Shown here: positions 1 through 64,000 of the stretch, one piece after another
Layout of the letters: each line of letters begins with the position of its first letter
Position numbering within the stretch: position 1 is the first letter of the stretch
Assembly: GCA_937921685.1 (NCBI GenBank)
Contig: CAKZUF010000003.1
Location: forward strand, 2,215-66,214
Origin: an uncultured archaeon
GTDB lineage: Archaea > Thermoproteota > Nitrososphaeria_A > Caldarchaeales > Calditenuaceae
Length of the DNA stretch: 64,000 nucleotides
Direction of reading: 5' to 3'
Notes under the pieces: model-generated
What the model was told of the DNA's origin: nothing
The model's input: only the letters and a program-made list of their open reading frames with translations
The model's database searches: none
Program-made: the position numbers and the translations under genes

Positions 1-328
1 TATCTGTGATCTTGAGGCTGAAGACTGTAGGCGCGAGCAGTACTCCGATGGCGGTGTGTGGTATGGCGGTGGAGAACAGTATTAGGGGTGTTATGTAACT
101 GCCTGAGGGCCTGAATGCGAGGGCGAAACCAAGTATGAAGGATACAGGGAGTACTATGAGTGAGGATACTGTCGCGTACATCGCAGTGGATGCGACGACC
201 CAGAAGAAACTAGGAGAAGGTGTGGCGCCAAACACTATAACGGCTGGCAACGACAGTAATAGAAAATATGCGACAGAGACTACAGCTGCGAGGAGGAGTA
301 CTCTATCCACGGCCCCTCCACAGACCAT
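1..328 (-). CDS. ABC transporter permease, partial (runs off window edge); ModB/WtpB-like, likely molybdate/tungstate permease
   Basis: Reverse-complement translation from ATG at 326-328 gives a hydrophobic membrane protein (MVCGGAVDRVLLLAAVVSVAYFLLLSLPAVIVFG...LILFSTAIPHTAIGVLLAPTVFSLKITD) with no stop before position 1. It lies immediately downstream of, and overlaps the end of, the WtpA/ModA-like gene. It is not in the ORF track because it is truncated. Confidence 0.45.
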   Translation of the reverse strand, partial: MVCGGAVDRVLLLAAVVSVAYFLLLSLPAVIVFGATPSPSFFWVVASTAMYATVSSLIVLPVSFILGFALAFRPSGSYITPLILFSTAIPHTAIGVLLAPTVFSLKITD

Positions 329-1175
329 ATCTCTCTAAATCCATCTGCCCGATTTTATCGAGGAAGTTGTCTCCTGCAGTCGTGAATGAGGCGGCGAATG
401 CGCGGAAGGCTTTAACCTTGATGAAGCCAGATTCGGTGACTGCTACGAACTTTATTGGAGGGTCATGAAGAAATGTTATCTCGTCGGGCATCTCAATTAT
501 CTTGAATCGACCGGCATACCCCCTCGCAACTATGAAGGGTGAATGGGCGAAAATACAGTCAACCGCCCCACCCTCCAGCAACGCGGCCACGCCCGCTAAG
601 TCGTCCCGCGCCATGAATCGCCCGCTTGCCTCGAAGTCGCGGACAACGATCCAGACACTGTGGTCAGAAGAATTATGAATATACCTGACGTTGAGACTCC
701 GGCTCACCTCGTCAAGTCTGACCAATTCGTATTTAGTGCCGAGCCAATAAATTGCCGCTAAGGACCTGTAGCCTATGGGCGCGAAGTTGGGGTTGGCCAA
801 GCCTAGCTTGACGTGTCCAAGGTCGTTGAGCGAGTAGTCATCTCTACAGACTAAAAGAAGCCTGAAGTGTCCCAGATCCAAGACCCTGCGGGGCTGAATA
901 TACCTTAAGAGCTCCCAGTCCACGCTGAGGAAGACATCAGGCACACTGCCGGACTGAATCAGCCTAACCCCCATCACACTGCCTATCGACCGCACGTCAA
1001 CTATGTCTGAGTCATAGAGGCCCGCCGCACTCTTAGCCACACCAACTAGGGTAGGCGCCGTGAAGACGACAACACTCCCCCGACCGCCTAGCGGGTTTAA
1101 GAGAAGCGATGCTGTGACGGCCACGGCAACAATAGCCGCGGCCATTATTGACAGTAGCGTAAATTTACTCTTCAC
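303..1175 (-). CDS. Molybdate/tungstate ABC transporter substrate-binding protein (ModA/WtpA family)
   Basis: 290 aa. Has an N-terminal signal/TM (MKSKFTLLSIMAAAIVAVAVTASLL) and periplasmic-binding-protein family-1 character. Flanked by a permease downstream and a ModE-like Mop-domain regulator divergently. Confidence 0.55.
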   Translation of the reverse strand: MKSKFTLLSIMAAAIVAVAVTASLLLNPLGGRGSVVVFTAPTLVGVAKSAAGLYDSDIVDVRSIGSVMGVRLIQSGSVPDVFLSVDWELLRYIQPRRVLDLGHFRLLLVCRDDYSLNDLGHVKLGLANPNFAPIGYRSLAAIYWLGTKYELVRLDEVSRSLNVRYIHNSSDHSVWIVVRDFEASGRFMARDDLAGVAALLEGGAVDCIFAHSPFIVARGYAGRFKIIEMPDEITFLHDPPIKFVAVTESGFIKVKAFRAFAASFTTAGDNFLDKIGQMDLERYGLWRGRG

Positions 1176-1232
1176 CAGGCTTACTACCCTTATAAACTAT
1201 TTAAATATACGTAGCATATTACTCAACGATAC
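1176..1232. promoter_or_regulatory. Divergent AT-rich promoter region between the wtpA-like and modE-like genes (TATA-like cttataaacta / tttaaatatac; short palindrome aatat-N7-atatt)
   Basis: 57-bp AT-rich intergenic spacer with two TATA-like boxes facing opposite genes. Seen directly in sequence. Confidence 0.3.
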
Positions 1233-1796
1233 ATGTCGGTCGCCGAAGTGCGTGAAGGGAAGGTGGTTTTAAAGCTTGACGGGGACAGATACCTGGGCGT
1301 TGGGCTAGCCTACTTTGAGCTACTCGATAGTATTAGGAGGTATGGGAGTCTGAGCAAGGCATGTCGTGAGGTAGGGGTTACTCTCAAGACCGGCTCTAAG
1401 TGGATTCGCTTTCTTGAGTCTCGGCTCGGAGTTAAACTCGTGGAGGTTAGGAGAGGTGGCAGGGGTGGTGGAGGAAGCGTATTAACTGAGCGTGCTTTCA
1501 GGTTGCTTGAGAGCTATTACTCCGCTAGGACCGTTACTAGGCCTGGCTTCATAACCACCTTCATAGAAAGCTTATTGAGTGCGCGGAACATCTTGAGATG
1601 TCGGGTCAAGTCTGTTCAGAAAGCCGAGATATTAAGCATGGTTGAGATGGAGCTGGAGCCGGGCCAGCCTTTGAGAGCAATCGTTACGACACAGAGTGTT
1701 GATAGACTGAACATCCACGAAGGCGGAGAAGTCCTAGCAATAGTTAAGGCGACTGAGGTCTTGATCGCATCGAAAGACCTTATACGCCTCAGATAG
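1233..1796 (+). CDS. ModE-like molybdate-responsive transcriptional regulator (N-terminal HTH plus C-terminal Mop/TOBE domain)
   Basis: 187 aa. The N-terminal part resembles the ModE/LysR-type HTH (GSLSKACREVGVTLKTGSKWIRFLESRLG). The C-terminal part resembles a TOBE/Mop molybdate-binding domain (ARNILRCRVKSV...VTTQSVDRLNIHEGGEVLAIVKATEVLI). Confidence 0.55.
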   Translation: MSVAEVREGKVVLKLDGDRYLGVGLAYFELLDSIRRYGSLSKACREVGVTLKTGSKWIRFLESRLGVKLVEVRRGGRGGGGSVLTERAFRLLESYYSARTVTRPGFITTFIESLLSARNILRCRVKSVQKAEILSMVEMELEPGQPLRAIVTTQSVDRLNIHEGGEVLAIVKATEVLIASKDLIRLR

Positions 1797-1801
1797 TCTT
1801 T

Positions 1802-3574
1802 TCACGCAGGCACTTCTGCCTTTAACCCCTCAATCTCCGATCTTATCTCGGCCTCCAGCTCGTCGAACTTCTCAAGCTCCTCGTTCCTTATCATGTATTT
1901 AGCCCTCAGCATCTTTGTAATTACCTTGAGTGCTCTTATGTCTTCGATCTTCACCCCCCTGCCTATGGCTGCGAGTGCTTGCTCATAGAAGTTGACAAAC
2001 ATCTTGAGCATCTTAAACTGTTTCTGCGGGTTACAGTAGGAGTCTACTTCATCGTAGGCGCTCTGCTGCAGGAATCCTTCCCTGATCATCCTCGCAACGT
2101 CAAGGATTAGGTTCTCTTCATCCGCGAGTGCTTCAGGGCCCAGTAGCCTCACAAGCTCTAGCAGCTCCTCCTCTCTCCTCAGGATGCTGTATAGCTTGGC
2201 CCTTGTGTCATACCAGTCTCCGCCTATCTTGCTCCACCACTCCGCAACTGTGTCAACGTATGCAGAGTAGCTCATTATCCAGTTTATGGCCGGATAGTGC
2301 CTAGTATATGCTAGGTTGGGGTCGAGCGCCCAAAAGACCCTAACAAACCTGAGCGTATGTGTAGTGACTGGCTCTGTAAAGTCTCCGCCAGGCGGTGAGA
2401 CAGCCCCAACGATGGTGAGGCTTCCAACCCTACTCGGCTCTCCGAGGACCTCAACCCGCCCAGCCCGCTCATAGAACTCCGCAAGCCTACTTGCAAGATA
2501 GCTGGGATACCCCTCCTCGGCAGGCATCTCCTCTAACCGCCCGCTAATCTCCCTCAGAGCCTCGGCCCACCTACTCGTCGAGTCGGCCACAAGCAAAACA
2601 TCATACCCCATGTCCCTATAATACTCTGCTAAGGCTGCACCGGTGTAGATGCTGGCCTCCCTAGCCGAGACGGGCATATTACTAGTGTTAGCTATCAGTA
2701 CAGTCCTCTCCATGAGTGGTCTGCCGGTATGAGGGTCTGTCAAGTGTGGAAACTCCTTGAGGACCTCAGCCTCCTCATTCCCCCGCTCACCGCACCCTAT
2801 GTGGAGTATAACCTTTGCATCACTCCACTTAGCCAGCTGGTGCAGCGTGACAGTTTTCCCAGTTCCAAAGGCTCCAGGTATACAGCCAGTCCCACCCTTA
2901 GCCATTGGGAAGAGAATATCTAGGACGCGCTGACCAGTTACTAGAGGGACGACAGGGTCAAGCCTCCTCTTTATTGGGCGGGGTGTCCTCACGGGCCACC
3001 TATGCATCATTGAAACAGATATTTTGCCGTCCTTGCCCTCCATCTCGGCTACAGTCTCCTGAACCGTATACTCTCCCTCCGGCGCCACGTACCTTATTGT
3101 GCCCGGCTTAACGTCCGGCGGAATCATAACGTACGTCTTGATTAGGGGTGTCTCCTCAACCTCACCTATCACGGTTCCAGGCTCCGCCTGAGCCCCTGCT
3201 TTGATTAGTGGCTTAAACCGCCACTTCTTATCTAGCGGAATGCTCGGGACCGCTACACCCCTCTTTACAAAGGCTCCGACCTCTAGAGCTATCCTGTCAA
3301 GCGGCCTCTGAACACCATCGTAGATGCTACCTATTACGCCTGGGCCGAGGGTGACGGAGAGTGGGCCGCCCGTGCCTATTACTGGTTCCTCAGGCGCTAG
3401 TCCCGAAGTATTCTCATACACCTGCACATAGGCATTGTCCCCGCTGAGTCTGATGACCTCGCCGACAAGTTTTTCCTCACCAACATAAACCATCTCATAC
3501 ATCTTAGCGCCCGTCATTCCTCCAGCCTTAACCGTCGGACCGGCTATCCAGAGTATCTTCCCCCGAACAGGCAT
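1802..3574 (-). CDS. atpA: A1AO (V-type) ATP synthase catalytic subunit A
   Basis: 590 aa. Walker A GAFGTGKT. Shows the conserved V/A-ATPase A-subunit signature regions and is the length expected for the A subunit with its non-homologous insert. Confidence 0.9.
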
Positions 3575-3620
3575 AACTAATGGTCACAGCAACCATCCAG
3601 CTAAAAAACTTTGACTATTT

Positions 3621-4229
3621 TTAGGAAGAGAGGAGCCGCTTGATTATCGCCCTACGTATCTCTCCACGCATCCTCTCAAGCCTAGCCTCGACTGTATTGT
3701 CATAAATCATAGACCCATCACTTCTAATTACCCTAACCCCGCCCACACAGTCTAGCGGGCTCTCCGATAACCTAATCTTTATGCCCAGCTCTTTTCCCAG
3801 CTCTCCCGCAAGCTCCCGCACCTGCCGCTGATCCTCTCTCGAACACTCAACCACAACCTCATCACCCCCCACAAACTCCAAGGCCTCCCTCAGAAGGAGG
3901 ATGAGGGCTTGGCGATACTCCCCGCTCCTCTTTAGAGAGGGTATGCTGTCTAAGGCCTCCTTAATGATCGTATCGACACACTTCTCAACCGACTCTAAGT
4001 ATTCGCGCCTAGCCTCTAGCATAGCCTGGCTGACAAGCCTCATCCTCAAGGCAGTAGACTCTCTCTGAATAGCTTGTGAAGCAGCTGCAGCTTGTCTGCC
4101 AAGCTCGTCAGCGCCCTCCCTAAGTCGCCTCAAACCCTCCTCTTCAATCTCCCTGATCTTCACCCTGAACTCTGCTAGCGCGTCCTCAACAACACTCCTC
4201 AAAACATCCTCAAGCTTCATCGGAGGCAT
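3621..4229 (-). CDS. atpE: A1AO ATP synthase subunit E
   Basis: 202 aa, charged alpha-helical protein. Position is immediately upstream of atpA on the same strand, and composition fits subunit E. Confidence 0.6.
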   Translation of the reverse strand: MPPMKLEDVLRSVVEDALAEFRVKIREIEEEGLRRLREGADELGRQAAAASQAIQRESTALRMRLVSQAMLEARREYLESVEKCVDTIIKEALDSIPSLKRSGEYRQALILLLREALEFVGGDEVVVECSREDQRQVRELAGELGKELGIKIRLSESPLDCVGGVRVIRSDGSMIYDNTVEARLERMRGEIRRAIIKRLLSS

Positions 4230-4256
4230 AGCCCATCAACCGCTTAGCCAGCCATG

Positions 4257-4553
4257 TTAAATACCTAGTATCCTCCTAAGCATTGCCCTGTAATCCACTT
4301 CAGAGGGCTTTTCACCCGGTCTCGGGAGTAGATAGACCACGGGTTTGGGGAGAGTGGAGCTGAGCTGTCCGACCCTGCTGGCAAACTCGGGACCAAACTC
4401 GTCACTCACAAGAATCAGACCGATATCAGGGTCCCTGGAAAGCTCCTGAATGACCCTTAGAGCCTCACGCCCATCCTCCACAACCACGCCCCCCATCCCC
4501 GCGATCCGGAACGAAGCGACGAAAAGCTTACCACCCACAGCCACGGCCCTCAT
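4257..4553 (-). CDS. atpF: A1AO ATP synthase subunit F
   Basis: About 98 aa from the internal Met (MRAVAVGGKLFVASFRIAGMGGVVVED...ILVSDEF). Typical V/A-type subunit F fold and size, located upstream of atpE. Confidence 0.55.
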   Translation of the reverse strand: MRAVAVGGKLFVASFRIAGMGGVVVEDGREALRVIQELSRDPDIGLILVSDEFGPEFASRVGQLSSTLPKPVVYLLPRPGEKPSEVDYRAMLRRILGI

Positions 4554-4575
4554 CCAATCACCCACACACGCATCC

Positions 4576-4590
4576 ACACTTTATATTTTC
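4576..4590 (+). promoter_or_regulatory. Archaeal TATA box (ctttatatttt) about 25-35 nt upstream of tRNA-Ala
   Basis: The AT-rich box spacing relative to the mature tRNA 5' end fits archaeal promoter geometry. Confidence 0.3.
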
Positions 4591-4611
4591 CTCGAGCCAA
4601 GCTTGACTATG

Positions 4612-4683
4612 GGGCCGGTAGATCAGCGGTAGATCACCCGGTTTGCGCCCGGGAGGCCGCGGGTTCGAATCCCGCCCGGTCCA
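4612..4683 (+). tRNA. tRNA-Ala (anticodon TGC), no intron
   Basis: Hand-folded cloverleaf. Acceptor GGGCCGG/CCGGTCC with the G3:U70 alanine identity pair. D-stem GATC/GATC. Anticodon stem CCCGG/CCGGG with loop TTTGCGC (anticodon TGC). T-arm GCGGG-TTCGAAT-CCCGC. Discriminator A. CCA is not encoded. Confidence 0.85.
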
Positions 4684-4862
4684 CTTCTTCGAAAATCGTG
4701 GTCGTCGCCAATTGGGTAAGGGGGATTTATGAATCGCTCTCGGAGAGCCTTTCAGTGGCATAGATTGTGTGCTTGCTCGGGTTATTCAAAGCTCTATCCA
4801 TGATAGGTTATCAGAATGCTTAAATGTTAGATATTTTTTAGAGATGCGAGGCGTTTGATGAT

Positions 4863-5714
4863 ATGAGTCTAATCGCGAGCGGCTATCTTACCCCTACCAA
4901 TGTGCAAGAGGCTGTGTCGCTTAAGAGAAAGCTAAGGGATAAGGCACTAGTCGTGGCTGGCGGAACAGCCGCCGTACAGCTGATCAGCAAAATGATAATC
5001 GAGCCTCAAGCTATAATATCGCTTGAAAAAGTCCCGCTCGACTATGTGAAAATACGGTCGAATAGTGTTGAGATAGGCGCAACAACTTCTATCGCGAAGC
5101 TGATTCAGAGTAGAGGTCTTCCGAATGCGTTGAAGAAAGCTGCAGAAAGTATACATGGACTTGCGCTCAAAGATATGGCCACTGTTGGCGGCAACATCTT
5201 CACACCAGCGCCCGCAGGAGACTTAGCAACAGCTCTCCTCTCCCTAGATGCGGTACTCATTCTAAGAGGGGGTAGGGGCATGAGAAGTGTGCCGCTATCT
5301 AACTTCTACAGAGGCCCGCTACAATTCAACATCAAACCAGACGAGATACTGACAGCAGTCAAGATTAGCAGGCCGCCAAAGCTTTCCGCCTTCCTAAAGC
5401 AGACCCCTTGGAAGTATAGTGGCCCAACAATCGCCTCTGTCTCCGCTAGCTTAGATTTGGACAGAAATGGTAGAACTCGCAGAGCTATGGTGGCATTAGG
5501 AGGCCTGACTACACACCCATACCGCGCTAAGAAGGTGGAAAAAATGATTACAGGTAAAAAACTATCCGAGCAACTTATCGACGGAGCGGCCCAGCAGTTA
5601 ACAGATGGTGTGGAGGTTATCGACGATGCTCTGGCATCTTCATGGTATCGGAGAGAGCTCGCACAGGTTCTTTTCAAAAGGATTTTATATAACTTCATCT
5701 CTGGGGGTGATTGA
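4863..5714 (+). CDS. Molybdenum hydroxylase (CO dehydrogenase/xanthine dehydrogenase family) FAD-binding medium subunit, CoxM-like
   Basis: 283 aa. FAD-binding PCMH-type domain (ALVVAGGTAAVQL...). Immediately followed by the 2Fe-2S and Mo-binding subunit genes. Confidence 0.7.
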   Translation: MSLIASGYLTPTNVQEAVSLKRKLRDKALVVAGGTAAVQLISKMIIEPQAIISLEKVPLDYVKIRSNSVEIGATTSIAKLIQSRGLPNALKKAAESIHGLALKDMATVGGNIFTPAPAGDLATALLSLDAVLILRGGRGMRSVPLSNFYRGPLQFNIKPDEILTAVKISRPPKLSAFLKQTPWKYSGPTIASVSASLDLDRNGRTRRAMVALGGLTTHPYRAKKVEKMITGKKLSEQLIDGAAQQLTDGVEVIDDALASSWYRRELAQVLFKRILYNFISGGD

Positions 5715-5715
5715 A

Positions 5716-6171
5716 TTGAGAATAAGATTCAAACTGGATGGTCAAGACGTCGAGGTTGACGTAAAGCACACAGACACCCTCCTGAAAGTGTTGAAGGACA
5801 GGATAGGTGTGGGTTCTGTGCATTTTGGATGTGGAGAGGGGTCGTGCGGCGCGTGTATGGTCTTGATCAACGGGAGGCTCAGGTATTCATGCTTAACCCT
5901 CGCAGGATATGTTGACGGAAAGGAGGTCACAACTGTCGCTGCCTTAGCACGCGACGGTGAATTGACTGAAATACAGAGAGCATTTCTCGAGAACGACGCG
6001 GCGCAGTGTGGATACTGCACTCCCGGAATGATCTTGACCGCCAAGGTCCTTCTTGAAAAGAACCCTTCACCCTCTGATGAGGAGTTGTTTGATGCATTGG
6101 CAGGCAACCTCTGCAGATGTACTGGCTATATTCCGATCATAAACGCTATCAAGTCTGTATCTAGGAGGTGA
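5716..6171 (+). CDS. Molybdenum hydroxylase [2Fe-2S] small subunit, CoxS-like
   Basis: Two cluster motifs: CGEGSCGACMV (plant-type) and CGYCTPGM...CRCTGY. A TTG start at 5716 is preceded by SD-like GGGGGTGA (5703-5710). An alternative GTG start is at 5707. Confidence 0.8.
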   Translation: MRIRFKLDGQDVEVDVKHTDTLLKVLKDRIGVGSVHFGCGEGSCGACMVLINGRLRYSCLTLAGYVDGKEVTTVAALARDGELTEIQRAFLENDAAQCGYCTPGMILTAKVLLEKNPSPSDEELFDALAGNLCRCTGYIPIINAIKSVSRR

Positions 6172-7538
6172 GAGGGGTCGTGTCGGATCAGTTCTCGGTT
6201 GTAGGTGCGCCTATCAAGAATGTCCAGCTGTTAGGCCACGTCACCGGCTCCACCCAGTATGTTGATGAGATATCTTTTCCGGGTATGCTTTGGGTAAAGG
6301 CTGTTCGCAGCCCGGTGGCACGCGGTAAGATCAAGAAGATTGATACTTCGAAGGCTGAAAAGCTTCCTGGTGTCGTGAGGATTATTACTGCCAAAGACGT
6401 GCCTAACAACATACACGTCAACATGGCTGTCATTGGTATAGGGCCGCCAGATGAGCCTGTTCTTCCCGAGGATGAGGTTAAGTATAAGGGAGAGGCAATA
6501 TGCCTCGTAGTAGCTAAAGACGAGGATACTGCCGCTAAAGGAGCTCAGTTGGTAGAAGTTGAGATTGAGGAGCTACCCCCAGTTCTCGACATGGAGGAGG
6601 CCCTGAAGCCTAGTGCGCCAGTCATTACTAAGTGGGGCATAAACGCGTTCATCTACGGTTCGGGAATGGATGGGGCTACTATGCCCGGTCGGCCTGGTAG
6701 GCCCTTCTTCTTGGTGAAGAGGGGAGATGTTGAGGCGGCGTTTAAAAAGGCGGACTACGTGGTCGAGGGCAGCTATCTAATCCCGCCAATAGAGCATGCA
6801 CCGATTGAGCCTCATGTATGCGTGGCTAAGCCTGAGCCGGGACAGCGACTCACAATATACACCACAACCCAGGCGCCATATTTTGTGAGGGACAATGTCG
6901 CTTCGATCCTCAAGATTCCACCTTCCAACATAAGGGTTGTCGCTCCGGCGGTGGGTGGAGGGTTCGGAGGCAAGGTGGACCCAGAATTTGAGATGCAGGT
7001 CGCTGTTGCTGCAATGTGTGTTGGGAGACCCGTTAAATGGAGATGGACTAGGGAGGAGGAGTTCACGATATCAACTACGCGTCCCGCCATAAAGATAGAG
7101 ATTCAGGACGCCCTGTCTAGCAGCGGCTTGATACTGGGGAGAAGGGCGAGACTCCTCCACGACTCAGGCGCATACACTAGAACATCTCCATACGGGGTCA
7201 TAAAATCGACTGTTAACCTCTCAGGACCATACCACATCCCCAACGTGTATTACGAGGGGTACTGTGTATACACTAATAGACAGCCCTCAAGCGCTATGAG
7301 AGGGTATGGAGTCTTCGAGGTCTCTTACGCCGTTGAGTTACAGATGGAGAGAGATGCTAGGAAACTGGGGATTGATTCTTGGGAGTTCAGGTTTAAGAAC
7401 GCCTACAGGAATGGACAAGTCACGGCTACTGGTAGGCTGATAGACGATGCGTATCTTATCGAGGTCATGAAGGTGGCGGCAGCGCTCTCAGGGGTAAGTC
7501 TGCCTCATCACTTGCTTCAGATGAGCTCATGGGGGTGA
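6168..7538 (+). CDS. Molybdenum hydroxylase large (molybdopterin-binding) subunit, N-terminal portion (CoxL/XdhA-like part 1)
   Basis: 456 aa with an aldehyde oxidase/xanthine dehydrogenase a/b hammerhead and the first MoCo-binding domain. The start is GTG at 6168 (overlapping the coxS stop) or GTG at 6180, after SD GGAGGTGA. The ORF ends at an in-frame TGA (7536-7538). Confidence 0.75.
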   Translation: MRGVVSDQFSVVGAPIKNVQLLGHVTGSTQYVDEISFPGMLWVKAVRSPVARGKIKKIDTSKAEKLPGVVRIITAKDVPNNIHVNMAVIGIGPPDEPVLPEDEVKYKGEAICLVVAKDEDTAAKGAQLVEVEIEELPPVLDMEEALKPSAPVITKWGINAFIYGSGMDGATMPGRPGRPFFLVKRGDVEAAFKKADYVVEGSYLIPPIEHAPIEPHVCVAKPEPGQRLTIYTTTQAPYFVRDNVASILKIPPSNIRVVAPAVGGGFGGKVDPEFEMQVAVAAMCVGRPVKWRWTREEEFTISTTRPAIKIEIQDALSSSGLILGRRARLLHDSGAYTRTSPYGVIKSTVNLSGPYHIPNVYYEGYCVYTNRQPSSAMRGYGVFEVSYAVELQMERDARKLGIDSWEFRFKNAYRNGQVTATGRLIDDAYLIEVMKVAAALSGVSLPHHLLQMSSWG

Positions 7539-7544
7539 AGAGGG

Positions 7545-8564
7545 TTGGCGAAGCTTAGGGGTCGGGGCATTGCCGCAATATGCTATCCAACAGGCATGAA
7601 TCTTGGTGGAGATCCTAGCCAGACAGTCATAGTAGCCCGGCCTGATGGAACGTTCGTGGTAAATGTGGCGAGCGTTGAGCTGGGTCAAGGTTTGAGGACT
7701 GTGCTATCCCAGATCGCGGCTGAAGCCATCGGCGCCTCGGTTGAAGACGTCGAGGTTAGATTTGGAGACACACAATTGGCACCCCATGATACGGGCACAT
7801 TTGCCAGTAGAACAACGCACAGGATGGGGAACGCGATTGTAAAGGCTGGACAGGAAATAAGGCAGATACTGCTGGATATAGCGTCTAAGATACTGGAGGT
7901 CTCTCCACAAGACTTAGAGATTAAGAATGGGAAGATATGGGTTAAGGGGGTGCCGGATAAGTCTATAACCGTTAGAGAGGTTGCTAGCCAAGCCCAGTTC
8001 GTCTATAACACTCCAGTCGTAGGTAAAGGCCATTATGTCAAGCCTAAAAGCATTGTAGACCCAGACACTGGAGAGTCTGACCCTCACTCGACGATGGCTC
8101 ATGGCTGTGTGGTGGCAGACGTAGAAGTCGACACTGAGACCGGGCAAGTGACTGTTCTACAACTGTTTACCGTCTACGAAGTTGGCAGAGCTATTAATCC
8201 AAAACTTGTCGAGGGCCAGATAATCGGTGGCGCGGTTATGGGTCTAGGCGCGGCCTTGAGAGAGACAGTCTATCCCCGCTACCCTCAGATAACACATCAA
8301 ACTAAGAGCTTTCGCGAATATGTCTTACCCACAGCAGGCGATATACCAAAGATTATCTACAAGATAGTAGAATCCCCAACTCCGACGGGCCCATATGGTG
8401 CTAAGGGCGTCGGCGAGATGGTGGCAAACGGCATAGCCCCAGCGATAGTTAATGCGGTCTACGATGCCATTGGCGTACAGATAACCGAGCTACCCATAAC
8501 ACCTGAAAAAGTATTAAAGGCCATAAGGGAGAAGAGTCAATCTGTTAACGAACATCGAGTATAA
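7545..8564 (+). CDS. Molybdenum hydroxylase large subunit, C-terminal portion (part 2; MoCo-binding domain 2)
   Basis: 339 aa. Same reading frame as part 1, separated only by TGA plus 2 codons. TTG start at 7545 is preceded by GGGGGTGA (7531-7538) with a 6-nt spacer. Combined length is 795 aa, typical of CoxL/XdhA. Confidence 0.75.
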   Translation: MAKLRGRGIAAICYPTGMNLGGDPSQTVIVARPDGTFVVNVASVELGQGLRTVLSQIAAEAIGASVEDVEVRFGDTQLAPHDTGTFASRTTHRMGNAIVKAGQEIRQILLDIASKILEVSPQDLEIKNGKIWVKGVPDKSITVREVASQAQFVYNTPVVGKGHYVKPKSIVDPDTGESDPHSTMAHGCVVADVEVDTETGQVTVLQLFTVYEVGRAINPKLVEGQIIGGAVMGLGAALRETVYPRYPQITHQTKSFREYVLPTAGDIPKIIYKIVESPTPTGPYGAKGVGEMVANGIAPAIVNAVYDAIGVQITELPITPEKVLKAIREKSQSVNEHRV

Positions 8565-8599
8565 CGCTTATATATCATCTCGATGTCTTTCAACTCGCC

Positions 8600-9412
8600 A
8601 TGCCAGAAGTTAAGATACAATACATCGGACACGCATCCTTCTACATCGAGTGGAGGGATGAGAAGATCTATCTCGACCCGTGGCTAAAGTCTCCCGGAAT
8701 CGCGGGTGGGTGGACCAGCCCTGTAAGCCCTATAGGTCTCGATGATGTAAAAGAGGCGACTGTGGTTCTTGTGACACACGGTCATATAGACCATATTGGA
8801 CACGCTATCGAGATCGTGAAGAAGACCGGCGCATGTCTGATATGCACCCCAGAGGTGGGAATGTATGCAGACATACATGGAATACCATACGACTCCGACC
8901 CAGACCCAAAAGCAGGGAGGAATTACTGGATGTATCCACTCAATGTGGGGGGAAGCTGCAATATTAGGGGAGTCACATACACGATGGTTCCCGCATTCCA
9001 CTCGAGCAGTATTATGCACTATGACTATGTAAAAAACAAGATTAGGTATCCGGACGCTGCGGCTGGATATGTCATATCATTCCCTGATGGCCCTGTAATC
9101 TATGCATCGGGAGACACTGGAGTCATGATGGAGATGCACATAATTCAGGAGCTATACAGCCCCGAAATATGCATAATGACCGCGGGAGGACAGTATAATA
9201 TGGGTGTCAGAGAGTTCGCATACGCGTGCAAGATGTTGAAACCCAAGATAGCAATACCCTGCCACTACGACACATTCCCGAGGCAGAGACTTGATAAAGA
9301 GAAACTAAGACAGGCGGTATCTGTCATGTCGCCATCTACGAATCTAGTTTTCCTCAATCCCGGAGAGAGTTTAAGATACGTCGCAGAATCGTCTTGGTTT
9401 GTGGAAAGGTGA
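8600..9412 (+). CDS. Metallo-beta-lactamase fold metal-dependent hydrolase (UlaG-like)
   Basis: 270 aa. HxHxDH motif (VTHGHIDHIGHA) and downstream His/Asp ligands. Confidence 0.6.
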   Translation: MPEVKIQYIGHASFYIEWRDEKIYLDPWLKSPGIAGGWTSPVSPIGLDDVKEATVVLVTHGHIDHIGHAIEIVKKTGACLICTPEVGMYADIHGIPYDSDPDPKAGRNYWMYPLNVGGSCNIRGVTYTMVPAFHSSSIMHYDYVKNKIRYPDAAAGYVISFPDGPVIYASGDTGVMMEMHIIQELYSPEICIMTAGGQYNMGVREFAYACKMLKPKIAIPCHYDTFPRQRLDKEKLRQAVSVMSPSTNLVFLNPGESLRYVAESSWFVER

Positions 9413-9417
9413 ACTCG

Positions 9418-9819
9418 ATGGATCTTGACCTGCTCTACGAGTTAGAAGCTAGGATTGTTAGAACTGTTGAGGTTGGTGGCGGAGCTATGGGAGGCAGGAC
9501 AGACTACTACATGCAAGGGAAGGTCTCGGGGAAGATTAATGGCTCATATGAGGGAGTAGACTACGGATCAACTGTTAAGACTGAACATGGTGACGCTGTC
9601 TATGTCCATGTGCATGAGACGATAAAAACAGATAAAGGGGTAATCTCGGCACTTAGGCGTGGATATGCCGTGCCGGCTGGCCAGGGGTACAGTGTGAAGG
9701 CGTTTGTTCTTTTCCAGACAGGGATACCTGAGCTCAGGTATCTTAACTGGACTTTGGGTTTAGCTGAGGGCGTAGCTGGTCCCGACGGCCTTAAACTCAA
9801 GATATATGCTGTCAGGTAG
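9418..9819 (+). CDS. Hypothetical protein
   Basis: ORF only. It overlaps the end of the MBL-fold gene, so co-transcription is possible. No recognisable motif. Confidence 0.35.
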   Translation: MDLDLLYELEARIVRTVEVGGGAMGGRTDYYMQGKVSGKINGSYEGVDYGSTVKTEHGDAVYVHVHETIKTDKGVISALRRGYAVPAGQGYSVKAFVLFQTGIPELRYLNWTLGLAEGVAGPDGLKLKIYAVR

Positions 9820-9829
9820 AGGAGACTCT

Positions 9830-10396
9830 CTACCCCTTAATCTCCTCAAATGTTATTTGCCTTAACCTCTTACCCTCTAAGATGACTATTGAAGAGCGGA
9901 TGGATAAGCCATGCTCCCGAGCAGCTCTCGAGGGCCCATCTTCACCTAACTTGTAGCCATAGCTGATCAAGGCGTCATAAGCCCTGCGCTTAAAGCCGCG
10001 AAGGTAGGGGCCTATGACTTTTAACAGTATCACTGCCCTCAACCCCAAGATGTAAACTACTATTCGCGAGCCCCTTCTCGACACCCATGCATCACCCGCC
10101 TGTCTGACAACAAAAGAGGCTGTATCCTCGTCGCAGCGCAACATGATGAATGGTGTGAAGATAATCGGGCTTTCAGAGACCTGTAAGTATCCTAGCCCAC
10201 CTGAGGCTTGGAGTAGCCCCGCTATGAAGCTGCTCACCACAGGGCTGAGAAGCTGTCTACTCGGCGGTCTCTTCTCGAGCTCGGAGAGAACAGCTGGAAA
10301 ATCGTCAACAATCCAGTATGCTCCCGGCTCGCAAAACACACGCCACCAAGGCGGGACAAGGCCCGACAATAGACCTCGGCCACAGATTCGACTCAA
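9830..10396 (-). CDS. Hypothetical protein, terminal gene of the sugar ABC operon
   Basis: 188-aa ORF beginning 6 nt after the stop of the ABC ATPase gene at 10402. No recognisable motif. Confidence 0.35.
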   Translation of the reverse strand: MSRICGRGLLSGLVPPWWRVFCEPGAYWIVDDFPAVLSELEKRPPSRQLLSPVVSSFIAGLLQASGGLGYLQVSESPIIFTPFIMLRCDEDTASFVVRQAGDAWVSRRGSRIVVYILGLRAVILLKVIGPYLRGFKRRAYDALISYGYKLGEDGPSRAAREHGLSIRSSIVILEGKRLRQITFEEIKG

Positions 10397-10401
10397 ACAT
10401 C

Positions 10402-11502
10402 TTAAATAATTACCTTCTCCGTCTCAGCGTCTATTAAGTGGATGTGTTCCTTATTGAAAGAAGCATATACCCGCATCCCCTCTCTGATATTTAGGGCCGC
10501 GTCGCAGAGACATTTAAAAGATGTAGATCCACTCCTTAGCTCTACAAGAAGCTCAGTGCCGAGCGACTCTATGTAATTTACGTGGCATGGGATCGAGTCG
10601 CCGACTGGAGTAGTCGAGATGCTGATGTCATGTGGCCTCACACCTAGCTGTATATTTTCTAGTTTGTCCTGCCGTGACTGTAGTGCGAGTTTAGCAGCCT
10701 CTCCCAACTCTATATGTGAGTCACCGACCAAGGCGTAGAGCTTACCCTCAATCAGCTTCAGCTTCGTATCGATGAAGTTGATAGTGGGCGAACCTATGAA
10801 ATAGGCGACAAACTTGTTTGCGGGGTGGTAGTAAATCTCGTCAGGCGTTCCTACCTGCTGGAGCCGCCCATCTCGAAGTATGCCTATTTTATCAGCTATC
10901 GCCATGGCTTCCAACTGGTCGTGAGTGACGTAGATGAAGGTGCCTCCGACCTCCCTGTGTATACGCTGGAACTCTGACCTAAGCGACTCTCTCAGTTTCG
11001 TGTCGAGGTTGCTGAGTGGTTCGTCAAATATGTATACCCGCGCATTTCTCACTATAGCTTTAGCTATGGATACGCGCTGTAGTATCCCAAAGTCAATCTC
11101 ATGATGCCTCTTATTCAGATGTTCCTCTATGCGGAGGAGCGAGGCAGCCCACTTAACTCTTTCACGCTCCTCCTGCCTGCTCTTAACCTCACTTCTGATG
11201 GCTAGTGCGATGTTGTCGTATACGTTTAGGCTTGGATATATTGAGGGGAACTGGAAAACCATTGCTATATTCCTCTCAGACGGTGATAAATCGGTGACGT
11301 CTTCGTCATCAAAGAATACCGAGCCTCTCGTAGGGGTCTCCAGACCCGCTATTATCCTCATCAAAGTGGTCTTACCTGACCCGCTAGGTCCCAGAAGACA
11401 GAAGAATAACCCGTGATCAACCGTTACCGTGACATCGTCCAGCGCCTTCAAGGTCTTGAAAATCTTTGTTATATTTTCAGCCCGTACGGTTACCATACCC
11501 AC
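10402..11502 (-). CDS. ABC transporter ATP-binding protein, MalK-like with C-terminal regulatory (TOBE-like) domain. Signature motif is degenerate.
   Basis: Walker A GPSGSGKTT, Q-loop FQ, Walker B IFDEPLSNLD and H-loop YVTHDQ are all present. The ABC signature LSGGQ is replaced by IDFGILQRV. Confidence 0.85.
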   Translation of the reverse strand: MGMVTVRAENITKIFKTLKALDDVTVTVDHGLFFCLLGPSGSGKTTLMRIIAGLETPTRGSVFFDDEDVTDLSPSERNIAMVFQFPSIYPSLNVYDNIALAIRSEVKSRQEERERVKWAASLLRIEEHLNKRHHEIDFGILQRVSIAKAIVRNARVYIFDEPLSNLDTKLRESLRSEFQRIHREVGGTFIYVTHDQLEAMAIADKIGILRDGRLQQVGTPDEIYYHPANKFVAYFIGSPTINFIDTKLKLIEGKLYALVGDSHIELGEAAKLALQSRQDKLENIQLGVRPHDISISTTPVGDSIPCHVNYIESLGTELLVELRSGSTSFKCLCDAALNIREGMRVYASFNKEHIHLIDAETEKVII

Positions 11503-11775
11503 CTACACCACCAAGATGGGGACAAGATAGATTGAAAGTATAACAAAGAATACGACAACACCTACGAGCGTCACGAGCCACCTCACCATTGTTCTAAGAC
11601 CCACATCACCTCCGGGATTACTTGGCAAGTACGTCGAATAGACGTATATGAAACCTCCAATGCCTATCAGGATAAAGCCGTAGTATAGTAGCTGGCTACT
11701 AAAGGGCTGGAATACGAGTCCAAGACCAATGAAGGACAAAGCAAGCCCGACCCTTTCTAGTAGATTCTTCTTCAT
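11503..11775 (-). CDS. Small integral membrane protein (about 3 TM) between the two ABC ATPase genes
   Basis: 90 aa, hydrophobic (GLALSFIGLGLVF...ILIGIGGFIYVY...LVTLVGVVVFFVILSIYLVPILVV). Exact end-to-end abutment with flanking genes. Confidence 0.45.
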   Translation of the reverse strand: MKKNLLERVGLALSFIGLGLVFQPFSSQLLYYGFILIGIGGFIYVYSTYLPSNPGGDVGLRTMVRWLVTLVGVVVFFVILSIYLVPILVV

Positions 11776-12864
11776 CTAATACATCGCCTCCCCACTTGAC
11801 ACGTCAAAAAGAATGACCCTATCACCAGGTATATTTATTATCACTTCGTCACCATATTTATATGACCTCATGCCCTTAGTTACAGCTTTTAATTCAACAT
11901 CGCCGAGACTCAGAGTAACTATTGTCTCATAACCCAGCCTCTCTGCAGCCACAACCTTTGCCTTGAAGGTATTACGGTTCTTAGGCCCTTCCAAGACTAT
12001 ATCTCGAGGTCTGACTGCAAGCTCCACTTCAGAGCCGTCCAAGAGTTTAGAGTAATGACCGACATCACTCAGCTGGATTCTCAGACTAGACGTTGAGAAC
12101 TCCCAACCATAAGCCATCCGCCTAACGACCCCCCGCATAATGTTTATAGTGGGGCTGCCTATGAAAGTGGCTACAAATCGGTTTTTCGGCCTTCTCAGCA
12201 AATTTATGGGGGTATCATACTGCAATATCACGCCGTCCTTTATCACCGCGACCTTCTCAGCAATTGCAAATGCCTCTAAAAAGTCAGGGGTAGCATAGAT
12301 GATCGTCTGTTTTAACTCCTTGTGCAGCCTTTTGAACTCTGTCCTCATCTCTTCCCTAAGCTTAGCGTCTAGGTTCGAGATGGGCTCGTCGAGAAGAAAG
12401 ATTCTCGGATTCCTAACTAGTGTACGTGCGAGCGCTACACGTTGCATCTCGCCCCCGCTGAGTGTAGATGGGTCTTTTCTGTCTAAGAGATGCGCTATCC
12501 TTAGCTTCTCAGCCACGTTTTTCACCGACCTGTCAATTTCTTGCCTGCTCCATTTACGCTCCCTCAACGGGTAGGCGATATTATCGTAGACACTCATGTG
12601 AGGATAGAGTGCATAGGTTTGGAAGAACATAGCTACATCTCGTCTCCAAGCTGGAGTTCCCAACACACTCTGTCCGTCGAAGAGTATATCACCTGCGTCG
12701 GGCTCTTCAACACCGGCGATGCATTTAAGGAGGGTAGTCTTTCCAGCACCTGTCGGTCCTAAGAGCGCTACGAGGGCGCCGGACTCAACCTCCAAGTTAA
12801 TTCCCCTCAGTGCCTGAACAGGCCCAAAAGACTTCTTTAAGCCACGTATCTCTACCCTTGTCAA
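11776..12864 (-). CDS. ABC transporter ATP-binding protein, MalK-like. Signature is intact but the H-loop is degenerate.
   Basis: Walker A GPTGAGKTT, Q-loop FFQ, signature LSGGEMQRVALAR and Walker B IFLLDEPISNLD are present. The H-loop position reads IIYATPDF, with His replaced by Pro. Has a C-terminal TOBE-like domain. Confidence 0.85.
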   Translation of the reverse strand: MTRVEIRGLKKSFGPVQALRGINLEVESGALVALLGPTGAGKTTLLKCIAGVEEPDAGDILFDGQSVLGTPAWRRDVAMFFQTYALYPHMSVYDNIAYPLRERKWSRQEIDRSVKNVAEKLRIAHLLDRKDPSTLSGGEMQRVALARTLVRNPRIFLLDEPISNLDAKLREEMRTEFKRLHKELKQTIIYATPDFLEAFAIAEKVAVIKDGVILQYDTPINLLRRPKNRFVATFIGSPTINIMRGVVRRMAYGWEFSTSSLRIQLSDVGHYSKLLDGSEVELAVRPRDIVLEGPKNRNTFKAKVVAAERLGYETIVTLSLGDVELKAVTKGMRSYKYGDEVIINIPGDRVILFDVSSGEAMY

Positions 12865-13770
12865 CTACTTTACACCCCTCACCGTACCGAAGGTCATCCC
12901 CCTCAGTAAGAAGCGCTGCAGAAGGAAGATAAGAACGAGAGCTGGAAGAATGTAAAGCGTCTCTATAGCTGCGATAAGGCCCCAGTTTATACCAACCTCG
13001 CCCCTCGTACCCGCTATCATAACTGGCACCGTCCGAGTCGCCCTCTCCGTTAGCAACAAGGCGAAAAGGAATTCGTTCCAGACATTGATTATTAAGAAAC
13101 CGATCGTGGCTCCTAGACCAACCAACACCTGCGGAAGGGCGATCTTGTAAAATACTTTGACCGGGTTAGAGCCATCGACCAACGCGGCCTGCTCGATGTC
13201 TCGTGGAACCTCGTCGAAGAAGCTCTTCATCATCCAGACCGCGAATGGGAGGTTGAACATTGTGTAGAGCAGAATAAGTCCGATATATGTGTTGTAGAGG
13301 CCTAGGCTCCGGTAAAAGAAGTATATGGGAATAGCAACCACGATGGCCGGCAGCATCCTAGTGGAGAGTATGAAGAACATTAGAGTACTCGTTCCTGCAG
13401 GTTTGTATCTTGAGAAGCTGTACGCGGCCAGAACCCCTATCACTGTAGCTATGGCGATGCTTGAGAACGTCACTACGAAGCTATTGTAGAAGAAGATCTC
13501 AGCGCCCGTGGCCAACTCAAGCTCCTGCCCTGTTATTGCCTCGATCTCCGTCTGCCTCTTCAGGAAAATGTCGATAAAGTTTCTAAATGTTGGCTCCCAG
13601 ACGAATAGTGGAGGTGTACTGAAGGCCTGTGCCCTTGTCTTTAGCGAAGTTGCTACGAGCCAGTAAATAGGGAAGATGAAGAAGATAACCGCAATGATAG
13701 TCGAGAGGTATATGAGAGTTGTTTTAACAATCTTACGCCTTCCACGCCTGTTATTTCTTAGATTTGCCAT
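12865..13770 (-). CDS. ABC transporter permease (CUT1 family, MalG-like)
   Basis: 301 aa, polytopic. EAA-like loop region (IEQAALVDGSNPVKVFYKIALP). Confidence 0.8.
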   Translation of the reverse strand: MANLRNNRRGRRKIVKTTLIYLSTIIAVIFFIFPIYWLVATSLKTRAQAFSTPPLFVWEPTFRNFIDIFLKRQTEIEAITGQELELATGAEIFFYNSFVVTFSSIAIATVIGVLAAYSFSRYKPAGTSTLMFFILSTRMLPAIVVAIPIYFFYRSLGLYNTYIGLILLYTMFNLPFAVWMMKSFFDEVPRDIEQAALVDGSNPVKVFYKIALPQVLVGLGATIGFLIINVWNEFLFALLLTERATRTVPVMIAGTRGEVGINWGLIAAIETLYILPALVLIFLLQRFLLRGMTFGTVRGVK

Positions 13771-13772
13771 CT

Positions 13773-14651
13773 CTATTCCCTCCTCGCCAATCTGAGATAG
13801 ATGTTCGTCAAGAGCACTATGATGACTAGGAATATAAATGCTAGCGCAGCGGCCTCACCAGTCCTGAAAAACTGAAAGGCGATCCGGTAGATCTGGATTG
13901 ACAACACCTCAGTGGCAGTTCCAGGCCCACCCTCGGTTAGCGTGAAAATTGTGTCAAAGGTCCTAAAGGCGTCCATTGTCCTAAAGAGGAGGGCAAGTGC
14001 CACTAGTGGTCTGATTGTGGGCCAGATGACGTATCGGAATTTTGCTAACATTGATAATCTATCAATCTCGGATGACTCCAACATGTGTTTCGGAATAGCT
14101 TCGAGGCCTGCCAGTATGAAGAGCATCATGAATGGAGACCATTGCCAAACATCCATGAATACGATCGCAAACATTGGATATTGTGAAAGTATCTTGACCG
14201 GTTGTCCTGTTATCAGCTGTGCAATGTAGCTGTAGATTCCAAAAGTTGCGTCAAAGAGGTACCGGTGGAAGATGCCTACTGCCACGGGTGCGACGAGAAG
14301 GGGCGTCGTTACAAGAGTTATTGCCAGCCGCCTACCACGGAACTGGTTATAGAATAGATGCGCGAGCCCAAATCCAATTAGGAATTCAATACTCACTGCG
14401 TAGAAGACAAATTGCCCTGTTAAAACAAATCTCCGCCATACGTCCAGACTATTCAAGAGCCTGTAATAATTCTCGACTCCGATAAAGATCGGTGCCCCTC
14501 CGCGAATAACGTTGTATGAGTAGAAGCTGAGACCAAGTGCCCAGATGAGTGGGAAGATTACAAGGAACGTCACGAGCGCAACTGCAGGTAGTATGAGCAG
14601 GATGGGGAAAATCCTCACTAGCCGGCTGCCAGTAGTGGCTTGTGAAGTCAT
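13773..14651 (-). CDS. ABC transporter permease (CUT1 family, MalF-like)
   Basis: 292 aa, polytopic. EAA-like motif (ESSEIDRLSMLAKFRYVIWP). Confidence 0.8.
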   Translation of the reverse strand: MTSQATTGSRLVRIFPILLILPAVALVTFLVIFPLIWALGLSFYSYNVIRGGAPIFIGVENYYRLLNSLDVWRRFVLTGQFVFYAVSIEFLIGFGLAHLFYNQFRGRRLAITLVTTPLLVAPVAVGIFHRYLFDATFGIYSYIAQLITGQPVKILSQYPMFAIVFMDVWQWSPFMMLFILAGLEAIPKHMLESSEIDRLSMLAKFRYVIWPTIRPLVALALLFRTMDAFRTFDTIFTLTEGGPGTATEVLSIQIYRIAFQFFRTGEAAALAFIFLVIIVLLTNIYLRLARRE

Positions 14652-14696
14652 ACAAAAATCACTTTATTTATCGCGTATTTGAGTTTATTCTGGGTT

Positions 14697-16361
14697 TTAG
14701 CCGATAGGCAGGCCTTGCCTTACAAGCTGTGCCACATTCTTCGCAGGCTTCCCATATTTCTCAAATGCCGCGGGGTAGTTCTCCCTCTCAATTATCTCTT
14801 TGTGCCGCCGCGCCACGTTATCTAGTGCGGCTTGGGGGCTGATACTGCCCGCTAGTGCTGCGTGTATCTCTTCCTGTACAACCGTCAGCATCTCGAAGAA
14901 GAAGGGGACGTTCCAGAAGTCGACCTGGAATGGTATAGAGTCGGCGTAGGCGCGGTTGTATGGTGTGAGGTTCCTGAACCACTCAGTCTGGATGATGTCC
15001 CTGATACATACTCCTCCGCCTCCTTCAGCCCATTTACGCTGATTCTGGGGCTGGAACCAGAATTTTATGAAGGCGAGCGCCTCCTCAGCGTAGTCGCTAT
15101 AAGCGTTTATACACATTGGTTGCCCTCCGATTCCGCTATATCTTCTGAATATTCCATCGTCTCCTTTGTGCCCAGGCGGTGGCACAACTCTTATCACGTT
15201 GTATACTTTGGATGCCGCGGGGTCGAAGAGGCTTGGCAGGAAGCCGGCCCAGTTATAAATCATCGCCACTTTTCCAGCCTGCATAACAGCATTCGCCTCA
15301 TCAAACCATATCTCGAGGGCGTTCGGCGGGGCGTAGGGGACCAGCGAGACGTAAAACTCGAGAGCTTTCCGTGCCCTCGGGCTATTGATCCATCCCTCAA
15401 CTTCTCCCGTCTCGGGGTCCCACCAATACTCACCGTGGCTATATAGTATTGAGCCGAATGGGCAGGCTATGGCGTCGTAGGCTTTAGACATGTGTAGTGC
15501 TATTCCATAGAAGTCCTCCTCTAAGCGTTTACCGGCCAGCTCGTCACCAGCCTTCCTAGTGAAATACTTGGCTATGTCCCTTATCTGGTACCAGTCAAGC
15601 TGTGCCGGATACCAGTCCTCATAGTTTAGCGGGAGGTCATATCCGTATTTCGCCTTGAAGTTCTCCCTCTCAGTTGGGTGAGAGAACAGGTCATACCTGT
15701 AGACGAAGAGTAGCACGTCACCCTCATGTGCGAAGCCGACTATGTTGTTGGTGTTCCCTTGAGGATAGGTCATATAGAAGTAGACTAGAGAGGGGTCGAA
15801 CCGGTTAAGTAGCTGCTGGAGCTCCGGGTCCCTCGCGATGATATCGTTTAGCCTTCGTATGTGTCCGCCGACGTAGAACTGGCCGAGCCATTGGCTATCA
15901 GATATCAAAAGCGTAGGCTCTTTTGACTTGGCGGCCAGCACCGTTGAGAGCCTGTCGAAAATAGCTCCCCAAGGAATCAGGTCCATCTTTACCTCTACCG
16001 CTTTACCGATTGTGGCTTTAGACCAGGCCGGGAAGTCTTTAGCTATGAGGCCCGTTAGCCTTCCTGGAAGCCACTCCGGCGAGGCAAACGTGATAGATAG
16101 CTCCGGCTTTACCTCGCCCACTGGTGCGGTGGCGGTGACAGTCTCCGTTCTCGTCACGGTCTGTGTTACTGTTTGGACCCCGGCTCCAGGCTGCGTTACA
16201 GTCTGTGTCAGAGTTCTCGTGACCTCTCTGGCCGGCTGGGCGGAGGTTCCGGCGAGGTACCCCGCAATCCCCCCTACAACACCGGTTACAACCGCTGCTG
16301 TCGCGACCTTAGCACCTGTGCTTAGCGCAGCACGTCTCGAAATTTTTCCATCTCTGGACAT
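14697..16361 (-). CDS. ABC transporter substrate-binding protein (family 1, sugar-type) with N-terminal anchor and Thr-rich linker
   Basis: 554 aa. N-terminal RRAAL-type signal/TM followed by repetitive TQTVTQ...TVTRTETVTAT linker, then a periplasmic-binding fold. First gene of the ABC operon. Confidence 0.75.
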   Translation of the reverse strand: MSRDGKISRRAALSTGAKVATAAVVTGVVGGIAGYLAGTSAQPAREVTRTLTQTVTQPGAGVQTVTQTVTRTETVTATAPVGEVKPELSITFASPEWLPGRLTGLIAKDFPAWSKATIGKAVEVKMDLIPWGAIFDRLSTVLAAKSKEPTLLISDSQWLGQFYVGGHIRRLNDIIARDPELQQLLNRFDPSLVYFYMTYPQGNTNNIVGFAHEGDVLLFVYRYDLFSHPTERENFKAKYGYDLPLNYEDWYPAQLDWYQIRDIAKYFTRKAGDELAGKRLEEDFYGIALHMSKAYDAIACPFGSILYSHGEYWWDPETGEVEGWINSPRARKALEFYVSLVPYAPPNALEIWFDEANAVMQAGKVAMIYNWAGFLPSLFDPAASKVYNVIRVVPPPGHKGDDGIFRRYSGIGGQPMCINAYSDYAEEALAFIKFWFQPQNQRKWAEGGGGVCIRDIIQTEWFRNLTPYNRAYADSIPFQVDFWNVPFFFEMLTVVQEEIHAALAGSISPQAALDNVARRHKEIIERENYPAAFEKYGKPAKNVAQLVRQGLPIG

Positions 16362-16420
16362 GCACTATCTAATAAAATGTGCATGCATTTATACTTTAAC
16401 ATACCGTTGAACAAACTATA
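16362..16420 (-). promoter_or_regulatory. Putative promoter of the sugar ABC operon (TATA-like gtataaatg about 35 nt upstream of the ATG on the minus strand)
   Basis: AT-rich box in the 237-bp divergent intergenic region. Confidence 0.25.
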
Positions 16421-16598
16421 CACTATTCGGTGTGGTACTGATTAACACTTTTTGTCAGGGGGTCGGCTCGGCTCTTCCTGCATCACGTTTCAGTCTGGAG
16501 CGGCGGGCCTCATCCCCATCCATTATCTATCTGGGTGCAGGTTTTATCTCTTACTTGGGCGAGGATTTTATTGAGTCTGATTTGTGGGGTAGGATGGC

Positions 16599-17507
16599 TT
16601 GAAGGTTGCGCTGGTGAATTTCACTTCGGGCGGAGTGAGTGGTAGTGGCAGGCACGTTGCCCTGCTTAGGAAGGGGCTGGTTGAGAATGGGGTTGGAGTC
16701 AATATTGTTGACTTTGCGAATACTTGGCACCTTGATTTCCCCATGCTCAGGGCTCCGAGTTTTACGCTAGGCGCTTTGGCCAAGACAGTTAACGTGGACA
16801 TCATTCACCTGCATAACCCGAAGCTGGCTGGCATTGCATTGAGTAGGCCCTCAAGATGTATAGTTACTGTCCATGGGGGGATGATTGAGTTTAGCCTCAA
16901 GTATGGCGCTCTTGGGAAGGCTTCGGCCCAAGTGATGCTTACACTGATGCGGGCCGCCGGAGCGGTGACGTCTGTCATGAAGTCGGAGGCTGAGAGAAAC
17001 GGCTGGGCCTGGATTCCAAACATGACGGACCTCGAGGCGATAAGAGAGATAGAGCCTGCAGACGAGTCTGTGATACTTTTTGTGGGTAGGAATGACCCTG
17101 TCAAGAATTACCCCCTCTTCAGGAGGGTGGTGAAGATGCTTGGGAGGAGATATAGGGCGTTCGGCGTCGAAGAGGTAGCCAGCTGGGAGAGGGTGATCTC
17201 CTACATGAAGTCTGCAGAGGCGCTGATGATAACCTCAATATGGGAGGGGATGCCTTCCGTCCTGCTCGAAGCCTGGGCGTCAGGCTGCCCCGTTATTGCA
17301 CCCAAGATACCGGCATTCACGCCTTTCAAAGAGGCACTGATCCTAGCCGACCACGACCCAGATTCATACGTTGAAGCCTATCAGCAGCTTGAGACGCTTC
17401 GGGACTCGGTCACCTCAAGAGGGCTAGAGCTGGTGAAGAGGTTTGACTATAGGGTAGTCACAAGGCAATATATCCGCCTTTATGAGATCGTTCTTACTCT
17501 GTCCTAA
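16599..17507 (+). CDS. Glycosyltransferase, GT-B fold (GT4-like), short form
   Basis: 302 aa. The C-terminal half has the GT4 donor-binding character (FVGRNDPVKN...SIWEGMPSVLLEAWASGCPVIA). Confidence 0.55.
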   Translation: MKVALVNFTSGGVSGSGRHVALLRKGLVENGVGVNIVDFANTWHLDFPMLRAPSFTLGALAKTVNVDIIHLHNPKLAGIALSRPSRCIVTVHGGMIEFSLKYGALGKASAQVMLTLMRAAGAVTSVMKSEAERNGWAWIPNMTDLEAIREIEPADESVILFVGRNDPVKNYPLFRRVVKMLGRRYRAFGVEEVASWERVISYMKSAEALMITSIWEGMPSVLLEAWASGCPVIAPKIPAFTPFKEALILADHDPDSYVEAYQQLETLRDSVTSRGLELVKRFDYRVVTRQYIRLYEIVLTLS

Positions 17508-18708
17508 GGGCTTTGACCGGGTCTATCTGCGCGGCCCTTCTAGCAGGATATAGTCCCGAGAGGGAGCCCACGAACACGGCGAACAGCAATGCCTCGAGTA
17601 GGAGTTGCGGCGTTATGACTGGGTTTATGGGGAGTGGTTGAAACTGGGGGCCGAATCTTAGGAAGCGTCCTGAAAAGCTTGCGAACCCGATTGATAGAAC
17701 CACTCCTATGCCTATGCCTATGATTCCGCCGATCAGCCCCGTAAGAACCGCCTCGAAGAGGAAAGTCATCAAGACGTCGCGCCTCGTCATCCCAATAGAC
17801 CTTAAAACGCCTATCTCTCTAGTCCTCTCCATAACCGCCATTATCATCGTGTTCATTATTCCGAGGCCAGCCACTAGTAGGCTCACGGAGGCTATCGCGC
17901 CGAGAAATATTGTGAAGGAGGCTATTATGCCTCGAACGGTCGACAATATAGAGCTGGGGCTTATAATGTTGACATTCCTACCATACATCGCTTCCAGCTC
18001 GGAGATGATGTACTCGACCAGCTCCACCTTCTCCGTGTTCACAAGTATTGCTTGATACGTTGTTACTCCGAGAAGCCTTCTGGCCGCGGGGAGAGGCATT
18101 ACGACTGCCGTGTCTGCGTCGAAGAAGATGGAGGCCCCGAACTTGTCATATATCGCCGTGACCGTATAACTGGTTGTCTTAACACCGCTCTGTGTCGGGA
18201 CCACAATGGTGAGTGGTTGTCCTATGTAGAGGCGGGAATAGGTCGATGCAGCTGGAGGGAACGCTACCTTGTAGCCCACACCTACCTGCGTGGCGCTAGT
18301 GGAGAGCGGTGTCTCTCCCTCTAGAATCTTGATGCCGGGAAATATTATTTGGAGATGTATAGGGTCTATGCCAATTATCCGGCCGCTCACGGTTGTGCCT
18401 CCGACTTGGAACTCGGCGGCCGTTGAGATGAAGGGCGTGACTACGGAAACGCCAGGTATTCTCATTATCTTTTGGACGTCAGCGTCTGTGAACTGGATAT
18501 TCGAGCCCTGGGCCGGGAATATTATTATGTTGTTTGCGCCGAGTGTCAGAAGTTGGTCTGTTACAACTATGTTTATGCCGTCGCCAAGAGATAGGAGAGC
18601 AATTATGAGGCCTGCACCCACCGCGATTCCAAGAATTGTGAGAACACTCCTACCCCGCCTCTCCCTAAGCGCACTGAGCGCGTATCTGACCGCGTCAACC
18701 AGCTTCAC
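17494..18708 (-). CDS. ABC transporter permease, FtsX/MacB family
   Basis: 404 aa. N-terminal TM, a large extracytoplasmic domain, then three C-terminal TM with the FtsX-like pattern (REIGVLRSIGMTRRDVLMTFLFEAVLTG). Confidence 0.75.
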   Translation of the reverse strand: MKLVDAVRYALSALRERRGRSVLTILGIAVGAGLIIALLSLGDGINIVVTDQLLTLGANNIIIFPAQGSNIQFTDADVQKIMRIPGVSVVTPFISTAAEFQVGGTTVSGRIIGIDPIHLQIIFPGIKILEGETPLSTSATQVGVGYKVAFPPAASTYSRLYIGQPLTIVVPTQSGVKTTSYTVTAIYDKFGASIFFDADTAVVMPLPAARRLLGVTTYQAILVNTEKVELVEYIISELEAMYGRNVNIISPSSILSTVRGIIASFTIFLGAIASVSLLVAGLGIMNTMIMAVMERTREIGVLRSIGMTRRDVLMTFLFEAVLTGLIGGIIGIGIGVVLSIGFASFSGRFLRFGPQFQPLPINPVITPQLLLEALLFAVFVGSLSGLYPARRAAQIDPVKALRTE

Positions 18709-20641
18709 TTCGCTTACGCCTCCGTATGTAGAGATATCCAGAAGTCAGCGCGGCTAAGGCCCCGACTGCCACTAGCGCTGACACGACCCATCCCGGCCAA
18801 CTCTCCTGTCTCGTTTCACTCACTGGTCTCGGGATCTCCACATCTACTTGGAACTTGGTGGAATAGTTTTTACGGAATACGTCCTTGTACTCTACTATGA
18901 TCTCACCTTTGAATCTTTGGTCTCCAGAGTTTAGTTTGAGGTTGAATGGAAGCGGGGCGTTTGGCTTTATCTCGCCTACGAAGACGCTTGACCTTGTCCC
19001 CGAGTTGCTGTTTAGGTGTATGGTGGAGAAGAGGGCGTCAGATATCCCCTCGTTTATGATGTTTCCCGAGATGTAGGGTTCTCCGCCTATAAAGATTACT
19101 CTAGTGTCATAGATGCGCAAGATGATATACCCCTGGATAACGAAGCCTACGGCCCTTTGCTCCGATGCCTGCTCACCCGTCTCGCTTATTACATATGTGG
19201 CGGAGACCTGTATTGATGTAGAGGTCCCCGCCAGCTCAGGCTCTGCGTAAAGCTCCAACTGGACTGTCTCGGCCTGCCCTGAGTGTAGAGACTCTATTAG
19301 CCAATTATTAGAGCCAATTATTGTGAGCCTCGGGTTCAGCGATTGAGCAGTAATGGATACGCGTCTAAGATCGCTCAGGTGTATATTCTTGACTGTGAGT
19401 TTGATGGTTTGGGTTCGTCCAGCGACCAGCTCCGGTTCCGCCTCTATGAGTAGGTTTGGTGCCTTCGGCGGTATATCACCCACGGAGACCGCTATCGACA
19501 CCATCCTTGAAATTCTGTTCCCCGCTGAGTCCTTGAATGAAATCTGGAGCGGTATCTGGTAGACGCCATTAGCCGCCATCTGTGCGGCGTAAATAACCGC
19601 CTCGATAACGCTCCTCTGGCCTGGATCGAGACGGTCTAGGCTCCAGTATGACGGGCCAAGGATTGAAATGGGGAGACCTGAATGCTCAGCGGATACTCGG
19701 ATATCTCTAACCGCGACAGAGCCAATGTTCTCCAGGACAATGGATAGCTGATGGCTTGCCCCCGGCTCCATTCTGACTGGCTCAGCGTAGACCCTGAGAT
19801 TCGCCTCGCCGACCGCTGGCCTCCTGACATAGAGACTCAGGACCGATGTGAGCTCCCTGTATAGTCCGACAGCGTTTCTATACCTCGCCGTCACTGTAAT
19901 GGGCATGAGCGAGTCGCCAGATGCCTGCGACGCGTAGACACCTATAACCCACTTCTCAGAACCCGCTGGTGGGAGGCTTTCAACGATCCATGGCTGCTTG
20001 TCTATTAGCAGTCCATAGGCAGGCTGGGGCGGAGGCTGGACGAAGACCTGAATATCAGTGGCCTTCACAGACCCTACGTTGGTTAGTAAGAGCTCTACCG
20101 AGCTGACTCTTCCCGGCTCAATATCAGTAGCGTTAAGGCTGAATCTGAGAACGGGCCTCCCCGGAATATTTATCTTGACAGGAATTGTCTGGACCCTTAA
20201 ATTTTCTCCCAACACCCTGTAGGTAAGCAACAAAAGCCCCTCATAGTCTACACCAACCTCGGCAGAGCTGTCTATATTCACTATGAATGTGAGCTCGAAT
20301 ACGCCTCCGGGCGGGATGACCCCTGGGAAGTGGGCCTCAACTTCGCTAGGATTGGAGACACTCTGGGACCTTAGTACGCTGGGGAGCCTGAGCCTCCCGA
20401 CAATCCCTGTTATGCGATCTTCATCAAAGTCACTTCCAAGAGCTACTGTCAGGCGCACACCGCTATCGCCGGGCGCAACCTCCTCTTTAACACCATTCTG
20501 GCCCCAGTATAACCCAAGATACCTGACACCATCTGGACTTGCTTGAATGACGGGTAATGGGGCTAAGAGCGCCACTAGGAGGAGTGAGACAAGTAGGAGG
20601 GGCCTAAGCACGGAGAACCACCTCCGACTCGACTCGACCAT
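18695..20641 (-). CDS. Large extracellular protein with signal peptide, repeated beta-sandwich (CARDB/DUF11-like) domains and C-terminal TM anchor. Partner of the MacB-type ABC transporter.
   Basis: 648 aa. N-terminal signal (LLVSLLLVALLAPLPVIQA). C-terminal TM plus basic tail (VVSALVAVGALAALTSGYLYIRRRKR). Overlaps both flanking ABC genes. Confidence 0.55.
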   Translation of the reverse strand: MVESSRRWFSVLRPLLLVSLLLVALLAPLPVIQASPDGVRYLGLYWGQNGVKEEVAPGDSGVRLTVALGSDFDEDRITGIVGRLRLPSVLRSQSVSNPSEVEAHFPGVIPPGGVFELTFIVNIDSSAEVGVDYEGLLLLTYRVLGENLRVQTIPVKINIPGRPVLRFSLNATDIEPGRVSSVELLLTNVGSVKATDIQVFVQPPPQPAYGLLIDKQPWIVESLPPAGSEKWVIGVYASQASGDSLMPITVTARYRNAVGLYRELTSVLSLYVRRPAVGEANLRVYAEPVRMEPGASHQLSIVLENIGSVAVRDIRVSAEHSGLPISILGPSYWSLDRLDPGQRSVIEAVIYAAQMAANGVYQIPLQISFKDSAGNRISRMVSIAVSVGDIPPKAPNLLIEAEPELVAGRTQTIKLTVKNIHLSDLRRVSITAQSLNPRLTIIGSNNWLIESLHSGQAETVQLELYAEPELAGTSTSIQVSATYVISETGEQASEQRAVGFVIQGYIILRIYDTRVIFIGGEPYISGNIINEGISDALFSTIHLNSNSGTRSSVFVGEIKPNAPLPFNLKLNSGDQRFKGEIIVEYKDVFRKNYSTKFQVDVEIPRPVSETRQESWPGWVVSALVAVGALAALTSGYLYIRRRKRSEAG

Positions 20642-21308
20642 CCCTCAGCCTGACGATCCTGTCACACTTCTCCGCGACTTCAGGGTTGTGTGTAACGATG
20701 ACGAGGGTGGTGCCGAGCGTCTTGTTGATATTCCTAAGAATATCCATTACTACGGCGGTGTTCTTGGTGTCTAGGTTTCCCGTGGGCTCGTCTGCCAATA
20801 ATATCTTTGGCCTACCGACAAGCCCACGCGCGATTGCGACTCGCTGCTGCTCACCCCCGCTTAGCTCGCTCGGCTTCTTATGTGCCACGTCCTCCAAACC
20901 CACCATCCTGAGAGCTTCCAGTGCAGCTGCCTGTCTGGCCTGAAGCGGCACACCCCTTACGGCTAGTGGGAGTGACACGTTTTCGAGGGAGGAGAGCCTG
21001 CCAATCAAGTTGTAGGATTGGAAAACGAACCCGATTAGTCTGTTCCTAATCTCGCTCAGCCTAGAGTCATCCAGCCCTGAGGTGTCTACGCCATATAGAA
21101 CGACGCGGCCCCTCGTAGGCCTGTCAAGCGTCCCCGTGACGTGGAGTAGTGTGGATTTCCCACTACCACTCGGACCCATGACAGAGACCATCTCACCGCT
21201 CTTCACCCTAAGCGTCACCCCTCGGAGGGCTGGGTATTCTGTCTTTCCCGTCTTGTAGATCTTCCAAACCTCTTCGAGAACTATAGCGTAGTTTCCGTCG
21301 GGCTCCAT
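20604..21308 (-). CDS. ABC transporter ATP-binding protein (MacB/LolD-like)
   Basis: 234 aa. Walker A GPSGSGKST, signature LSGGEQQRVAIARGL, Walker B LLADEPTGNLD, H-loop VTHN. Confidence 0.85.
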   Translation of the reverse strand: MEPDGNYAIVLEEVWKIYKTGKTEYPALRGVTLRVKSGEMVSVMGPSGSGKSTLLHVTGTLDRPTRGRVVLYGVDTSGLDDSRLSEIRNRLIGFVFQSYNLIGRLSSLENVSLPLAVRGVPLQARQAAALEALRMVGLEDVAHKKPSELSGGEQQRVAIARGLVGRPKILLADEPTGNLDTKNTAVVMDILRNINKTLGTTLVIVTHNPEVAEKCDRIVRLRDGRVESEVVLRA

Positions 21309-21374
21309 GCCACATGCTATGAATCCCCCGGTCCTATTAAATTTACCAGACGATAGGTACAGTGGCTGCGTGCG

Positions 21375-22616
21375 TCACTGGCTGAGCCTACCCTGCTTAA
21401 GGGCGAAGGCGACTATCTTGCTTCTTCTCACGTATGTCTTGAGCCCGAGCTTAAGCTTCCCTTCCAAGAGGCCCAAAGCCTCGGTAAGGCTTCCACACTT
21501 AGCTGGGCTCCGCTCGAGGGCTGCGCGCACGATCTCTCTAAACCTCCAGACTCCGAGCGGTATCCAGCCCCTGTCAACCTCAAAGAAGACGATCACCCCC
21601 GCCTGAACCCCCAAACGGTTTAGATATTCGAGAATTGGCAGTCTACAGGCATAGTAGGCTCCACCCGTGTTATCGGCGTAGCTTGAGCGCCCCCACTTAA
21701 GCTCGAAGTCTGAGTAGACCTCTCCGCTCTTCACCCAACCCTCTAGGAGTTCGTACATCCAGGGAGTCGGCATCAAGACTACATAAGCGGTGTTGAAGTG
21801 GGCGCTGAAACTATAGACCCTGAAATCGCTTATAATCTTGTTGCGCTTGACGCGCCTCAAGGCTATCTTGCCTAACATGTCATCAACCGCGGTTATGCTC
21901 CATTCAGTCGGAACCAGAATCCTGTCTATCCGCCTCCCTAAGAGCCCTGCGGAGAGGAGTCTTGTGAGATAGTATTCGTCGACGCCCTGGCTTGAAAGTT
22001 TCTGGACAGCCTCTAGTGCTGGGATGTATGGGTCGTTGATTACGCGGTCAACAGGCCTAGGTATTGAGGGATTGTCGACAAGCTTGATGTACTCGACCCT
22101 TCCTGCCGGGCCGTGTGGCGCATTCCTCACACCAAGGCCCGGGACAAACCTTAACGAGCCAGTTGACAGCTTCAGCTCAAGGTCAACAGGTCGTTGGGAG
22201 GCGGAGGATTCCTGCAAAGCATCAACAATCCTAGCCGGGCTTCTGGCCAACTCTACGCGAACTCTTGTCCTGCCCATTAGGATGCTGAGCCTCATGTTTA
22301 AGAGGCTGTCTAGAGGTATCTGGAGCCAAGACCTCGGTGACTCTAGGACCCGCGGATCTATGTCGGCTGTAAGCATCATACCAGTGCCTGCGTAGACTCT
22401 GGGATACCCCCACTCGCCGACCAGTATTGTAGGGGGTGTTGGGCCGTACAGAACCCCTACACTCTTTATGGATTTAATGGCCTCTCTTATGGCATCTCGG
22501 TAGAACGGGCATTTCATAAGGCTGCAGTTCTTCGCGAACCCTTGGCAGACCTCGCAGCTGAAAGACTCTAAACCCCTCTCGGAGCCGCCCACCGACGCCC
22601 AGCTCCAGTCCTCCAC
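21375..22616 (-). CDS. Conserved archaeal hypothetical protein (possibly an NreA-family DNA-repair-associated protein)
   Basis: 413 aa. N-terminal Cys cluster (CEVCQGFAKNCSLMKC). Size and layout recall archaeal NreA, but the match is from memory only. Confidence 0.3.
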   Translation of the reverse strand: MEDWSWASVGGSERGLESFSCEVCQGFAKNCSLMKCPFYRDAIREAIKSIKSVGVLYGPTPPTILVGEWGYPRVYAGTGMMLTADIDPRVLESPRSWLQIPLDSLLNMRLSILMGRTRVRVELARSPARIVDALQESSASQRPVDLELKLSTGSLRFVPGLGVRNAPHGPAGRVEYIKLVDNPSIPRPVDRVINDPYIPALEAVQKLSSQGVDEYYLTRLLSAGLLGRRIDRILVPTEWSITAVDDMLGKIALRRVKRNKIISDFRVYSFSAHFNTAYVVLMPTPWMYELLEGWVKSGEVYSDFELKWGRSSYADNTGGAYYACRLPILEYLNRLGVQAGVIVFFEVDRGWIPLGVWRFREIVRAALERSPAKCGSLTEALGLLEGKLKLGLKTYVRRSKIVAFALKQGRLSQ

Positions 22617-22688
22617 CCCACGTGAGATAGGCTAAACCAATTATTCAAGGATTCCTACTCGTGGAAAATAGTCTCCATAACTTTTAGG

Positions 22689-23939
22689 TTGAACCGACCC
22701 TACATGATTTATGGGGATAGGATGACGGAGAGTCCGTGGAGACCCGCGATAATAGTAGCGGCCTCTGAGATAATGCTGAAGGGTGGAAACCGGCCCAAGT
22801 ATATGAGGCTTCTGACCAGGAACATCGCCTCCGCAGTCAGTGGCCGTGGGGCAAAGGTGTATCGTAGGCAGGCGAGGATAATAGTTGAGCCGACGGGTGG
22901 CGAAGATTCTGGGGAGCTGGCGCAACGGGTAAGCAGAATACCGGGCGTGAGGTGGGTCCGCATAGGGTATCTGATTCCGCGAGACTATGAGCTGCTCATG
23001 CGAATAGCGGTGGAGAAGGCGAGGGAGCTTAAGCCATCCCGCATAGCAGTTGAGGTGTCGCGGGCAGATAAGTCTTATCCGAAGACCTCCCTCGAGATTA
23101 TGCGAGAACTGGGTGAGCGTATAAGAAGCTCGTCTGGAGTGGCGGTGGATTTAGAGAGCCCGGAGATTATTTTCTGGGTAAATGTGCTCAACGACGTGTT
23201 CCTCTTTGGCTGGCACCGGATTGAGGGCGTCGGCGGCCTGCCTGTGGGTGCGTCTGGAAGGGTGCTGGCACTCATCTCCGGGGGGTTAGACTCGCCTGTT
23301 GCGGCTTGGCTGATGATGAAGCGTGGATGCATTGTGGATATGCTCCACATCTACGCGCTACCCACCCCGCAGGAGGCCTTATCCGAGAAGATAGGGGAGC
23401 TCTTCCTCAAGCTAAAAGAGACGAGCCCCTCCTCGAGGCTCTTCCTCGCACCATACCACCACTTCATGAGCAGCACACTCTCAGCAAAGGCTCGACTTGA
23501 ACTCGCCCTCTTCAGGAGGTTCATGCTCAGGCTCGCTGAGGCCCTTAGCCTAGAGATAGGGGCTAAGGCCATAGTTACCGGAGACTCGGTGGGCCAAGTT
23601 GCCTCCCAGACCCTCGAGTCCCTCCACGCAGCCTCCTATGGTCTACGGCTGGTTGTGCTCCGCCCACTCGCTGGCTACGACAAAGAGGAGATTATCCATC
23701 TCTCGAGGAGGCTGGGCCTCTACGAGCTATCCATCAAGGACTACAAGGATTGCTGCTCAATCGTATCGAGGCACCCCATACCTAGGCCCAGACTCGAGGA
23801 TGTGGAGGAGGAGTGGGGGAGGCTGGGGCTTGATGACGCTGTTGCCAAGACGCTAGAAGAAGTATACGTTTTTGATGGATCGCGCCTAGAGGCTTGGAAA
23901 AATATATCTACTGGGCGGCAGGACATATCGCAGGAATGA
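22689..23939 (+). CDS. thiI: tRNA 4-thiouridine synthase ThiI (THUMP plus PP-loop, no rhodanese domain)
   Basis: PP-loop SGGLDSPVAAWLMMKRG preceded by a THUMP-like region. Confidence 0.75.
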   Translation: MNRPYMIYGDRMTESPWRPAIIVAASEIMLKGGNRPKYMRLLTRNIASAVSGRGAKVYRRQARIIVEPTGGEDSGELAQRVSRIPGVRWVRIGYLIPRDYELLMRIAVEKARELKPSRIAVEVSRADKSYPKTSLEIMRELGERIRSSSGVAVDLESPEIIFWVNVLNDVFLFGWHRIEGVGGLPVGASGRVLALISGGLDSPVAAWLMMKRGCIVDMLHIYALPTPQEALSEKIGELFLKLKETSPSSRLFLAPYHHFMSSTLSAKARLELALFRRFMLRLAEALSLEIGAKAIVTGDSVGQVASQTLESLHAASYGLRLVVLRPLAGYDKEEIIHLSRRLGLYELSIKDYKDCCSIVSRHPIPRPRLEDVEEEWGRLGLDDAVAKTLEEVYVFDGSRLEAWKNISTGRQDISQE

Positions 23940-23987
23940 TGAGATTTGTCTCAGCTGAGCTGTGAAGAAACCAGCTCACCCTGACCC

Positions 23988-25607
23988 GTGGTGGATATTT
24001 CTTTGCCACCGAGTAGCTCGGCCGGAAAATGGGGCTCCGACATCGCCCATAAATATCACGAGTCGACCAAGCACAGCTATATCAGCGTCAGGATGGGCTC
24101 GGGCTTCCTTGACTTCTCCAACAAGCCATACCCGTTCAAATACTATGTAACCGGCGAGAAGCTGCAACTCCCAAGAGACTTCGAGAAGCCTGAGAGCCCA
24201 GCACTAGACGCGCTTCTGTGCAGAAAACCGACCAAACCACAGCCGACCATATCAACCAGCCTCCTAGCTTCACTCCTCTACTTCACGGCCGGGATAAGCC
24301 GCGTCGAGAGGCTTGGAGACCATTACCTCTACTTCAGGGTGACGCCGGCTACTGGCGCGCTGCACAGCACCGAGCTCTACCCCGTGATTAGCATGGCCGA
24401 GGGCTTAGAGGCGGGTGTCTACCACTTTGACCCTGGGGAGTTTGTCCTCACTAGGCTGAGGAGGGGAGACTTCAAACGGCTTCTATCCTTGGCCGTCCAA
24501 GACGAGAGTGTCTTACGCTCGAGGTTTGGTGTAGTCTTCACGGCCTGCGGCTGGAGGAATGCTTGGAAGTATAGGGAGAGGAGCTATAGACACTGGTTCT
24601 GGGACGGAGGCGCGATGGTCGCTAATTTCCTAGCGGTCGCTTGCTCATTCGGCCTCGATGCGACACTTCACGTCGGCTTTGAGGACGGGGCTGTGAACGA
24701 CCTCGTGGGCGTTGATGGCGAGGATGAGGCGGCATTCGCGGTCATAACCGTGAATGACGGAGTGGGGGCCGCTGGGGCGGAGGCCCCGGAGAGGGTGTCC
24801 GGCCCCGTCGAGGCTGTACCGGCTGCACGAATAGGCGGGCCTGTTAAATATTCTCTAATCTCTGAGACACATTCCTCGACTATGCTCCGCACCGGTGATG
24901 ACGTGGCGGCTTGGAAGAAGTCTGCAGGCCTGCTACACGGGTTGGATGGAGGTGGGGATTCGGGGCTTCCAGTCCAAATCCCCCAGCCGGCGACAACGGA
25001 GAAGAGGCTTTGGGAGGTGATTCTACAGCGCGGCTCAACCAGAAAGTTTGCGAGAAGAAGTATTGGAGCCCCCCAGCTATCTGCAATCCTCAAATATAGT
25101 TTCGGCCCCCTAAGGGTGGATTTTCTACCAGACCCCAGCGACACGCTAATCCACCCCTACCTGATCGTTAATGCGGTAGAGGGCATACCCAGCGGCTGCT
25201 ACCGATACATGCCTTCGACAGGCGAACTTAGGCTTTTGAGGAAGGGACAGTTCAGGGAGGCCGCCGGCTACCTTTGCCTAGAACAGGCCTTGGGGAGGGA
25301 TGCATCCGTCGTATTCTTTAACATGGCTGACCTCGACAAGGTCTTTGAGGTGCTTGGGGGCCGGGGGTATCGCGCAGTCCAGCTCGAGGGAGGGATAAGG
25401 CTTGGAAGAATCTATCTATCCGCCTACTCGCTAGGCCTGGGCGCAACCGGGCTAACATTCTACGACGACGACTGCGTGGAGTTTTTCTCACCCAGCTCAG
25501 AAGGCTTAGAAATGGTGACCGTTGTGGCCATAGGGCATCCGGCCTACACGCCCAGACCGGGCAGCATCAGGGCCGGGGTACTCAAACACCCAGCGAAGGC
25601 GCTCTAA
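23988..25607 (+). CDS. Two-domain SagB/ThcOx-type dehydrogenase / nitroreductase-family protein
   Basis: 539 aa. The N-terminal half starts with the YHESTKHS motif characteristic of SagB-type dehydrogenase domains. The C-terminal half has a nitroreductase-like R-x-S-x-R-K-F motif (QRGSTRKFARRSIG). Confidence 0.55.
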   Translation: MVDISLPPSSSAGKWGSDIAHKYHESTKHSYISVRMGSGFLDFSNKPYPFKYYVTGEKLQLPRDFEKPESPALDALLCRKPTKPQPTISTSLLASLLYFTAGISRVERLGDHYLYFRVTPATGALHSTELYPVISMAEGLEAGVYHFDPGEFVLTRLRRGDFKRLLSLAVQDESVLRSRFGVVFTACGWRNAWKYRERSYRHWFWDGGAMVANFLAVACSFGLDATLHVGFEDGAVNDLVGVDGEDEAAFAVITVNDGVGAAGAEAPERVSGPVEAVPAARIGGPVKYSLISETHSSTMLRTGDDVAAWKKSAGLLHGLDGGGDSGLPVQIPQPATTEKRLWEVILQRGSTRKFARRSIGAPQLSAILKYSFGPLRVDFLPDPSDTLIHPYLIVNAVEGIPSGCYRYMPSTGELRLLRKGQFREAAGYLCLEQALGRDASVVFFNMADLDKVFEVLGGRGYRAVQLEGGIRLGRIYLSAYSLGLGATGLTFYDDDCVEFFSPSSEGLEMVTVVAIGHPAYTPRPGSIRAGVLKHPAKAL

Positions 25608-25637
25608 ACGACCCTCCGCCAAGACTATAACCCGGAG

Positions 25638-26642
25638 TTGCAGAGTAAATTCGGCTTGGAGACGAGTACTAGGGTATGCGGCGTGTGTAGGGAGTCACAG
25701 CCAGTCTACAGACAGGTTTACTCGGGAGTAAGCTTCTGCGCCTCCTGCTTCAAAAAGAGTGTAGAGAAGCGTGTAAGGAAGACTATATCGAGATACAGCC
25801 TCCTGAGGGAGGATGACAGAATCCTCGTCGCAGTCTCGGGCGGTAAAGACAGTCTAAGCCTCCTCAAGATCCTCGCCAAGATTGAGAGGGAATATCCTAG
25901 GGCAAGCCTAGTCGCGGTCTCAATAGACGAAGGTATCCCGGGCTACAGGGACGAAGCCCTGAGACTCGCGGCAGACATGTGTAGGAGGCTCGGTGTCGAG
26001 CACCGCGTCTATGCATTCGAGGACCTATTCGGGATCAGCTTATCCGAGGCGATGAGTAGGGGTGTTCTAGGTCGGCTGGGACTGGGTGCCTGTTCACTCT
26101 GCGGGGTCTGGAGGAGGAAGGCCATCAGCCTGGCTGCAAGGGAGCTTAAGGCCACTGTGGTCGCTACAGCCCACACACTCGACGACATAGTCCAAACCTA
26201 TCTAATGGACATTCTCCGCGGCGAGTTCCCAAAGGCGCCAATAGGCTTGAGGCGGGAGGGAAACGGGATAATCCCACGCATAGCACCTCTTAGATTAATC
26301 CCGGAGGAGGAGGTCGTCCTTTACGCCTATCTCAGCCGCATACCCTTCCAAGAAATACCCTGCCCAAACGCCCAGAATTCTCAGAGAGACCTGGTGAGAA
26401 CCTTCCTAGCCCAGTTCGAGTCAAGATATCCCGGCTCGCTCTTTGCCGCGCTCAAAACTATTGAATCTGGAATAATGCCCCGCGAGGGGGGGCTAACACC
26501 ATGCCAGGTATGTGGTGAGCCTGCCTCCAAAGCCATCTGCCGTGCATGCGAGCTGGAGAGCCAAGTCTCCAGCCTCCTAGCTGAGAAGGGTCGACTACTC
26601 GGAGCGAATATTGGTGTAGATGATGTACAGAGCATAGATTGA
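25638..26642 (+). CDS. TtuA/NcsA (Ncs6/CTU1) family tRNA 2-thiolation PP-loop ATPase with N- and C-terminal zinc fingers
   Basis: N-terminal CGVCRE...CASCF. PP-loop VAVSGGKDSLSLL. Central CSLCGVW Cys cluster. C-terminal CQVCGE...CRACE. Confidence 0.7.
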   Translation: MQSKFGLETSTRVCGVCRESQPVYRQVYSGVSFCASCFKKSVEKRVRKTISRYSLLREDDRILVAVSGGKDSLSLLKILAKIEREYPRASLVAVSIDEGIPGYRDEALRLAADMCRRLGVEHRVYAFEDLFGISLSEAMSRGVLGRLGLGACSLCGVWRRKAISLAARELKATVVATAHTLDDIVQTYLMDILRGEFPKAPIGLRREGNGIIPRIAPLRLIPEEEVVLYAYLSRIPFQEIPCPNAQNSQRDLVRTFLAQFESRYPGSLFAALKTIESGIMPREGGLTPCQVCGEPASKAICRACELESQVSSLLAEKGRLLGANIGVDDVQSID

Positions 26643-26772
26643 GAGGCCCAGCAGGAATAGGATGTATGCATTTGAGTATAACATGTCGAAGAACTGGCTG
26701 GGCGACATTCCCGACCTACCTCATTCTGTACCCTGTCTCGACTTATTAAAACTTCTCGCCAAGTCTACAGCC

Positions 26773-29700
26773 TCACACCTTCTCAGGCAGTCTTGAGATC
26801 AGCATAGCCTCGTCATAGAGCTCTTTTAGAACCTCTTGGTAGCCCACCTCACCTGACTCAACCCGCTCCATAAGCTCCTCCAGCCTCCTCGTCAACTCCT
26901 CCGAAACAAGTGGTCCAAAGTTGGATGCGAGATACTCATAGACTATTCTTCCAAGCCTTGTCGCCAGAACTCTGCCCCTGTTGTTGAAGATGTATCCTCT
27001 CTTGTAGAGGACGCTGAGTATCCTTGCATACGTGCTTGGACGGCCTATCCCTCTCTCCCGCATGAGGGCTATGATGTCGCCCTCGCGGAACAAGGGGGCG
27101 GCCTGAACGCTCCTCACATCTAGGTTAACCACCTTGTGGGCTCCAGGTGTCAGCGGCTTAAGGACCCTAACAGTCTGGAAGACCTTGAGAAAACCTGGCT
27201 CCAAGACATCCACAATCCTCTCAACCTCATACTCGCGGCCAAGCACTCTGACTTTACTAACCTGCCTCCGGAGTAAAGCCTCCCTCATCTGGCTAGCCAT
27301 GAAGCGCCTGAAGATCAAGTCATATAGTGAGAGGTCTCTGCTCTCCAGCCGCATGGGTATTCTGAGCATGCCTGACTGGAGGTAGAGTTCGAGCTGTCTC
27401 CTATTGAGCGGCCTCGTCGGTCTGATGCACTCGTGCGCACCGGGCTCGCCGTGGTGCCTCGGAGAGAAGAGTTCTGGGTAGTTCTCGCCGATGTAGCTCT
27501 TAGCAACTGATATTCCGGTGGAGGAGACGTAGGTTGAGCCTGTCCTATGATATGTTATCAGGCCTGACTCGAAGAGTCTCTGAGCTACCTGCATCGCCTC
27601 GGCTGTGCTCATCTTGAGCATGATTGAGGCGTCGCGCAGGAGAGAGTCGGTGGTGTAAGGGCGCGGTGGGGGGAGAGGTGTTTCGACAACATCTACAGTC
27701 GTTATCTCTACCTGGAGCGTGCCTTGCCTGTAATGCCTTTTAACATCATCCACATCCTCTATGTTCTCCAATACTATCTCAGAGCCGTCACCAAGAACCA
27801 ATGTTGCAACGAGCCGCTTCTTCTTCGCCTCCTCCATTCTCTGGAGGACCCAGCCAAGCACCGGGGTCTGAACTCGCCCCGCTGATAGGTGTTTTTTACC
27901 GAAGTGCTCCCAGAGACGCCTGCTCAGCTCGAAGCCCACCCACCTATCCTCTATCCTCCTGACAGTCTGAGACTCTACTAGGGGAAGCGAGATGTCTCGA
28001 GGGGATTTGAGGGCGTCGCGGAGAGCCTTCCTGGTTATCTCGTGGAACTCGAGCCTTTTAATCGACTTATTGAATGGTTTAATGTTTACGTATATGTCGT
28101 AGCCTATCTTCTCGCCCTCAGCGTCAGGGTCAGTGGCTATGAAGACCGTGTCAAATTCTAGCGAGAGCTTTCGGAGAGACTCGATGATTGTTCGCTTGCT
28201 GTAGAATTTCTTTGAGCCGCAGTTTGGGCATGACTCGCCGTCTGTAAACTGCTCCCCACACCTCAGGCATCTTTTAATATCTATATAGGTGGGTACGAAC
28301 TCGCCGTCGACCATTGCCACTCCGTGGAATCCATAGCCGGTGGTCAGGTCCACCACATGCCCCTGCGAGGCGGAGAGGCATGCAACATACCCCTCACCTA
28401 TCGACTCGTAGACTGTTAATCCGTCAATAACTCGCCTAGCCGGCTTCCCGAAGAAGTAGGCTAAGGTTCTGGCCTTCGTAGGCGACTCAACTATTATCAA
28501 GGATGATTTTAGAATATCGATTGCCTCCGGCCTAAACTCTCCGATGCTTATAGCCTGTAGAAGTTTCCTGTCCCTATCACAGAGTTTAAACTCTTCCTCC
28601 GCCAGCTCTGGCTGATACTCTTGGAACGATTCTTCGTAGACGGCTTCCAAGCCCCTTGAAATACCCCTAAATGCCTTTTCGTCATCTACTATTAGGATGG
28701 AGATTCCCCTGGTTATGCCTCCCGCGAACATTCTCGACGAGCGGCCAGACGCCTGAACATAACCGTCAATGTCGGGTATCAGTATAGAGATGCCCTTTTC
28801 ATCTGCGCGAATCTTGAGGTCAAGCATCTCTGCAATTCTCCTCAGCTCCTCTTCCCCGATCGAGGACTTCAGGAGCTGGTGGGCCCTAGTAACCGCTGTG
28901 TATACATAGCCCGCAAACCCCTCGGGGGGCTTCCCAGCCTCAAGCCCTTGCTTAACCGCCTCCAGTATCTCGCTCCGCGTCGGAACACATTTGTTTAACA
29001 TTCCCATGACTTGGACTAGGTCGGCCTCCTTTTTCTCCCGAATAATTGGGGCTAAATTCCTGAGGGCGCTCAGAAGCATTGAGGGCCGATGCTCACTCCA
29101 AGACACATTTAACTCTCGCCTAGGCACTCCAGCGAAGATTACATACCTTATCCGCTCCGGCAGGTCGATACCTCTCGCGAGCGGGCTTCTAGTGCTAGCC
29201 ACACCAACTAGGACGTCATATTCGCCTGACTTGAAACGCTCCAGCATCCTCGCATTCATCCTCTCGTAGGCGTATGCTTTTATCCCACGGCTGTTCAGAT
29301 ACTGCGCCAGCTGTTTCGCCGAGTCAACACCCGCCACCTGCGGGACAAATACTAGGCATCCACCGCCATGCTTCTCTATGAGGTTGGCGACATCCGCCCA
29401 GAGGTTCGCGCCCTGCCGCAGATACATGTTTGAGATGTTTCTGACTAGGTCTATTGAGCTTCCTGGCTCAAAATTGAGCGCGAGTCTAAACAGCCTCATT
29501 CTCTTGGTTCTCCGACCTCTCATAGTAGCCCCCGAGACGAGGAGTACGGAGTCCAGTTCCCTATCGCTACTTGGGGATGCTTCATACTGGTTATCGCCAC
29601 CAGATTCGTCAGATTTGCCCGAAATTAATTCGAGATATTTCCCGACCTCCTCGAAGGTGAACCCCATCAGCAGCAGTACCTTGTCAATGTTTTTTGGAGA

Positions 29701-30324
29701 TTTTAGGAAGGAGTCAACGTCATCCACAAAAATGAATGAAAACTTCTTGTTGATGAGTAGGTCGAATCTGCTATAGAGGAATCTATCTGTTGTGATAAGT
29801 ATGTCGAAGTCGCCCTCGGCGATTTGATGTAGCGTCTGGCTGGCGGCATTTCTCTTCATGCCGGAGTAGTATCCGAGTATCTTGGGCCGTTTATCTCCAA
29901 GCCTCGAGGCTAGGGCCTCTGCCCTCTCGAGGAGGTGTTGGACGAGAAGGCTTGTGGGGACGAGTATGTATGACTTCTTCCCCTTGGTGGCTTGGTAGAG
30001 CGCCATTGCTAGGCAGAATGTCGTCTTGCCAGTCCCTGTGGGGGATATCAGAGAGAAGCTTCTGCCGAGGAGGACCCTCTTAGCCCAAGTCCTCTGAAGC
30101 GACCATGGACGAGAGCCAATGATCTCCTTGAAGAAGGCCTCAAATTCCCTGAATCTTTCCTCCAGCTCCAGCACCGGAATGTATTTCCCTGGCCTGATCC
30201 GGAGCCGACCACCCTCCACGAGGCCCTCTATGAGACATTGCCTGCATACTCCAAGCTCGACCAGCTCCTCGTCGGTTATTACGCCGTCACAGTTGGGGCA
30301 GAGCGAGACATAGACCGACTTCAA
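26773..30324 (-). CDS. rgy: Reverse gyrase (helicase-like domain fused to type IA topoisomerase)
   Basis: 1183 aa. N-terminal Zn finger (CPNCDG...CRQC). Helicase Walker A SPTGTGKTTF. C-terminal Toprim/topo IA region (LIIVESPTKARTLAYFFG ... YITYHRTGSTYVS with catalytic Tyr region) and Zn ribbon (CLRCGEQFTDGESCPNCG). Confidence 0.9.
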   Translation of the reverse strand: MKSVYVSLCPNCDGVITDEELVELGVCRQCLIEGLVEGGRLRIRPGKYIPVLELEERFREFEAFFKEIIGSRPWSLQRTWAKRVLLGRSFSLISPTGTGKTTFCLAMALYQATKGKKSYILVPTSLLVQHLLERAEALASRLGDKRPKILGYYSGMKRNAASQTLHQIAEGDFDILITTDRFLYSRFDLLINKKFSFIFVDDVDSFLKSPKNIDKVLLLMGFTFEEVGKYLELISGKSDESGGDNQYEASPSSDRELDSVLLVSGATMRGRRTKRMRLFRLALNFEPGSSIDLVRNISNMYLRQGANLWADVANLIEKHGGGCLVFVPQVAGVDSAKQLAQYLNSRGIKAYAYERMNARMLERFKSGEYDVLVGVASTRSPLARGIDLPERIRYVIFAGVPRRELNVSWSEHRPSMLLSALRNLAPIIREKKEADLVQVMGMLNKCVPTRSEILEAVKQGLEAGKPPEGFAGYVYTAVTRAHQLLKSSIGEEELRRIAEMLDLKIRADEKGISILIPDIDGYVQASGRSSRMFAGGITRGISILIVDDEKAFRGISRGLEAVYEESFQEYQPELAEEEFKLCDRDRKLLQAISIGEFRPEAIDILKSSLIIVESPTKARTLAYFFGKPARRVIDGLTVYESIGEGYVACLSASQGHVVDLTTGYGFHGVAMVDGEFVPTYIDIKRCLRCGEQFTDGESCPNCGSKKFYSKRTIIESLRKLSLEFDTVFIATDPDAEGEKIGYDIYVNIKPFNKSIKRLEFHEITRKALRDALKSPRDISLPLVESQTVRRIEDRWVGFELSRRLWEHFGKKHLSAGRVQTPVLGWVLQRMEEAKKKRLVATLVLGDGSEIVLENIEDVDDVKRHYRQGTLQVEITTVDVVETPLPPPRPYTTDSLLRDASIMLKMSTAEAMQVAQRLFESGLITYHRTGSTYVSSTGISVAKSYIGENYPELFSPRHHGEPGAHECIRPTRPLNRRQLELYLQSGMLRIPMRLESRDLSLYDLIFRRFMASQMREALLRRQVSKVRVLGREYEVERIVDVLEPGFLKVFQTVRVLKPLTPGAHKVVNLDVRSVQAAPLFREGDIIALMRERGIGRPSTYARILSVLYKRGYIFNNRGRVLATRLGRIVYEYLASNFGPLVSEELTRRLEELMERVESGEVGYQEVLKELYDEAMLISRLPEKV

Positions 30325-30390
30325 TACTAGGCCTAGGTTAAGGATGGCCTACTCATCCTCAAATATTATTCCCTTCCAGATTCTATTGGT

Positions 30391-30918
30391 GTGGCTGACT
30401 GGATTACCCGTCTTCCACTTGTTAGACGCGATACAGCCCCGAGAGGCGGCCGGGGTGAGTGCGCGGTCGCGGCTATATTGACTGTGGATAGCGACATACT
30501 TCTAGTCAAGAGGGGGTATAGGTCTGGGGACCCTTGGAGTAGGCATTGGGCGCTTCCAGGGGGTTTTTGGAAGGAGTCGGATGGCAACCTACTTAACACC
30601 GCTCTCCGGGAGGTTCTAGAGGAGGTGGGCGTGGGGGCGGAATACTTGAGGCTTCTGGGCTGGCTTACACCGAGGAGCCCGAGGAATAGACCAGAGTTAA
30701 CCATCTACCCTCTAGTCTTTTTAGCCGAGGAGAGGCCGCCGGTCAGGCTTGCGGACGAGCTGGAGGACTATAGGTGGGCGCCGCTTTACGGGCTGGGGAG
30801 GGGGAGGCATGTGGTAGAGACATCTCACGGACCTTCTGAGGTTGATGCATACGCCTGGGGCGATGTCGTTGTCTGGGGTCTTACATACACCATTTTAAGA
30901 GACCTTAGAGGCGAGTGA
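30391..30918 (+). CDS. Nudix hydrolase
   Basis: Nudix box GGFWKESDGNLLNTALREVLEEVGV. Confidence 0.65.
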   Translation: MADWITRLPLVRRDTAPRGGRGECAVAAILTVDSDILLVKRGYRSGDPWSRHWALPGGFWKESDGNLLNTALREVLEEVGVGAEYLRLLGWLTPRSPRNRPELTIYPLVFLAEERPPVRLADELEDYRWAPLYGLGRGRHVVETSHGPSEVDAYAWGDVVVWGLTYTILRDLRGE

Positions 30919-31581
30919 GGCCTTTATAAGCCTGAGGTATCCTCTATCACCCAGCCAGACGGGCTCCGCATCTATCCTCAACGCATTTCTGAAGAAGGGG
31001 GCGTCAACGACTAGGGTTTCATATTCTCCACCTTCACCTGCTAGGTTGAATCCATAACGCTCAGAGAGTGTGGTAAGCTGCTCCACGTACTCGCGGTTTA
31101 GTTGTCTGCCAAGCCACTCGGGCCCAAGACCGTGGGCGCTCACGGCCACTATTATGACAGAGTACCCTCTCGCCAGCACTTCCGTCATAATCTCGCGGGG
31201 CCCCACCCCCCAGATGGGCGCAACATGCCCGACACCCAAGCGGTCTGCAAGCCACTCTATCCTATCTCTCTGGTAGCGACTCGCCAGCCCCCCGCTGAGT
31301 AATCCATCAGCGCCGTAGTCTCTCACGAGGACTCGAAGAGTGTCGTAGAGTTCTTGGACCTCGACCTCCTTCCTCCCGCTGACGTCGACGTATTTGTGCT
31401 CTAGGCCCATGGCCTCTGCCTGCAGGTGTTGGACCCCTATACAGGTTGTATGGAACATCCATGAGTCTCTCTCGAGCGGGCGTGCTGTAACCAGCAGGGC
31501 TATTTCATGCCCAGCCTCTTGGGCCAGCTGGATGGAGAGTGTCGAGTCTTTCCCGCCTGTAAAGAGGGAGAGGAGGCGCAT
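30895..31581 (-). CDS. PP-loop ATPase of the MJ0570/Dph6 family (diphthine-ammonia ligase-like)
   Basis: 228 aa. N-terminal LFTGGKDS PP-loop variant. Confidence 0.55.
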   Translation of the reverse strand: MRLLSLFTGGKDSTLSIQLAQEAGHEIALLVTARPLERDSWMFHTTCIGVQHLQAEAMGLEHKYVDVSGRKEVEVQELYDTLRVLVRDYGADGLLSGGLASRYQRDRIEWLADRLGVGHVAPIWGVGPREIMTEVLARGYSVIIVAVSAHGLGPEWLGRQLNREYVEQLTTLSERYGFNLAGEGGEYETLVVDAPFFRNALRIDAEPVWLGDRGYLRLIKASLASKVS

Positions 31582-31583
31582 TA

Positions 31584-32606
31584 CTACTCCATGTTGAGGT
31601 GGTTGAGCGCCTTATTCAGTATGGCGTTGGAGACTTCGCTCCCCTTGGCGCTCCCACCCAAGTCAGGTGTAAGCACCCTTCCCTCATCGAGGACGGTTTC
31701 CACAGCCCTCTCAATAGCCTTTGAGACGCGGGATAGCCTCTCGTCCCGCCTTGACATTCCAAGCCAGCCAAGCATGTATGATGCTGAGAGTATCGTTGCT
31801 ATCGGGTTTGCATAGTCAGGGGTAAGGCTAGGCGCAGAACCGTGTACCGGCTCGAACACACCCATGTTTTCACCCACATTGGCTGAGCCTGCTAGGCCTA
31901 TGGATCCAGTGATGCCGGCCGCCAAGTCTGAGAGGATGTCGCCGAACATATTTGGTGTCAGGATCACGTCGAATATTGTTGGGTTAACGATCATCTGGTA
32001 GGCCGCATTGTCAACATACATCTCCTCCACCGCGACGCCGCCTTGGCTAAGCACCTCGAGCGCTACGTCTCGAAAGAACTTGTAGGAGGAGAGAACGTTT
32101 GCCTTGTGCACTATCGTGACCTTCCTGCGCCTCTCATTAGCCATGTTCAAGGCGACCCGCGCAATGCGCGCAGTGCCGAAACGCGTGATGACAAGAAGTG
32201 ATACCGCGTGGTCACGCCCAACATCCTCAACACCCTTATACATGTCCTCAGTGTTCTCCCTCACTATCACAAAGTCCACTCCGCTCCAGTGGGTCTTGAC
32301 CCCCCTGTACGTCTTGAATGGTCTTATGTTGGCGTATAGGTCGAGCCTCTGTCTGAGAAAAACTATCACGTCTCTGGCTGTCTCTCCTACAGGGCCCTTT
32401 AGGCACGCGTCAGAGGTTGTTATCTTCTTAAGAGAGTCGCGTGGGAGGGCCTCTCCTGTCTCGGCGGCAACCCTATCACCGGCAGGCGCCTCGACGAATT
32501 CTACGCCAAACCCCACAGTTGAGGCCAGCTCCTCAACTATTTTGACCGCCTGCCTTGTGACTACGGGCCCTATGCCGTCGCCAGGGATTACGGATATCCT
32601 ATACAT
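31584..32606 (-). CDS. 3-isopropylmalate/homoisocitrate dehydrogenase family protein (LeuB-like)
   Basis: 340 aa. Isocitrate/isopropylmalate DH family fold (IPGDGIGPVV ... NMFGDILSDLAAGITGSIGL). Confidence 0.7.
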   Translation of the reverse strand: MYRISVIPGDGIGPVVTRQAVKIVEELASTVGFGVEFVEAPAGDRVAAETGEALPRDSLKKITTSDACLKGPVGETARDVIVFLRQRLDLYANIRPFKTYRGVKTHWSGVDFVIVRENTEDMYKGVEDVGRDHAVSLLVITRFGTARIARVALNMANERRRKVTIVHKANVLSSYKFFRDVALEVLSQGGVAVEEMYVDNAAYQMIVNPTIFDVILTPNMFGDILSDLAAGITGSIGLAGSANVGENMGVFEPVHGSAPSLTPDYANPIATILSASYMLGWLGMSRRDERLSRVSKAIERAVETVLDEGRVLTPDLGGSAKGSEVSNAILNKALNHLNME

Positions 32607-32613
32607 TCCCGTT

Positions 32614-34332
32614 CTAGAGGCGTGGCATGGTTACCGCTCCCGTTGAGGCTGAGGAGACGAGGGAGGCGTACTTCGCTAGGAGCCCTGAAGTGGCTTTGGG
32701 TGGTTTGGGCTTGAGGTCCCTCCTTCTCCGCTCCAACTCTTCCCTCGATACTTGGAGTTCTAACCTCCCAGCATCAGTGTCTATCAGTATTTTGTCCCCG
32801 TCCTCGACTAGGGCTATCGGCCCACCAGAGGCTGCCTCTGGAGCCACGTGACCTACCATGATGCCCCGGGTCGCACCGCTGAACCTCCCGTCAGTCACCA
32901 TTGCGACGGACTCTCCGAGCCCAGCACCCGAGAGGGCGGCGGTAACCCTCAGCATCTCAGGCATTCCAGGCGCACCCTTTGGCCCAACGTATCTTATGAC
33001 TAAGACGTCACCCTCCTTCACGGTTCCGCCTCTAACCGCCTCGAATGCGGATTCCTCGTCGTCGAAGACCCGCGCAGACCCCTCAAACCTGGTCACACCC
33101 GTAGCCGCCGTCTTCACAACCGCGCCCTCAGGAGCCAGCGACCCCCTCAATATCCGGATGCCGCCCGTCTTCTTGATTGGCTTTGAAGGGTCTCGGACTA
33201 TGTGTTCGTGGGGGACGTCGGGTAGCCTATACTCCTTCAGGCTCTGGGCCAGTGTCTTCCCTGAGACGGTCAGGACGCCGCCATCTATGAGCCCTGCATC
33301 CAGTAGCTTCTTGAGGAGTAGTGGGGCGCCCCCAACCCTGTCAAGGTCTGCCATAACAAATTCTCCAGCCGGCCTCATGCTCAGTATGTACGGGGTCTTC
33401 TTGGAGATCTCGTCGAAGTCATCCAAGGTGAACTTGACTCCAGCCTCGTAGGCTAGTGCTAGGAGGTGGAGTATACCGTTTGTCGACCCCCCTGAAGCCA
33501 TGAGAAGTGTAGCCGCGTTTCTAAACGCCTCGTAGGTCAGTATGTCTCGGGGCTTTATTCCATTCTCTAATAGAGTTCCCAGTGCCTTGCCAGTCTCGTA
33601 GGCAAAGATCGCCCTCCTCGAGGAGGTGGCCGTCGGGCTGGAGCTTCCCAAGAGTGCTAGCCCCAGCCCCTCACTCAAGATAGCCATCGTGTTGGCTGTG
33701 AAGAGGCCGGCACAGGCCCCGTACGTGGGGTGTGCGACCATCTCGACCTGGAGAAGCTCCTGCTCCGAAATCTTTCCACTGATGTAGGCGCCCACGTACT
33801 CGTGGACATCCTCTATCGTGAACTTCTTCTCACCTATGAAGCCGGGCTCAGCTGAGCCGCCGTACATGTATATTGAAGGCCTGTTTATCCTGGCCATAGC
33901 CATCATTATTCCGGGCTGAGTCTTGTCGCACCCGCCTATCCCGACGAAGCCGTCATATGCGTGGGCTACTATCTGGGCCTCCACGCTGTCCGCTATCACC
34001 TCCCTGCTGACGAGGCTATACCTCATCCCCTCAGTCCCCATCGATATGTTGTCATTCACCACTATCGTGGGCATCGCAAGCCCCACACACCCAGCATCAC
34101 GGAGCCCCTGCTTGACGTAGCCGATGAGGTTTAGGGTGTGGAAGTTGCATGGACCGGATTCGCTCCAAGCCACAACAACACCGGCCAGAGGCTTGCCAAT
34201 ATCGCTGGGGTCGAGGCCTATGGACCAGAGGAACGCCCTGTGCGGCGCGTTTATCGTGCCTCCAAACCTCTCAAAACTGTAGACAGCACCTTTCCCCGAC
34301 ATTGGCATCTCGCCAGATGATCTACCGTGCAT
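32614..34332 (-). CDS. ilvD: Dihydroxy-acid dehydratase (IlvD/EDD family)
   Basis: 572 aa. Has the [2Fe-2S]/[4Fe-4S] Cys region (CDKTQPG) and IlvD/EDD C-terminal domain. Confidence 0.8.
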
Positions 34333-34395
34333 ATATTAAAGAGTTCCCGTCAAGTGTGAAGGATTTTTATCAGGCTTTGCAGTCGTAGGTACGAG

Positions 34396-35853
34396 TTGGC
34401 TAGGAATCTATTCCCCTGTGTGATTGGAGGGGAGAAGATTTTTTCACCCGACGGCAGGACATTCAGAGACATCAACCCCGCCGATACAGGCGAGGTTGTC
34501 GCCGAGTTCCCCCAACTATCCAGGGAAGATGCCGCCAAGGCTATCGACGCCGCGAGAGAGGCGCAGGTTAAATGGGCTTCGACCCCAGCCCCGGAGAGGG
34601 GTAGGATCCTTGTTAAAGCGGCGCAGATACTTGAGGATGAAGCTGATGAGCTGGCTAGGGTGCTGACTAGGGAGGAGGGGAAGACGCTGGCGGAGAGCAG
34701 GGCTGAGGTCGCTAGGGCTGTCAGCATCTTCAGATTCTATGGAGTCATGGGCTACAGGTTGAGGGGAGAGTTCACACCTTCAGCCGAGCCCAATACACAC
34801 CTCTTCACACTCCGCGAGCCACTAGGCGTAGTATCGATCATAACGCCCTGGAACTTCCCGATAGCCATACCCTCATGGAAGATCGCGCCCGCACTCATCT
34901 CCGGTAACGCAGTGGTCTTCAAGCCGGCGAGCTACACTCCACTGATAGGCTACAGGATAGTTGACGCCCTCCACCGCGCAGGGCTGCCGCCTGGGGTACT
35001 AAACTTCGTCACTGGCCCCGGCTCGACTGTGGGTGCAGAGCTAATCAACAGCCCCAAGGTGGATGCAATATCTTTCACAGGGTCGCTCGAGGTTGGTGAA
35101 GAGATCAAGAGGGCTGCGGGCGGGAGAAACATTAGGATTCAGTTGGAGCTGGGCGGAAAAAACCCAGCCGTAATTCTGGACGACGCGGACATGGATAGGG
35201 CGGTTGAGATGGTGGTCAGGGGTGCATTCGGCTTGACGGGGCAAGCATGCACAGCCACCAGCCGGGCAATAGTCCTTGAAAACGTCGCCGAGGAGTTTGA
35301 GAGAAAGCTGGTCGAGCGTGTCAAGAGGATCAAAGTCGGCAACGGTCTGGCGGAGGGTGTTGAGATGGGGCCGGTGGTCGGCGAGAAGGAGATGAACAAG
35401 ATCCTTGACTATATCCGGGTCGGAATCGATGAGGGGGCTAAGCTGGTCCTAGGTGGAAAGAGGCTCATGGGGCCAGAACACTCTAAGGGATACTTTTTGG
35501 AGCCCACGATATTCACGGATGTCACTCCGGATATGAGGATAGCTCAGGAAGAGATATTCGGACCTGTCCTAGCGGTTATGCGCGCCCACAGCTTTGACGA
35601 GGCCGTGGAGCTGGCAAACAAGATCGAGTACGGGTTATCTGCCTCTATATTCACGAGGAGCCTCCCAAGGGCTTTCGAGTTCATTAACCGTGTACAAGCA
35701 GGCGTTGTTAAGGTCAATAAGCCGACGACCGGCCTAGAGCCTCATGTACCGTTCGGCGGATTCAAGAAATCCAGCTACGGCATGGTCAAGGAGCAGGGCG
35801 AGGCCGCCCTAGACTTTTACACCAAGATCAAGACCGTATATCTCGGCTACTGA
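34396..35853 (+). CDS. NAD(P)+-dependent aldehyde dehydrogenase (2,5-dioxopentanoate/glyceraldehyde dehydrogenase-like)
   Basis: 485 aa. ALDH glutamate motif ELGGKNP and catalytic Cys GQACTA. Confidence 0.8.
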   Translation: MARNLFPCVIGGEKIFSPDGRTFRDINPADTGEVVAEFPQLSREDAAKAIDAAREAQVKWASTPAPERGRILVKAAQILEDEADELARVLTREEGKTLAESRAEVARAVSIFRFYGVMGYRLRGEFTPSAEPNTHLFTLREPLGVVSIITPWNFPIAIPSWKIAPALISGNAVVFKPASYTPLIGYRIVDALHRAGLPPGVLNFVTGPGSTVGAELINSPKVDAISFTGSLEVGEEIKRAAGGRNIRIQLELGGKNPAVILDDADMDRAVEMVVRGAFGLTGQACTATSRAIVLENVAEEFERKLVERVKRIKVGNGLAEGVEMGPVVGEKEMNKILDYIRVGIDEGAKLVLGGKRLMGPEHSKGYFLEPTIFTDVTPDMRIAQEEIFGPVLAVMRAHSFDEAVELANKIEYGLSASIFTRSLPRAFEFINRVQAGVVKVNKPTTGLEPHVPFGGFKKSSYGMVKEQGEAALDFYTKIKTVYLGY

Positions 35854-36754
35854 GCCGCTCAATCCTATTCCGAAGCAGGCCGATCTTCTCAATCTCTATC
35901 TCCACTACGTCCCCACCCTCTAAAGTAAACTCGTCCGGAGGAACAATTCCCGTCCCAGTCAGCAATACAGTGCCTGCGGGGATGACGTTGTTTCTAGTCA
36001 GGAAGTCTACAAGCTCGCCCAGCCCCCTCTTCATGCTCGAAGTGCTTATGGAGCCTTTGAAGACTTCAGACCCTCCTCGAAGGATTCTCATCTCAATCCT
36101 CAGGTTTTTAGGGTCTCCAACTGTTTCAGGCAGGGCGATCGCGGGGCCCAACGCACAGCTCCCTCTGTAGATCTTGGCCTGGGGTAGGTAGAGAGGGTTT
36201 TCGCCTTCGATGTCCCTTGCCGAGATGTCGTTGCCCACAGTATATCCTATTATCTCATGCTTTGGTCCAAGGACCAGCGCCAACTCCGGCTCAGGCACTG
36301 ACCATTTCGAGTCGCCCCGTATATACGCGACATCACTTGGACCGACGCAGCGGGATGGCGTGGCCTTGAAGAATATCTCCGGCCGCTCGGCCTCGTAGAC
36401 AAGGTCGTAGATTCCCTTAGCCTTTGTCTCGTATTCGCGGGCCTCCCGGCTCCTGAGATATGTTACGCCAGCGCCCCAGACCTCGGGCGGAACAATGGGG
36501 ATGAGGAGGCGGAAGCCTTTCAGCCTTCCCTCAGCAACCTCTGAGTAGCTAACCTTCTTTAACCGTCCACCCCCTCCTAGTCTCCGTTCCAATAAATCGG
36601 CAACACTCACACCCTTGCCTGCTGCCTCACGGACAAGCATTAGGAAGCCTCTCCCGGAGCCGTACCGCTTCTCGGGCAACAGAGCCACCTCGTCATCAAC
36701 CACTACTCCTAGCCTTGGACCTCCGCGCGGCGTTTGAATTCTAACCACCCTCAT
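35828..36754 (-). CDS. Fumarylacetoacetate hydrolase (FAH) family protein (possible 2-keto-3-deoxy-pentonate dehydratase)
   Basis: 308 aa. FAH-fold C-terminal region. Convergent with the ALDH gene. Confidence 0.5.
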   Translation of the reverse strand: MRVVRIQTPRGGPRLGVVVDDEVALLPEKRYGSGRGFLMLVREAAGKGVSVADLLERRLGGGGRLKKVSYSEVAEGRLKGFRLLIPIVPPEVWGAGVTYLRSREAREYETKAKGIYDLVYEAERPEIFFKATPSRCVGPSDVAYIRGDSKWSVPEPELALVLGPKHEIIGYTVGNDISARDIEGENPLYLPQAKIYRGSCALGPAIALPETVGDPKNLRIEMRILRGGSEVFKGSISTSSMKRGLGELVDFLTRNNVIPAGTVLLTGTGIVPPDEFTLEGGDVVEIEIEKIGLLRNRIERLSSRDIRS

Positions 36755-36852
36755 GGCTCAGACCTCACAGCATAGGTCGGCCTAGCAGCTACTTAAGACT
36801 AAGTGTTTAGGAGCTATATGTTAATAGGGACCGTGAGTCACTTGTTTATTCC

Positions 36853-39168
36853 ATGAGGGGAATAGCTGCACCCATACTCGCAATGGTATTGGCAATTGCA
36901 ACGGTGCTTCCAATAACCTTTTCCCTCGAGGAGGCTAGGCTTGGCGGCGGGGTGAGGATAGAGTTTCAGTCCACTAAACTTCTTTCGGGACTCCTGACGG
37001 GTAGGCTGGGGGTCATCGCGCGGGGAGAAGACCCGTTCATGAGGATTGGCGAGGCGGGCGGGGAGCCGGGTGAGAGGAGGGTTGAGGCTGGGGGAGAGGG
37101 TCCCGCCCTGGGGCAATTCGCCCTTCAGGCGCCAGGTGCTGCGGGAATACTGGTACCCTTCAGAAGCCCGGCACCAGCCTTCAGCAGAAACATCTTAATA
37201 ACACGCGACTTTAGCAGAGCGCCTATTCAGACGGAGCCACACCTAGCCGTGAACCCGAAGAACCCTAACCACCTGCTGGTAGGCGTCATAGACTACAACT
37301 TTGCCGGGGTCAGCGCCTATGTCAGCTTAGACGGCGGAGAGACGTGGATAGGCCCGCGACAGCTAAGATACTTGAAGGATGACATAGGGTCGGGGGGAGA
37401 CCCTGTAGTAGCCTTTGACAGGGATGGGAACGCCTACTTCGCCTCAATATCCATCGGTGTGGAGGAGTTTAGGATAGGCGCGGCCGTCGCCGAGGAGATA
37501 GTCTCAAGTATAGTGGTTTCCAAGAGCACGGACGGAGGGTTCACATGGTCTGAGCCGGTCTCAGTAGCTAGGAGCGGCATCACTTTCAGGAATATCGGAT
37601 ACGATGAAAAGGGGAGGCTGAGGGGAAGCATCGCATTCTCATTCCTTGACAAGCCTTGGATGGTCGTGGGCCCCGACAAAGCAGACCCCAGAAGGGACGC
37701 GATATATGTAACATACACGGAGTTCTCCGTCGTGTGGGACATATTCTATGTTGAGGAGCTCGTATTCCTCGGGAACCCTAGGATTGAGTCGGTCATCAAG
37801 CTGGTCAAATCCTCAACGGACTTTACAGTAATGACACCGCCTATCCAGGTTAGTCCCGTCGTCGTCCGCGGATTCGGAACTGAGATAACTCAGAGACGGG
37901 TTGTCCAAGGGTCTCAGCCGGCAGTTACGTCTGATGGCATGATATATGTCGCTTGGCTCGACACTTTGGACGACGATAGCGCTAAAGGGTTAGGCGAGAT
38001 ACATGTGGCTATTAGCAACGATGGCGGTAGGAGCTGGAGGGGACCGGTAAGGGCCGCTATCTTTAACGAGGTCAGCTTCACTCCGCGAAACGCACCCTTT
38101 AGAAATTGGGGGTCCTCCTTCCCACAGCTCGCGGTTGGCCCGGGTGGCGAGGTCTACATAGTTTTTGCGGGACGCCCAGCCGACAAGCAGCTTGATGACG
38201 GCGATATCTACTTTGTCCGGAGCCTCGACGGCGGCGTGACATGGTCCCAGCCCAAAAGACTCAATGACGACGAGACCGGCAGGCTTCAATTCTTCCCCTC
38301 CATCACGGTAGACCCGAACGGCGTAATTCACGTTATGTGGGGTGATATGAGGGATGACCCCGTGGAGACGAAGTATCACATCTACTATACGAGGTCCGAG
38401 GACAAGGGTGAGACGTGGGGATTCGAGATACCTGAGCTCGGCCAGAGGGTTGGGAGCACAAGGGTCACAGACTCGTATAGCAACCCCAACTTCGGATTCC
38501 CGGGCGGCAGATTCATCGGAGACTACTTCTCGATAAAGGCAACAGCAGACGACGTATACATGGTGTGGGCGGACTGCAGGCTGGGAGAGTTCACCGGAAT
38601 AAACCAGAAGATAGCATTCGCAAGGAGGCGGGCCATGACGGCTCCCTCAATCTTCGTCACACCCCCCAGCGGCGTCGCGGGCCGCGACATAACGATAGTA
38701 GGGTCAAACTTCCAGCCCGACTCCAACATATACATAGAGCTCTCGGGAAGCGTGGTGGCATACACTAAAACGAATGAGGAGGGGTCTTTCACTGCGCGGA
38801 TCTTCACACCACTGACGTCAGAAGGCCCGCAGACGGTGGTAGCGTATGACCAGACGGGAAACTTCGCTGTCGCGAGCTTCTACATCGAGTTCGGGTTCAA
38901 CAACTTGGCAGAACGGATCAACGCCCTCGAGTCGGATAGGCAGATTCTGCAGAGCCTGTTGACAGAGGTCCGCGGAATTGGCGAGTCTCTGAAAACTAGT
39001 GGTGACAGTAGGCCACCGCAGGTGGGGCAGCCAGCCACCACACCAGACGTTGTATGGTTGATAGTGGCTGGTCTTTCAGGTGTTGCGATAGGGTTGTGGG
39101 CAGGAGTGATCGTCGCTAGGAGGCTCCAAGGAACTCGGCGGAGTGGTCAGGCGACTAGCCAATCGTGA
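36853..39168 (+). CDS. Membrane-anchored extracellular BNR/Asp-box repeat protein (sialidase-like beta-propeller)
   Basis: 771 aa. N-terminal signal. At least five S-x-D-x-G-x-T-W boxes (SLDGGETW, STDGGFTW, SNDGGRSW, SLDGGVTW, SEDKGETW). C-terminal coiled-coil segment and TM anchor (VVWLIVAGLSGVAIGLWAGVIVARRL). Confidence 0.55.
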   Translation: MRGIAAPILAMVLAIATVLPITFSLEEARLGGGVRIEFQSTKLLSGLLTGRLGVIARGEDPFMRIGEAGGEPGERRVEAGGEGPALGQFALQAPGAAGILVPFRSPAPAFSRNILITRDFSRAPIQTEPHLAVNPKNPNHLLVGVIDYNFAGVSAYVSLDGGETWIGPRQLRYLKDDIGSGGDPVVAFDRDGNAYFASISIGVEEFRIGAAVAEEIVSSIVVSKSTDGGFTWSEPVSVARSGITFRNIGYDEKGRLRGSIAFSFLDKPWMVVGPDKADPRRDAIYVTYTEFSVVWDIFYVEELVFLGNPRIESVIKLVKSSTDFTVMTPPIQVSPVVVRGFGTEITQRRVVQGSQPAVTSDGMIYVAWLDTLDDDSAKGLGEIHVAISNDGGRSWRGPVRAAIFNEVSFTPRNAPFRNWGSSFPQLAVGPGGEVYIVFAGRPADKQLDDGDIYFVRSLDGGVTWSQPKRLNDDETGRLQFFPSITVDPNGVIHVMWGDMRDDPVETKYHIYYTRSEDKGETWGFEIPELGQRVGSTRVTDSYSNPNFGFPGGRFIGDYFSIKATADDVYMVWADCRLGEFTGINQKIAFARRRAMTAPSIFVTPPSGVAGRDITIVGSNFQPDSNIYIELSGSVVAYTKTNEEGSFTARIFTPLTSEGPQTVVAYDQTGNFAVASFYIEFGFNNLAERINALESDRQILQSLLTEVRGIGESLKTSGDSRPPQVGQPATTPDVVWLIVAGLSGVAIGLWAGVIVARRLQGTRRSGQATSQS

Positions 39169-39304
39169 GCGGTAGTTAGACAGAGGTGTGATAGTCTCAA
39201 TAGCCTAGGCGCCACAATACTCTGCAGCGCGAGAAGTTTCAATTTTTTATTGTGGCTACCCAAAGCTTATCTATTCGCCCACCTCTAATCTCTTCAGACC
39301 GGGA

Positions 39305-41881
39305 ATGCGTGTCCTGACAGCACTGGTCCTCGCCCTACTGCTAACAGTCACTCAGCTGTCCCTACTGGAGGCGTCTAATGGCCAGTCCGAGCTACGCGGA
39401 CCCGCAGCCGAGAAGATAATATTCCGGGGTATAGGCTCGCAGGACATCGCCGACAGAGAGATAAAGGCAGGGAGAATAGACATATTCCTCTTCAACCTCA
39501 AGACAGAGGCCGCGCGCCGCCTGAGGGGCGACCCATCAATCAAACTCATCGAAGCACCGGCCACGATGTACTCTATTCTGCTCAACCCAGCTCCGGCACC
39601 CAGCGGCCAGCTTAACCCCTTCTCCATCAAAGAGGTTCGACAAGCCATGCAGTATCTCGTGAATAGGGATGAGGTTGTCTCGGTTATCTTCAAGGGGCTG
39701 GCGCAGCCCATGTACTCTTTCGTAAGTCCCTTCGACCTAGATTACGTAACAGTCTTTGAGGATGTTAAGTCTCTGGGGATACGCTATGACCCTGACTATG
39801 CGCGGTCCCTGATAACAGAGGCGATGAGGAGGGCTGGTGCCGAGTTGGTGGATGGTGTGTGGAGGTTTGGTGGGAAGGAGATCTCCCTGAAGCTGATCTA
39901 CAGGTCTGAGGATGAGAGGAGGGAGATTGGTGAGATGCTTAGAAATGAGCTGGAGAGGCTTGGGTTTAGGGTTGAGCCCATATTGCTGGAGTTCGGTCCG
40001 GCTGTTGAGAGGGTGTATTCTAGGGACCCGGCTGCCTTTGACTGGCATATATATACTGAGGGTTGGGGGAGGGGTGGCGCCGCGCGATACGAGGCGGGAA
40101 GCATAAACCAGTTCTGCGCCCCCTGGCTTGGCAACATGCCAGGCTGGAGGGAGGTCGGGTTCTGGCAGTACGAGAACTCAACCCTCGACGAGCTCGGTCA
40201 GAGACTATTCAAGGGCGACTACAGAAGCAAGGAGGAGCGCAACGAGCTCTTCAGAAGGATGACGCAACTATGCATCCAAGAGTCGATCAGGGTTTGGGTT
40301 GCTACAGCCATCAGCGTCTTCCCCGCAAGCCCATCCGTCACCCCATTAATCCTCGACATAGTGGGAGGTCCACGCTCAGTCTACACCCTCAGGGAGAGTG
40401 TGAACAAGGAACGCAGCGATAAGAGCCTCGTTGTAGGCCATCTGTGGGTTGAGCCGCCCGGTGGGAGGAGCGCATGGAACCCAATAGGCGGCTTCGGTGA
40501 CGTCTACAGCGTAGACATTTACCGCAACATTGTAGACCCTCCTCTTGCCCGCCACCCCTTCTCCGGCAAGCCAATACCATTCAGGGCAGATTTTAGAGTC
40601 GAGACCTCCTCTCCGCAGCCCACAGTACTGGTCCCGGCCGACGCCTTCATATGGGACGCCCAGTCCGGTGGATGGCGCAGGGTAGGGACCGGAGTCACGG
40701 CCAAGAGCAAGGTAGTCTACGACTTCTCGAAATACATTGGCGCAAAGTGGCATCACGGTCAGCCGATAACATGGGCAGACATATTATACCCCATCTATCA
40801 AGCCTTCGACATAGCCTATAACGAGCGGAAGAGCAGAATAGAGACGGCAATAGCCGTGACATCCCGACCATACCTTGAAACCTTCAAGGGCTTCAGGATA
40901 GTGGAGGGGTCTAAGCTCGAGGTCTACGTCGACTACTGGCACTTCGAGCCCGAGATCGTTGCGGAGTACGCCCTCCCGACATCTGTCTCAATGCCTTGGG
41001 AGGTCCTCCTAGCCATGGATGTCCTAGTCTTCGACAAGAGGCAGGCCGCCTACACAGACACGGCCGCGGCCCGGTTCAACCCCGAGCTCGGATGGATAAA
41101 TCTAGTCAAGGAGCGCGTCTCGAGACACTTGGCCGAAGTGGTTTTGAGCGAGTTTCTATCCTCCAAGTTTTTGCCTGAGAAGGTGCTCAGCATAGACGGT
41201 ATTTACCAGCTGAGCTGGAGCGAGGCTGAGGCTAGGTATCGAGCGTCGATAGAGTGGTTCAGAAAGTATAGGCACCTAGTGATCGGGCAGGGGCCATTCA
41301 TATTGGCAAGGTTTGACGGGCCTAGCCAGACAGCTGAGCTGGCCGCCTTCAGGGACCCGACATACCCGCTTAGCCCCGGCAGATGGTCAGAATTCACTCA
41401 GCCCCCACAGCTCTCCCTCGCATCCCCAATTTCAGGAGAGATAAACACCCTGACCGGAGGGACAATAACCCTCAGGCTCAAAGCCCCTCAGGGAACCAAG
41501 GTAAGATACCTCATACAAGACGTTTCACGTACAGAGATATTCGCGGTAGGCGACGCCACACTCGTTAACGGAGGAGCCTACGAGATCAAAGTACCAGCCG
41601 AGACCTCATCCAAGTTAAGACCTGGACTCTACAAACTCTCAATCGTCGCCTATAACCCTGACGAGGTAGGGACCGTGCTGGAGGTTGAGAGTGACATCAG
41701 AGTGACAATAGGGGAGACCACGACTACGAGGGAAATTACCACTCAGACCCAGCCGACGATAACCACAGAAACAGGAGTCCCTGAGGCGCAGACGTCAACC
41801 CTACTATACGTCGGCGTCGCCGTGGCCGTGGCTGTGGCTTTGTTTATAGCAGTCGTGTTGTTGAGGCGTAGGGGGAGGTAG
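39305..41881 (+). CDS. ABC transporter substrate-binding protein family 5 (OppA/DppA-like), with C-terminal Thr-rich linker and TM anchor
   Basis: 858 aa. N-terminal signal. C-terminal TTTTREITTQTQPTITTETG... then a hydrophobic anchor and RRRGR tail. Confidence 0.6.
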   Translation: MRVLTALVLALLLTVTQLSLLEASNGQSELRGPAAEKIIFRGIGSQDIADREIKAGRIDIFLFNLKTEAARRLRGDPSIKLIEAPATMYSILLNPAPAPSGQLNPFSIKEVRQAMQYLVNRDEVVSVIFKGLAQPMYSFVSPFDLDYVTVFEDVKSLGIRYDPDYARSLITEAMRRAGAELVDGVWRFGGKEISLKLIYRSEDERREIGEMLRNELERLGFRVEPILLEFGPAVERVYSRDPAAFDWHIYTEGWGRGGAARYEAGSINQFCAPWLGNMPGWREVGFWQYENSTLDELGQRLFKGDYRSKEERNELFRRMTQLCIQESIRVWVATAISVFPASPSVTPLILDIVGGPRSVYTLRESVNKERSDKSLVVGHLWVEPPGGRSAWNPIGGFGDVYSVDIYRNIVDPPLARHPFSGKPIPFRADFRVETSSPQPTVLVPADAFIWDAQSGGWRRVGTGVTAKSKVVYDFSKYIGAKWHHGQPITWADILYPIYQAFDIAYNERKSRIETAIAVTSRPYLETFKGFRIVEGSKLEVYVDYWHFEPEIVAEYALPTSVSMPWEVLLAMDVLVFDKRQAAYTDTAAARFNPELGWINLVKERVSRHLAEVVLSEFLSSKFLPEKVLSIDGIYQLSWSEAEARYRASIEWFRKYRHLVIGQGPFILARFDGPSQTAELAAFRDPTYPLSPGRWSEFTQPPQLSLASPISGEINTLTGGTITLRLKAPQGTKVRYLIQDVSRTEIFAVGDATLVNGGAYEIKVPAETSSKLRPGLYKLSIVAYNPDEVGTVLEVESDIRVTIGETTTTREITTQTQPTITTETGVPEAQTSTLLYVGVAVAVAVALFIAVVLLRRRGR

Positions 41882-42927
41882 TGGGCGTAGCACGTCCGCT
41901 TGTTGTAAGGGCAGCCTCACTATGCCTCGTCCTGTTAGTGGTAATTGCCATACTAGTAGTGATACTGGGCGTAAGTGGGTTCTCCGAGCGTGTCATAACA
42001 GCGACGATAAACGAGGAGTTGAGAAACCTGAGACAGACGCTGGCACAGCGCATTACAGACCCTACAGAGCTCGAGAACGTCTTGGCGGCGCGGAGACAGG
42101 AGCTGATAGAGTCATACGGCCTGGATAGGCCATGGTACTACAGGCTTCCCGACCTGATTCGTCGTGTCGTCCTCCTAGACCTAGGCGAGTCAAGGGTTAT
42201 TGAAGGATTCAGTGGGAGCAGAAAAATCAGCGACATAGTAGTGGAGCGGATTCCCTTCACAGTGATGCTGGTCACATCAGCTGTTATGATTTCTACGCTC
42301 GCCGGAATCTATATCGGACTCAAACTAGCCCTAAACCCGGGGAGCTGGATAGATAGGGTAACCATCTATCTGGCCGCGATCTCGAACGGCCTCCCCAGCT
42401 GGTGGACAGGAATAATACTATTGCTCGTCTTCGTATACTATGTGCGACTGCTACCACCCGGTGGGGTGATGAGCTCGCCGCCCCCCACCGAGCCACACCT
42501 CATAGTTCTTGACATCCTGTGGCACTCAATACTGCCACTCACAACACTCGTGGCAGTTAGTATAGGACCATCAATCTATGCTGCGAGGACCGTGGTCTTG
42601 AATGTGGCGCAGGAGGACTTTGTAATGGCCGCAAAGGCGAGAGGGCTCCCTGAGCACATCGTCATACGGAGACACGTCATGAGAGCCGCCGCACCGCCAA
42701 TCATAACGATAGCCGTCTTCAGCCTCGCAGGCTCCCTTGGAGGCGCAATACTCACCGAGACAATATTCAACTGGCCTGGGATGGGTAGGCTCTACTACGA
42801 CGCAGTAGTGAGAGGTGACGAGGCAATAATAATAGCCCTAACCTACATGTACGGACTAATCTATGTCGCTGCACGACTCATACTCGAGTCCCTCTACCTC
42901 ATACTCGACCCCCGCGTACGGTACTGA
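41881..42927 (+). CDS. ABC transporter permease (DppB/OppB-like)
   Basis: 348 aa. EAA-region motif EDFVMAAKARGL. Confidence 0.75.
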   Translation: MGVARPLVVRAASLCLVLLVVIAILVVILGVSGFSERVITATINEELRNLRQTLAQRITDPTELENVLAARRQELIESYGLDRPWYYRLPDLIRRVVLLDLGESRVIEGFSGSRKISDIVVERIPFTVMLVTSAVMISTLAGIYIGLKLALNPGSWIDRVTIYLAAISNGLPSWWTGIILLLVFVYYVRLLPPGGVMSSPPPTEPHLIVLDILWHSILPLTTLVAVSIGPSIYAARTVVLNVAQEDFVMAAKARGLPEHIVIRRHVMRAAAPPIITIAVFSLAGSLGGAILTETIFNWPGMGRLYYDAVVRGDEAIIIALTYMYGLIYVAARLILESLYLILDPRVRY

Positions 42928-42953
42928 CACCACGCAGCAAGGAATATTAATCC

Positions 42954-43577
42954 GTGAAAAACCTCGGAATACGTATGGACGGTCTGAGGGATGCGAAATA
43001 CCTCGGAGGCGTTGGTTCAATATTGATGCTGCTATTGCCAGCCCCTGAAGTCGGCTTCATACTCTACATCGCCGGGCTTGTGCTCGTCGCGATAGCTGTG
43101 AAAAAAATCGCCGACGCGGTGGGAGACTCATCAATATTCAACAACATGCTAATCTCGATCATATTGTTGATAGTGGGCGGGGCGATTGGTGTGGCTGTCG
43201 GCTTAGCCCTCGGACTGGCAAGCTTCGCTCAAATTTTCTCGAGAATCTTCACCGGCGACGGCCTATCGACAGAATTTACAGGGCCTGAGACGCTTCAACT
43301 ATTCTTAGATATCGCTATCGCAATTTTCGCGGCTATAGCAGTAGTCTGGGTCTTTTCCATCGTCTCCAGCATCTTTCTCAGGAGGAGTTATGGCTCTATA
43401 TCTAGGAGGCTTGGCGCCGGTCTCTTCGCCACCACAGGTCTCCTCTACCTTATCGGGGCTGTATTGGCGATAGTTCTGATAGGGTTTGTAATTTTGTTCG
43501 TGGCGGTTATAGTTCAGATAGTTGCCTTCTTCACTCTGCCAGAGCAGCCGCCGGCGCCCCAAAGCCAGACCATCTAA
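42954..43577 (+). CDS. Hypothetical polytopic membrane protein
   Basis: 207 aa with four or more hydrophobic helices. It is not a DppC-type permease. Confidence 0.4.
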   Translation: MKNLGIRMDGLRDAKYLGGVGSILMLLLPAPEVGFILYIAGLVLVAIAVKKIADAVGDSSIFNNMLISIILLIVGGAIGVAVGLALGLASFAQIFSRIFTGDGLSTEFTGPETLQLFLDIAIAIFAAIAVVWVFSIVSSIFLRRSYGSISRRLGAGLFATTGLLYLIGAVLAIVLIGFVILFVAVIVQIVAFFTLPEQPPAPQSQTI

Positions 43578-43623
43578 GGCTGCTTAGTGCGAAAAGCCAA
43601 TATGATGCTGGCAGCCTATCTAT

Positions 43624-44661
43624 ATGCTGATGGCTAAAGAACTTCCACACCCTCCACACTTCGACCCGTCGCAGGCAGACAAGATCTGGCGCGTCCCGTA
43701 TCAGCAGAGGGCTGCTGAGGCGATGGAGTGGCGGAGGATATATTCAATCAAGCCAGCCTCAGCCGATGAGTTCCGAATATGCCTGATGCTCATAGACGTT
43801 CAGAATACCTTCTGCGTGCCTGGATTCGAGCTGTTTGTAGCGGGAACTTCCGGTAGGGGAGCTGTGGAGGACTGTCAGAGAGTGGCGTCATTCATCTATC
43901 GTAACCTGCCATCCATAACTGAAATAGTCGCCACGATGGATACACATCAGGCTTACCAGATTTTTCACTCAGTATTCTTTGAGGATGAGAATGGCAGGCA
44001 TCCCGATCCCTATACTCGTATAACTGTTGACGATATCAGGGAGGGGAGGTGGAGAGTCTCTGCAGAGGCGGCGAGAACAATTGGGATAAGCCCCGAGTAT
44101 CTCCAGACATATGTTAGACACTATGTTGAGACGCTGGAGAGGAGTGGGAAGTATGAGCTCACCATCTGGCCATTCCACGCAATGCTGGGTGGAATCGGCC
44201 ACTCGCTCGTCCCGCTCGTAGAGGAGGCAGTGTTCTTCCACGCAATAGCGCGGGCATCCCAGCCCGTAATGAGGACGAAGGGATTCTCCCCACTTACAGA
44301 GCACTACTCAGCCCTAGGGCCTGAGGTGAAGAGGGGGCCTGGTGGCGAGCAGATAGGGGAGAGGGATGAGCAGCTCATAAACCGGCTTCTCTCCTACGAC
44401 GCCCTAATAATTGCGGGCGAGGCTAAAAGCCACTGCGTCGCCTGGACGGTCTCGGACCTGATTGAGGCTGTGAAAGAGAGAAGACCCGAGCTCGTATCCA
44501 GAATATATTTGCTCGAGGACTGCACCTCGCCTGTAGTGGTTCCAGGCGTTGTGGACTACTCGTCCCAAGCAGACCTAGCCTTCAGAAGGTTTGCGGAGAT
44601 GGGGGCTCAGATTGTAAGATCCACTATACCCTTGGAGAGCTGGCCTAATATGCGGGTGTAG
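43624..44661 (+). CDS. Isochorismatase/cysteine-hydrolase family protein (extended form)
   Basis: LMLIDVQNTFC matches the isochorismatase-family N-terminal strand with Asp. A Cys is present later (KSHCVAW). Confidence 0.4.
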   Translation: MLMAKELPHPPHFDPSQADKIWRVPYQQRAAEAMEWRRIYSIKPASADEFRICLMLIDVQNTFCVPGFELFVAGTSGRGAVEDCQRVASFIYRNLPSITEIVATMDTHQAYQIFHSVFFEDENGRHPDPYTRITVDDIREGRWRVSAEAARTIGISPEYLQTYVRHYVETLERSGKYELTIWPFHAMLGGIGHSLVPLVEEAVFFHAIARASQPVMRTKGFSPLTEHYSALGPEVKRGPGGEQIGERDEQLINRLLSYDALIIAGEAKSHCVAWTVSDLIEAVKERRPELVSRIYLLEDCTSPVVVPGVVDYSSQADLAFRRFAEMGAQIVRSTIPLESWPNMRV

Positions 44662-44714
44662 AGGCTGGGCGGGATTGTGTATTTATGGTGGCTTTTAGAT
44701 GGATTCGTGGATAC

Positions 44715-45449
44715 ATGGAGCTGTGGGTCTCGATTGACATCCTCGAGGGCCGCGTAGTCAGGCTGATGAAGGGAGACTTAGGAAACATGTTCGTCTACTC
44801 TAACAACCCCGCGTACGTAGCGAGTCAGCTGGCCTCTACAGAGATAGATGGAATCCACGTAGTGGATATTGACGCGGCCCTGAACAGGGGGGACAACATG
44901 GAGGTTTTAAAAGAGATTGTGAAGAACGCGCAGGGTAAAGCAGTACAGGTTGGTGGAGGTCTTCGAACTAGGGAGCGTGTCGAAAAAGTCTTCAAAATTG
45001 GGGTCGACAGGATAGTTGTCGGAACTATCCTATTCAAGAATAGGGAGCTTGTAAAGGAGCTTGTAAGGGATTACGGCCCCGAGCTGCTAGTCGCCGCACT
45101 AGACTTCAATAGGGAGGGCATAGTCTATGAGGGGTGGAGTATGACGAGCCTCATGCGTGTTGAGGAAGGGTTTAGACTTGTCGATGACCTCTCATTGAAA
45201 TACGTTTTGATGACGTCAGTAGAGAGGGATGGTACTCTGGAGGGCCCGGACCTGAGATTTTTTGAGAAGATTCCCATCGAGAGGAGGGGGTCAATCTACG
45301 CTAGCGGAGGAATCACAACCCCGCGCGAGGTTAAGATGCTGTCAAGCATCGGCTATAGGGGAGTAATACTGGGCAGGGCATACTACGAGAAGCTGGCACC
45401 GATCAGGGATTATATCAAGGCCGCTAAAGGTGTAGCGGGTGCCAGCTAA
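44715..45449 (+). CDS. hisA: HisA, ProFAR isomerase
   Basis: (beta/alpha)8 HisA pattern: SIDILEGRVVRL...GGGLRT...ASGGITTPREV. Confidence 0.75.
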   Translation: MELWVSIDILEGRVVRLMKGDLGNMFVYSNNPAYVASQLASTEIDGIHVVDIDAALNRGDNMEVLKEIVKNAQGKAVQVGGGLRTRERVEKVFKIGVDRIVVGTILFKNRELVKELVRDYGPELLVAALDFNREGIVYEGWSMTSLMRVEEGFRLVDDLSLKYVLMTSVERDGTLEGPDLRFFEKIPIERRGSIYASGGITTPREVKMLSSIGYRGVILGRAYYEKLAPIRDYIKAAKGVAGAS

Positions 45450-46206
45450 GAGGGTTATACCGTGTCTAGACGTTCACCACGGAGTAGTTGTTAAGGGTGT
45501 CTCATTCAGGGAGCTTCAGACCGCTGGAGACCCTGTGGCTTTGGCTACTAGATATGTGGAGGACGGCGCAGATGAGCTGGCTCTACTGGATATCTCGGCC
45601 TCGGTTGAGGGTAGGGAAACATTCGTCGACGTAGTGCGCAGGGTAGCGTCGGAGATAAACATACCGTTCACCGTTGGCGGCGGCATTAGAAACGCAGAGG
45701 ACGCCTACAGAATACTTGCAAACGGTGCGGACAAAGTTGCTGTAAATACCGCCGCCATCCAGAACCCTGACATCATCACTGGGATATCGAGGAGATTCGG
45801 CGCGCAATGCGCTGTACTCGCCATCGACGCTAAGAGGGAATATTATTCGGGCAGGGTGTGGTTCCAAGTATACAGCCACAGTGCCACTAAGCCGACAGGA
45901 TTGGACGCTGTGGAGTGGGCCGTGCGCGGAGAAGAGCTTGGCGCAGGAGAGATACTGCTCACATCGATTGACCAAGATGGGAGGAGGACTGGATACGACA
46001 CGGAGCTGCTACGCCGCATATCTGATGCCGTGTCCATACCTGTGATAGCCAGTGGGGGGGCAGGTGATCTCAGACACTTCTTGGAGGCAGTCAAACTCGG
46101 TGGCGCAGACGCTGTTCTCGCAGCCTCAGTATTTCACTACGGCGTGTACACGATCAGGCAAGTGAAGGAATATTTAAAGACACACGGTGTCGAGGTCAGG
46201 CTATGA
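45439..46206 (+). CDS. hisF: HisF, imidazole glycerol phosphate synthase cyclase subunit
   Basis: RVIPCLDV...GADELALLDISAS...TVGGGIRN...IASGGAG. Confidence 0.85.
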   Translation: MPAKRVIPCLDVHHGVVVKGVSFRELQTAGDPVALATRYVEDGADELALLDISASVEGRETFVDVVRRVASEINIPFTVGGGIRNAEDAYRILANGADKVAVNTAAIQNPDIITGISRRFGAQCAVLAIDAKREYYSGRVWFQVYSHSATKPTGLDAVEWAVRGEELGAGEILLTSIDQDGRRTGYDTELLRRISDAVSIPVIASGGAGDLRHFLEAVKLGGADAVLAASVFHYGVYTIRQVKEYLKTHGVEVRL

Positions 46207-46565
46207 GCGGCCCAGAGAGGGTGACGATCTCACATCTAGACTTCTCTAAACTCGGGGGCTTAATAAGCGTCATAGTTCAGGACTATGAGACGAGGGAGGT
46301 TCTGATGCTCGCTCACGCCAATAGGGAGGCGATAGAGAGAACAGTCCGCGAAGGGCTTGCATACTTCTTCAGCAGGTCTAGAGGCAGGCTCTGGCTCAAG
46401 GGCGAGACCTCGGGAAACTATATGCGGGTCGTAGAGATACTGGTGGACTGCGACGGCGATGCAGTCATATACCGTGTTATCCCAGAGGGCCCCGCCTGCC
46501 ATCTAGGCACCCGGACATGCTTCACCAGGCTCTTAACCGCCGATCATGGTAACCGAACAGGGTAA
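46203..46565 (+). CDS. hisI: HisI, phosphoribosyl-AMP cyclohydrolase
   Basis: 120 aa with the PRA-CH domain (LWLKGETSGN...VDCDGDAV...C-x-H-x-G-x-x-x-CF). Confidence 0.8.
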   Translation: MSGPERVTISHLDFSKLGGLISVIVQDYETREVLMLAHANREAIERTVREGLAYFFSRSRGRLWLKGETSGNYMRVVEILVDCDGDAVIYRVIPEGPACHLGTRTCFTRLLTADHGNRTG

Positions 46566-46687
46566 GAGTACTCACGTAGCGAATTAAGGGTGGATGGTCT
46601 GTGGGCTCCACTGGACTCGAGGCTGTTGAAACTGTATAACTGGGTTAAGTAGATATAGTAGATGCGGGATAAATAGACTTGATACCG

Positions 46688-47113
46688 ATGGTCCGACAAG
46701 TTGATTTCAAGTCAGCGCCCATAGACCCTGACTTTTCAAAGAAGTTTCCAAAAACGGGCGAGCACCACGGCCACGCTGTATGGGCTGAGGGGGTTGAGAG
46801 ACCAGATGGTGAAGGAAAGCCATACCCGACAAGGCTGGGAATCCACGGCACAGCCGTGGCGGTGGATTTCGATTGCTGTGTAGCTGATGGGGCATGCATG
46901 GATGTCTGCCCCGTCAACGTGTTTGAATGGCTCCTAAACCCAGGCTTTGCAGGTACTGGGAAGGATAGAGTCATCGACCCGGAGAAGGACAAGGAGCTCT
47001 GGGAGAAGTATAGGACGGACAAGTCAGATCCTGTCAGAGAGGCTGACTGCATCTTCTGCATGGCCTGCGAGTCTGCATGCCCCGTCCAAGCAATCAAGAT
47101 AACGCCGCCATAA
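46688..47113 (+). CDS. Zinc-containing 2x[Fe-S] ferredoxin of the Sulfolobus type, with N-terminal extension
   Basis: Zn-site extension with His ligands (GEHHGHAVW...GIHGTAVAVDFD). Two cluster motifs: CVADGACMDVCP and CIFCMACESACP. Confidence 0.7.
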   Translation: MVRQVDFKSAPIDPDFSKKFPKTGEHHGHAVWAEGVERPDGEGKPYPTRLGIHGTAVAVDFDCCVADGACMDVCPVNVFEWLLNPGFAGTGKDRVIDPEKDKELWEKYRTDKSDPVREADCIFCMACESACPVQAIKITPP

Positions 47114-47186
47114 CAGCCTAAGCAATTTTTCCCGGATCTCCCCTCTGAGCTTCTTTGAAACTGCTTCCCCCTCTATTTTCGAGTCT

Positions 47187-47606
47187 TTAGTCACCAATGA
47201 TGGTCACGAGTATCCGCCTCTCCCTCGCGCGGGTATCATGCTCTATCAGGACTATCTGTTGCCAAGTCCCCGTTGTTAGGGATCCGTTCCTGATGGGGAC
47301 GCAGAGAGAGGGGCCGACTATCGAGGCCCTTATGTGTGAGTGGCCGTTATCGTCTCCCCACCTCTCATGGTGTTTGTAGTAGGCATTTTTTGGCGCTATA
47401 CGCTCCAATGCCGCCCGGATGTCCTCTATAAGCCCCGGCTCATACTCCATGGTTGTCAGCGCAGCTGTAGAACCGACGACGTAGAGGTGAGCGACACCAT
47501 TCTTCACCCCCGACCGCTCAATATAGCCCTCAACCCTCTCAGTTATGTCTACGACGTCGTTTTCACCCCGCGTCCTTACCACTATCTCGCCTGTATAGGT
47601 TGGCAT
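47187..47606 (-). CDS. YjbQ/UPF0047 family protein (secondary thiamine-phosphate synthase-like)
   Basis: About 139 aa from the internal Met (MPTYTGEIVVRTRGENDVVDIT...HLYVVGSTAALTTMEYEPG). Confidence 0.6.
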   Translation of the reverse strand: MPTYTGEIVVRTRGENDVVDITERVEGYIERSGVKNGVAHLYVVGSTAALTTMEYEPGLIEDIRAALERIAPKNAYYKHHERWGDDNGHSHIRASIVGPSLCVPIRNGSLTTGTWQQIVLIEHDTRARERRILVTIIGD

Positions 47607-47643
47607 CTCCGCTCCAGAAAACTTGTAGAGTGGTCTATAATTC

Positions 47644-48594
47644 TTATTCTGAGCCGTATCTTTCCCGAAGCTCGCCACTCGGCAGAAACAGCCTCTCAAG
47701 CTCGGCATACCTACTGATGCCAGCGAATTCGTGGAGGTTCTCGAAGGGTGTGCCTTCGAGCTCGGACTCAAGTCGCCAGTGAGCCGCCTCCATCTCCTCT
47801 GCCAGCCCCTTCAGATACCTCCAGACAGAGACCAGCTCGGCCTGAAGTCCGCCCATGCTCACCAAGAGGAGCTTATACCCCATACTAGCGACATCCCTGA
47901 AACGTAGCCTCCACTTGCTCCTAGACCACTTGAATGACGAGGAGTAGTTGAAGAGGAGGGGGAGGCTTGGATGCTCGGCTAGGACCCTTTCTGCAAAGAT
48001 CTTTGCCGCCTCATCGTCAGGCGACCTGAACTCTGCCCAGACCACGTCGGCTCCAGCGTCAGCATAGGCTATCCCTCTTCTGACAGCCTCCTCAACGGTC
48101 CCACCCTCAGACCCTAGGACATCGGTCCTAGCGATTATGACCAGGTCTCCATCAACTTCGTCCCGCGCCCTCAGAATAGATTTCATCTTCAACAACGCTT
48201 CATCAAACGGGAGGACTAGTTTGCCTGCTAGGTGTCCACATCTCTTGGGAAACCTCTGGTCCTCCACATGTATTCCAGCGACTCCAATCCTCGCGAACTC
48301 TTCCACCGTCCTTGTAGCCGTCACCGCGTTTCCATATGCGTCGTCTGCATCAGAGATCACCGGCTTCCTGACAGCCCTCGCTATCATTCCTGCGAAGTTC
48401 ACCATGTCTGAGAGGTTCAGGAACCCTATATCGGGTCTGAGCAGATATCCTATCGAGCATGAGTAGCCGCTGACGTAGATGCAGTTATGCCCGGCGAGCT
48501 CGGCTAGCCGTGCCTGGACAGGCGTATAAACCCCCGCAGTAAAGACTAGGCCTTCACCCCTCAGCAGGCTTCTTAAAAGTCGGCCGGCCGACAT
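47644..48594 (-). CDS. Isocitrate lyase/PEP mutase superfamily enzyme (2-methylisocitrate lyase / carboxyvinyl-carboxyphosphonate phosphorylmutase-like)
   Basis: 316 aa with ICL/PEPM family motifs (VSGYSCS...ISDADDAYGN...GIHVEDQRFPKRCGHLAGK). Confidence 0.7.
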   Translation of the reverse strand: MSAGRLLRSLLRGEGLVFTAGVYTPVQARLAELAGHNCIYVSGYSCSIGYLLRPDIGFLNLSDMVNFAGMIARAVRKPVISDADDAYGNAVTATRTVEEFARIGVAGIHVEDQRFPKRCGHLAGKLVLPFDEALLKMKSILRARDEVDGDLVIIARTDVLGSEGGTVEEAVRRGIAYADAGADVVWAEFRSPDDEAAKIFAERVLAEHPSLPLLFNYSSSFKWSRSKWRLRFRDVASMGYKLLLVSMGGLQAELVSVWRYLKGLAEEMEAAHWRLESELEGTPFENLHEFAGISRYAELERLFLPSGELRERYGSE

Positions 48595-48696
48595 ACAAAC
48601 GTAATGGGTGGCTGGGCTTGAAAAAGGTTTACATCACTCCTAAGCATGTAAGGATTTTTATGCTGTGTCTGCGGTTTAAGCGGCCGGGGGAGGGTT

Positions 48697-48984
48697 TTGG
48701 AGCTTAGTGAGTGTCAGAGGTTGATGGCGAGAATATACGGCGAGCGGGACGCAGCCCGGGGGGCTGAGAGGACGCTTCTCTGGATGCTCTCAGAGGCCGG
48801 AGAAGTGGCCGACGCCTATATTAAAAACTCTAAAAACATCGGCCCCGAGTTCGCAGACCTCCTAGCATGGATGCTCAGCACATGTAACGTCCTAGGAATT
48901 GACATTCAAGAGGAGTTCATCTCAAGATATGGCGCAGGTTGTCCACGATGCCGGCAAATACCCTGCAGATGCCCCGCTCGCTAG
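48697..48984 (+). CDS. MazG-like nucleotide pyrophosphohydrolase domain protein with C-terminal Cys-rich tail
   Basis: 95 aa. EAGEVADAY / EFADLLAWML helices typical of the MazG/NTP-PPase family. C-terminal CPRCRQIPCRC. Confidence 0.5.
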   Translation: MELSECQRLMARIYGERDAARGAERTLLWMLSEAGEVADAYIKNSKNIGPEFADLLAWMLSTCNVLGIDIQEEFISRYGAGCPRCRQIPCRCPAR

Positions 48985-49163
48985 TCGCGGCTCCTCCTCT
49001 TCACGATCTTGATTCTGCAGAGCAGATAGTCGCCATCCTTGATGTCAAAGATCTTCCTAATCTCTTCTGGAATAGTGATACGTCCTCCCGCAGTCACCTC
49101 TGCGAAGAAGGGCACATCCTCCTCCCTTACCGTTACCTCACCCATCGCATTTACTTTACACAT
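48981..49163 (-). CDS. AbrB/SpoVT (swapped-hairpin) domain small DNA-binding protein
   Basis: 60 aa. GRITIPEEIRKIFDIKDGDYL matches the AbrB/MazE-type looped-hinge motif. Confidence 0.45.
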   Translation of the reverse strand: MCKVNAMGEVTVREEDVPFFAEVTAGGRITIPEEIRKIFDIKDGDYLLCRIKIVKRRSRD

Positions 49164-49188
49164 CGCTCACTTTTTTAATCTTCTCTTT

Positions 49189-50160
49189 TCAGCCAAGGAT
49201 CTCCACCCCCCCGCCTATACCGGACACCAGCACGTCGAAGCCTCCAGCGCGAATCTCCTCCGCAACTCTCTCAGCGTCTTCCGGCAGGGTGTTCACGTAG
49301 ACGGTTGGTCCTGTCTGCATCGAGAAGTAGGCGGCTACACCTTTCCCCCTCAGCCCTTTGACGATCTCTATCACCCGTAAGGATTCCGGCGTCATGAGTA
49401 TTGTTCCCTGGACGCCGGTCATGGTCACCGCGTGCAGCTCAAGCGAGTCCTTCTCCACTAGCTCGCCGAACCTCTTAAAGTCACCGTCTTTAATCGCCTT
49501 TTCCAGCTCTATGCACCGCCTGTTGGCCGACTCCACCCTTGACCATAGGAATGGCGAGGTCTCAGCCTCTCTATGCGCCGTCTCGGTGGAGACGTCAAGC
49601 CAGAGCGGTACTATGACGTATCTTATGTCTAGGTCTGTGGCGTCTCCTATTCTTATGGCATAGCTGTCCTCGTCGCCCGTTCCAGCCAGCCATTTAGCAT
49701 ATGCGCCGATAACTGAGCGGCAGGCCGAGCCGGCCAGCAGCCTCGCAATCCGCGATAGGAGCCTGAGATCCCATCCGAATTTTTTGTCGAGTGAGGCCGC
49801 CTTGTAGGCTGCAGCGGCTATCGCTGCTCCTGCCGAGGAGGAGAAGCCCATGCCCTTCGCCCTTATCCTTGGGTGATTTTCAGCCTCCACGACGCATCTT
49901 TCATCAATACCCGCTAGGGCCCTCACCCTATCTATGACAGCTATGACACGCTCCCGGGGGCGACCCTCAAGCTCGACACCACCCGACAAAACCTTATCAC
50001 TCTCATATGAGCCAAACATTACACGCGCGGTGGTGTATGCCACATCCGTGTTCACTGATATGCTGTCGTGATATGGAATCCTCAGGCTCCAGTCCTTCAG
50101 GCCATGATACTTTACTAGGGCCTGCATAGTGTATGCCCTAGCAACCGCGCCCTTACCCAC
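49189..50160 (-). CDS. GHMP-kinase-family mevalonate (diphospho/phospho)mevalonate decarboxylase
   Basis: 323 aa. MQALVKYHG... and GFSSSAGAAIAAAA (GHMP ATP-binding motif) match the MVD family. Confidence 0.65.
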   Translation of the reverse strand: MGKGAVARAYTMQALVKYHGLKDWSLRIPYHDSISVNTDVAYTTARVMFGSYESDKVLSGGVELEGRPRERVIAVIDRVRALAGIDERCVVEAENHPRIRAKGMGFSSSAGAAIAAAAYKAASLDKKFGWDLRLLSRIARLLAGSACRSVIGAYAKWLAGTGDEDSYAIRIGDATDLDIRYVIVPLWLDVSTETAHREAETSPFLWSRVESANRRCIELEKAIKDGDFKRFGELVEKDSLELHAVTMTGVQGTILMTPESLRVIEIVKGLRGKGVAAYFSMQTGPTVYVNTLPEDAERVAEEIRAGGFDVLVSGIGGGVEILG

Positions 50161-50264
50161 AAATCAGTGATACTCAACCCCTACTATTCATAGTATCCCA
50201 CCTAGCAGGCATTTGGGGGAGGAAGGGCTTTTAACACCTACACTGTACAACTCGGCGAGAAGGG

Positions 50265-50657
50265 TTGGAGAGAGTCAGTGATCCAGGGAGGAAGTATTTC
50301 TATGAGGGTCTTAGCGACTCGGAAAGGGCGGCTTTCGAGGCGGGAATTGCACTGGCCACCGCATATCACTACCTACTCGGCCTTCCGCTACCGAAAAAAC
50401 CCGCCTCAATTAAAAAGCTGCTGGCCCATCTGAGCGAAGGACTTGCCGCCCAGCCGTTTAGGGAGAGAGTTGAGGTGAGGGTTAAAGAGCTGCGTATCGG
50501 GAAGTCCGCCTACAGGTACGGGCGCATAGACCCTAGGAACATTGAGGTAAGCGTTGTAGTCCGATATGGTCGGAGCAGGGTCTGGGGGAGGCTTAGCTGG
50601 CTGGAGGAGCTGAACTACCCCCTCATGAGGATTGAAAAAGTAGTTCGTAGGCAGTAG
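50265..50657 (+). CDS. Hypothetical protein
   Basis: 130-aa ORF with no recognisable motif. Confidence 0.3.
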   Translation: MERVSDPGRKYFYEGLSDSERAAFEAGIALATAYHYLLGLPLPKKPASIKKLLAHLSEGLAAQPFRERVEVRVKELRIGKSAYRYGRIDPRNIEVSVVVRYGRSRVWGRLSWLEELNYPLMRIEKVVRRQ

Positions 50658-50686
50658 CAGTTCTAGCTCCATTATAGCCTTGTAGA

Positions 50687-50830
50687 TTAGTGGCTGCAGA
50701 GCAGGTCGGAGTCGCCGGCCATCTTCTCGTAGCACTCGTCGCAGAGTGCTTGGCCGCGATACATGTTGAGCCGCTTCACGGCCGCTCCACAGCGTGAGCA
50801 GACCCTATAATTCTCCGAGCCCATCCTCAT
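50687..50830 (-). CDS. Small zinc-ribbon protein (47 aa; CxxC-N14-CxxC), unannotated in the ORF track
   Basis: Hand translation of the reverse strand: MRMGSENYRVCSRCGAAVKRLNMYRGQALCDECYEKMAGDSDLLCSH. A TATA-like box (gcttatatg) lies about 20-30 nt upstream. Confidence 0.3.
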   Translation of the reverse strand: MRMGSENYRVCSRCGAAVKRLNMYRGQALCDECYEKMAGDSDLLCSH

Positions 50831-50901
50831 TTAGCAACAGCGCCCCGACATATAAGCTGCTACCTCTCACACAACTAAGCTGAAATACGTTTGGAGGAAC
50901 T

Positions 50902-51828
50902 CTATCTGTTCGCCCGGACCATTTGGAGAAAACAGTATCTAGGAAACTCGCGTAGGATTTTCTTGTAATGCGCTTCTACAGGCATCACAGCCACGAGATT
51001 GTCTATTTCCCTCAGCGTCTCCTCCAGGATTTCCGTCATATATCCCTGGAATCCACTGAGGGCTCTCCACATGCTTATGAGTTCTCTGAGACGCCCACTC
51101 CTTAACGCGAAGTATCCCTGCCTTATCAGCTCCTCAACCCGTCCCAAGTTCCTTATCAGTCTAACAACACCTCTACCAGAGAGCATCTCGCCGTAGTCGT
51201 CGCCGAGCTGGTAGACTATGCCGACGCACCGACCGTAGTTCTTTGCGAGCATGCGTACGTTTTCAGGCACCCCTGCCAGTATGGCGGCGGACTCGGCAGC
51301 GGCAGCGAAGAGGGAGGCGGTCTTATTTTCAATGATTCGCAGATAGAGCAGCTTAGACGGCGGAATGGTCGAGAGTATCTCTTCCAGAACGCCGAGCGAG
51401 GCCTTATCCCACGCCTCGAGGAAGATCCTAGAGATCTCGAGACCCTTCTCGAGAACTGTCCTGAATGCGAGGTTAATGATTCTGTGACCCTCAACTATGG
51501 CCCTGCTGATCCCCACCTGTCTCCACAGGGCCGGCTTCCCTCTCCTAAGGTCGTCCCAGTCGATGATGTCGTCGTGAACTAGGCTCGCTGCGTGCGCCAG
51601 TTCTAAGGCGAAGGCGACATCGAGGGCGGACTCCCGGTCTTTACCGGCAAGCGCCTCGAAGACCAGCAATAGGAAGATGGGCCTTAACCTCTTTCCGCCG
51701 TAAATAGCCCTCTCCAGAATTTGCCTATCAGGCCTCTGGCTTAACCGCCTTTCAATCCAAGATTCAAGCTCCCTCCTCTGTGCGTCGAGATGTTCGACGA
51801 TGTCTACACTGTAAGACAGCATCCCCAT
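50902..51828 (-). CDS. Geranylgeranyl diphosphate synthase (trans-prenyltransferase)
   Basis: First DDxxD (LVHDDIIDWDD) and second motif (QLGDDYGE). Confidence 0.8.
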   Translation of the reverse strand: MGMLSYSVDIVEHLDAQRRELESWIERRLSQRPDRQILERAIYGGKRLRPIFLLLVFEALAGKDRESALDVAFALELAHAASLVHDDIIDWDDLRRGKPALWRQVGISRAIVEGHRIINLAFRTVLEKGLEISRIFLEAWDKASLGVLEEILSTIPPSKLLYLRIIENKTASLFAAAAESAAILAGVPENVRMLAKNYGRCVGIVYQLGDDYGEMLSGRGVVRLIRNLGRVEELIRQGYFALRSGRLRELISMWRALSGFQGYMTEILEETLREIDNLVAVMPVEAHYKKILREFPRYCFLQMVRANR

Positions 51829-51899
51829 TACGCTCGGTCCAAGTATACAATTCTTAGTCCTGTAATAAAGCTAATGCTTCAATGCGAAGCTATATCAAG

Positions 51900-52340
51900 C
51901 TATGATACGTACTGCATGATCATGTTCTTAAATTTTTGCTTTGGCATGGCACCAACTATGGCATCAACCGGCTTCCCGTCCTTGAAGACTATGAAGGTCG
52001 GTATACTCATTATCCCGAACCTAGTCGCAGTAACTGGGTTATAGTCTACGTTGAGTTTTCCGAAGACCACCTTTCCAGCCATCTCAGAGGCCAGCTCCCT
52101 TATCACCGGAGCCATGAACCTGCAGGGGGCACACCACTCAGCCCAGAAATCAACCACTACGAGCGGGTATCTACTTACAAACTGGTCAAATTCCGCGTCA
52201 CTCAGCTCAACGGGCTGGGTTGGATAGTCCCTAACACTTGAGACTTCCGATGGATTCCGCCCACCCTGTGAAAGTAGTTCCCTCATCTTCCGCGCCTTGA
52301 TACGCTCGAGCTCGGAGTCGTCTATCACCACAATCCACAT
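51900..52340 (-). CDS. Thioredoxin
   Basis: WCAPC active site (FWAEWCAPCRFMAPV) in a thioredoxin fold. Confidence 0.75.
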   Translation of the reverse strand: MWIVVIDDSELERIKARKMRELLSQGGRNPSEVSSVRDYPTQPVELSDAEFDQFVSRYPLVVVDFWAEWCAPCRFMAPVIRELASEMAGKVVFGKLNVDYNPVTATRFGIMSIPTFIVFKDGKPVDAIVGAMPKQKFKNMIMQYVS

Positions 52341-52459
52341 TTTACTCCGTTGTTTTATTTAAAGGCGATTCCTCCACCTGCGTGCGTTCGAGTTTGGAAT
52401 ATACTTGATTTATGGTGGGATAATTAATGGATAAGTAGGGGTTTCAGCCCTATTAATTC

Positions 52460-53377
52460 GTGAGGGTCGTCTCGCTAGTTCCCAGCGCCACTGAGGTACT
52501 GTTTACCCTAGGTGCGGGTGATGACGTTGTTGGAGTTACCTATGCCTGCGACTATCCACCCGAGGCCCGGACAAGGCCTATAGTCGTCTCTCCTAAGATT
52601 GATACGCGTGGCCTATCATCGAGGGAGATTGACAGAATTGTTTCCGAGCTTTACGCCAAAGGGGAACTACCTTACGTCGTTGACAAACGACTATTATCGG
52701 TGCTTAGGCCTAGCGTGGTAGTCACGCAGGGGCTCTGCGAGGTGTGCGCTGTCACTCCTGGCAGCATCGAGGAGGCAATCAAAGACATACGGCCAGTCCC
52801 AAAGATCCTAACACTTCACCCCCACTCGATCGAAGACATGCTCACAGATATTTTGAAGATCGGTGAGGCTGTGGGGAGGGTCGAGGAGGCAAGAGAGCTG
52901 GTTGCCCAACTCCGCGAAGAAGTGCGCCGAATAGCTGAGAAGACGATTAGACTTGAGAGGGGGAGGACTTTCTTTATGGAGTGGGTGGACCCGCCGTATT
53001 GCTCAGGACATTGGGTGCCCGAAATGGTTGAGCTCGCTGGCGGGGTTGATTTAGGCGTCAAGGGAAAGCCTAGCAGGCGGGTTACGCCCGAGGAGGTTTT
53101 GAGGTTCAGTCCAGAGTTAATAATTTGTGGGCCGTGCGGATACGGTCTCCAAGAGTCCTACCGCGACGCTAAGCTATTGATGGGTGAGGACTGGGTTAGA
53201 GAGACGCCTGCATTCATCAACGGAGAAGTCTACGCGGTCAACGCATCCATATACTTCAGCAGACACTCACCCAGCACAGTAAAGGGGATATCAATACTTG
53301 CAGAGATCATACATCCAAAGGAGTTCCGAGGAGCAGCGCCACCAAACTCGTTTGTTAAAGTAGGAGCAATAGATTAA
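52460..53377 (+). CDS. Periplasmic-binding-protein (BtuF/FecB-like, cluster A-2) family protein with no evident signal peptide
   Basis: MRVVSLVPSATEVLFTLGAGDDVVGVT matches the cobalamin/siderophore binding-protein N-terminus. Confidence 0.55.
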   Translation: MRVVSLVPSATEVLFTLGAGDDVVGVTYACDYPPEARTRPIVVSPKIDTRGLSSREIDRIVSELYAKGELPYVVDKRLLSVLRPSVVVTQGLCEVCAVTPGSIEEAIKDIRPVPKILTLHPHSIEDMLTDILKIGEAVGRVEEARELVAQLREEVRRIAEKTIRLERGRTFFMEWVDPPYCSGHWVPEMVELAGGVDLGVKGKPSRRVTPEEVLRFSPELIICGPCGYGLQESYRDAKLLMGEDWVRETPAFINGEVYAVNASIYFSRHSPSTVKGISILAEIIHPKEFRGAAPPNSFVKVGAID

Positions 53378-53407
53378 ATCCAAACGTGGGATTATCAGGC
53401 TTGGGAG

Positions 53408-53971
53408 ATGAGGCTGAGGCCTACAACCCTCATGTTGGCTATTGAGACGACAGACCCACATCCAGACAAGGGCCGGCTGATATGCATCGCGTATAAAGAG
53501 CTCTTAGAGGAGAGGGAGAGGATCAGAGTTGTTAGGAGCTCGGCCGGAGAGAAGGCAGCCCTAGCCTCCCTCGAGCAGGTGTTGAGGGGGTGCCACATTT
53601 ACATTAGCTGGGGTGGTGAGACCAAGATCGTGCCATTCCTCACAGCCAAGATGCTAGTCCATGGAATAGACCCTTCACCATTACTTGCCGCGAGGCACAT
53701 AGACCTCTACAGCCTAGTTTCAAGCCGCTTAGGCTTAAGCACCACCAGCCTCTACGAGGTGTGTAGGTTTTTCAGGGTCCCGGTAAGCCCCGTCCTTAAG
53801 ACGGCCAGACCACTCGGATCAGGAGCCGGTCACCGAGCTCCAAACGCCCAGGAGAGACTGGGAGAGGCTACGGCAAAATGTAGGGCTGAGGTCACCGCTT
53901 TGGATAAGTTGACGAGGAGGTTTGTTCCCCTATTAATGGCCGTCTACAGTGACCTTCCTACTCTACTTTAA
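53408..53971 (+). CDS. Hypothetical protein (possible RNase H-like/DnaQ-like fold with altered Exo I motif)
   Basis: LMLAIETTD resembles the DnaQ Exo I box FDIETTG, but the first Asp is replaced. Weak. Confidence 0.3.
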   Translation: MRLRPTTLMLAIETTDPHPDKGRLICIAYKELLEERERIRVVRSSAGEKAALASLEQVLRGCHIYISWGGETKIVPFLTAKMLVHGIDPSPLLAARHIDLYSLVSSRLGLSTTSLYEVCRFFRVPVSPVLKTARPLGSGAGHRAPNAQERLGEATAKCRAEVTALDKLTRRFVPLLMAVYSDLPTLL

Positions 53972-54143
53972 TGCCATGCTCCTCTAAGGCCTTTCTTATC
54001 TTCCTTACCTCCTCCTTGAGCAACATTACTTCCCGGACAAGCCTCTCTATGTCGGAGGGCATGATGATGCCGGGTCCCTGAAGCCCCCTGACGCCTAAAT
54101 CGTCCCGCCTAAGCATCAAACCAATATGCACTACCCACGTATA

Positions 54144-55388
54144 TTAAGTCTCGCCCAGAACGAAACTCCCTCCGTTATAGGTGAGGGCCCGCACCCTCTC
54201 GGCCAGCTGGGCGGGAGTTGTTGCTTTAATCTCTAAAAAGCCATCTCTATATTCTAATAGCTCTACCCGGCCCTTCTCGCGCAGCCACGCTATGAGCTGT
54301 GGGCTTGCCTCCATTAATGGAATCCTCGCAGTGAATGTGACGAAGCCTGAAAGCATAGAGTCTATGGTCTTCTCGAGGAGGTCTAGATTCTCGCCCGTCT
54401 TAGCCGATATAACCACTGCGGGATATGCTCCATCAACCATCCCGATAAGTTTAACCCGCTTCTCAGGCGGTATGAGGTCAGCCTTATTAAACACCAGCAC
54501 TATTGGCTTGTTAACTACGCCTATCTGCCTCAGCGTGGAGAGAGCGACATTGAGGCGCAGCCTCACCTCCTGTAGAGGGAGAGAGCCATCAACCAGCAGT
54601 AAAACAATGTCCGACTCAACAACCTCCATCAAAGTCGACATAAAGGCTGAGACAAGCATGGCTGGAACATTCTTTATAAAACCTACAGTGTCTGAGACGT
54701 ATACAGGCTTCCCCATGATTCTCGCGACTCGTTTCTTGGTTGAGAGAGTTGTGAAGAGCTTATTCGATATCTCGGCAGGATAGCCTGTAAGTCTCTTGAA
54801 GAGTGTTGACTTACCGGAGTTCGTATACCCGGCAAGCGCTATTGAGGGAGTGCCGTCAAGCCTGCTTCGTCTGATGGAAATGGCCTTCTTCGTTTTTATC
54901 TTGTCAAGCTTCTCCTGTAGCTTCTGTATCCGCCTGCTGATCTCCTCGTAGTATACGTCAGCCTCATAGGCGCCTAGTCCGTGGAATCCAGGCTGCTCCC
55001 CCCTCTTCGCCAGCCTGACCTTCTCCTTAGCCCGTGGAAGCTCATACCTCAGCTCAGCCAGCTTTATCTGGAGTTTAGCCTCAAGGCTTGAAGCGTGGAG
55101 AGTAAAGATCTCTAAGATTAGCCGGATCCTGTCGATAACCTCGACACCCAGCGCCTTGGCTAAATTGTACTCCTGTACGGGCTTCAGCTCGTTCTCGAAG
55201 ACGACCTTCTCTATGCCTAGCCTTTTCACCGCCTCAGAGAGCTCCTTCACCTTGCTGGGCCCGATGTTGTACTGGCTGTGGGGATGCCGTTTCTGGGATA
55301 GTTCATAGACGACCTCGTATCCAGCTGTTTCACAGAGCTCCGCCAGCTCCTCCAAGTTAGGCTCCTCGTCATCCGAGTATCTATGCAC
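54144..55388 (-). CDS. hflX: GTPase HflX
   Basis: 414 aa. HflX N-domain, G1 GYTNSGKST, G3 DTVGF, G4 NKAD. Confidence 0.8.
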   Translation of the reverse strand: MHRYSDDEEPNLEELAELCETAGYEVVYELSQKRHPHSQYNIGPSKVKELSEAVKRLGIEKVVFENELKPVQEYNLAKALGVEVIDRIRLILEIFTLHASSLEAKLQIKLAELRYELPRAKEKVRLAKRGEQPGFHGLGAYEADVYYEEISRRIQKLQEKLDKIKTKKAISIRRSRLDGTPSIALAGYTNSGKSTLFKRLTGYPAEISNKLFTTLSTKKRVARIMGKPVYVSDTVGFIKNVPAMLVSAFMSTLMEVVESDIVLLLVDGSLPLQEVRLRLNVALSTLRQIGVVNKPIVLVFNKADLIPPEKRVKLIGMVDGAYPAVVISAKTGENLDLLEKTIDSMLSGFVTFTARIPLMEASPQLIAWLREKGRVELLEYRDGFLEIKATTPAQLAERVRALTYNGGSFVLGET

Positions 55389-55514
55389 TATCGCGACCCT
55401 TCTTCCACCGACCTGCGAGTCACATCACCCTTCTCAGACCCCAGTATGTGGAGTGCACCATCAGGTTATTTAACCTGTCACCCAATAGGGCACGCAGAAT
55501 CAATAAAGAGCTGA

Positions 55515-55883
55515 CTACTCTTTCTTCTCGCTCTTAGAGGAGAGTAGGTCCCCCAGCGTTACACCTCTCTGCAATGTCTTGGGTGGGGTGATGTGTATGT
55601 CCTCGTCCCTCAGCTCCCTGACTATACGGATCTTGAGGGTCTTCTCTAGGTTCCTCGCTAGCTCTATGGGTGGTTTGAATGAGCCGGCCTCAAGCTTCTT
55701 TATTATGGAGACTTTCTCGTGGACTAGGTTGGCCAGCTCTTCCTGTGTCAGTCCAAGCCTCTCGCGGGCAGAGCGTATAACTTCGCCGAATCCCTCTACG
55801 AAATCAATCCTCTCGACTGTTTCGAATATGTTTGCGCTGCGCCCCCTCGATATCTGTCTAGGAGGTGTTTTACGTTTCTCCAC
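55515..55883 (-). CDS. HTH XRE-family transcriptional regulator (aMBF1-like HTH, no zinc ribbon)
   Basis: RERLGLTQEELANLVHEKVSIIKKLEAG is a classic XRE HTH. Confidence 0.5.
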   Translation of the reverse strand: MEKRKTPPRQISRGRSANIFETVERIDFVEGFGEVIRSARERLGLTQEELANLVHEKVSIIKKLEAGSFKPPIELARNLEKTLKIRIVRELRDEDIHITPPKTLQRGVTLGDLLSSKSEKKE

Positions 55884-55974
55884 AAGAATTCTATTCTCTC
55901 CATTGGATATAAACCTCGCTGAGGAGGTTGGGCCTAGCGGATTAGAGGCTGGTGGAAGACCGGGGCAGATGTAG

Positions 55975-57180
55975 TTATAGCCGGGGCTTCCAGTCCTCTA
56001 TTGACCTGTATTCTTTCAATATTCTGTGGTAGACCCCCAGCGTTAGGTCAGCGATTCTCCCCCACGTGTAGGTGTTTTTTACCCGTTCATAGGCGTTATT
56101 CTTAACGTGCTCCGCTAGGCCCGGATTAGAGAGTACTTGGACTACTCCCCAAGCAATAGAATCTGGGCTAGGATACACGCTTACACAGCTCTCCATGTGG
56201 CTCACTATCTCGCCTATCCCGCCCACGCATGTTGAGACTATTGGAAGTCGCGAGGCGGCAGCTTCTAGGGCGACGATGCCGAATGGCTCGTAGAGAGATG
56301 GCATAACTAAGACGTCCGCAACTGTGTATAGGTTTCTGAGAGTCTCGACGTCCAAGAAGCCGGTGACGTATACTTTATGGGATACGCCGAGCTCCACCAC
56401 TCGTCTATTAACCCATTCTTTGAGATATCCCTCGCCGACTATGACGAATTTTGCGTCTATACTCTGGAGAATGCGGGGTATTGCCTCGACGAGCAGGTGT
56501 ACTCCCTTCTCGTGAACTAGCCTGCCCACGAAGAGGACCAGTTTCTCGTACGGCAGCGCGAACCTCGACCGCAGTTCTGCTCGGTTGCTTCTCGGCTGGA
56601 AGTTCTCAATATAGACGCCATTCGGTATAACGTCAATCTTGTCGAGGGGGGTGCCCAAAACCCTATTGACTTCTTCTGCCATGTATCTGCTGCAACATAT
56701 CACCCTCCAAGCCTCCCTCGAGAGCCAAGCCTCCGTCGAGGCAATCATTCTCTGATAGTCGTCGTGTATCCCTCCCCGTCTACCATACTCCGTTGAGTGG
56801 ATGGTCGCTACAAGCGGCACCCTGAAGAGGTGTTTGAGAGCTATTCCAGCGTATGCTACAAGCCAGTCGTGTGCATGGACTATAGAGGGTTTCTGCAGCA
56901 CGTCTTTCAGTAGGCCACAGGCGTAGTCCAGAAGGTTCACGTTCATCATGGCGATCCATGAGGCGAAGTCTGGTGCCGGATACTTGTAAGAGTCTACGCG
57001 GTAGACATTTACACCATCCACTTTCTCCCTCTCTGCCGCACCTGGAAAGTCTAGGGTCAGGACATGAACTTCGACCCCTCCCCTACTTAGCTCGACTGAC
57101 AGGTCATGGACGTGTGCGGCCAGCCCCCCAACTATCCTAGGAGGGAACTCCCAGCTAAGCATTACAACGCTCAGGCTCAT
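55975..57180 (-). CDS. Glycosyltransferase family 4 (GT-B fold), full length
   Basis: 401 aa. N-terminal SWEFPPRIVGGLAAHV. C-terminal GT4 donor-binding region with the E-x7-E-type motif (YEPFGIVALEAAASRLPIV). Confidence 0.7.
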   Translation of the reverse strand: MSLSVVMLSWEFPPRIVGGLAAHVHDLSVELSRGGVEVHVLTLDFPGAAEREKVDGVNVYRVDSYKYPAPDFASWIAMMNVNLLDYACGLLKDVLQKPSIVHAHDWLVAYAGIALKHLFRVPLVATIHSTEYGRRGGIHDDYQRMIASTEAWLSREAWRVICCSRYMAEEVNRVLGTPLDKIDVIPNGVYIENFQPRSNRAELRSRFALPYEKLVLFVGRLVHEKGVHLLVEAIPRILQSIDAKFVIVGEGYLKEWVNRRVVELGVSHKVYVTGFLDVETLRNLYTVADVLVMPSLYEPFGIVALEAAASRLPIVSTCVGGIGEIVSHMESCVSVYPSPDSIAWGVVQVLSNPGLAEHVKNNAYERVKNTYTWGRIADLTLGVYHRILKEYRSIEDWKPRL

Positions 57181-57792
57181 TTAGCGGCTCACCAGGGCGG
57201 TGTAGAGCTGTAAGACTCTGTCCTCCCAGTCTGCGGCTGAGGGATTAGATACTGCGACCATCTCCCTGTCTAGGGACAGAGTGTTCATGACCTCTCTATG
57301 CATCCACTCATCCCTGACCAGTAGAAAGTCGCACTCGCGGACCATGTGCCACTCTATTGTTCTTATGCAGGAGCTGAGCGGCGAGCTGGGGTTTAGGGAC
57401 CTGTGCTGCTCAAGGCTGTAGAGAGAGGCTACCCACGGGACGTTAAGGGCTTTTTTCAGAGCTGAGGAGGCTGGGGCGAAGTGCCAGTCGTGAGTGTGGA
57501 GTACTATTCTGTCCGATTCCGAGTGATAGATGTCGGCAACCACTCTAGCAGCCTCGACATTTACGCTTACTATCCAAGTTATAATTGTGGAGTGGGGTGA
57601 GACAGGGCTGGTTATCCTCGTTATCCTAAAGTTGGGTGCGGATTCCTCGACATAATATCCGGCGTCACTGATTGTCACTAAATCGATTTTTAACCCCTTC
57701 TTTCTGAGCCTCTCTATCTGGGACTGGACCAGCCACGCCAGCTCACCCACGATGCGCGGCGGATATTCCCAAGATAGAAAGACAACCCTCAT
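57181..57792 (-). CDS. GT4 N-terminal-domain-only paralog (half glycosyltransferase)
   Basis: 203 aa. Starts SWEYPPRIVGELAWLV, homologous to the N-terminal domains of the two neighbouring GT4s. It lacks the C-terminal catalytic half and directly abuts the downstream GT4 start. Confidence 0.5.
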   Translation of the reverse strand: MRVVFLSWEYPPRIVGELAWLVQSQIERLRKKGLKIDLVTISDAGYYVEESAPNFRITRITSPVSPHSTIITWIVSVNVEAARVVADIYHSESDRIVLHTHDWHFAPASSALKKALNVPWVASLYSLEQHRSLNPSSPLSSCIRTIEWHMVRECDFLLVRDEWMHREVMNTLSLDREMVAVSNPSAADWEDRVLQLYTALVSR

Positions 57793-57801
57793 TCTGCTAC
57801 C

Positions 57802-58053
57802 CTATGTGTATATTGAGCAGACCCTTATCACTCCTTTTCCAGTGAGATAAAAGCTGACCACGCCCTCTCGCTGCCTAATGCTCGCGACGTATCCGTCGGA
57901 TTCAAGCTTCCTCAGAATCTCCACTACCTGCTCCGTATCTAGGGCTAGCGCCGAGGCGAGCTCTCCAACCTCCACCGCCCTATCCTCATTAACGTAGCCC
58001 ATGTTGTGTAGGAATGTTAGGAGGAGGGTTGACTCATTCTTCTCTGTGGCCAT
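57802..58053 (-). CDS. Small winged-helix (wHTH) DNA-binding protein
   Basis: 83 aa. VEVGELASALALDTEQVVEILRKLESDGYV is an HTH plus wing. Confidence 0.5.
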   Translation of the reverse strand: MATEKNESTLLLTFLHNMGYVNEDRAVEVGELASALALDTEQVVEILRKLESDGYVASIRQREGVVSFYLTGKGVIRVCSIYT

Positions 58054-58075
58054 TCAGCCCTCCCACCGTATCTCA

Positions 58076-58108
58076 TGATAATACTTAAGCGTATGTGCAG
58101 TATTATCA
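58076..58108. promoter_or_regulatory. Perfect 10-bp inverted repeat TGATAATACT-N13-AGTATTATCA in the divergent wHTH/GT4 intergenic region (candidate operator)
   Basis: Verified base by base. It lies 23 bp upstream of the wHTH gene start and 64 bp upstream of the GT4 start. Confidence 0.4.
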
Positions 58109-58171
58109 GGGCGCCATACACGTCCATGGGTGATATCTACTTTAAAAAGCAGAAACTTAATAAGCGCTTGG

Positions 58172-59419
58172 ATGAGGGTTGCGTTCATTACCTGGGAGTA
58201 TCCCCCCGTCATTGTAGGGGGTCTAGGCACATACTCCTACTACATGACTATATGGATGTCTAGGCTGGGGCACGAGGTTGAGGTTTACGCCCCGCTCCCC
58301 CCCGGCTCTCACCCCCCCGTAATAGAGGTGGAGAAGGTAGAGGTGAACTGGGTTGAGCTTCCCGACCTCTCGGCAGGTTTGAGGCACTTAGTGAATGACG
58401 AGGTGAGGGGGTGGGGTGAGGGGCTCAGGTTCATCAGCAATGTTGTAACGTTTAACGCTGCGGTTTCTTCGAGGATGGTTTCAAAGGTTTTGGGCGGTAG
58501 GTTCGATATTGTGGCGTTTAATGACTGGCTTTGCGCCATTTCAGGCATCTCTTTATCCAGCCTAGGCAGGGTTCCGACGGTCTACCATGTTCACTCCACA
58601 GAGTGGGGGAGGTCCATGGGCAGGGGGTCTAGGACGGTCTCCGAGATTGAGAGGCTCGGTGCCGAGTACGCATCAATAATAATAACGGTTAGCAACGCGA
58701 TGAGGGATGACCTGCAAATGCATAGCTGGCCCGCGGATAAGATACGCGTCGTGTGGAATGGCGTCGACCCTGATATATATGACCCCTCATCCATAAACCA
58801 ACAAGATAGGGAGAGCCTCAGGGAGCGGTATGGAATAGGCCCTGACGAAAACATGATACTGTTTGTCGGACGCCTGGTCCATGTCAAGGGTGTTGAGGAG
58901 CTTGTCCAGGCCATGCCACATATTTTGAGTGAGTTTCCTAAGACGAAGCTCGTCATCCTAGGTAAGGGAGAGATGGAAGGTGGTCTCCAGAATCTCATCA
59001 GAGACCTCGGGTTGAAGGACAGGGTTATTCTAAGGACCGAGTTTGTATCGGAGCGTGAGAGGATTCTACATTACGCCGCCGCGGACGTCTGCGTATTCCC
59101 ATCCATCTACGAGCCTTTCGGAATAGTTAGTCTCGAGGCCATGGCCATGGAGAGACCTGTGGTGGTTGGTGCAAGAGGTGTTGTGGGGTTCAGGGAGCAG
59201 GTCATTCCGTCGGGGGAGAATCAGTGCGGGATGCATGTGGACGGTTCAAACCCGCTCGACATTGCCTGGGGGGTGAAGGAGGTTTTGAGAGACCCGGACC
59301 GCGCAAGGCGGATGGGGCGTAACGGGAGGAAGAGGGTGCTTGAAGAGTTTACGTGGCGGCGGGCGGCTGAAAAGACTTTAGAAATTTACAGCCAGCTGTC
59401 ACAGGTTCAGAGAACCTAG
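58172..59419 (+). CDS. Glycosyltransferase family 4 (GT-B fold), full length
   Basis: N-terminal ITWEYPPVIVGGLGTY. C-terminal YEPFGIVSLEAMAMERPVV. Start at the internal Met of the 58130 ORF. Confidence 0.7.
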   Translation: MRVAFITWEYPPVIVGGLGTYSYYMTIWMSRLGHEVEVYAPLPPGSHPPVIEVEKVEVNWVELPDLSAGLRHLVNDEVRGWGEGLRFISNVVTFNAAVSSRMVSKVLGGRFDIVAFNDWLCAISGISLSSLGRVPTVYHVHSTEWGRSMGRGSRTVSEIERLGAEYASIIITVSNAMRDDLQMHSWPADKIRVVWNGVDPDIYDPSSINQQDRESLRERYGIGPDENMILFVGRLVHVKGVEELVQAMPHILSEFPKTKLVILGKGEMEGGLQNLIRDLGLKDRVILRTEFVSERERILHYAAADVCVFPSIYEPFGIVSLEAMAMERPVVVGARGVVGFREQVIPSGENQCGMHVDGSNPLDIAWGVKEVLRDPDRARRMGRNGRKRVLEEFTWRRAAEKTLEIYSQLSQVQRT

Positions 59420-60351
59420 CTCGACGTCAATACCTCGCATCCATCCTCATAGATTATGACGGTGTGCTCGGCCTGTGAGACTGGAGCCCCGCTCTTCTCA
59501 ACGAGGACGGGATAGCCGAAAACCAGTCCACGCTTATAGAGGCGCGGGTGAAGCGAGGCCGCCCGCTCGCTAAGCCACCTAGTAGTATATGGGAGCCCGC
59601 GCGAGACTGTATTAATTTCTCTCAGAGCCTCCTGCTCCTCTTGGCTGAGGCCTTTAACTCTAATGGAGGCTTCTCTGAGAGAGAAAATATTCACTGTTTT
59701 AGTGTTTATGACTAGGCCAGGCGCCTCTTGCAATGTTATGAAGGGCTCGATAGCGTATATATGTCCGGCCTCAAGCCTTTGTGACTCGCCGGCCGGGATA
59801 TTTGGTATTGAGACTCCCGCATGCAGGTTGAATCTTTTAATCTCGTGGCCCGAGAGGTTGGCGATGGGTCTACACCGATACCTCGTGGCCGTCTCGTAGA
59901 CTATGCTCCCAATCTCCCCCACCCTGACACCATGCCTCAAAACGCTGAGAGCATTCCTCAGGGCCTCCCGCGCAACATCTACCAGATAGCCGTGCGGGCT
60001 CCTAAGGTCTACTGATACTGCTGTATCAACAATGTATCCGTCAAGCTCCACCCCTATGTCCAGCTTCACCAGCGAGCCCGTCGGAATTACCGTGTCGTCT
60101 CCAATGGTTGGCGTGTAGTGCGCAGCGACGGAATCTATTCCGATGTTACAGGGGAAGGCGGGCCTGGCTCCAAGCTCTCTTATCCTATCCTCGACCCACT
60201 CGCATATCTGCAGAGACCGTATTCCCGGCCTAACTCTTAGGACTGCCTCTCTCAGGACGGAGGTGGCAATGGACCCCGCCTGCCTCAGCCGGTCTAATCC
60301 CTCGGAGCCTGGCTCCGAGACCACTCCCTCCGAGCCACCCATCTTGCTCAC
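59416..60351 (-). CDS. map: Methionine aminopeptidase type 2 (archaeal MetAP2)
   Basis: 311 aa. Pita-bread fold with metal ligand regions (DIGVELDGYIVDTA; HYTP; GHEIKRFNLHAG). Confidence 0.8.
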   Translation of the reverse strand: MSKMGGSEGVVSEPGSEGLDRLRQAGSIATSVLREAVLRVRPGIRSLQICEWVEDRIRELGARPAFPCNIGIDSVAAHYTPTIGDDTVIPTGSLVKLDIGVELDGYIVDTAVSVDLRSPHGYLVDVAREALRNALSVLRHGVRVGEIGSIVYETATRYRCRPIANLSGHEIKRFNLHAGVSIPNIPAGESQRLEAGHIYAIEPFITLQEAPGLVINTKTVNIFSLREASIRVKGLSQEEQEALREINTVSRGLPYTTRWLSERAASLHPRLYKRGLVFGYPVLVEKSGAPVSQAEHTVIIYEDGCEVLTSS

Positions 60352-62057
60352 ACCCCCACGTTATATTTTCCCCTGCCCAAGGCCACGTCCGAGATTAACA
60401 CGACAAGCCAGTATGTTGCTGCTAGCGTGACTACGGTCAGGGCTAGGGAGTTGCTTCCACCCATTATGATTGCTGGGATGCTATACTCGCCTGACTCCAG
60501 CTCTACCGAGTAGGGCTTCCCGGTGACGGGGTTTATCAGGGACTCGACCGGTGAGTAGTCGTCTGTTAAGACCTTGTATTCATTTAGGTCTGGCAGCCTA
60601 GTCCACAGCCCTTTAGTCACTAGGGACTCGAGCTCCTTGTTCTCCCACTTAGAGAGCGAGTCCAAGAGGTTGCAGTCCCCGTCCACGCAGGCGATCAGTA
60701 TTATGTTCTGGACGAGGGGGGCTCCCCGGTCGGAAGCCTTCACCACGTAAATCCTGGGAAAGACTAGGCTCATGGTCCTATATGTGGACCAGAGTATCTC
60801 GGAGGTGTCTCCGGCTACCGAGGCGATTACGTTGCTAACCACCACGCCTCCACTCTCCAGCCTATCCCTCACCAGCCTGAAGAACTCGAGGGTCAATAGG
60901 TGATATGGAATGTAGGTCTTCGCGTATGCGTCTATGATGATGGCGTCAAACTTTTTATCAATCCTCTGCAGAAAAACCCTGCCATCGTCTATATGGATGA
61001 TAAGCCTTTCATTGTTAGGAACTGAGAAGTATTTCTTCGCGACTTCAACAACCACCGGGTCTATCTCCACCACTTCAATGGTAATGTTGGGGTGTCTGGT
61101 GAGGAAGTATTTTGGGCCCGAGAATCCTCCACCACCTATGAAGAGCACTTCATCAGCGCCTCTGTTTAGTGCAAGGGCCGCCTCGAAGAACTTGGTGTAG
61201 GTGAAGACAAGCTCATTTGGTTTTTTGAGACTCATGCCGCTGTGTGGGAGCCCATTTAGATATAAGACTTGGAGGTCATCACTCCTGGCCACCACGAGGC
61301 TGTTATATGGGGTTTCCCTCGACTCGACCACTTGGCCTGAGGCGACCGCCACCTGCCCGCCCACAAGCCCTAGCGGAGAGATAAGGAGTAGAAGGATAGC
61401 AGCGAAGGTAGCCTTCGAAGAGGCGCCGAGCCTCACTGTCGAGACCGCCATCAACGTTAAACCAACCCCCAGAAAGATCGTACGGACGTCTAAGGCTGGA
61501 ATCAGGATGAAAACTGTCCCAAATGTTCCGAATATGCTTCCCAGAGTCGAGACGGCGTATAGGTATCCCGCGCTGCTCCCAAGCTCCCTCAACTCTCTCG
61601 TAGCTAACTTGACGGCGAATGGCGATACCATCCCCAATAGCAAGTTGGACGGGGCTAGAAGTGCTAGGCTCGCGAGCAGCGCCCCCCAACGCTCCTCCAG
61701 CCCAACTGACAGCACCGCCTCGATGCTCATAGGCGAGAGGAATGGGATCAAGATTGCGAGGACTCCGCCGGTGAAAACTATCGTGTCTAGGAGACGAGGG
61801 TCGGGCCGAAGGTCGGAGATCCTCCCACCCAGATAATAGCCAGCAGCGAGAGATGATAGCACCACGCCGATGATTCCACCCCACACGAATACCGAGCTTC
61901 CGAAAACAGGCGTGAGAAGTCTGCTGCCAGCCAGCTCTATGACCATCACTGCGGCCCCAGCCAGGAAGACTAGAGCTAACAGCCTCAATCTTCCTAGACG
62001 CATCCACCCAAACCTCCGCATATCTCTCGATGAAATATCCATCCCCAAAACCCTCAA
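60348..62057 (-). CDS. Membrane-fused spermidine/polyamine aminopropyltransferase-like protein
   Basis: 569 aa. About 7 N-terminal TM helices, then a spermidine-synthase fold (VLFIGGGGFSGPKYF...VVEIDPVVVEVAKKYF...IIIDAY). Confidence 0.6.
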   Translation of the reverse strand: MRVLGMDISSRDMRRFGWMRLGRLRLLALVFLAGAAVMVIELAGSRLLTPVFGSSVFVWGGIIGVVLSSLAAGYYLGGRISDLRPDPRLLDTIVFTGGVLAILIPFLSPMSIEAVLSVGLEERWGALLASLALLAPSNLLLGMVSPFAVKLATRELRELGSSAGYLYAVSTLGSIFGTFGTVFILIPALDVRTIFLGVGLTLMAVSTVRLGASSKATFAAILLLLISPLGLVGGQVAVASGQVVESRETPYNSLVVARSDDLQVLYLNGLPHSGMSLKKPNELVFTYTKFFEAALALNRGADEVLFIGGGGFSGPKYFLTRHPNITIEVVEIDPVVVEVAKKYFSVPNNERLIIHIDDGRVFLQRIDKKFDAIIIDAYAKTYIPYHLLTLEFFRLVRDRLESGGVVVSNVIASVAGDTSEILWSTYRTMSLVFPRIYVVKASDRGAPLVQNIILIACVDGDCNLLDSLSKWENKELESLVTKGLWTRLPDLNEYKVLTDDYSPVESLINPVTGKPYSVELESGEYSIPAIIMGGSNSLALTVVTLAATYWLVVLISDVALGRGKYNVGV

Positions 62058-62096
62058 GGCGAGATTGGTTTATATATTGTGTGAGCGGTTCTATCC

Positions 62097-63068
62097 GTGG
62101 ACTTGATATCTCTAACCCTAAGCCAGAGGGAGGCCCCTGGGCTACGGATAGATGTTTACGAGGGGATCTCTGTCAAGCGCGGCTCCACCCTAGTGAAGAG
62201 AGGATTCGCCCACATGCTTAAACACGGCGTCGTAATGGATGTCACAAACGTTGAGCAGGCCCAGATAGCGGAGGATGCCGGAGCAGTCGGCGTTATGGTG
62301 CTGGACAAGCTGCCATATGATGTCAGGAAGGCAGGGGGAGTCGCGAGGACTGCAAGCCTCAGAGTGATCGAGGAGGTGTTAGACCACGTCACTATCCCGG
62401 TCATGGCTAAGTGCAGGATCGGACACACCTGGGAGGCCAGAGTCCTCGAGGAGGTGGGAGTAGACATGATCGACGAGTCCGAGGTCTTGACACCGGCCGA
62501 TGAGGAGAGACACATATGGAAGTGGGACTTTACAACACCATTCGTCTGCGGTGCCCGTGACCTAGGGGAGGCCCTGCGCAGGATAGAGGAGGGTGCGTCG
62601 ATGATTAGGACGAAGGGTGAGCCTGGCACTGGAAACGTGGCTGAGGCCGTGAAGCACGTCAGGATTCTGAACAACGAGCTGAGAAGGATAGCTATCCTGT
62701 ATGAGGAAGGTGATGAGCAGGAGCTTATAAGGTCTGCCCGCGAGCTCCGAGTCTCATACGAGCTGGTCCTCGAAACTGCACGACTTAAGAGGCTACCAGT
62801 CGTAAACTTCGCCGCAGGAGGAATAGCCACACCAGCAGACGCCGCCCTAATGATGAGTCTGGGGTGTGACGGCGTGTTTGTCGGATCAGGCATATTCAAG
62901 TCGTCAGACCCGAGGGCGAGGGCTGAAGCCATAGTCCTTGCAACCACTTACTGGGATAGGCCAGATATAGTTGCTGAGGCCCAGAGGATGGTTGATGAGA
63001 CAAAGGCGATGGCTGGGCTTGACCTGAAGACACTTGAGCTGCGGATGCAGGAGAGGGGTACAGGTTAG
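62097..63068 (+). CDS. pdxS: Pyridoxal 5'-phosphate synthase lyase subunit PdxS (Pdx1)
   Basis: Strong family signature along the full length ([16 protein letters not shown]...[10 protein letters not shown]...TKGEPGTGN...[18 protein letters not shown]...GSGIFKS). The true start may be at downstream GTG 62193. Confidence 0.85.
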
Positions 63069-63130
63069 TGTTAAACCGATCTGGGAGAATTTGGAAATTA
63101 CTTATTAATTGGTAGTTAGTTCTATCTGTC

Positions 63131-63874
63131 GTGCAAGTGTATAGAGTGTTAGTTGTCGCAGTCGTCGTGGTTGCTGTAGCCATCTCAAGCTTCGTTGCCG
63201 GCATGAGTTACGGCACATACACTACAGCCCTCGAGTCAGAGAGACTGCTGGCAGGTGAGAGGGAGAGGGTCAGACAGCTGGAGGCCGAGCTGGCCTCAAA
63301 GCAGTCAGAGCTCGACTCCGCTCTTAACAAAGTTGACAGGCTGGAGACCCTTTTAAGCGAGACCAAGAGGCTGCTCTCAGAGAGCGAGGAACGCGTGGCA
63401 ATCCTCCAAACTACTCTCTTAAACGAGCTCGAGAGTTTGAGAAGAAGCAATTCAGACGTGTCCAGAAGGCTAAACGGGCTTGAAGCCCGGATGCAGCGTG
63501 TAGAGACGCAGGTGAAAAAGGTGTCACAGGCAATACCAATCCTAAACCAGCTTAGGGGGGTGGAGGCACTAGGCCCGGATAGGAACGCCACGATGAACTA
63601 CTGGCTCGACATAAAGGGGCTTGTGGCGTCCTTCGAGCCAGCACTAACACCATCAGTGGACAGGGTGATAAACAACGTAGACGGCCTATTCGACTATTAT
63701 GACTGGATAGAGAGATATCCGGGCGAGAACGCGTCAGCGGAGGCCATAGTTCAGTGGCTATTATCTCTGCCGCCCAGCTACCAGCAATACGTAAATGCGG
63801 TAAACCAGTTCATCGACGAGCTGCTTACCAGCCTAGCATCTAAATTATCCGCCCTTCGAGACAGCCTCAGCTGA
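63131..63874 (+). CDS. Hypothetical N-terminally anchored coiled-coil protein
   Basis: N-terminal TM (VLVVAVVVVAVAISSFVAG) followed by a heptad-rich segment (ERVRQLEAELASKQSELDSALNKVDRLETLL...). Confidence 0.35.
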   Translation: MQVYRVLVVAVVVVAVAISSFVAGMSYGTYTTALESERLLAGERERVRQLEAELASKQSELDSALNKVDRLETLLSETKRLLSESEERVAILQTTLLNELESLRRSNSDVSRRLNGLEARMQRVETQVKKVSQAIPILNQLRGVEALGPDRNATMNYWLDIKGLVASFEPALTPSVDRVINNVDGLFDYYDWIERYPGENASAEAIVQWLLSLPPSYQQYVNAVNQFIDELLTSLASKLSALRDSLS

Positions 63875-64000
63875 GCCGGACCTTCTCCCAACAACTGCCA
63901 CAACGATCCCGCCCACCAGCCCGACCACCAGCATCAAATACGCATTATACCTGTGAATCATCTCAACGAGCTCGAACAACTCCAAATCGACCCAAAATAT

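Follow-up and report, generated by a model that had tools for sequence, protein, structure and literature searches.

Importers of the CUT1 type such as MalFGK2-MalE, UgpAEC, GlcSTUV and AlgM1M2SS combine a family-1 solute-binding protein (SBP) with two BPD_transp_1 permeases and MalK-type nucleotide-binding domains (NBDs) carrying a C-terminal TOBE/OB domain. These systems have a single NBD gene, and its product forms a homodimer with two consensus ATP sites. Two distinct MalK-like ATPases are encoded in the archaeal CUT1 operon of the Haloferax volcanii xylose/arabinose transporter XacGHIJK, in the order SBP-permease-permease-NBD-NBD (Johnsen et al. 2019, cited in PMC11519228). XacJ and XacK both carry LSGGQ and the H-loop histidine, so both of their sites are consensus. 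Pairs of non-identical NBDs with catalytic-motif and signature changes in different NBDs are found in TM287/288, TmrAB, BmrCD, TAP1/2 and CFTR, where the substitutions converge on one composite site and one consensus site is left (PMC3971661, PMC7756269). One of two ATP sites is also degenerate by sequence in the fused-NBD importers RbsA and NupO of the CUT2 type (PMC11466899). Two CUT1-like uptake systems for polyols have been defined genetically or transcriptionally in rhizobia: GlpSTPQV, for which two ATP-binding proteins are stated (PMC11223650), and the five-gene MptABCDE (PMC3599248). Degenerate motifs and a small subunit are mentioned in neither of the two papers.

The locus compared herein lies on the minus strand, at positions 9830-16361 of the window, which is the whole stretch of 64,000 nucleotides that was analysed. 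Seven tightly packed genes encode an SBP, permease 1, permease 2, NBD-B, a 90-aa protein, NBD-A and a 188-aa protein, with gaps of 45, 2, 0, 0, 0 and 5 nt between successive genes. An earlier sequence-only reading had proposed a tight seven-gene minus-strand operon for an SBP, MalF/MalG-like permeases and two MalK-like ATPases with TOBE domains; all seven ORFs were recovered at the same coordinates, and the assignments were borne out by Pfam and NCBIfam. The SBP (14697..16361, minus strand, 554 aa) matches SBP_bac_1 at E 4.9e-22; among solved structures, the T. litoralis trehalose/maltose-binding protein 1eu8 is nearest to it (E 1.6e-18). Its sequence starts with a twin-arginine-like motif (ISRRAAL) near the N-terminus and also shows a membrane anchor and a linker rich in Thr. 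About 30 nt upstream of its ATG, the TATA-like box AAAGTATAAAT (16385..16400, minus strand) is read as a putative operon promoter; this remains an inference, archaeal promoters being outside the scope of the scan tool. Permease 1 (13773..14651, minus strand, 292 aa) is MalF/UgpA/GlcT-like, with BPD_transp_1 at E 3.6e-11 and UgpA as the top NCBIfam match (E 4.7e-25). Permease 2 (12865..13770, minus strand, 301 aa) is MalG/GlcU-like, with BPD_transp_1 at E 1.2e-17 and NCBIfam matches to GlcU (E 9.9e-38) and MalG (E 2.5e-24). The transporter operon thus has a single SBP and a single permease pair. It is interpreted as encoding a single CUT1-type importer that depends on a binding protein and takes up sugars or polyols, the substrate class being inferred; no flanking catabolic genes were found within the window.

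Both ATPases, NBD-B (11776..12864, minus strand, 362 aa) and NBD-A (10402..11502, minus strand, 366 aa), contain ABC_tran and TOBE_2 and end in the C-terminal TOBE/OB domain. They are UgpC/MalK/GlcV-like in Pfam/NCBIfam (E 1e-80 to 1e-100), match solved MalK, AlgS and P. horikoshii proteins at E 1e-65 to 1e-85, and share 36% identity with each other. Motifs were placed by phmmer alignment to the solved MalK-type NBDs 2d62, 2it1 and AlgS 4tqu. The NBD-A segment EIDFGILQRV aligns with ELSGGQRQRV, and the NBD-B segment IYATPDFLEA with IYVTHDQVEA. IDFGI of NBD-A (residues 136-140; 11083..11097, minus strand; aligned to LSGGQ of 2d62 and 2it1) is therefore at the signature position, and Pro193 of NBD-B, within the degenerate H-loop YATPDF (residues 190-195; 12280..12297, minus strand; aligned to YVTHDQ), is at the position of the H-loop histidine. 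The other NBD-A motifs are canonical: Walker A GPSGSGKTT (K44), Q-loop Q84, Walker B D160-E161 and H194. NBD-B retains Walker A GPTGAGKTT (K42), Q82, D159-E160 and an LSGGE signature (residues 135-139; 12448..12462, minus strand) aligned to LSGGQ of AlgS and 2it1. The sequence-only reading had claimed exactly this, a lost signature in one otherwise canonical ATPase and a replaced H-loop histidine beside a canonical signature in the other; it would have failed had the IDFGI and YATPD segments fallen elsewhere in the alignment.

The operon thus differs from MalFGK2-type importers in having two NBD genes with complementary defects and a small membrane protein. In TM287/288, TmrAB, BmrCD, TAP1/2 and CFTR, the NBDs are fused to the transmembrane domains of a type IV-fold exporter or channel, whereas the operon encodes a type I importer that depends on a binding protein and has its MalK-like NBDs as free subunits; the Walker B glutamate, usually changed in those proteins, is retained in both NBDs here. 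RbsA and NupO are unlike the operon as well: tandem NBDs lie on a single polypeptide of another fold class, without a MalK-type regulatory domain, and the Walker A lysine is among the features lost at the degenerate site. Two expectations of the sequence-only reading are accordingly narrowed. Two ATPases were held to be unusual for CUT1; the layout itself is not new, as XacJ and XacK demonstrate, but both of these are canonical and the asymmetry is absent there. A degenerate site was held to be unexpected in importers; the asymmetric pair is confirmed at the sequence level, but RbsA and NupO are a precedent.

Both defects, along with the complete gene layout, are kept in orthologous operons of seven Caldarchaeales genomes, with both substitutions invariant, and also in a hot-spring Nitrososphaerota sister clade at an ATPase identity of 50-56%. 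This indicates that the substitutions are not due to chance. YATPD[FYH] is present in NBD-B of all 10 archaeal orthologues. The NBD-A signature is ID[FL]GI in P0001-P0015 and LDMGx in P0016-P0032, except for LDAGT in P0021 and LDMSV in P0031. SBP identity across L001-L007 is 83-97%. All operon genes are under purifying selection, dN/dS being 0.04-0.05 in either ATPase and 0.08 in the 90-aa gene; these values are only rough because dS is saturated. In the orthologues both ATPase genes stay within a single operon that has one SBP and one permease pair. They do not look like paralogues serving different transporters, a finding that would have refuted the sequence-only reading.

Neither the window nor the archaea are unique in having the asymmetric type, which is widespread in bacteria. 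The ATPases of 80 loci fetched with NBD-A were analysed together with those of L082/L083 and XacJ/XacK (143 ATPases); the locus sample is therefore biased by its seed and phylogenetically non-independent. An A and B pair was present in 55/80 loci, seven of which are the Caldarchaeales orthologues, and the complementarity was seen in Rhizobium, Mesorhizobium, Spirochaetota and Atribacteria, among others. Both genes also occur with one SBP and permease pair in L082-L086, L089 and L090, and the A and B genes often overlap or abut. All 69 A-type proteins had a degenerate signature with Walker A, Q-loop, DE and H-loop intact. All 61 B-type proteins had [LAC]SGGE and retained K and DE; the H-loop histidine was missing in 38 and the Q-loop was changed from Q to E in 23, with both defects in 2 and neither in 2. 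No protein among the 143 combined a degenerate signature with an H- or Q-loop defect, and therefore the defects of every pair converge on one composite site (69 A-type and 61 B-type proteins from 90 loci). The degenerate site varies by lineage (H->P, H->S and Q->E; signatures IDFGI, LPPGA, IHPAQ, LDASG and others), while the consensus site is invariant across all 130 A/B proteins. Such a contrast is what would be expected if the degenerate site had been freed from catalytic constraint. The differing B defects are consistent with a single site that was already redundant and went on decaying. When the motif columns were left out, the 61 B proteins still formed one clean split in a neighbour-joining tree; a single origin of B is supported only moderately, as the exact split was recovered in 17/40 bootstraps. 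The degree of asymmetry varies, since the partner B of the L089 group has near-canonical catalytic motifs. The sampled Rhizobium/Mesorhizobium loci have the layouts B-SBP-perm-perm-A-small and SBP-perm-perm-A-B-small. GlpSTPQV and MptABCDE are only a lead as possible members of this family, and their membership is untested.

The 90-aa protein between the two ATPase genes (11503..11775, minus strand), termed QPF, has three hydrophobic helices at about residues 9-22, 29-46 and 63-90. No covering entry was found in Pfam, NCBIfam or PDB, and the protein is conserved in Caldarchaeales. Its Gln-Pro-Phe motif (residues 23-25) is encoded at 11701..11709, minus strand; in an alignment of 19 diverse members (A2), Gln23-Pro24 between helices 1 and 2 are invariant. 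An HMM built from archaeal sequences alone was run on 14,313 six-frame ORFs. It matched plus-strand ORFs adjoining ATPases in bacterial loci at E 4e-13 to 1.7, 42/55 of the bacterial matches being below E 0.01. After one iteration, a match was found in 67/73 A/B loci and 0/9 canonical loci (Fisher p = 1.7e-8, uncorrected for seeding bias and phylogenetic non-independence), and none was found in the Haloferax xac region with its two canonical ATPases. The conserved domain begins a median of 42 nt past the end of the ATPase gene on the same strand, and the ORF abuts or overlaps that gene in the window, L020 and L060. Homologues occurred in two further contexts seeded from other ATPases; of four contexts seeded from QPF itself, two were intact two-ATPase operons and one was a fragmented one. 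QPF is thus a conserved hallmark of the A/B importer family across Bacteria and Archaea. No description of such an asymmetric importer with a small protein was found in the literature searched, and the trio of ATPase A, ATPase B and small protein, present in many bacteria and archaea, is apparently undescribed so far.

The likeliest role for QPF is that of a sixth subunit, accessory and embedded in the membrane, or of an assembly factor. The sequence-only reading had suggested an additional subunit or regulator; the conservation fits the idea of an extra subunit, but the support is by synteny only, and physical association is inferred without biochemical or structural evidence. QPF could instead be no transporter subunit at all, but a small membrane protein without relation to the importer, or else a regulator or chaperone carried along in the operon: it was not found in one A/B clade (L027, L031, L035), and one member (P0225, L088) does not adjoin ABC genes. 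This alternative is rather unlikely, given the same-strand position conserved in both domains, the absence from canonical loci, the low if rough dN/dS and the invariant Gln-Pro.

The data are best explained by an A/B heterodimeric importer with a consensus site 1, a degenerate site 2 and QPF as a likely accessory (probability about 0.72). The motor would be obligately heterodimeric, built from two MalK-like ATPases that diverged long ago. Site 1, formed by Walker A, Q-loop, Walker B and H-loop of NBD-A with LSGGE of NBD-B, would be fully consensus and would hydrolyse ATP. Site 2 would consist of Walker A and Walker B of NBD-B, with proline for the H-loop histidine, and IDFGI of NBD-A. It would keep the Mg-ATP-binding residues, but the contacts that the signature Ser/Gly and the H-loop histidine make with the gamma-phosphate would be missing. 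Most likely, it would hold ATP and aid dimer closure with little or no hydrolysis, so that about one ATP would be spent per cycle. The head-to-tail arrangement foreseen by the sequence-only reading is supported in that it brings the two defects together at a single composite site; heterodimer formation is inferred, and the catalytic asymmetry itself is an inference from motifs alone.

A heterodimer with two competent sites would spend two ATP per cycle, its substitutions being tolerated variants, perhaps thermophile- or lineage-specific. The H-loop histidine is not equally essential across all ABC proteins. Site 2 may retain some activity because NBD-B keeps the catalytic glutamate and the Q-loop glutamine, together with the Walker A lysine and Walker B aspartate, and the L089 group deviates only mildly. 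This is nevertheless improbable: IDFGI lacks the Ser and Gly-Gly of LSGGQ, the corresponding MalK H192 contacts the ATP gamma-phosphate (PMC6906923), and the same site varies across lineages while the other does not. Separate homodimers, one driving the permease pair and the other acting elsewhere or shared like MsiK/MsmK, can hardly be sustained, even though each ATPase is a complete fold with a regulatory domain and shared MalK-like ATPases serving several CUT1 systems are known (PMC7658222), because only A/B yields a working site, A2 having two bad signatures and B2 no H-loop histidine at either site, and because the two genes, with defects complementary in every case, sit together with one SBP and permease pair.

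The 188-aa ORF (9830..10396, minus strand) is in the same transcription unit but outside the wider transporter family, and it is absent from L082-L084. Its suggested role as a further transporter subunit or regulator was rejected, as profile search, an AF2 model (pLDDT 90.9) and Foldseek identified an I-CreI-like LAGLIDADG fold. All 14 PDB matches of the family profile at E <= 10 were LAGLIDADG homing endonucleases (I-HjeMI 1.6e-4, I-MsoI 1.9e-4). Among the 50 Foldseek matches listed, 45 were named as such endonucleases or as engineered meganucleases derived from these (probability 0.99-1.00), with I-CreI, I-CvuI and I-MsoI at the top. The fold is shared with I-CreI-type enzymes at probability 1.00 and a target-normalised TM of about 0.5 over ~108 aligned residues, and the motif likewise sits where the first long helix ends. 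Unlike those enzymes, the motif IAGLLQASG (residues 58-66; 10199-10225) has the catalytic Asp/Glu replaced, and the gene is free-standing at the operon end, not inside an intron or intein. The ORF is conserved in L001-L007, with a dN/dS of 0.13-0.30 (rough, dS saturated).

The operon on the minus strand at 9830-16361 most plausibly encodes a CUT1-type importer whose two NBDs form, on sequence evidence, one consensus and one degenerate ATP site, together with an extra, unannotated small membrane protein. Seven head-to-tail ORFs are present on this strand, in agreement with the sequence-only reading. They encode a solute-binding protein (SBP, 14697-16361, 554 aa), permease 1 (13773-14651, 292 aa), permease 2 (12865-13770, 301 aa), the proximal ATPase NBD-B (11776-12864, 362 aa), a small membrane protein (11503-11775, 90 aa), the distal ATPase NBD-A (10402-11502, 366 aa), and a terminal protein (9830-10396, 188 aa). 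From the SBP to the terminal ORF, the junctions measure 45, 2, 0, 0, 0, and 5 nt. A TATA-like AAAGTATAAAT precedes the SBP start by about 30 nt, and a convergent gene ends 10 nt past the last ORF. The spacing, the TATA-like box, and the convergent neighbor fit the inference that the seven genes form one transcription unit. Pfam and NCBIfam identified a family-1 SBP, two BPD_transp_1 permeases, and two ABC_tran plus TOBE_2 ATPases of the UgpC/MalK/GlcV type; the 90-aa and 188-aa ORFs had no match in either database. The nearest genomes are the Caldarchaeales MAGs HR02 (Calditenuaceae) and Ca. Caldarchaeum subterraneum.

The family-1 SBP expected of a CUT1 importer is present (SBP_bac_1, E 4.9e-22; SBP_bac_8, E 8.7e-16), with the trehalose/maltose-binding protein 1eu8 as its nearest PDB relative. 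The N-terminus of the SBP contains a twin-arginine-like ISRRAAL, a hydrophobic anchor, and then a Thr/Gln/Val-rich repeat linker, TQTVTQPGAGVQTVTQTVTRTETVT, an arrangement typical of archaeal membrane-anchored binding proteins. The CUT1 permeases are represented by the two BPD_transp_1 proteins, one UgpA/GlcT-like and one GlcU/MalG-like. The MalK-type NBD is found in both ATPases, each with ABC_tran and TOBE_2 and the distal one with OB_MalK, and both align over their full length to MalK, AlgS, and 2d62. The CUT1 sequence motif G[IV]RPE[DH] (PMC11519228) reads GVRPHD in the distal ATPase and AVRPRD in the proximal one; the VRP-x-D core is kept, the Glu is replaced in both, and the Gly in one. 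CUT1 systems typically comprise four genes, with the NBD acting as a homodimer (PMC11519228). The window departs from this, with two NBD genes whose products are 36% identical to each other. The single NBD gene is typical rather than obligatory for CUT1 because XacJK has two, and Haloferax XacGHIJK is a characterized two-ATPase exception (PMC11519228). In our analysis both XacJ and XacK have canonical NBDs, whereas the two ATPases of the window have complementary defects.

The two defects were located by phmmer alignment with solved MalK-type NBDs. The distal EIDFGILQRV aligned on ELSGGQRQRV, which places IDFGI at the signature position, and the proximal IYATPDFLEA aligned on IYVTHDQVEA, which places Pro193 at the position of the H-loop His. 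Both assignments had been proposed from the sequence alone and are confirmed. In NBD-A the signature is destroyed, and Walker A K44, Q84, D160-E161, and H194 are canonical. NBD-B keeps LSGGE, K42, Q82, and D159-E160 and has Pro193 in place of the H-loop His. In a head-to-tail ABC dimer, each ATP site combines the catalytic motifs of one NBD with its partner's signature (PMC6906923). Both defects therefore fall on one site, made of the Walker A/B side of NBD-B and the signature of NBD-A. The second site is fully consensus, so the logic by which one consensus and one degenerate site had been predicted for such a dimer is correct.

The presence of the two different NBDs in one complex is inferred from the single operon with one permease pair, the conserved co-occurrence, and homodimers that would be non-viable; there is no biochemistry. 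Comparative sequence evidence supports the finding as real, and the core interpretation holds on that basis. That the two NBDs form a heterodimer, that catalysis takes place at a single site, and that the small protein physically associates with the transporter have not been shown and remain inferences. Binding of ATP at the degenerate site with slow or no hydrolysis is a trait of asymmetric heterodimers, and it is only inferred here in the absence of ATPase data.

When 185,579 species genomes were scanned with NBD-A, seven Caldarchaeales loci (L001-L007) were identified, all with the identical seven-gene order. Within these loci, IDFGI and YVTHDQ are invariant in A, and LSGGE and YATPD[FY] are invariant in B. 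A sister clade of hot-spring Nitrososphaerota (L082-L084), with ATPases 50-56% identical, keeps the order SBP-permease-permease-B-small ORF-A and carries LDMGx in A and YATPD[YH] in B. The two-ATPase layout and both defects are conserved in these related archaeal operons, a check that the sequence-only reading had proposed. The sister clade lacks the 188-aa gene, and its operon is followed by AP_endonuc_2, GFO_IDH_MocA, and FGGY genes. Compared with the orthologous operon L004, dN/dS was 0.02 for the SBP, 0.02 for permease 2, 0.05 for NBD-B, 0.04 for NBD-A, 0.08 for the small ORF, and 0.13 for the 188-aa ORF; these values are rough because dS is saturated.

The ATPases diverge faster than the SBP and the permeases when the window is compared with L001-L007 and L082, which is unusual. 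The ATPases share 66% identity with those of L006, compared with 78-87% for the SBP and permeases; for L082 the values are 50-56% (ATPases) and 67-76% (SBP and permeases). The usual ABC pattern is the reverse, with the NBDs as the most conserved parts.

The asymmetric pair extends far beyond this lineage. A non-canonical signature was found in 48 of the 120 best database relatives of NBD-A, and 55 of the 80 fetched genome loci contain two MalK-like ATPases of the same two classes. The taxa include Rhizobium, Mesorhizobium, Dongia, Inquilinus, Spirochaetota, Atribacteria, Thermoplasmatota, and Bathyarchaeota. A motif census was then made of 143 ATPases from the fetched loci, L082/L083, and XacJ/XacK. 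The 69 class A proteins have a degenerate signature (VSEGE, LPPGA, IDFGI, LPDGD, IHPAQ, LDASG, and others) with canonical Walker A, Q-loop, Walker B, and H-loop. The 61 class B proteins have the signature [LAC]SGGE and keep the Walker A Lys and the Walker B Asp-Glu; the Q-loop is changed from Q to E in 23, and the H-loop His is lost in 38 (Pro in 35, Ser in 3), with both defects in 2 proteins and neither in 2. A degenerate signature together with an H- or Q-loop defect was found in none of the 143 ATPases, and the defects of every pair therefore lie on one composite site. The consensus composite site is invariant across the census. The motif criterion for an asymmetric ABC dimer, in which the signature deviations of A and the catalytic deviations of B converge on the same composite site and the other site stays consensus, is fulfilled by the window and by the 69 A and 61 B proteins.

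A neighbor-joining tree built with the motif columns removed split all 61 B proteins from everything else, and the exact B split was recovered in 17 of 40 bootstraps, a moderate support. We read this pattern as the putative outcome of an ancient duplication, after which a site that was no longer needed decayed progressively and differently from lineage to lineage. Two extra contexts seeded with other degenerate-signature ATPases, one Bathyarchaeia-like with LTPGE and one from a bacterium with LTSGQ, match the A/B pattern; in the LTPGE group, B is nearly canonical. The asymmetric importer is not unique to the window genome, which lowers the value of the window itself and raises that of the family.

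The 90-aa protein has three hydrophobic helices and, as in Pfam and NCBIfam, no match in the PDB. Seven homologues searched against Pfam and NCBIfam at E <= 10 returned only noise, and a profile of the family searched against PDB sequences returned nothing relevant. DUF2160 is a small membrane protein of glycerol ABC operons; this identity was rejected, as none of the seven homologues matched DUF2160 at E <= 10. An HMM built from the archaeal sequences alone was searched against 14,313 six-frame ORFs of the fetched loci. Small ORFs in bacterial A/B loci were matched with E values from 4e-13 to 1.7 (42 of 55 bacterial matches below 0.01), all of them on the ATPase strand and directly after or between the ATPase genes. 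After one iteration, the small protein was found in 67 of 73 A/B loci, its conserved domain starting a median of 42 nt past the preceding ATPase gene. With this iterated profile it was found in none of the 9 loci with canonical ATPases only (Fisher p = 1.7e-8, uncorrected for shared ancestry), and no minus-strand match fell below E 0.01. The Haloferax xac region, with its two canonical ATPases, also gave no small protein. As judged from these profile matches, the 90-aa protein is a hallmark of the A/B importer family.

Alignment of 19 diverse members shows a Gln-Pro that never varies and, nine residues after it, a Gly that is nearly invariant, in the architecture TM1-[FG]QP[FY]-TM2, and the protein is here named QPF for Gln-Pro-Phe. 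A third helix is present in Archaea, Atribacteria, and many Alphaproteobacteria. The charge distribution leads us to infer a cytoplasmic N-terminus with the Gln-Pro turn facing outward; this topology is not a result. A database search with the 19-member alignment identified at least 1,511 clusters. Among the 120 clusters listed, nearly all of the named ones are "hypothetical protein", two are called "cytochrome c biogenesis factor" (a JGI name), and no Pfam domain is found in any of the 120. Four contexts were seeded with the small protein. Two are intact ATPase-SBP-permease-permease-ATPase-small protein operons, both adjoining AP_endonuc_2 and GFO_IDH_MocA or SDR genes; the remaining two are a fragmented ABC operon and an orphan away from ABC genes. 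The orphan copy (3304-3573 of the 10-kb contig L088, profile E 8.6e-20) adjoins an ion channel and a glycosyltransferase. In the bacterial locus L090, a QPF gene at 3365-3526 lies in a 220-nt "intergenic" gap between permease and ATPase and was missed as a gene by the source annotation. Annotation of the family is probably incomplete.

Of the A/B loci without the small protein, L019 and L022 are truncated contigs, L051 may be one too, and L027, L031, and L035 form one clade. This Thermoplasmatota/Bathyarchaeota/Terraquivivens clade has adjacent B and A ATPases (L027 2493-4673, L031 992-3171, L035 4832-7001) and no QPF detectable in the DNA fetched; its B proteins carry YAASDP or LATSDP (His to Ser) and its A proteins LDASG or LDLSA. 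Long stop-to-stop ORFs had suggested fusion of the small protein to an ATPase. In L079, the only locus checked, the long ORF and the ATPase occupy different reading frames, so that a high-GC artefact is more likely than a fusion.

Pairs of consensus and degenerate sites are placed among exporters in reviews (PMC3971661, PMC7756269). RbsA and NupO, whose NBDs are fused, have been noted to contain a degenerate site (PMC11466899), and E. coli DppD/DppF has been compared with TM287/288, with both NBDs treated as active (PMC12136057). GlpSTPQV has two ATP-binding proteins (PMC11223650), and MptABCDE is a five-gene transporter (PMC3599248). In tblastn searches of PLSDB plasmids, the small protein, together with rhizobial A/B ATPases, gave no match or only generic UgpC-like matches below 45% identity. 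Full-text literature searches yielded no account of asymmetric MalK-type heterodimers or of the small protein; coverage was incomplete and prior description is not excluded.

On a bolder reading, the window would belong to an ancient, undescribed subfamily of MalK-type type I importers, spread over Bacteria and Archaea, with one catalytic ATP site and a required sixth subunit, the hitherto unrecognized QPF protein of two to three helices. This reading is tentative, and we assign it a probability of about 0.45. The QPF protein may couple or stabilize the asymmetric motor. So far, ATP use per cycle has been studied with homodimers engineered to be half-dead. A MalK-type heterodimer that naturally carries one degenerate site would allow the question to be tested directly; Caldarchaeales offer thermostable versions, and Rhizobium and Mesorhizobium offer versions that are genetically tractable. 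Whether type I ABC importers use one or two ATP per cycle is listed as open in a review of MalFGK2 (PMC6906923). The consensus/degenerate design would extend beyond the exporters to which reviews assign it. The small protein would add a new accessory component to a transporter class that has been studied very thoroughly and would be a new annotation family, and A- and B-type ATPases could be flagged by genome annotation pipelines. Should the family spend one ATP per substrate, uptake would cost half as much, which could matter for energy-limited thermophiles and oligotrophs.

No sugar-catabolic genes were found flanking the operon in the window. Relatives of the transporter are repeatedly flanked by AP_endonuc_2 (a xylose-isomerase-like TIM barrel), a GFO_IDH_MocA oxidoreductase, and an FGGY kinase (L082 9163-16978; L083 8131-15440; L085 7346-10305; L086 1-1130; L089 1171-2133 and 8608-14245). 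These flanking genes suggest an inositol, polyol, sugar, or keto-sugar as the substrate of the relatives. In Mesorhizobium (L060, 10337-13120), the genes that come after an A/B transporter with QPF encode Dak1/Dak2 (dihydroxyacetone kinase) and a DeoC/LacD aldolase. The substrate there may be a triose or tetrose polyol, and the system may correspond to the MptABCDE-type polyol transporter.

The 188-aa ORF had been proposed as a possible additional transporter subunit. This proposal is not supported: the protein has a LAGLIDADG fold, is absent from the sister clade, and falls outside the transporter family. Its gene closes the operon in 8 Caldarchaeales genomes, and the protein has only 11 relatives among 1.84 billion representative proteins. 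At E <= 10, all 14 PDB matches of the family profile were LAGLIDADG homing endonucleases (I-HjeMI, 1.6e-4; I-MsoI, 1.9e-4). Single-sequence AlphaFold was unusable (pLDDT 40), and only an alignment of 9 sequences gave a usable AF2 model (pLDDT 90.9). Foldseek with this model listed 50 matches, of which 45 were LAGLIDADG homing endonucleases or engineered meganucleases derived from them, with probability 0.99-1.00; the matches include I-CreI, I-CvuI, and I-MsoI, each with probability 1.00, and I-CeuI. The predicted model shows the alpha-beta-beta-alpha-beta-beta-alpha fold. The catalytic acid is not present, as the motif reads IAGLLQASG with Ser65 at the acidic position; close homologues have N, G, or C, and D/E occurs only in the distant relatives P0251, P0252, P0253, and P0255. 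We conclude that it is a Caldarchaeales-specific, nuclease-dead LAGLIDADG-fold protein, the loss of nuclease activity being deduced from these residues, and possibly a DNA-binding factor.

A protein 34% identical to it, P0249 (L092, 4258-5203), also lacks the catalytic acid. Its gene directly follows a MarR/TrmB-type wHTH regulator gene, whose end it overlaps, and the neighbors are GatZ/KbaZ, FGGY kinase, and SDR sugar genes. This hints at a nuclease-dead LAGLIDADG family linked to sugar-utilization loci, perhaps as a DNA-binding factor.

A separate gene set lies directly upstream of the operon on the same strand (17494-21374, minus), with successive genes overlapping. It encodes a MacB/FtsX-type permease (17494-18708), a secreted protein of 648 aa that carries CARDB/NEW3-like repeats and ends in a C-terminal anchor (18695-20641), and an ABC ATPase (20607-21374).

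Follow-up and report, generated by a model that had tools for sequence, protein, structure and literature searches.

A tandem SagB/nitroreductase-type flavoprotein gene and a predicted C/D box sRNA between the tRNA thiolase genes thiI and ncsA of a Caldarchaeales archaeon

A gene for a tandem SagB/nitroreductase-fold FMN protein lies between two tRNA thiolase genes in a hot-spring archaeon of the Aigarchaeota/Caldarchaeales. From our analysis of the 64,000-nucleotide stretch of DNA that carries it (the window), we lean towards the view that this protein is an orphan housekeeping FMN dehydrogenase of a family that includes PDB 3EO7, and that it is no dedicated component of tRNA thiolation. We also found that the spacer upstream of its gene is a new C/D box sRNA, as judged by its boxes and their conservation.

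Two tRNA thiolase genes flank the flavoprotein gene

The cluster consists of three co-directional ORFs on the plus strand, as a sequence-only reading of this DNA had described. The first ORF spans 22689-23939 when begun mechanically at TTG 22689. Because homologues align from residue 12, its probable start is ATG 22722, which places the gene for the tRNA uridine-8 4-sulfurtransferase (thiI/ttuI) at 22722..23939. The SagB-like gene (23988-25607) can start at GTG 23988 (539 aa) or at TTG 24003 (534 aa); the second option has GGTGG 8 nt upstream and gives the 534 aa of the database entries. The third gene, predicted to encode an NcsA-type [4Fe-4S]-dependent tRNA U34 2-thiolase, occupies 25638-26642 and may instead start at TTG 25656. 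The packing is as tight as first reported, but the gaps, given as 49 and 31 bp, are 48 nt (thiI/SagB-like) and 30 nt (SagB-like/ncsA) by the ORF coordinates. No sulfur-carrier-like small ORF and no cysteine desulfurase, E1 or SAMP gene was found within the window, in agreement with the earlier claim that a sulfur carrier and a cysteine desulfurase are missing nearby. The window likewise has no YcaO or precursor-peptide gene.

Both flanking products had been taken for PP-loop tRNA sulfurtransferases, and profile and structure searches confirmed this. The first scored 283.8 bits against TIGR00342 (cutoff 264.5) and contains the Pfam domains ThiI, THUMP and ThiI_fer in an NFLD, THUMP, PP-loop architecture; by these domains it is a genuine s4U8-type ThiI. 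It has neither the rhodanese domain that marks the E. coli class nor the CXXC+C motif found in [4Fe-4S] archaeal ThiI (M. maripaludis, P. furiosus). Its only cysteines lie in RGC and DCC, and they are invariant in an alignment of homologues. The nearest solved structures are those from Thermotoga maritima (4KR6; E 2.8e-54) and Bacillus anthracis (2C5S), rhodanese-less ThiI/TtuI proteins that share with it the NFLD-THUMP-PP-loop architecture and the catalytic cysteine of the xDCx motif. In PMC9825150, from which these class definitions are taken, its class is said to 'need further investigation'.

The third protein is a PP-loop enzyme of the TtuA/NcsA family with an SGGKDS motif. Its nearest solved structure is Methanococcus maripaludis NcsA (6SCY; E 6.5e-52, 180 bits), to which it is approximately 40% identical over 293 residues; TtuA scored about 103 bits. 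The cluster ligands CSLCG (CSxCG) and PCP and the N- and C-terminal zinc fingers are kept, so that the zinc fingers, the PP-loop and all three cluster cysteines are common to both proteins. It exceeds the cutoff of TIGR00269 (81 against 62.75 bits) but falls below the NCBI NcsA equivalog cutoff (NF047749; 181 against 500 bits). On its retained motifs this is a genuine NcsA-type [4Fe-4S] U34 thiolase, with its specificity for U34 over U54 being a prediction.

A two-domain flavoprotein of the 3EO7-like family

The middle product had been described as a 539-aa protein with a SagB-like N-half and a nitroreductase-like C-half, and HMM analysis upheld this description. The protein scored 158.6 bits against the SagB model TIGR03605 in two stretches (cutoff 78.4), with 106.2 bits for the N-half and 56.3 bits for the C-half when searched separately, and it matched 3EO7 over its full length (residues 4-506; E 9.4e-78). 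The N-domain carries YHESTKHS (residues 23-30), RxxPATGAL and W193-K194-Y195...Y200-R201, and the C-domain R348-G-S-T-R352 (RGSTRKF, 348-354) and LCLEQ. In an alignment of 89 sequences, H24/T27/K28/H29, R117, W193-K194-Y195, Y200-R201, R348/S350/R352 and Q433 are each kept in 85-89 members, and the active-site motifs of the 3EO7-like family are invariant or nearly so across phyla. One earlier assignment had to be revised. YHESTKHS, which had been read as a SagB/ThcOx motif, lies outside the TIGR03605 match region, and ThcOx has RRSIREY in the equivalent position; the motif therefore marks the 3EO7-like family, not ThcOx.

Full-length homologues of the middle protein include 3EO7 itself (Anabaena variabilis Ava_2154, a 'putative nitroreductase' solved by JCSG with FMN bound in the crystal) and the plant protein At1g02020. 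The two-domain order and the motifs YHExTK, RxxPxxGxLY, WxY...YR, RxSTR and LCLxQ are common to 3EO7 and the middle protein. The two are only about 30% identical, archaeal members have a longer, variable inter-domain linker, and the comparison informs fold and cofactor, not substrate. The nitroreductase fold and TIGR03605 are also shared with the azoline oxidases SagB, McbC (6GOS), ThcOx (5LQ4/8PZ5) and BmdC (7LY4). The closest PDB entries are ThcOx and McbC for the N-half and BmdC for the C-half, and the KY motif aligns with McbC and ThcOx, the Lys-Tyr dyad reading WKYRERSYR in the window, FKYRYRGYR in McbC and WKYHDIAY in ThcOx. Unlike these enzymes, the middle protein has its domain duplicated in tandem, HExTKH replaces the RxSxR flavin-phosphate motif in its N-half, and its family has a housekeeping, pan-phylum distribution. 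It also differs from the azoline oxidases of TOMM, cyanobactin and NRPS systems in having no cyclodehydratase partner, RiPP-recognition domains or precursor peptide.

A C/D box sRNA and a candidate promoter in the spacers

The thiI-SagB gap, previously treated as a mere 49-bp spacer, holds a C/D box sRNA (23932..23986, plus strand), which its box architecture and conservation predict to be a 2'-O-methylation guide. The C box AUGAUGA (23936-23942) includes the thiI stop codon (23937-23939) and is followed by a D' guide, GAUUUGUCUCAG (23943-23954), a D' box CUGA (23955-23958), a C' box UGAAGA (23963-23968), a D guide, AACCAGCUCACC (23969-23980), and a D box CUGA (23981-23984), and the element is closed by a terminal GG/CC stem. 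It is nearly invariant in six genomes (89-100% identity, against 61-87% in flanking coding DNA). The strict architecture matched seven times in 1.9 Mb, every time at the thiI-SagB junction, and was absent from 200 of 200 shuffles of the window. Approximately 15 archaeal C/D families in Rfam match it full-length (E 8e-6 to 4e-4), all below the gathering score. Its RUGAUGA/CUGA/UGAUGA-like/CUGA boxes, two 12-nt guides and length of about 55 nt are those of archaeal C/D sRNAs. As in Pyrobaculum C/D box sRNAs (PMC6009581), it overlaps the 3' end of a protein gene in sense, with the C box supplying the stop codon of the upstream ORF; it differs from those cases in its new guide sequences and its occurrence in Aigarchaeota.

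In the second spacer, CCGCCAAGACTATAAC (25616..25631, plus strand) is a candidate BRE/TATA box of an ncsA-specific promoter, lying approximately 25-30 nt upstream of the alternative ncsA start TTG 25656. Alignment of six spacers revealed that CAAGACTATAAC is identical in the window and L001, with the surrounding spacer diverging, that it carries one substitution in L002 (in the 3' flank) and three in L161, and that it is more diverged in L163 and L003. With an sRNA gene in the first spacer and a conserved TATA-like box in the second, tightness alone is no proof of a single operon. The sRNA is too closely packed for a separate promoter, so transcription from the thiI promoter must cross it; such transcription probably continues into the SagB-like gene, and a further promoter probably serves ncsA specifically.

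Gene linkage and the role of the flavoprotein

The middle protein has more than 5348 homologues. The 3EO7-like family has members in at least 595 species of archaea and bacteria and also in plants (At1g02020); taxa with the family include Aigarchaeota, Nitrososphaeraceae, Bathyarchaeota, Acidobacteriota, Rokubacteria, Dadabacteria and others. We found no paper that assigns it a function, and no neighbouring gene is conserved around the SagB-like gene across 80 loci. ThiI or NcsA lies near it at 11 of about 25 Caldarchaeales loci, confined to two clades, and the linkage is lacking at the 14 other Caldarchaeales loci and at all 64 loci outside the order. Nor was the gene found beside ThiI at any of 80 ThiI-centred loci, 54 of which extended at least 1.7 kb downstream. 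The proposal of a flavin redox partner in thiolation is not supported as a property of the family. The expected conservation of the linkage in relatives holds in part, since a second Caldarchaeales clade (L018, L169 and L170) has the full triad. In both clades the order is thiI, SagB-like gene, ncsA, co-directional and with gaps of 1-90 nt, although the SagB-like proteins of the two share only about 45-47% identity and the immediate flanking genes are entirely different. Elsewhere the cluster is broken: L012 and L168 share the synteny of L016 yet lack thiI, and the SagB-like gene is unlinked in L164, L165 and L167. In L166 the SagB-like/ncsA pair is kept and the Fe-S scaffold gene SufB replaces thiI, so that the replacement neighbour again belongs to sulfur/Fe-S metabolism.

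Some of these observations count against a housekeeping enzyme. A triad kept in two clades with different flanks is the signature of a selected operon, not of inert synteny; in the broken clusters L016 and L166 the flavoprotein gene still adjoins one thiolase gene; and the class of the window ThiI, mechanistically open and with no assigned sulfur donor or second catalytic group, leaves room for a further partner. With carrier and desulfurase genes absent nearby, a sulfur source is needed. We consider it unlikely, but the flavoprotein could be a Caldarchaeales-specific thiolation partner from which the thiolases receive reducing equivalents or activated sulfur. One possibility is that it produces sulfide, by reduction of a sulfane-sulfur source, for the [4Fe-4S] NcsA and the rhodanese-less, cluster-less ThiI; another is that, in these aerobic or microaerobic thermophiles, it maintains or repairs the oxygen-labile cluster. 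C430, the sole family-wide candidate persulfide cysteine, is kept in 25 of 25 Caldarchaeales sequences, but is Gly or Thr in 24 of the 89 aligned, and no column of that alignment tells linked and unlinked proteins apart. Beyond Caldarchaeales, plants included, the family is widespread and its genes are unlinked; ThiI is missing from most eukaryotes. Within Caldarchaeales itself thiI comes and goes within conserved synteny, and in distant relatives the SagB-like gene again has unrelated genes of the window nearby (aldehyde DH, IDH-like, Mo-hydroxylase), which points to background residual synteny in the region. At other loci its neighbours show no recurrent sulfur or Fe-S theme, and we know of no nitroreductase-fold enzyme acting in sulfur relay.

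It is far less probable that the flavoprotein dehydrogenates the product of the PP-loop enzymes to give an undescribed thio-modified nucleoside or metabolite, after the model of YcaO with SagB or of the ThiF-like TyzB with the nitroreductase-superfamily oxidase TyzC. To our knowledge, no thiouridine derivative needs dehydrogenation. The retained KY motif and the azoline oxidases nearest to both halves would fit such chemistry, but the flanking proteins look like a standard ThiI and a standard NcsA, their motifs for tRNA binding and catalysis complete, and the linkage is confined to part of Caldarchaeales. Oxidases of this superfamily are often paired with adenylating enzymes (TyzC/TyzB, OxzB; PMC10404671), and here too the gene adjoins those of ATP-dependent adenylate-forming enzymes; however, the partners here are PP-loop tRNA thiolases instead of ThiF/E1 enzymes, the subgroup is different, and the pairing is found in a minority of one order compared with more than 50% of the TyzC subcluster. 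The NCBI name 'SagB family peptide dehydrogenase' implies an azoline dehydrogenase of thiazole/oxazole peptide (RiPP) synthesis, and this we find barely credible despite the TIGR03605 score, the KY motif and the McbC/ThcOx similarity: TIGR04511 gave 91 against a cutoff of 240, no YcaO or other cyclodehydratase, precursor peptide, transporter or immunity gene lies within about 9 kb, an sRNA fills one spacer and the other is a gap of 30 nt, and the gene is stand-alone and single-copy among housekeeping neighbours in more than 90 loci of many phyla.

As an orphan housekeeping FMN dehydrogenase, the protein would most likely form an intramolecular pseudo-dimer of its two nitroreductase-fold halves. 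The canonical RxSxR motif of the C-half would hold FMN, and the N-half would provide the SagB-type Lys-Tyr dyad, the catalytic base in azoline dehydrogenases. The enzyme would thereby take two hydrogens off a substrate of the heterocyclic or alpha,beta C-H type that archaea, bacteria and chloroplasts share. The placement of its gene between the two thiolase genes was probably inherited from a Caldarchaeales ancestor and repeatedly lost, with thiI, the C/D sRNA, the SagB-like gene and ncsA forming a unit in the clade of the window. Gene identities, family membership, motif conservation, linkage distribution and the architecture and conservation of the sRNA are shown by this analysis; that the flavoprotein has no thiolation role is what we infer, and a lineage-specific moonlighting role would be compatible with the absence of linkage elsewhere. 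Together, these data suggest that the cluster is lineage-specific and probably partly co-transcribed, and they give a weak, lineage-limited lead towards a role in tRNA thiolation for its flavoprotein.

Identity of the three clustered genes

The window carries a reverse gyrase gene and is most closely related to Calditenuaceae and Nitrososphaerota MAGs, which points to a thermophilic Aigarchaeota/Caldarchaeales host. Three co-directional plus-strand ORFs separated by short gaps were found where the sequence-only reading had placed them. The first (22689-23939) was confirmed as thiI: its product matches TIGR00342 with 283.8 bits against a cutoff of 264.5, contains the Pfam domains ThiI, THUMP and ThiI_fer, and carries the PP-loop motif SGGLDS. 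A Pfam search found no rhodanese domain in this ThiI, which stops after the PP-loop domain. It also has no CXXC+C motif, its sole cysteines being those of RGC and DCC. By those criteria, the window ThiI belongs neither to class 1 (rhodanese) nor to the [4Fe-4S] class (CXXC+C) of the ThiI/TtuI enzymes (PMC9825150).

The third ORF (25638-26642, +) encodes a TtuA/NcsA-family PP-loop enzyme, as proposed, judging by TIGR/NCBIfam scores and solved relatives. Its closest solved relative is 6SCY (E 6.5e-52, 180 bits), which is Methanococcus maripaludis NcsA, a U34 thiolase that depends on a [4Fe-4S] cluster; TtuA structures follow at ~103 bits (E 1e-28). CSLCG aligns with CSFCG of 6SCY and PCP with PCP, so that the three cluster cysteines are kept, and the alignment shows that both CxxC zinc fingers are kept as well. 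The protein falls below the NCBIfam equivalog level (NF047749, 181.2 bits against a cutoff of 500), but no other family scores higher: TtcA reaches 118 bits and TtuA 110 bits. The lack of an adjacent sulfur carrier or desulfurase held for the whole window, which has no SAMP/TtuB-like ORF, cysteine desulfurase or E1 enzyme, and also no YcaO; the single match to a SAMP/TtuB-like small ORF ending in GG was an antisense ORF that looks spurious.

The middle gene (23988-25607, +) passed the HMM check for a SagB-type domain, with 158.6 bits to TIGR03605 in two stretches (cutoff 78.4). Searched separately, the N-terminal half passes alone (106.2 bits) and the C-terminal half, a divergent copy of the domain, falls below the cutoff (56.3 bits). 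The protein belongs to a family of more than 5,348 homologues of 500-540 amino acids, nearly all with full coverage, that resemble PDB 3EO7. A twelve-member profile aligned query residues 4-506 with residues 5-509 of the 3EO7 chain, both domains collinear (E 9.4e-78), and the single sequence matched in two stretches (E 3.6e-44). The fold is fixed by this solved homologue of full length, an Anabaena protein labelled 'putative nitroreductase' by structural genomics, with FMN in the structure; 3EO7 also served as template for Arabidopsis At1g02020. We found no functional assignment for 3EO7, At1g02020 or the nitroreductase-superfamily subgroups in the literature searched, where At1g02020 occurs solely on a persulfidation proteome list.

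After 3EO7, both halves are closest to solved azoline oxidases, the N-terminal half to ThcOx and McbC and the C-terminal half to the NRPS oxidase BmdC. W193-K194-Y195...Y200-R201 aligns with FKYRYRGYR of McbC and WKYHDIAY of ThcOx, and K194-Y195 is invariant in all 89 aligned family members. A Lys-Tyr dyad beside the flavin is reportedly catalytic in BcerB and McbC. YHESTKHS had been read as a SagB/ThcOx marker; it is present, and invariant in the 3EO7-like family, but it lies outside the TIGR03605 match, at the position where ThcOx has the canonical flavin-phosphate motif RRSIREY, and is therefore a signature of the 3EO7-like family. A canonical flavin motif, RGSTRKF, stands instead at the start of the C-terminal half, and the conserved RGSTR predicts FMN binding by the middle protein. 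The motif residues are invariant or nearly so in the 89 sequences, which come from many phyla, and this argues for a single conserved biochemical function across all lineages of the family. One cysteine, Cys430 of the LCLEQ motif (window 25275-25277), is widely conserved, occurring in 25/25 Caldarchaeales and 38/64 sequences of other phyla; Gly or Thr replaces it in 24 of the 89 family members.

The remainder of the window consists of ordinary chromosomal housekeeping genes. A Mo-hydroxylase (xanthine-DH/CO-DH-type) large subunit is spread over two adjacent plus-strand ORFs (6168-7538 and 7545-8564) that align with consecutive parts of a single gene of 756-786 amino acids in two other Caldarchaeales loci (L166 and L167); the gene may truly be split, it may be a pseudogene, or the assembly may be wrong here. 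Two ORFs (43624-44661, + and 46645-47097, -) have no Pfam match. The one of 150 aa is 51-61% identical to genes a few kilobases from the SagB-like gene in loci L164 and L006; the gene of L164 has Pfam matches of the ferredoxin type.

Extent of the thiI/ncsA linkage

We compared gene neighbourhoods at 80 loci, one genome per species, drawn from at least 595 species carrying the gene, together with ten further contexts. In the clade of the window, all 11 kb are syntenic down to a protein identity of 54% (ABC transporter, Nre, thiI, SagB-like gene, ncsA, reverse gyrase, Nudix), so these loci do not count as independent evidence. In a second, Caldarchaeum-type clade, whose SagB-like protein is ~45-47% identical, L018, L169 and L170 keep the triad in unchanged order, with gaps of 1-90 nt. 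Their flanking genes are completely different from those of the window; these three loci are independent evidence for the linkage.

Elsewhere in Caldarchaeales the arrangement is partial or absent. Locus L016 has thiI and the SagB-like gene without ncsA, L012 and L168 share its synteny but lack thiI, L017 has thiI 4.3 kb from the SagB-like gene, L166 has the order SufB (with an intein), SagB-like gene, ncsA, and L167 has neither thiolase nearby. Neither partner is adjacent in fourteen Caldarchaeales loci (L004-L013 except L010, plus L012, L164, L165, L167 and L168), L010 being left out of the count as too short to judge. Conservation of the linkage in relatives thus held for two Caldarchaeales clades and failed for these fourteen loci and for other phyla, where thiI or ncsA lay near the SagB-like gene at none of 64 loci. 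A reciprocal ThiI-centred search found the SagB-like gene at none of 80 loci, 54 of them with at least 1.7 kb downstream; these were mostly non-Caldarchaeales, so the search says little about that order. An NcsA-like neighbour was present in one of the 80. In a rough NJ tree, the unlinked lineages fall between the two linked clades, which fits an ancestral Caldarchaeales cluster that would have been lost repeatedly.

Several details of these loci deserve mention. The L016 and L012/L168 loci differ by presence or absence of thiI within an otherwise common order (divergent aldehyde dehydrogenase, [thiI], SagB-like gene, PhoU-like, MFS, PALP). At L166, the intein-containing SufB/SufD gene (2534-4951, +) stands where thiI would be, immediately before the SagB-like/ncsA pair, and downstream there is an insertion of HEPN and nucleotidyltransferase (toxin-antitoxin-like) genes. 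In the window, an archaeal Nre (NreA-like DNA repair) gene (21375-22616, -) is paired divergently with thiI; the same pair occurs in metagenome contig L081 (ThiI 48% identical), with no SagB-like gene or ncsA downstream. On another metagenomic contig (L097, 5147-7116), thiI directly follows an NcsA-like gene and no flavoprotein separates the two, which shows that the thiolase genes can be neighbours by themselves. A Diphthami_syn_2 (diphthine-ammonia ligase-like) gene 4 kb downstream of the window ncsA (30895-31581, -) encodes a third adenine-nucleotide-alpha-hydrolase-type enzyme, and its homologues lie ~8 kb from the SagB-like gene in loci L023 and L049.

A C/D box sRNA and transcription of the cluster

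The spacer between thiI and the SagB-like gene is predicted, with good support, to encode a textbook archaeal C/D box sRNA (23932-23986, +). Its layout comprises a C box (AUGAUGA), a 12-nt guide, D' (CUGA), GCUG, C' (UGAAGA), a second 12-nt guide, D (CUGA) and a terminal GG/CC stem, with the thiI stop codon inside the C box. Some 55 nt of the spacer are 89-100% identical across six genomes, against 61-87% for the adjoining coding DNA. A strict architecture pattern gave seven matches in the 1.9 Mb searched, every one at a thiI-SagB junction (the window, L001, L002, L003, L161/L162 and L163), and none in 200 shuffles of the window; the element was not found at the junctions of the second triad clade. 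Its full-length matches to about fifteen Rfam archaeal C/D families (E 8e-6 to 4e-4) all stay below gathering score, with sR9 the best (31.9 bits against 36); such scores are expected when the guides differ. The arrangement has precedent in Pyrobaculum and other archaea, where a C box supplying the stop codon of the upstream ORF, and co-transcription of the sRNA with the mRNA, are documented (PMC6009581).

The predicted guide targets are 5'-CUGAGACAAAUC-3' and 5'-GGUGAGCUGGUU-3', with methylation predicted at the fifth nucleotide; a target would be an rRNA or tRNA pairing with a guide so that the modified site falls at D/D' +5. Guide matches among all the loci, a few tRNAs and a viral-contig scan were self-antisense or chance only; the tRNAs did not match, and the hits in viral contigs were not rRNA. 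AGCUGGUU may be present in 23S rRNA and in tRNA D-arms. The sRNA corrects the anatomy of the locus, whose spacers are not empty, and brings in a conserved guide RNA for methylation from an archaeal lineage that has been little studied; it must be excised from the thiI transcript.

Since the sRNA leaves no room for a promoter, thiI transcription must reach a point 2-17 nt before the SagB-like start codon, for which TTG 24003, with a GGTGG motif 8 nt before it, is a candidate. This supports a presumed read-through from thiI into the flavoprotein gene. Right after the SagB-like stop codon lies a conserved TATA-like element, CCGCCAAGACTATAAC (25616-25631, +), with CAAGACTATAAC at 25620-25631. It stands ~25-30 nt upstream of an alternative ncsA start, TTG 25656, which may be the true start rather than 25638. 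The conservation and position of this candidate BRE/TATA box suggest an additional, internal promoter for ncsA. Inspection of T-runs was uninformative, with no T5 run in the spacers and none even after ncsA.

Possible roles of the flavoprotein

We lean towards the view that the middle protein is an orphan housekeeping FMN dehydrogenase, and that Caldarchaeales inherited its placement between thiI and ncsA as an arrangement that is probably partly co-transcribed and is dispensable. It would use SagB-like chemistry, with the flavin as hydride acceptor and Lys-Tyr as base, and its substrate would be one that archaea, bacteria and chloroplasts share. Clustering of all ORFs within +/-7 kb at 80 loci revealed no universal conserved neighbour of the family, only clade-specific synteny with genes of a generic kind (Zn-ADH, aldo-keto reductase, Tag, PALP, LLM, PhoU, CBS, KaiC and amidohydrolase). 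In Nitrososphaeraceae loci L025, L026 and L028, the SagB-like gene is followed after ~60 nt, on its own strand, by a luciferase-like (LLM-class) oxidoreductase gene; similar genes lie upstream of the SagB-like gene in bacterial loci L066, L075 and L080.

The earlier proposal of a partner in tRNA thiolation did not survive as a property of the family; it is retained as a lineage-specific possibility, and an unlikely one. In this form, Caldarchaeales would have recruited a 3EO7-type flavoprotein as the dedicated redox or sulfur-supply partner of a rhodanese-less, cluster-less ThiI and a [4Fe-4S] NcsA. No block other than the triad has stayed tight, co-directional and in the same order between the two clades, and the window ThiI falls in the class without rhodanese or CXXC+C, whose mechanism is explicitly unresolved (PMC9825150). 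Against this, other window genes recur near the SagB-like gene in distant Caldarchaeales, so the region keeps residual synteny irrespective of function, though some of the recurring genes may be paralogues. An IDH/IPMDH-like gene (31584-32606, -), 6 kb from the SagB-like gene in the window, has ~40% identical homologues adjoining it in L017 and L167; the same is true of an aldehyde dehydrogenase gene (34396-35853, +; 9 kb away) in L012, L016 and L168, and Mo-hydroxylase subunit genes lie near it in L166 and L167. Nor did any alignment column or cysteine among the 89 sequences separate ThiI/NcsA-linked from unlinked proteins, and Cys430 is not family-invariant. At other loci, the surroundings of the gene show no recurring sulfur or Fe-S theme: SufB, a CysK-like PALP, a class-V aminotransferase and a thioredoxin each appear in one or two related loci.

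Less likely than a thiolation partner, and improbable overall, is a new adenylation-plus-dehydrogenation chemistry, which would be modelled on YcaO/SagB and on TyzB/TyzC, where an adenylating enzyme is paired with a flavin-dependent oxidase (PMC10404671). A role as RiPP azoline dehydrogenase is effectively excluded by context: the protein resembles TOMM/azoline dehydrogenases in its TIGR03605 match and aligned Lys-Tyr, but their partner genes are absent at the window locus, with no YcaO or McbB/D-type cyclodehydratase and no precursor peptide within ~9 kb, nor among neighbours in more than 90 loci.

ThiI, NcsA, the 3EO7-family flavoprotein and the C/D box sRNA are all of known kinds, here as new members from an understudied lineage. 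As the sequence-only reading had supposed, no association of SagB-type proteins with tRNA thiolases was described in the literature searched (SagB with tRNA or archaea), and the association is confined to part of one order. If the flavoprotein does serve the thiolases, this would bear on the sulfur donor and mechanism of a ThiI without rhodanese or Fe-S motif, identify the missing second component of the third U8 thiolase class and open the first route to the function of a flavoprotein family whose conservation reaches from archaea to chloroplasts. The cluster is one of very few genomic-context hints, albeit a weak one, for an orphan, structurally solved family that extends from archaea to plants, and the locus is a reasonable but weak lead to the function of that family, with an incidental sRNA.
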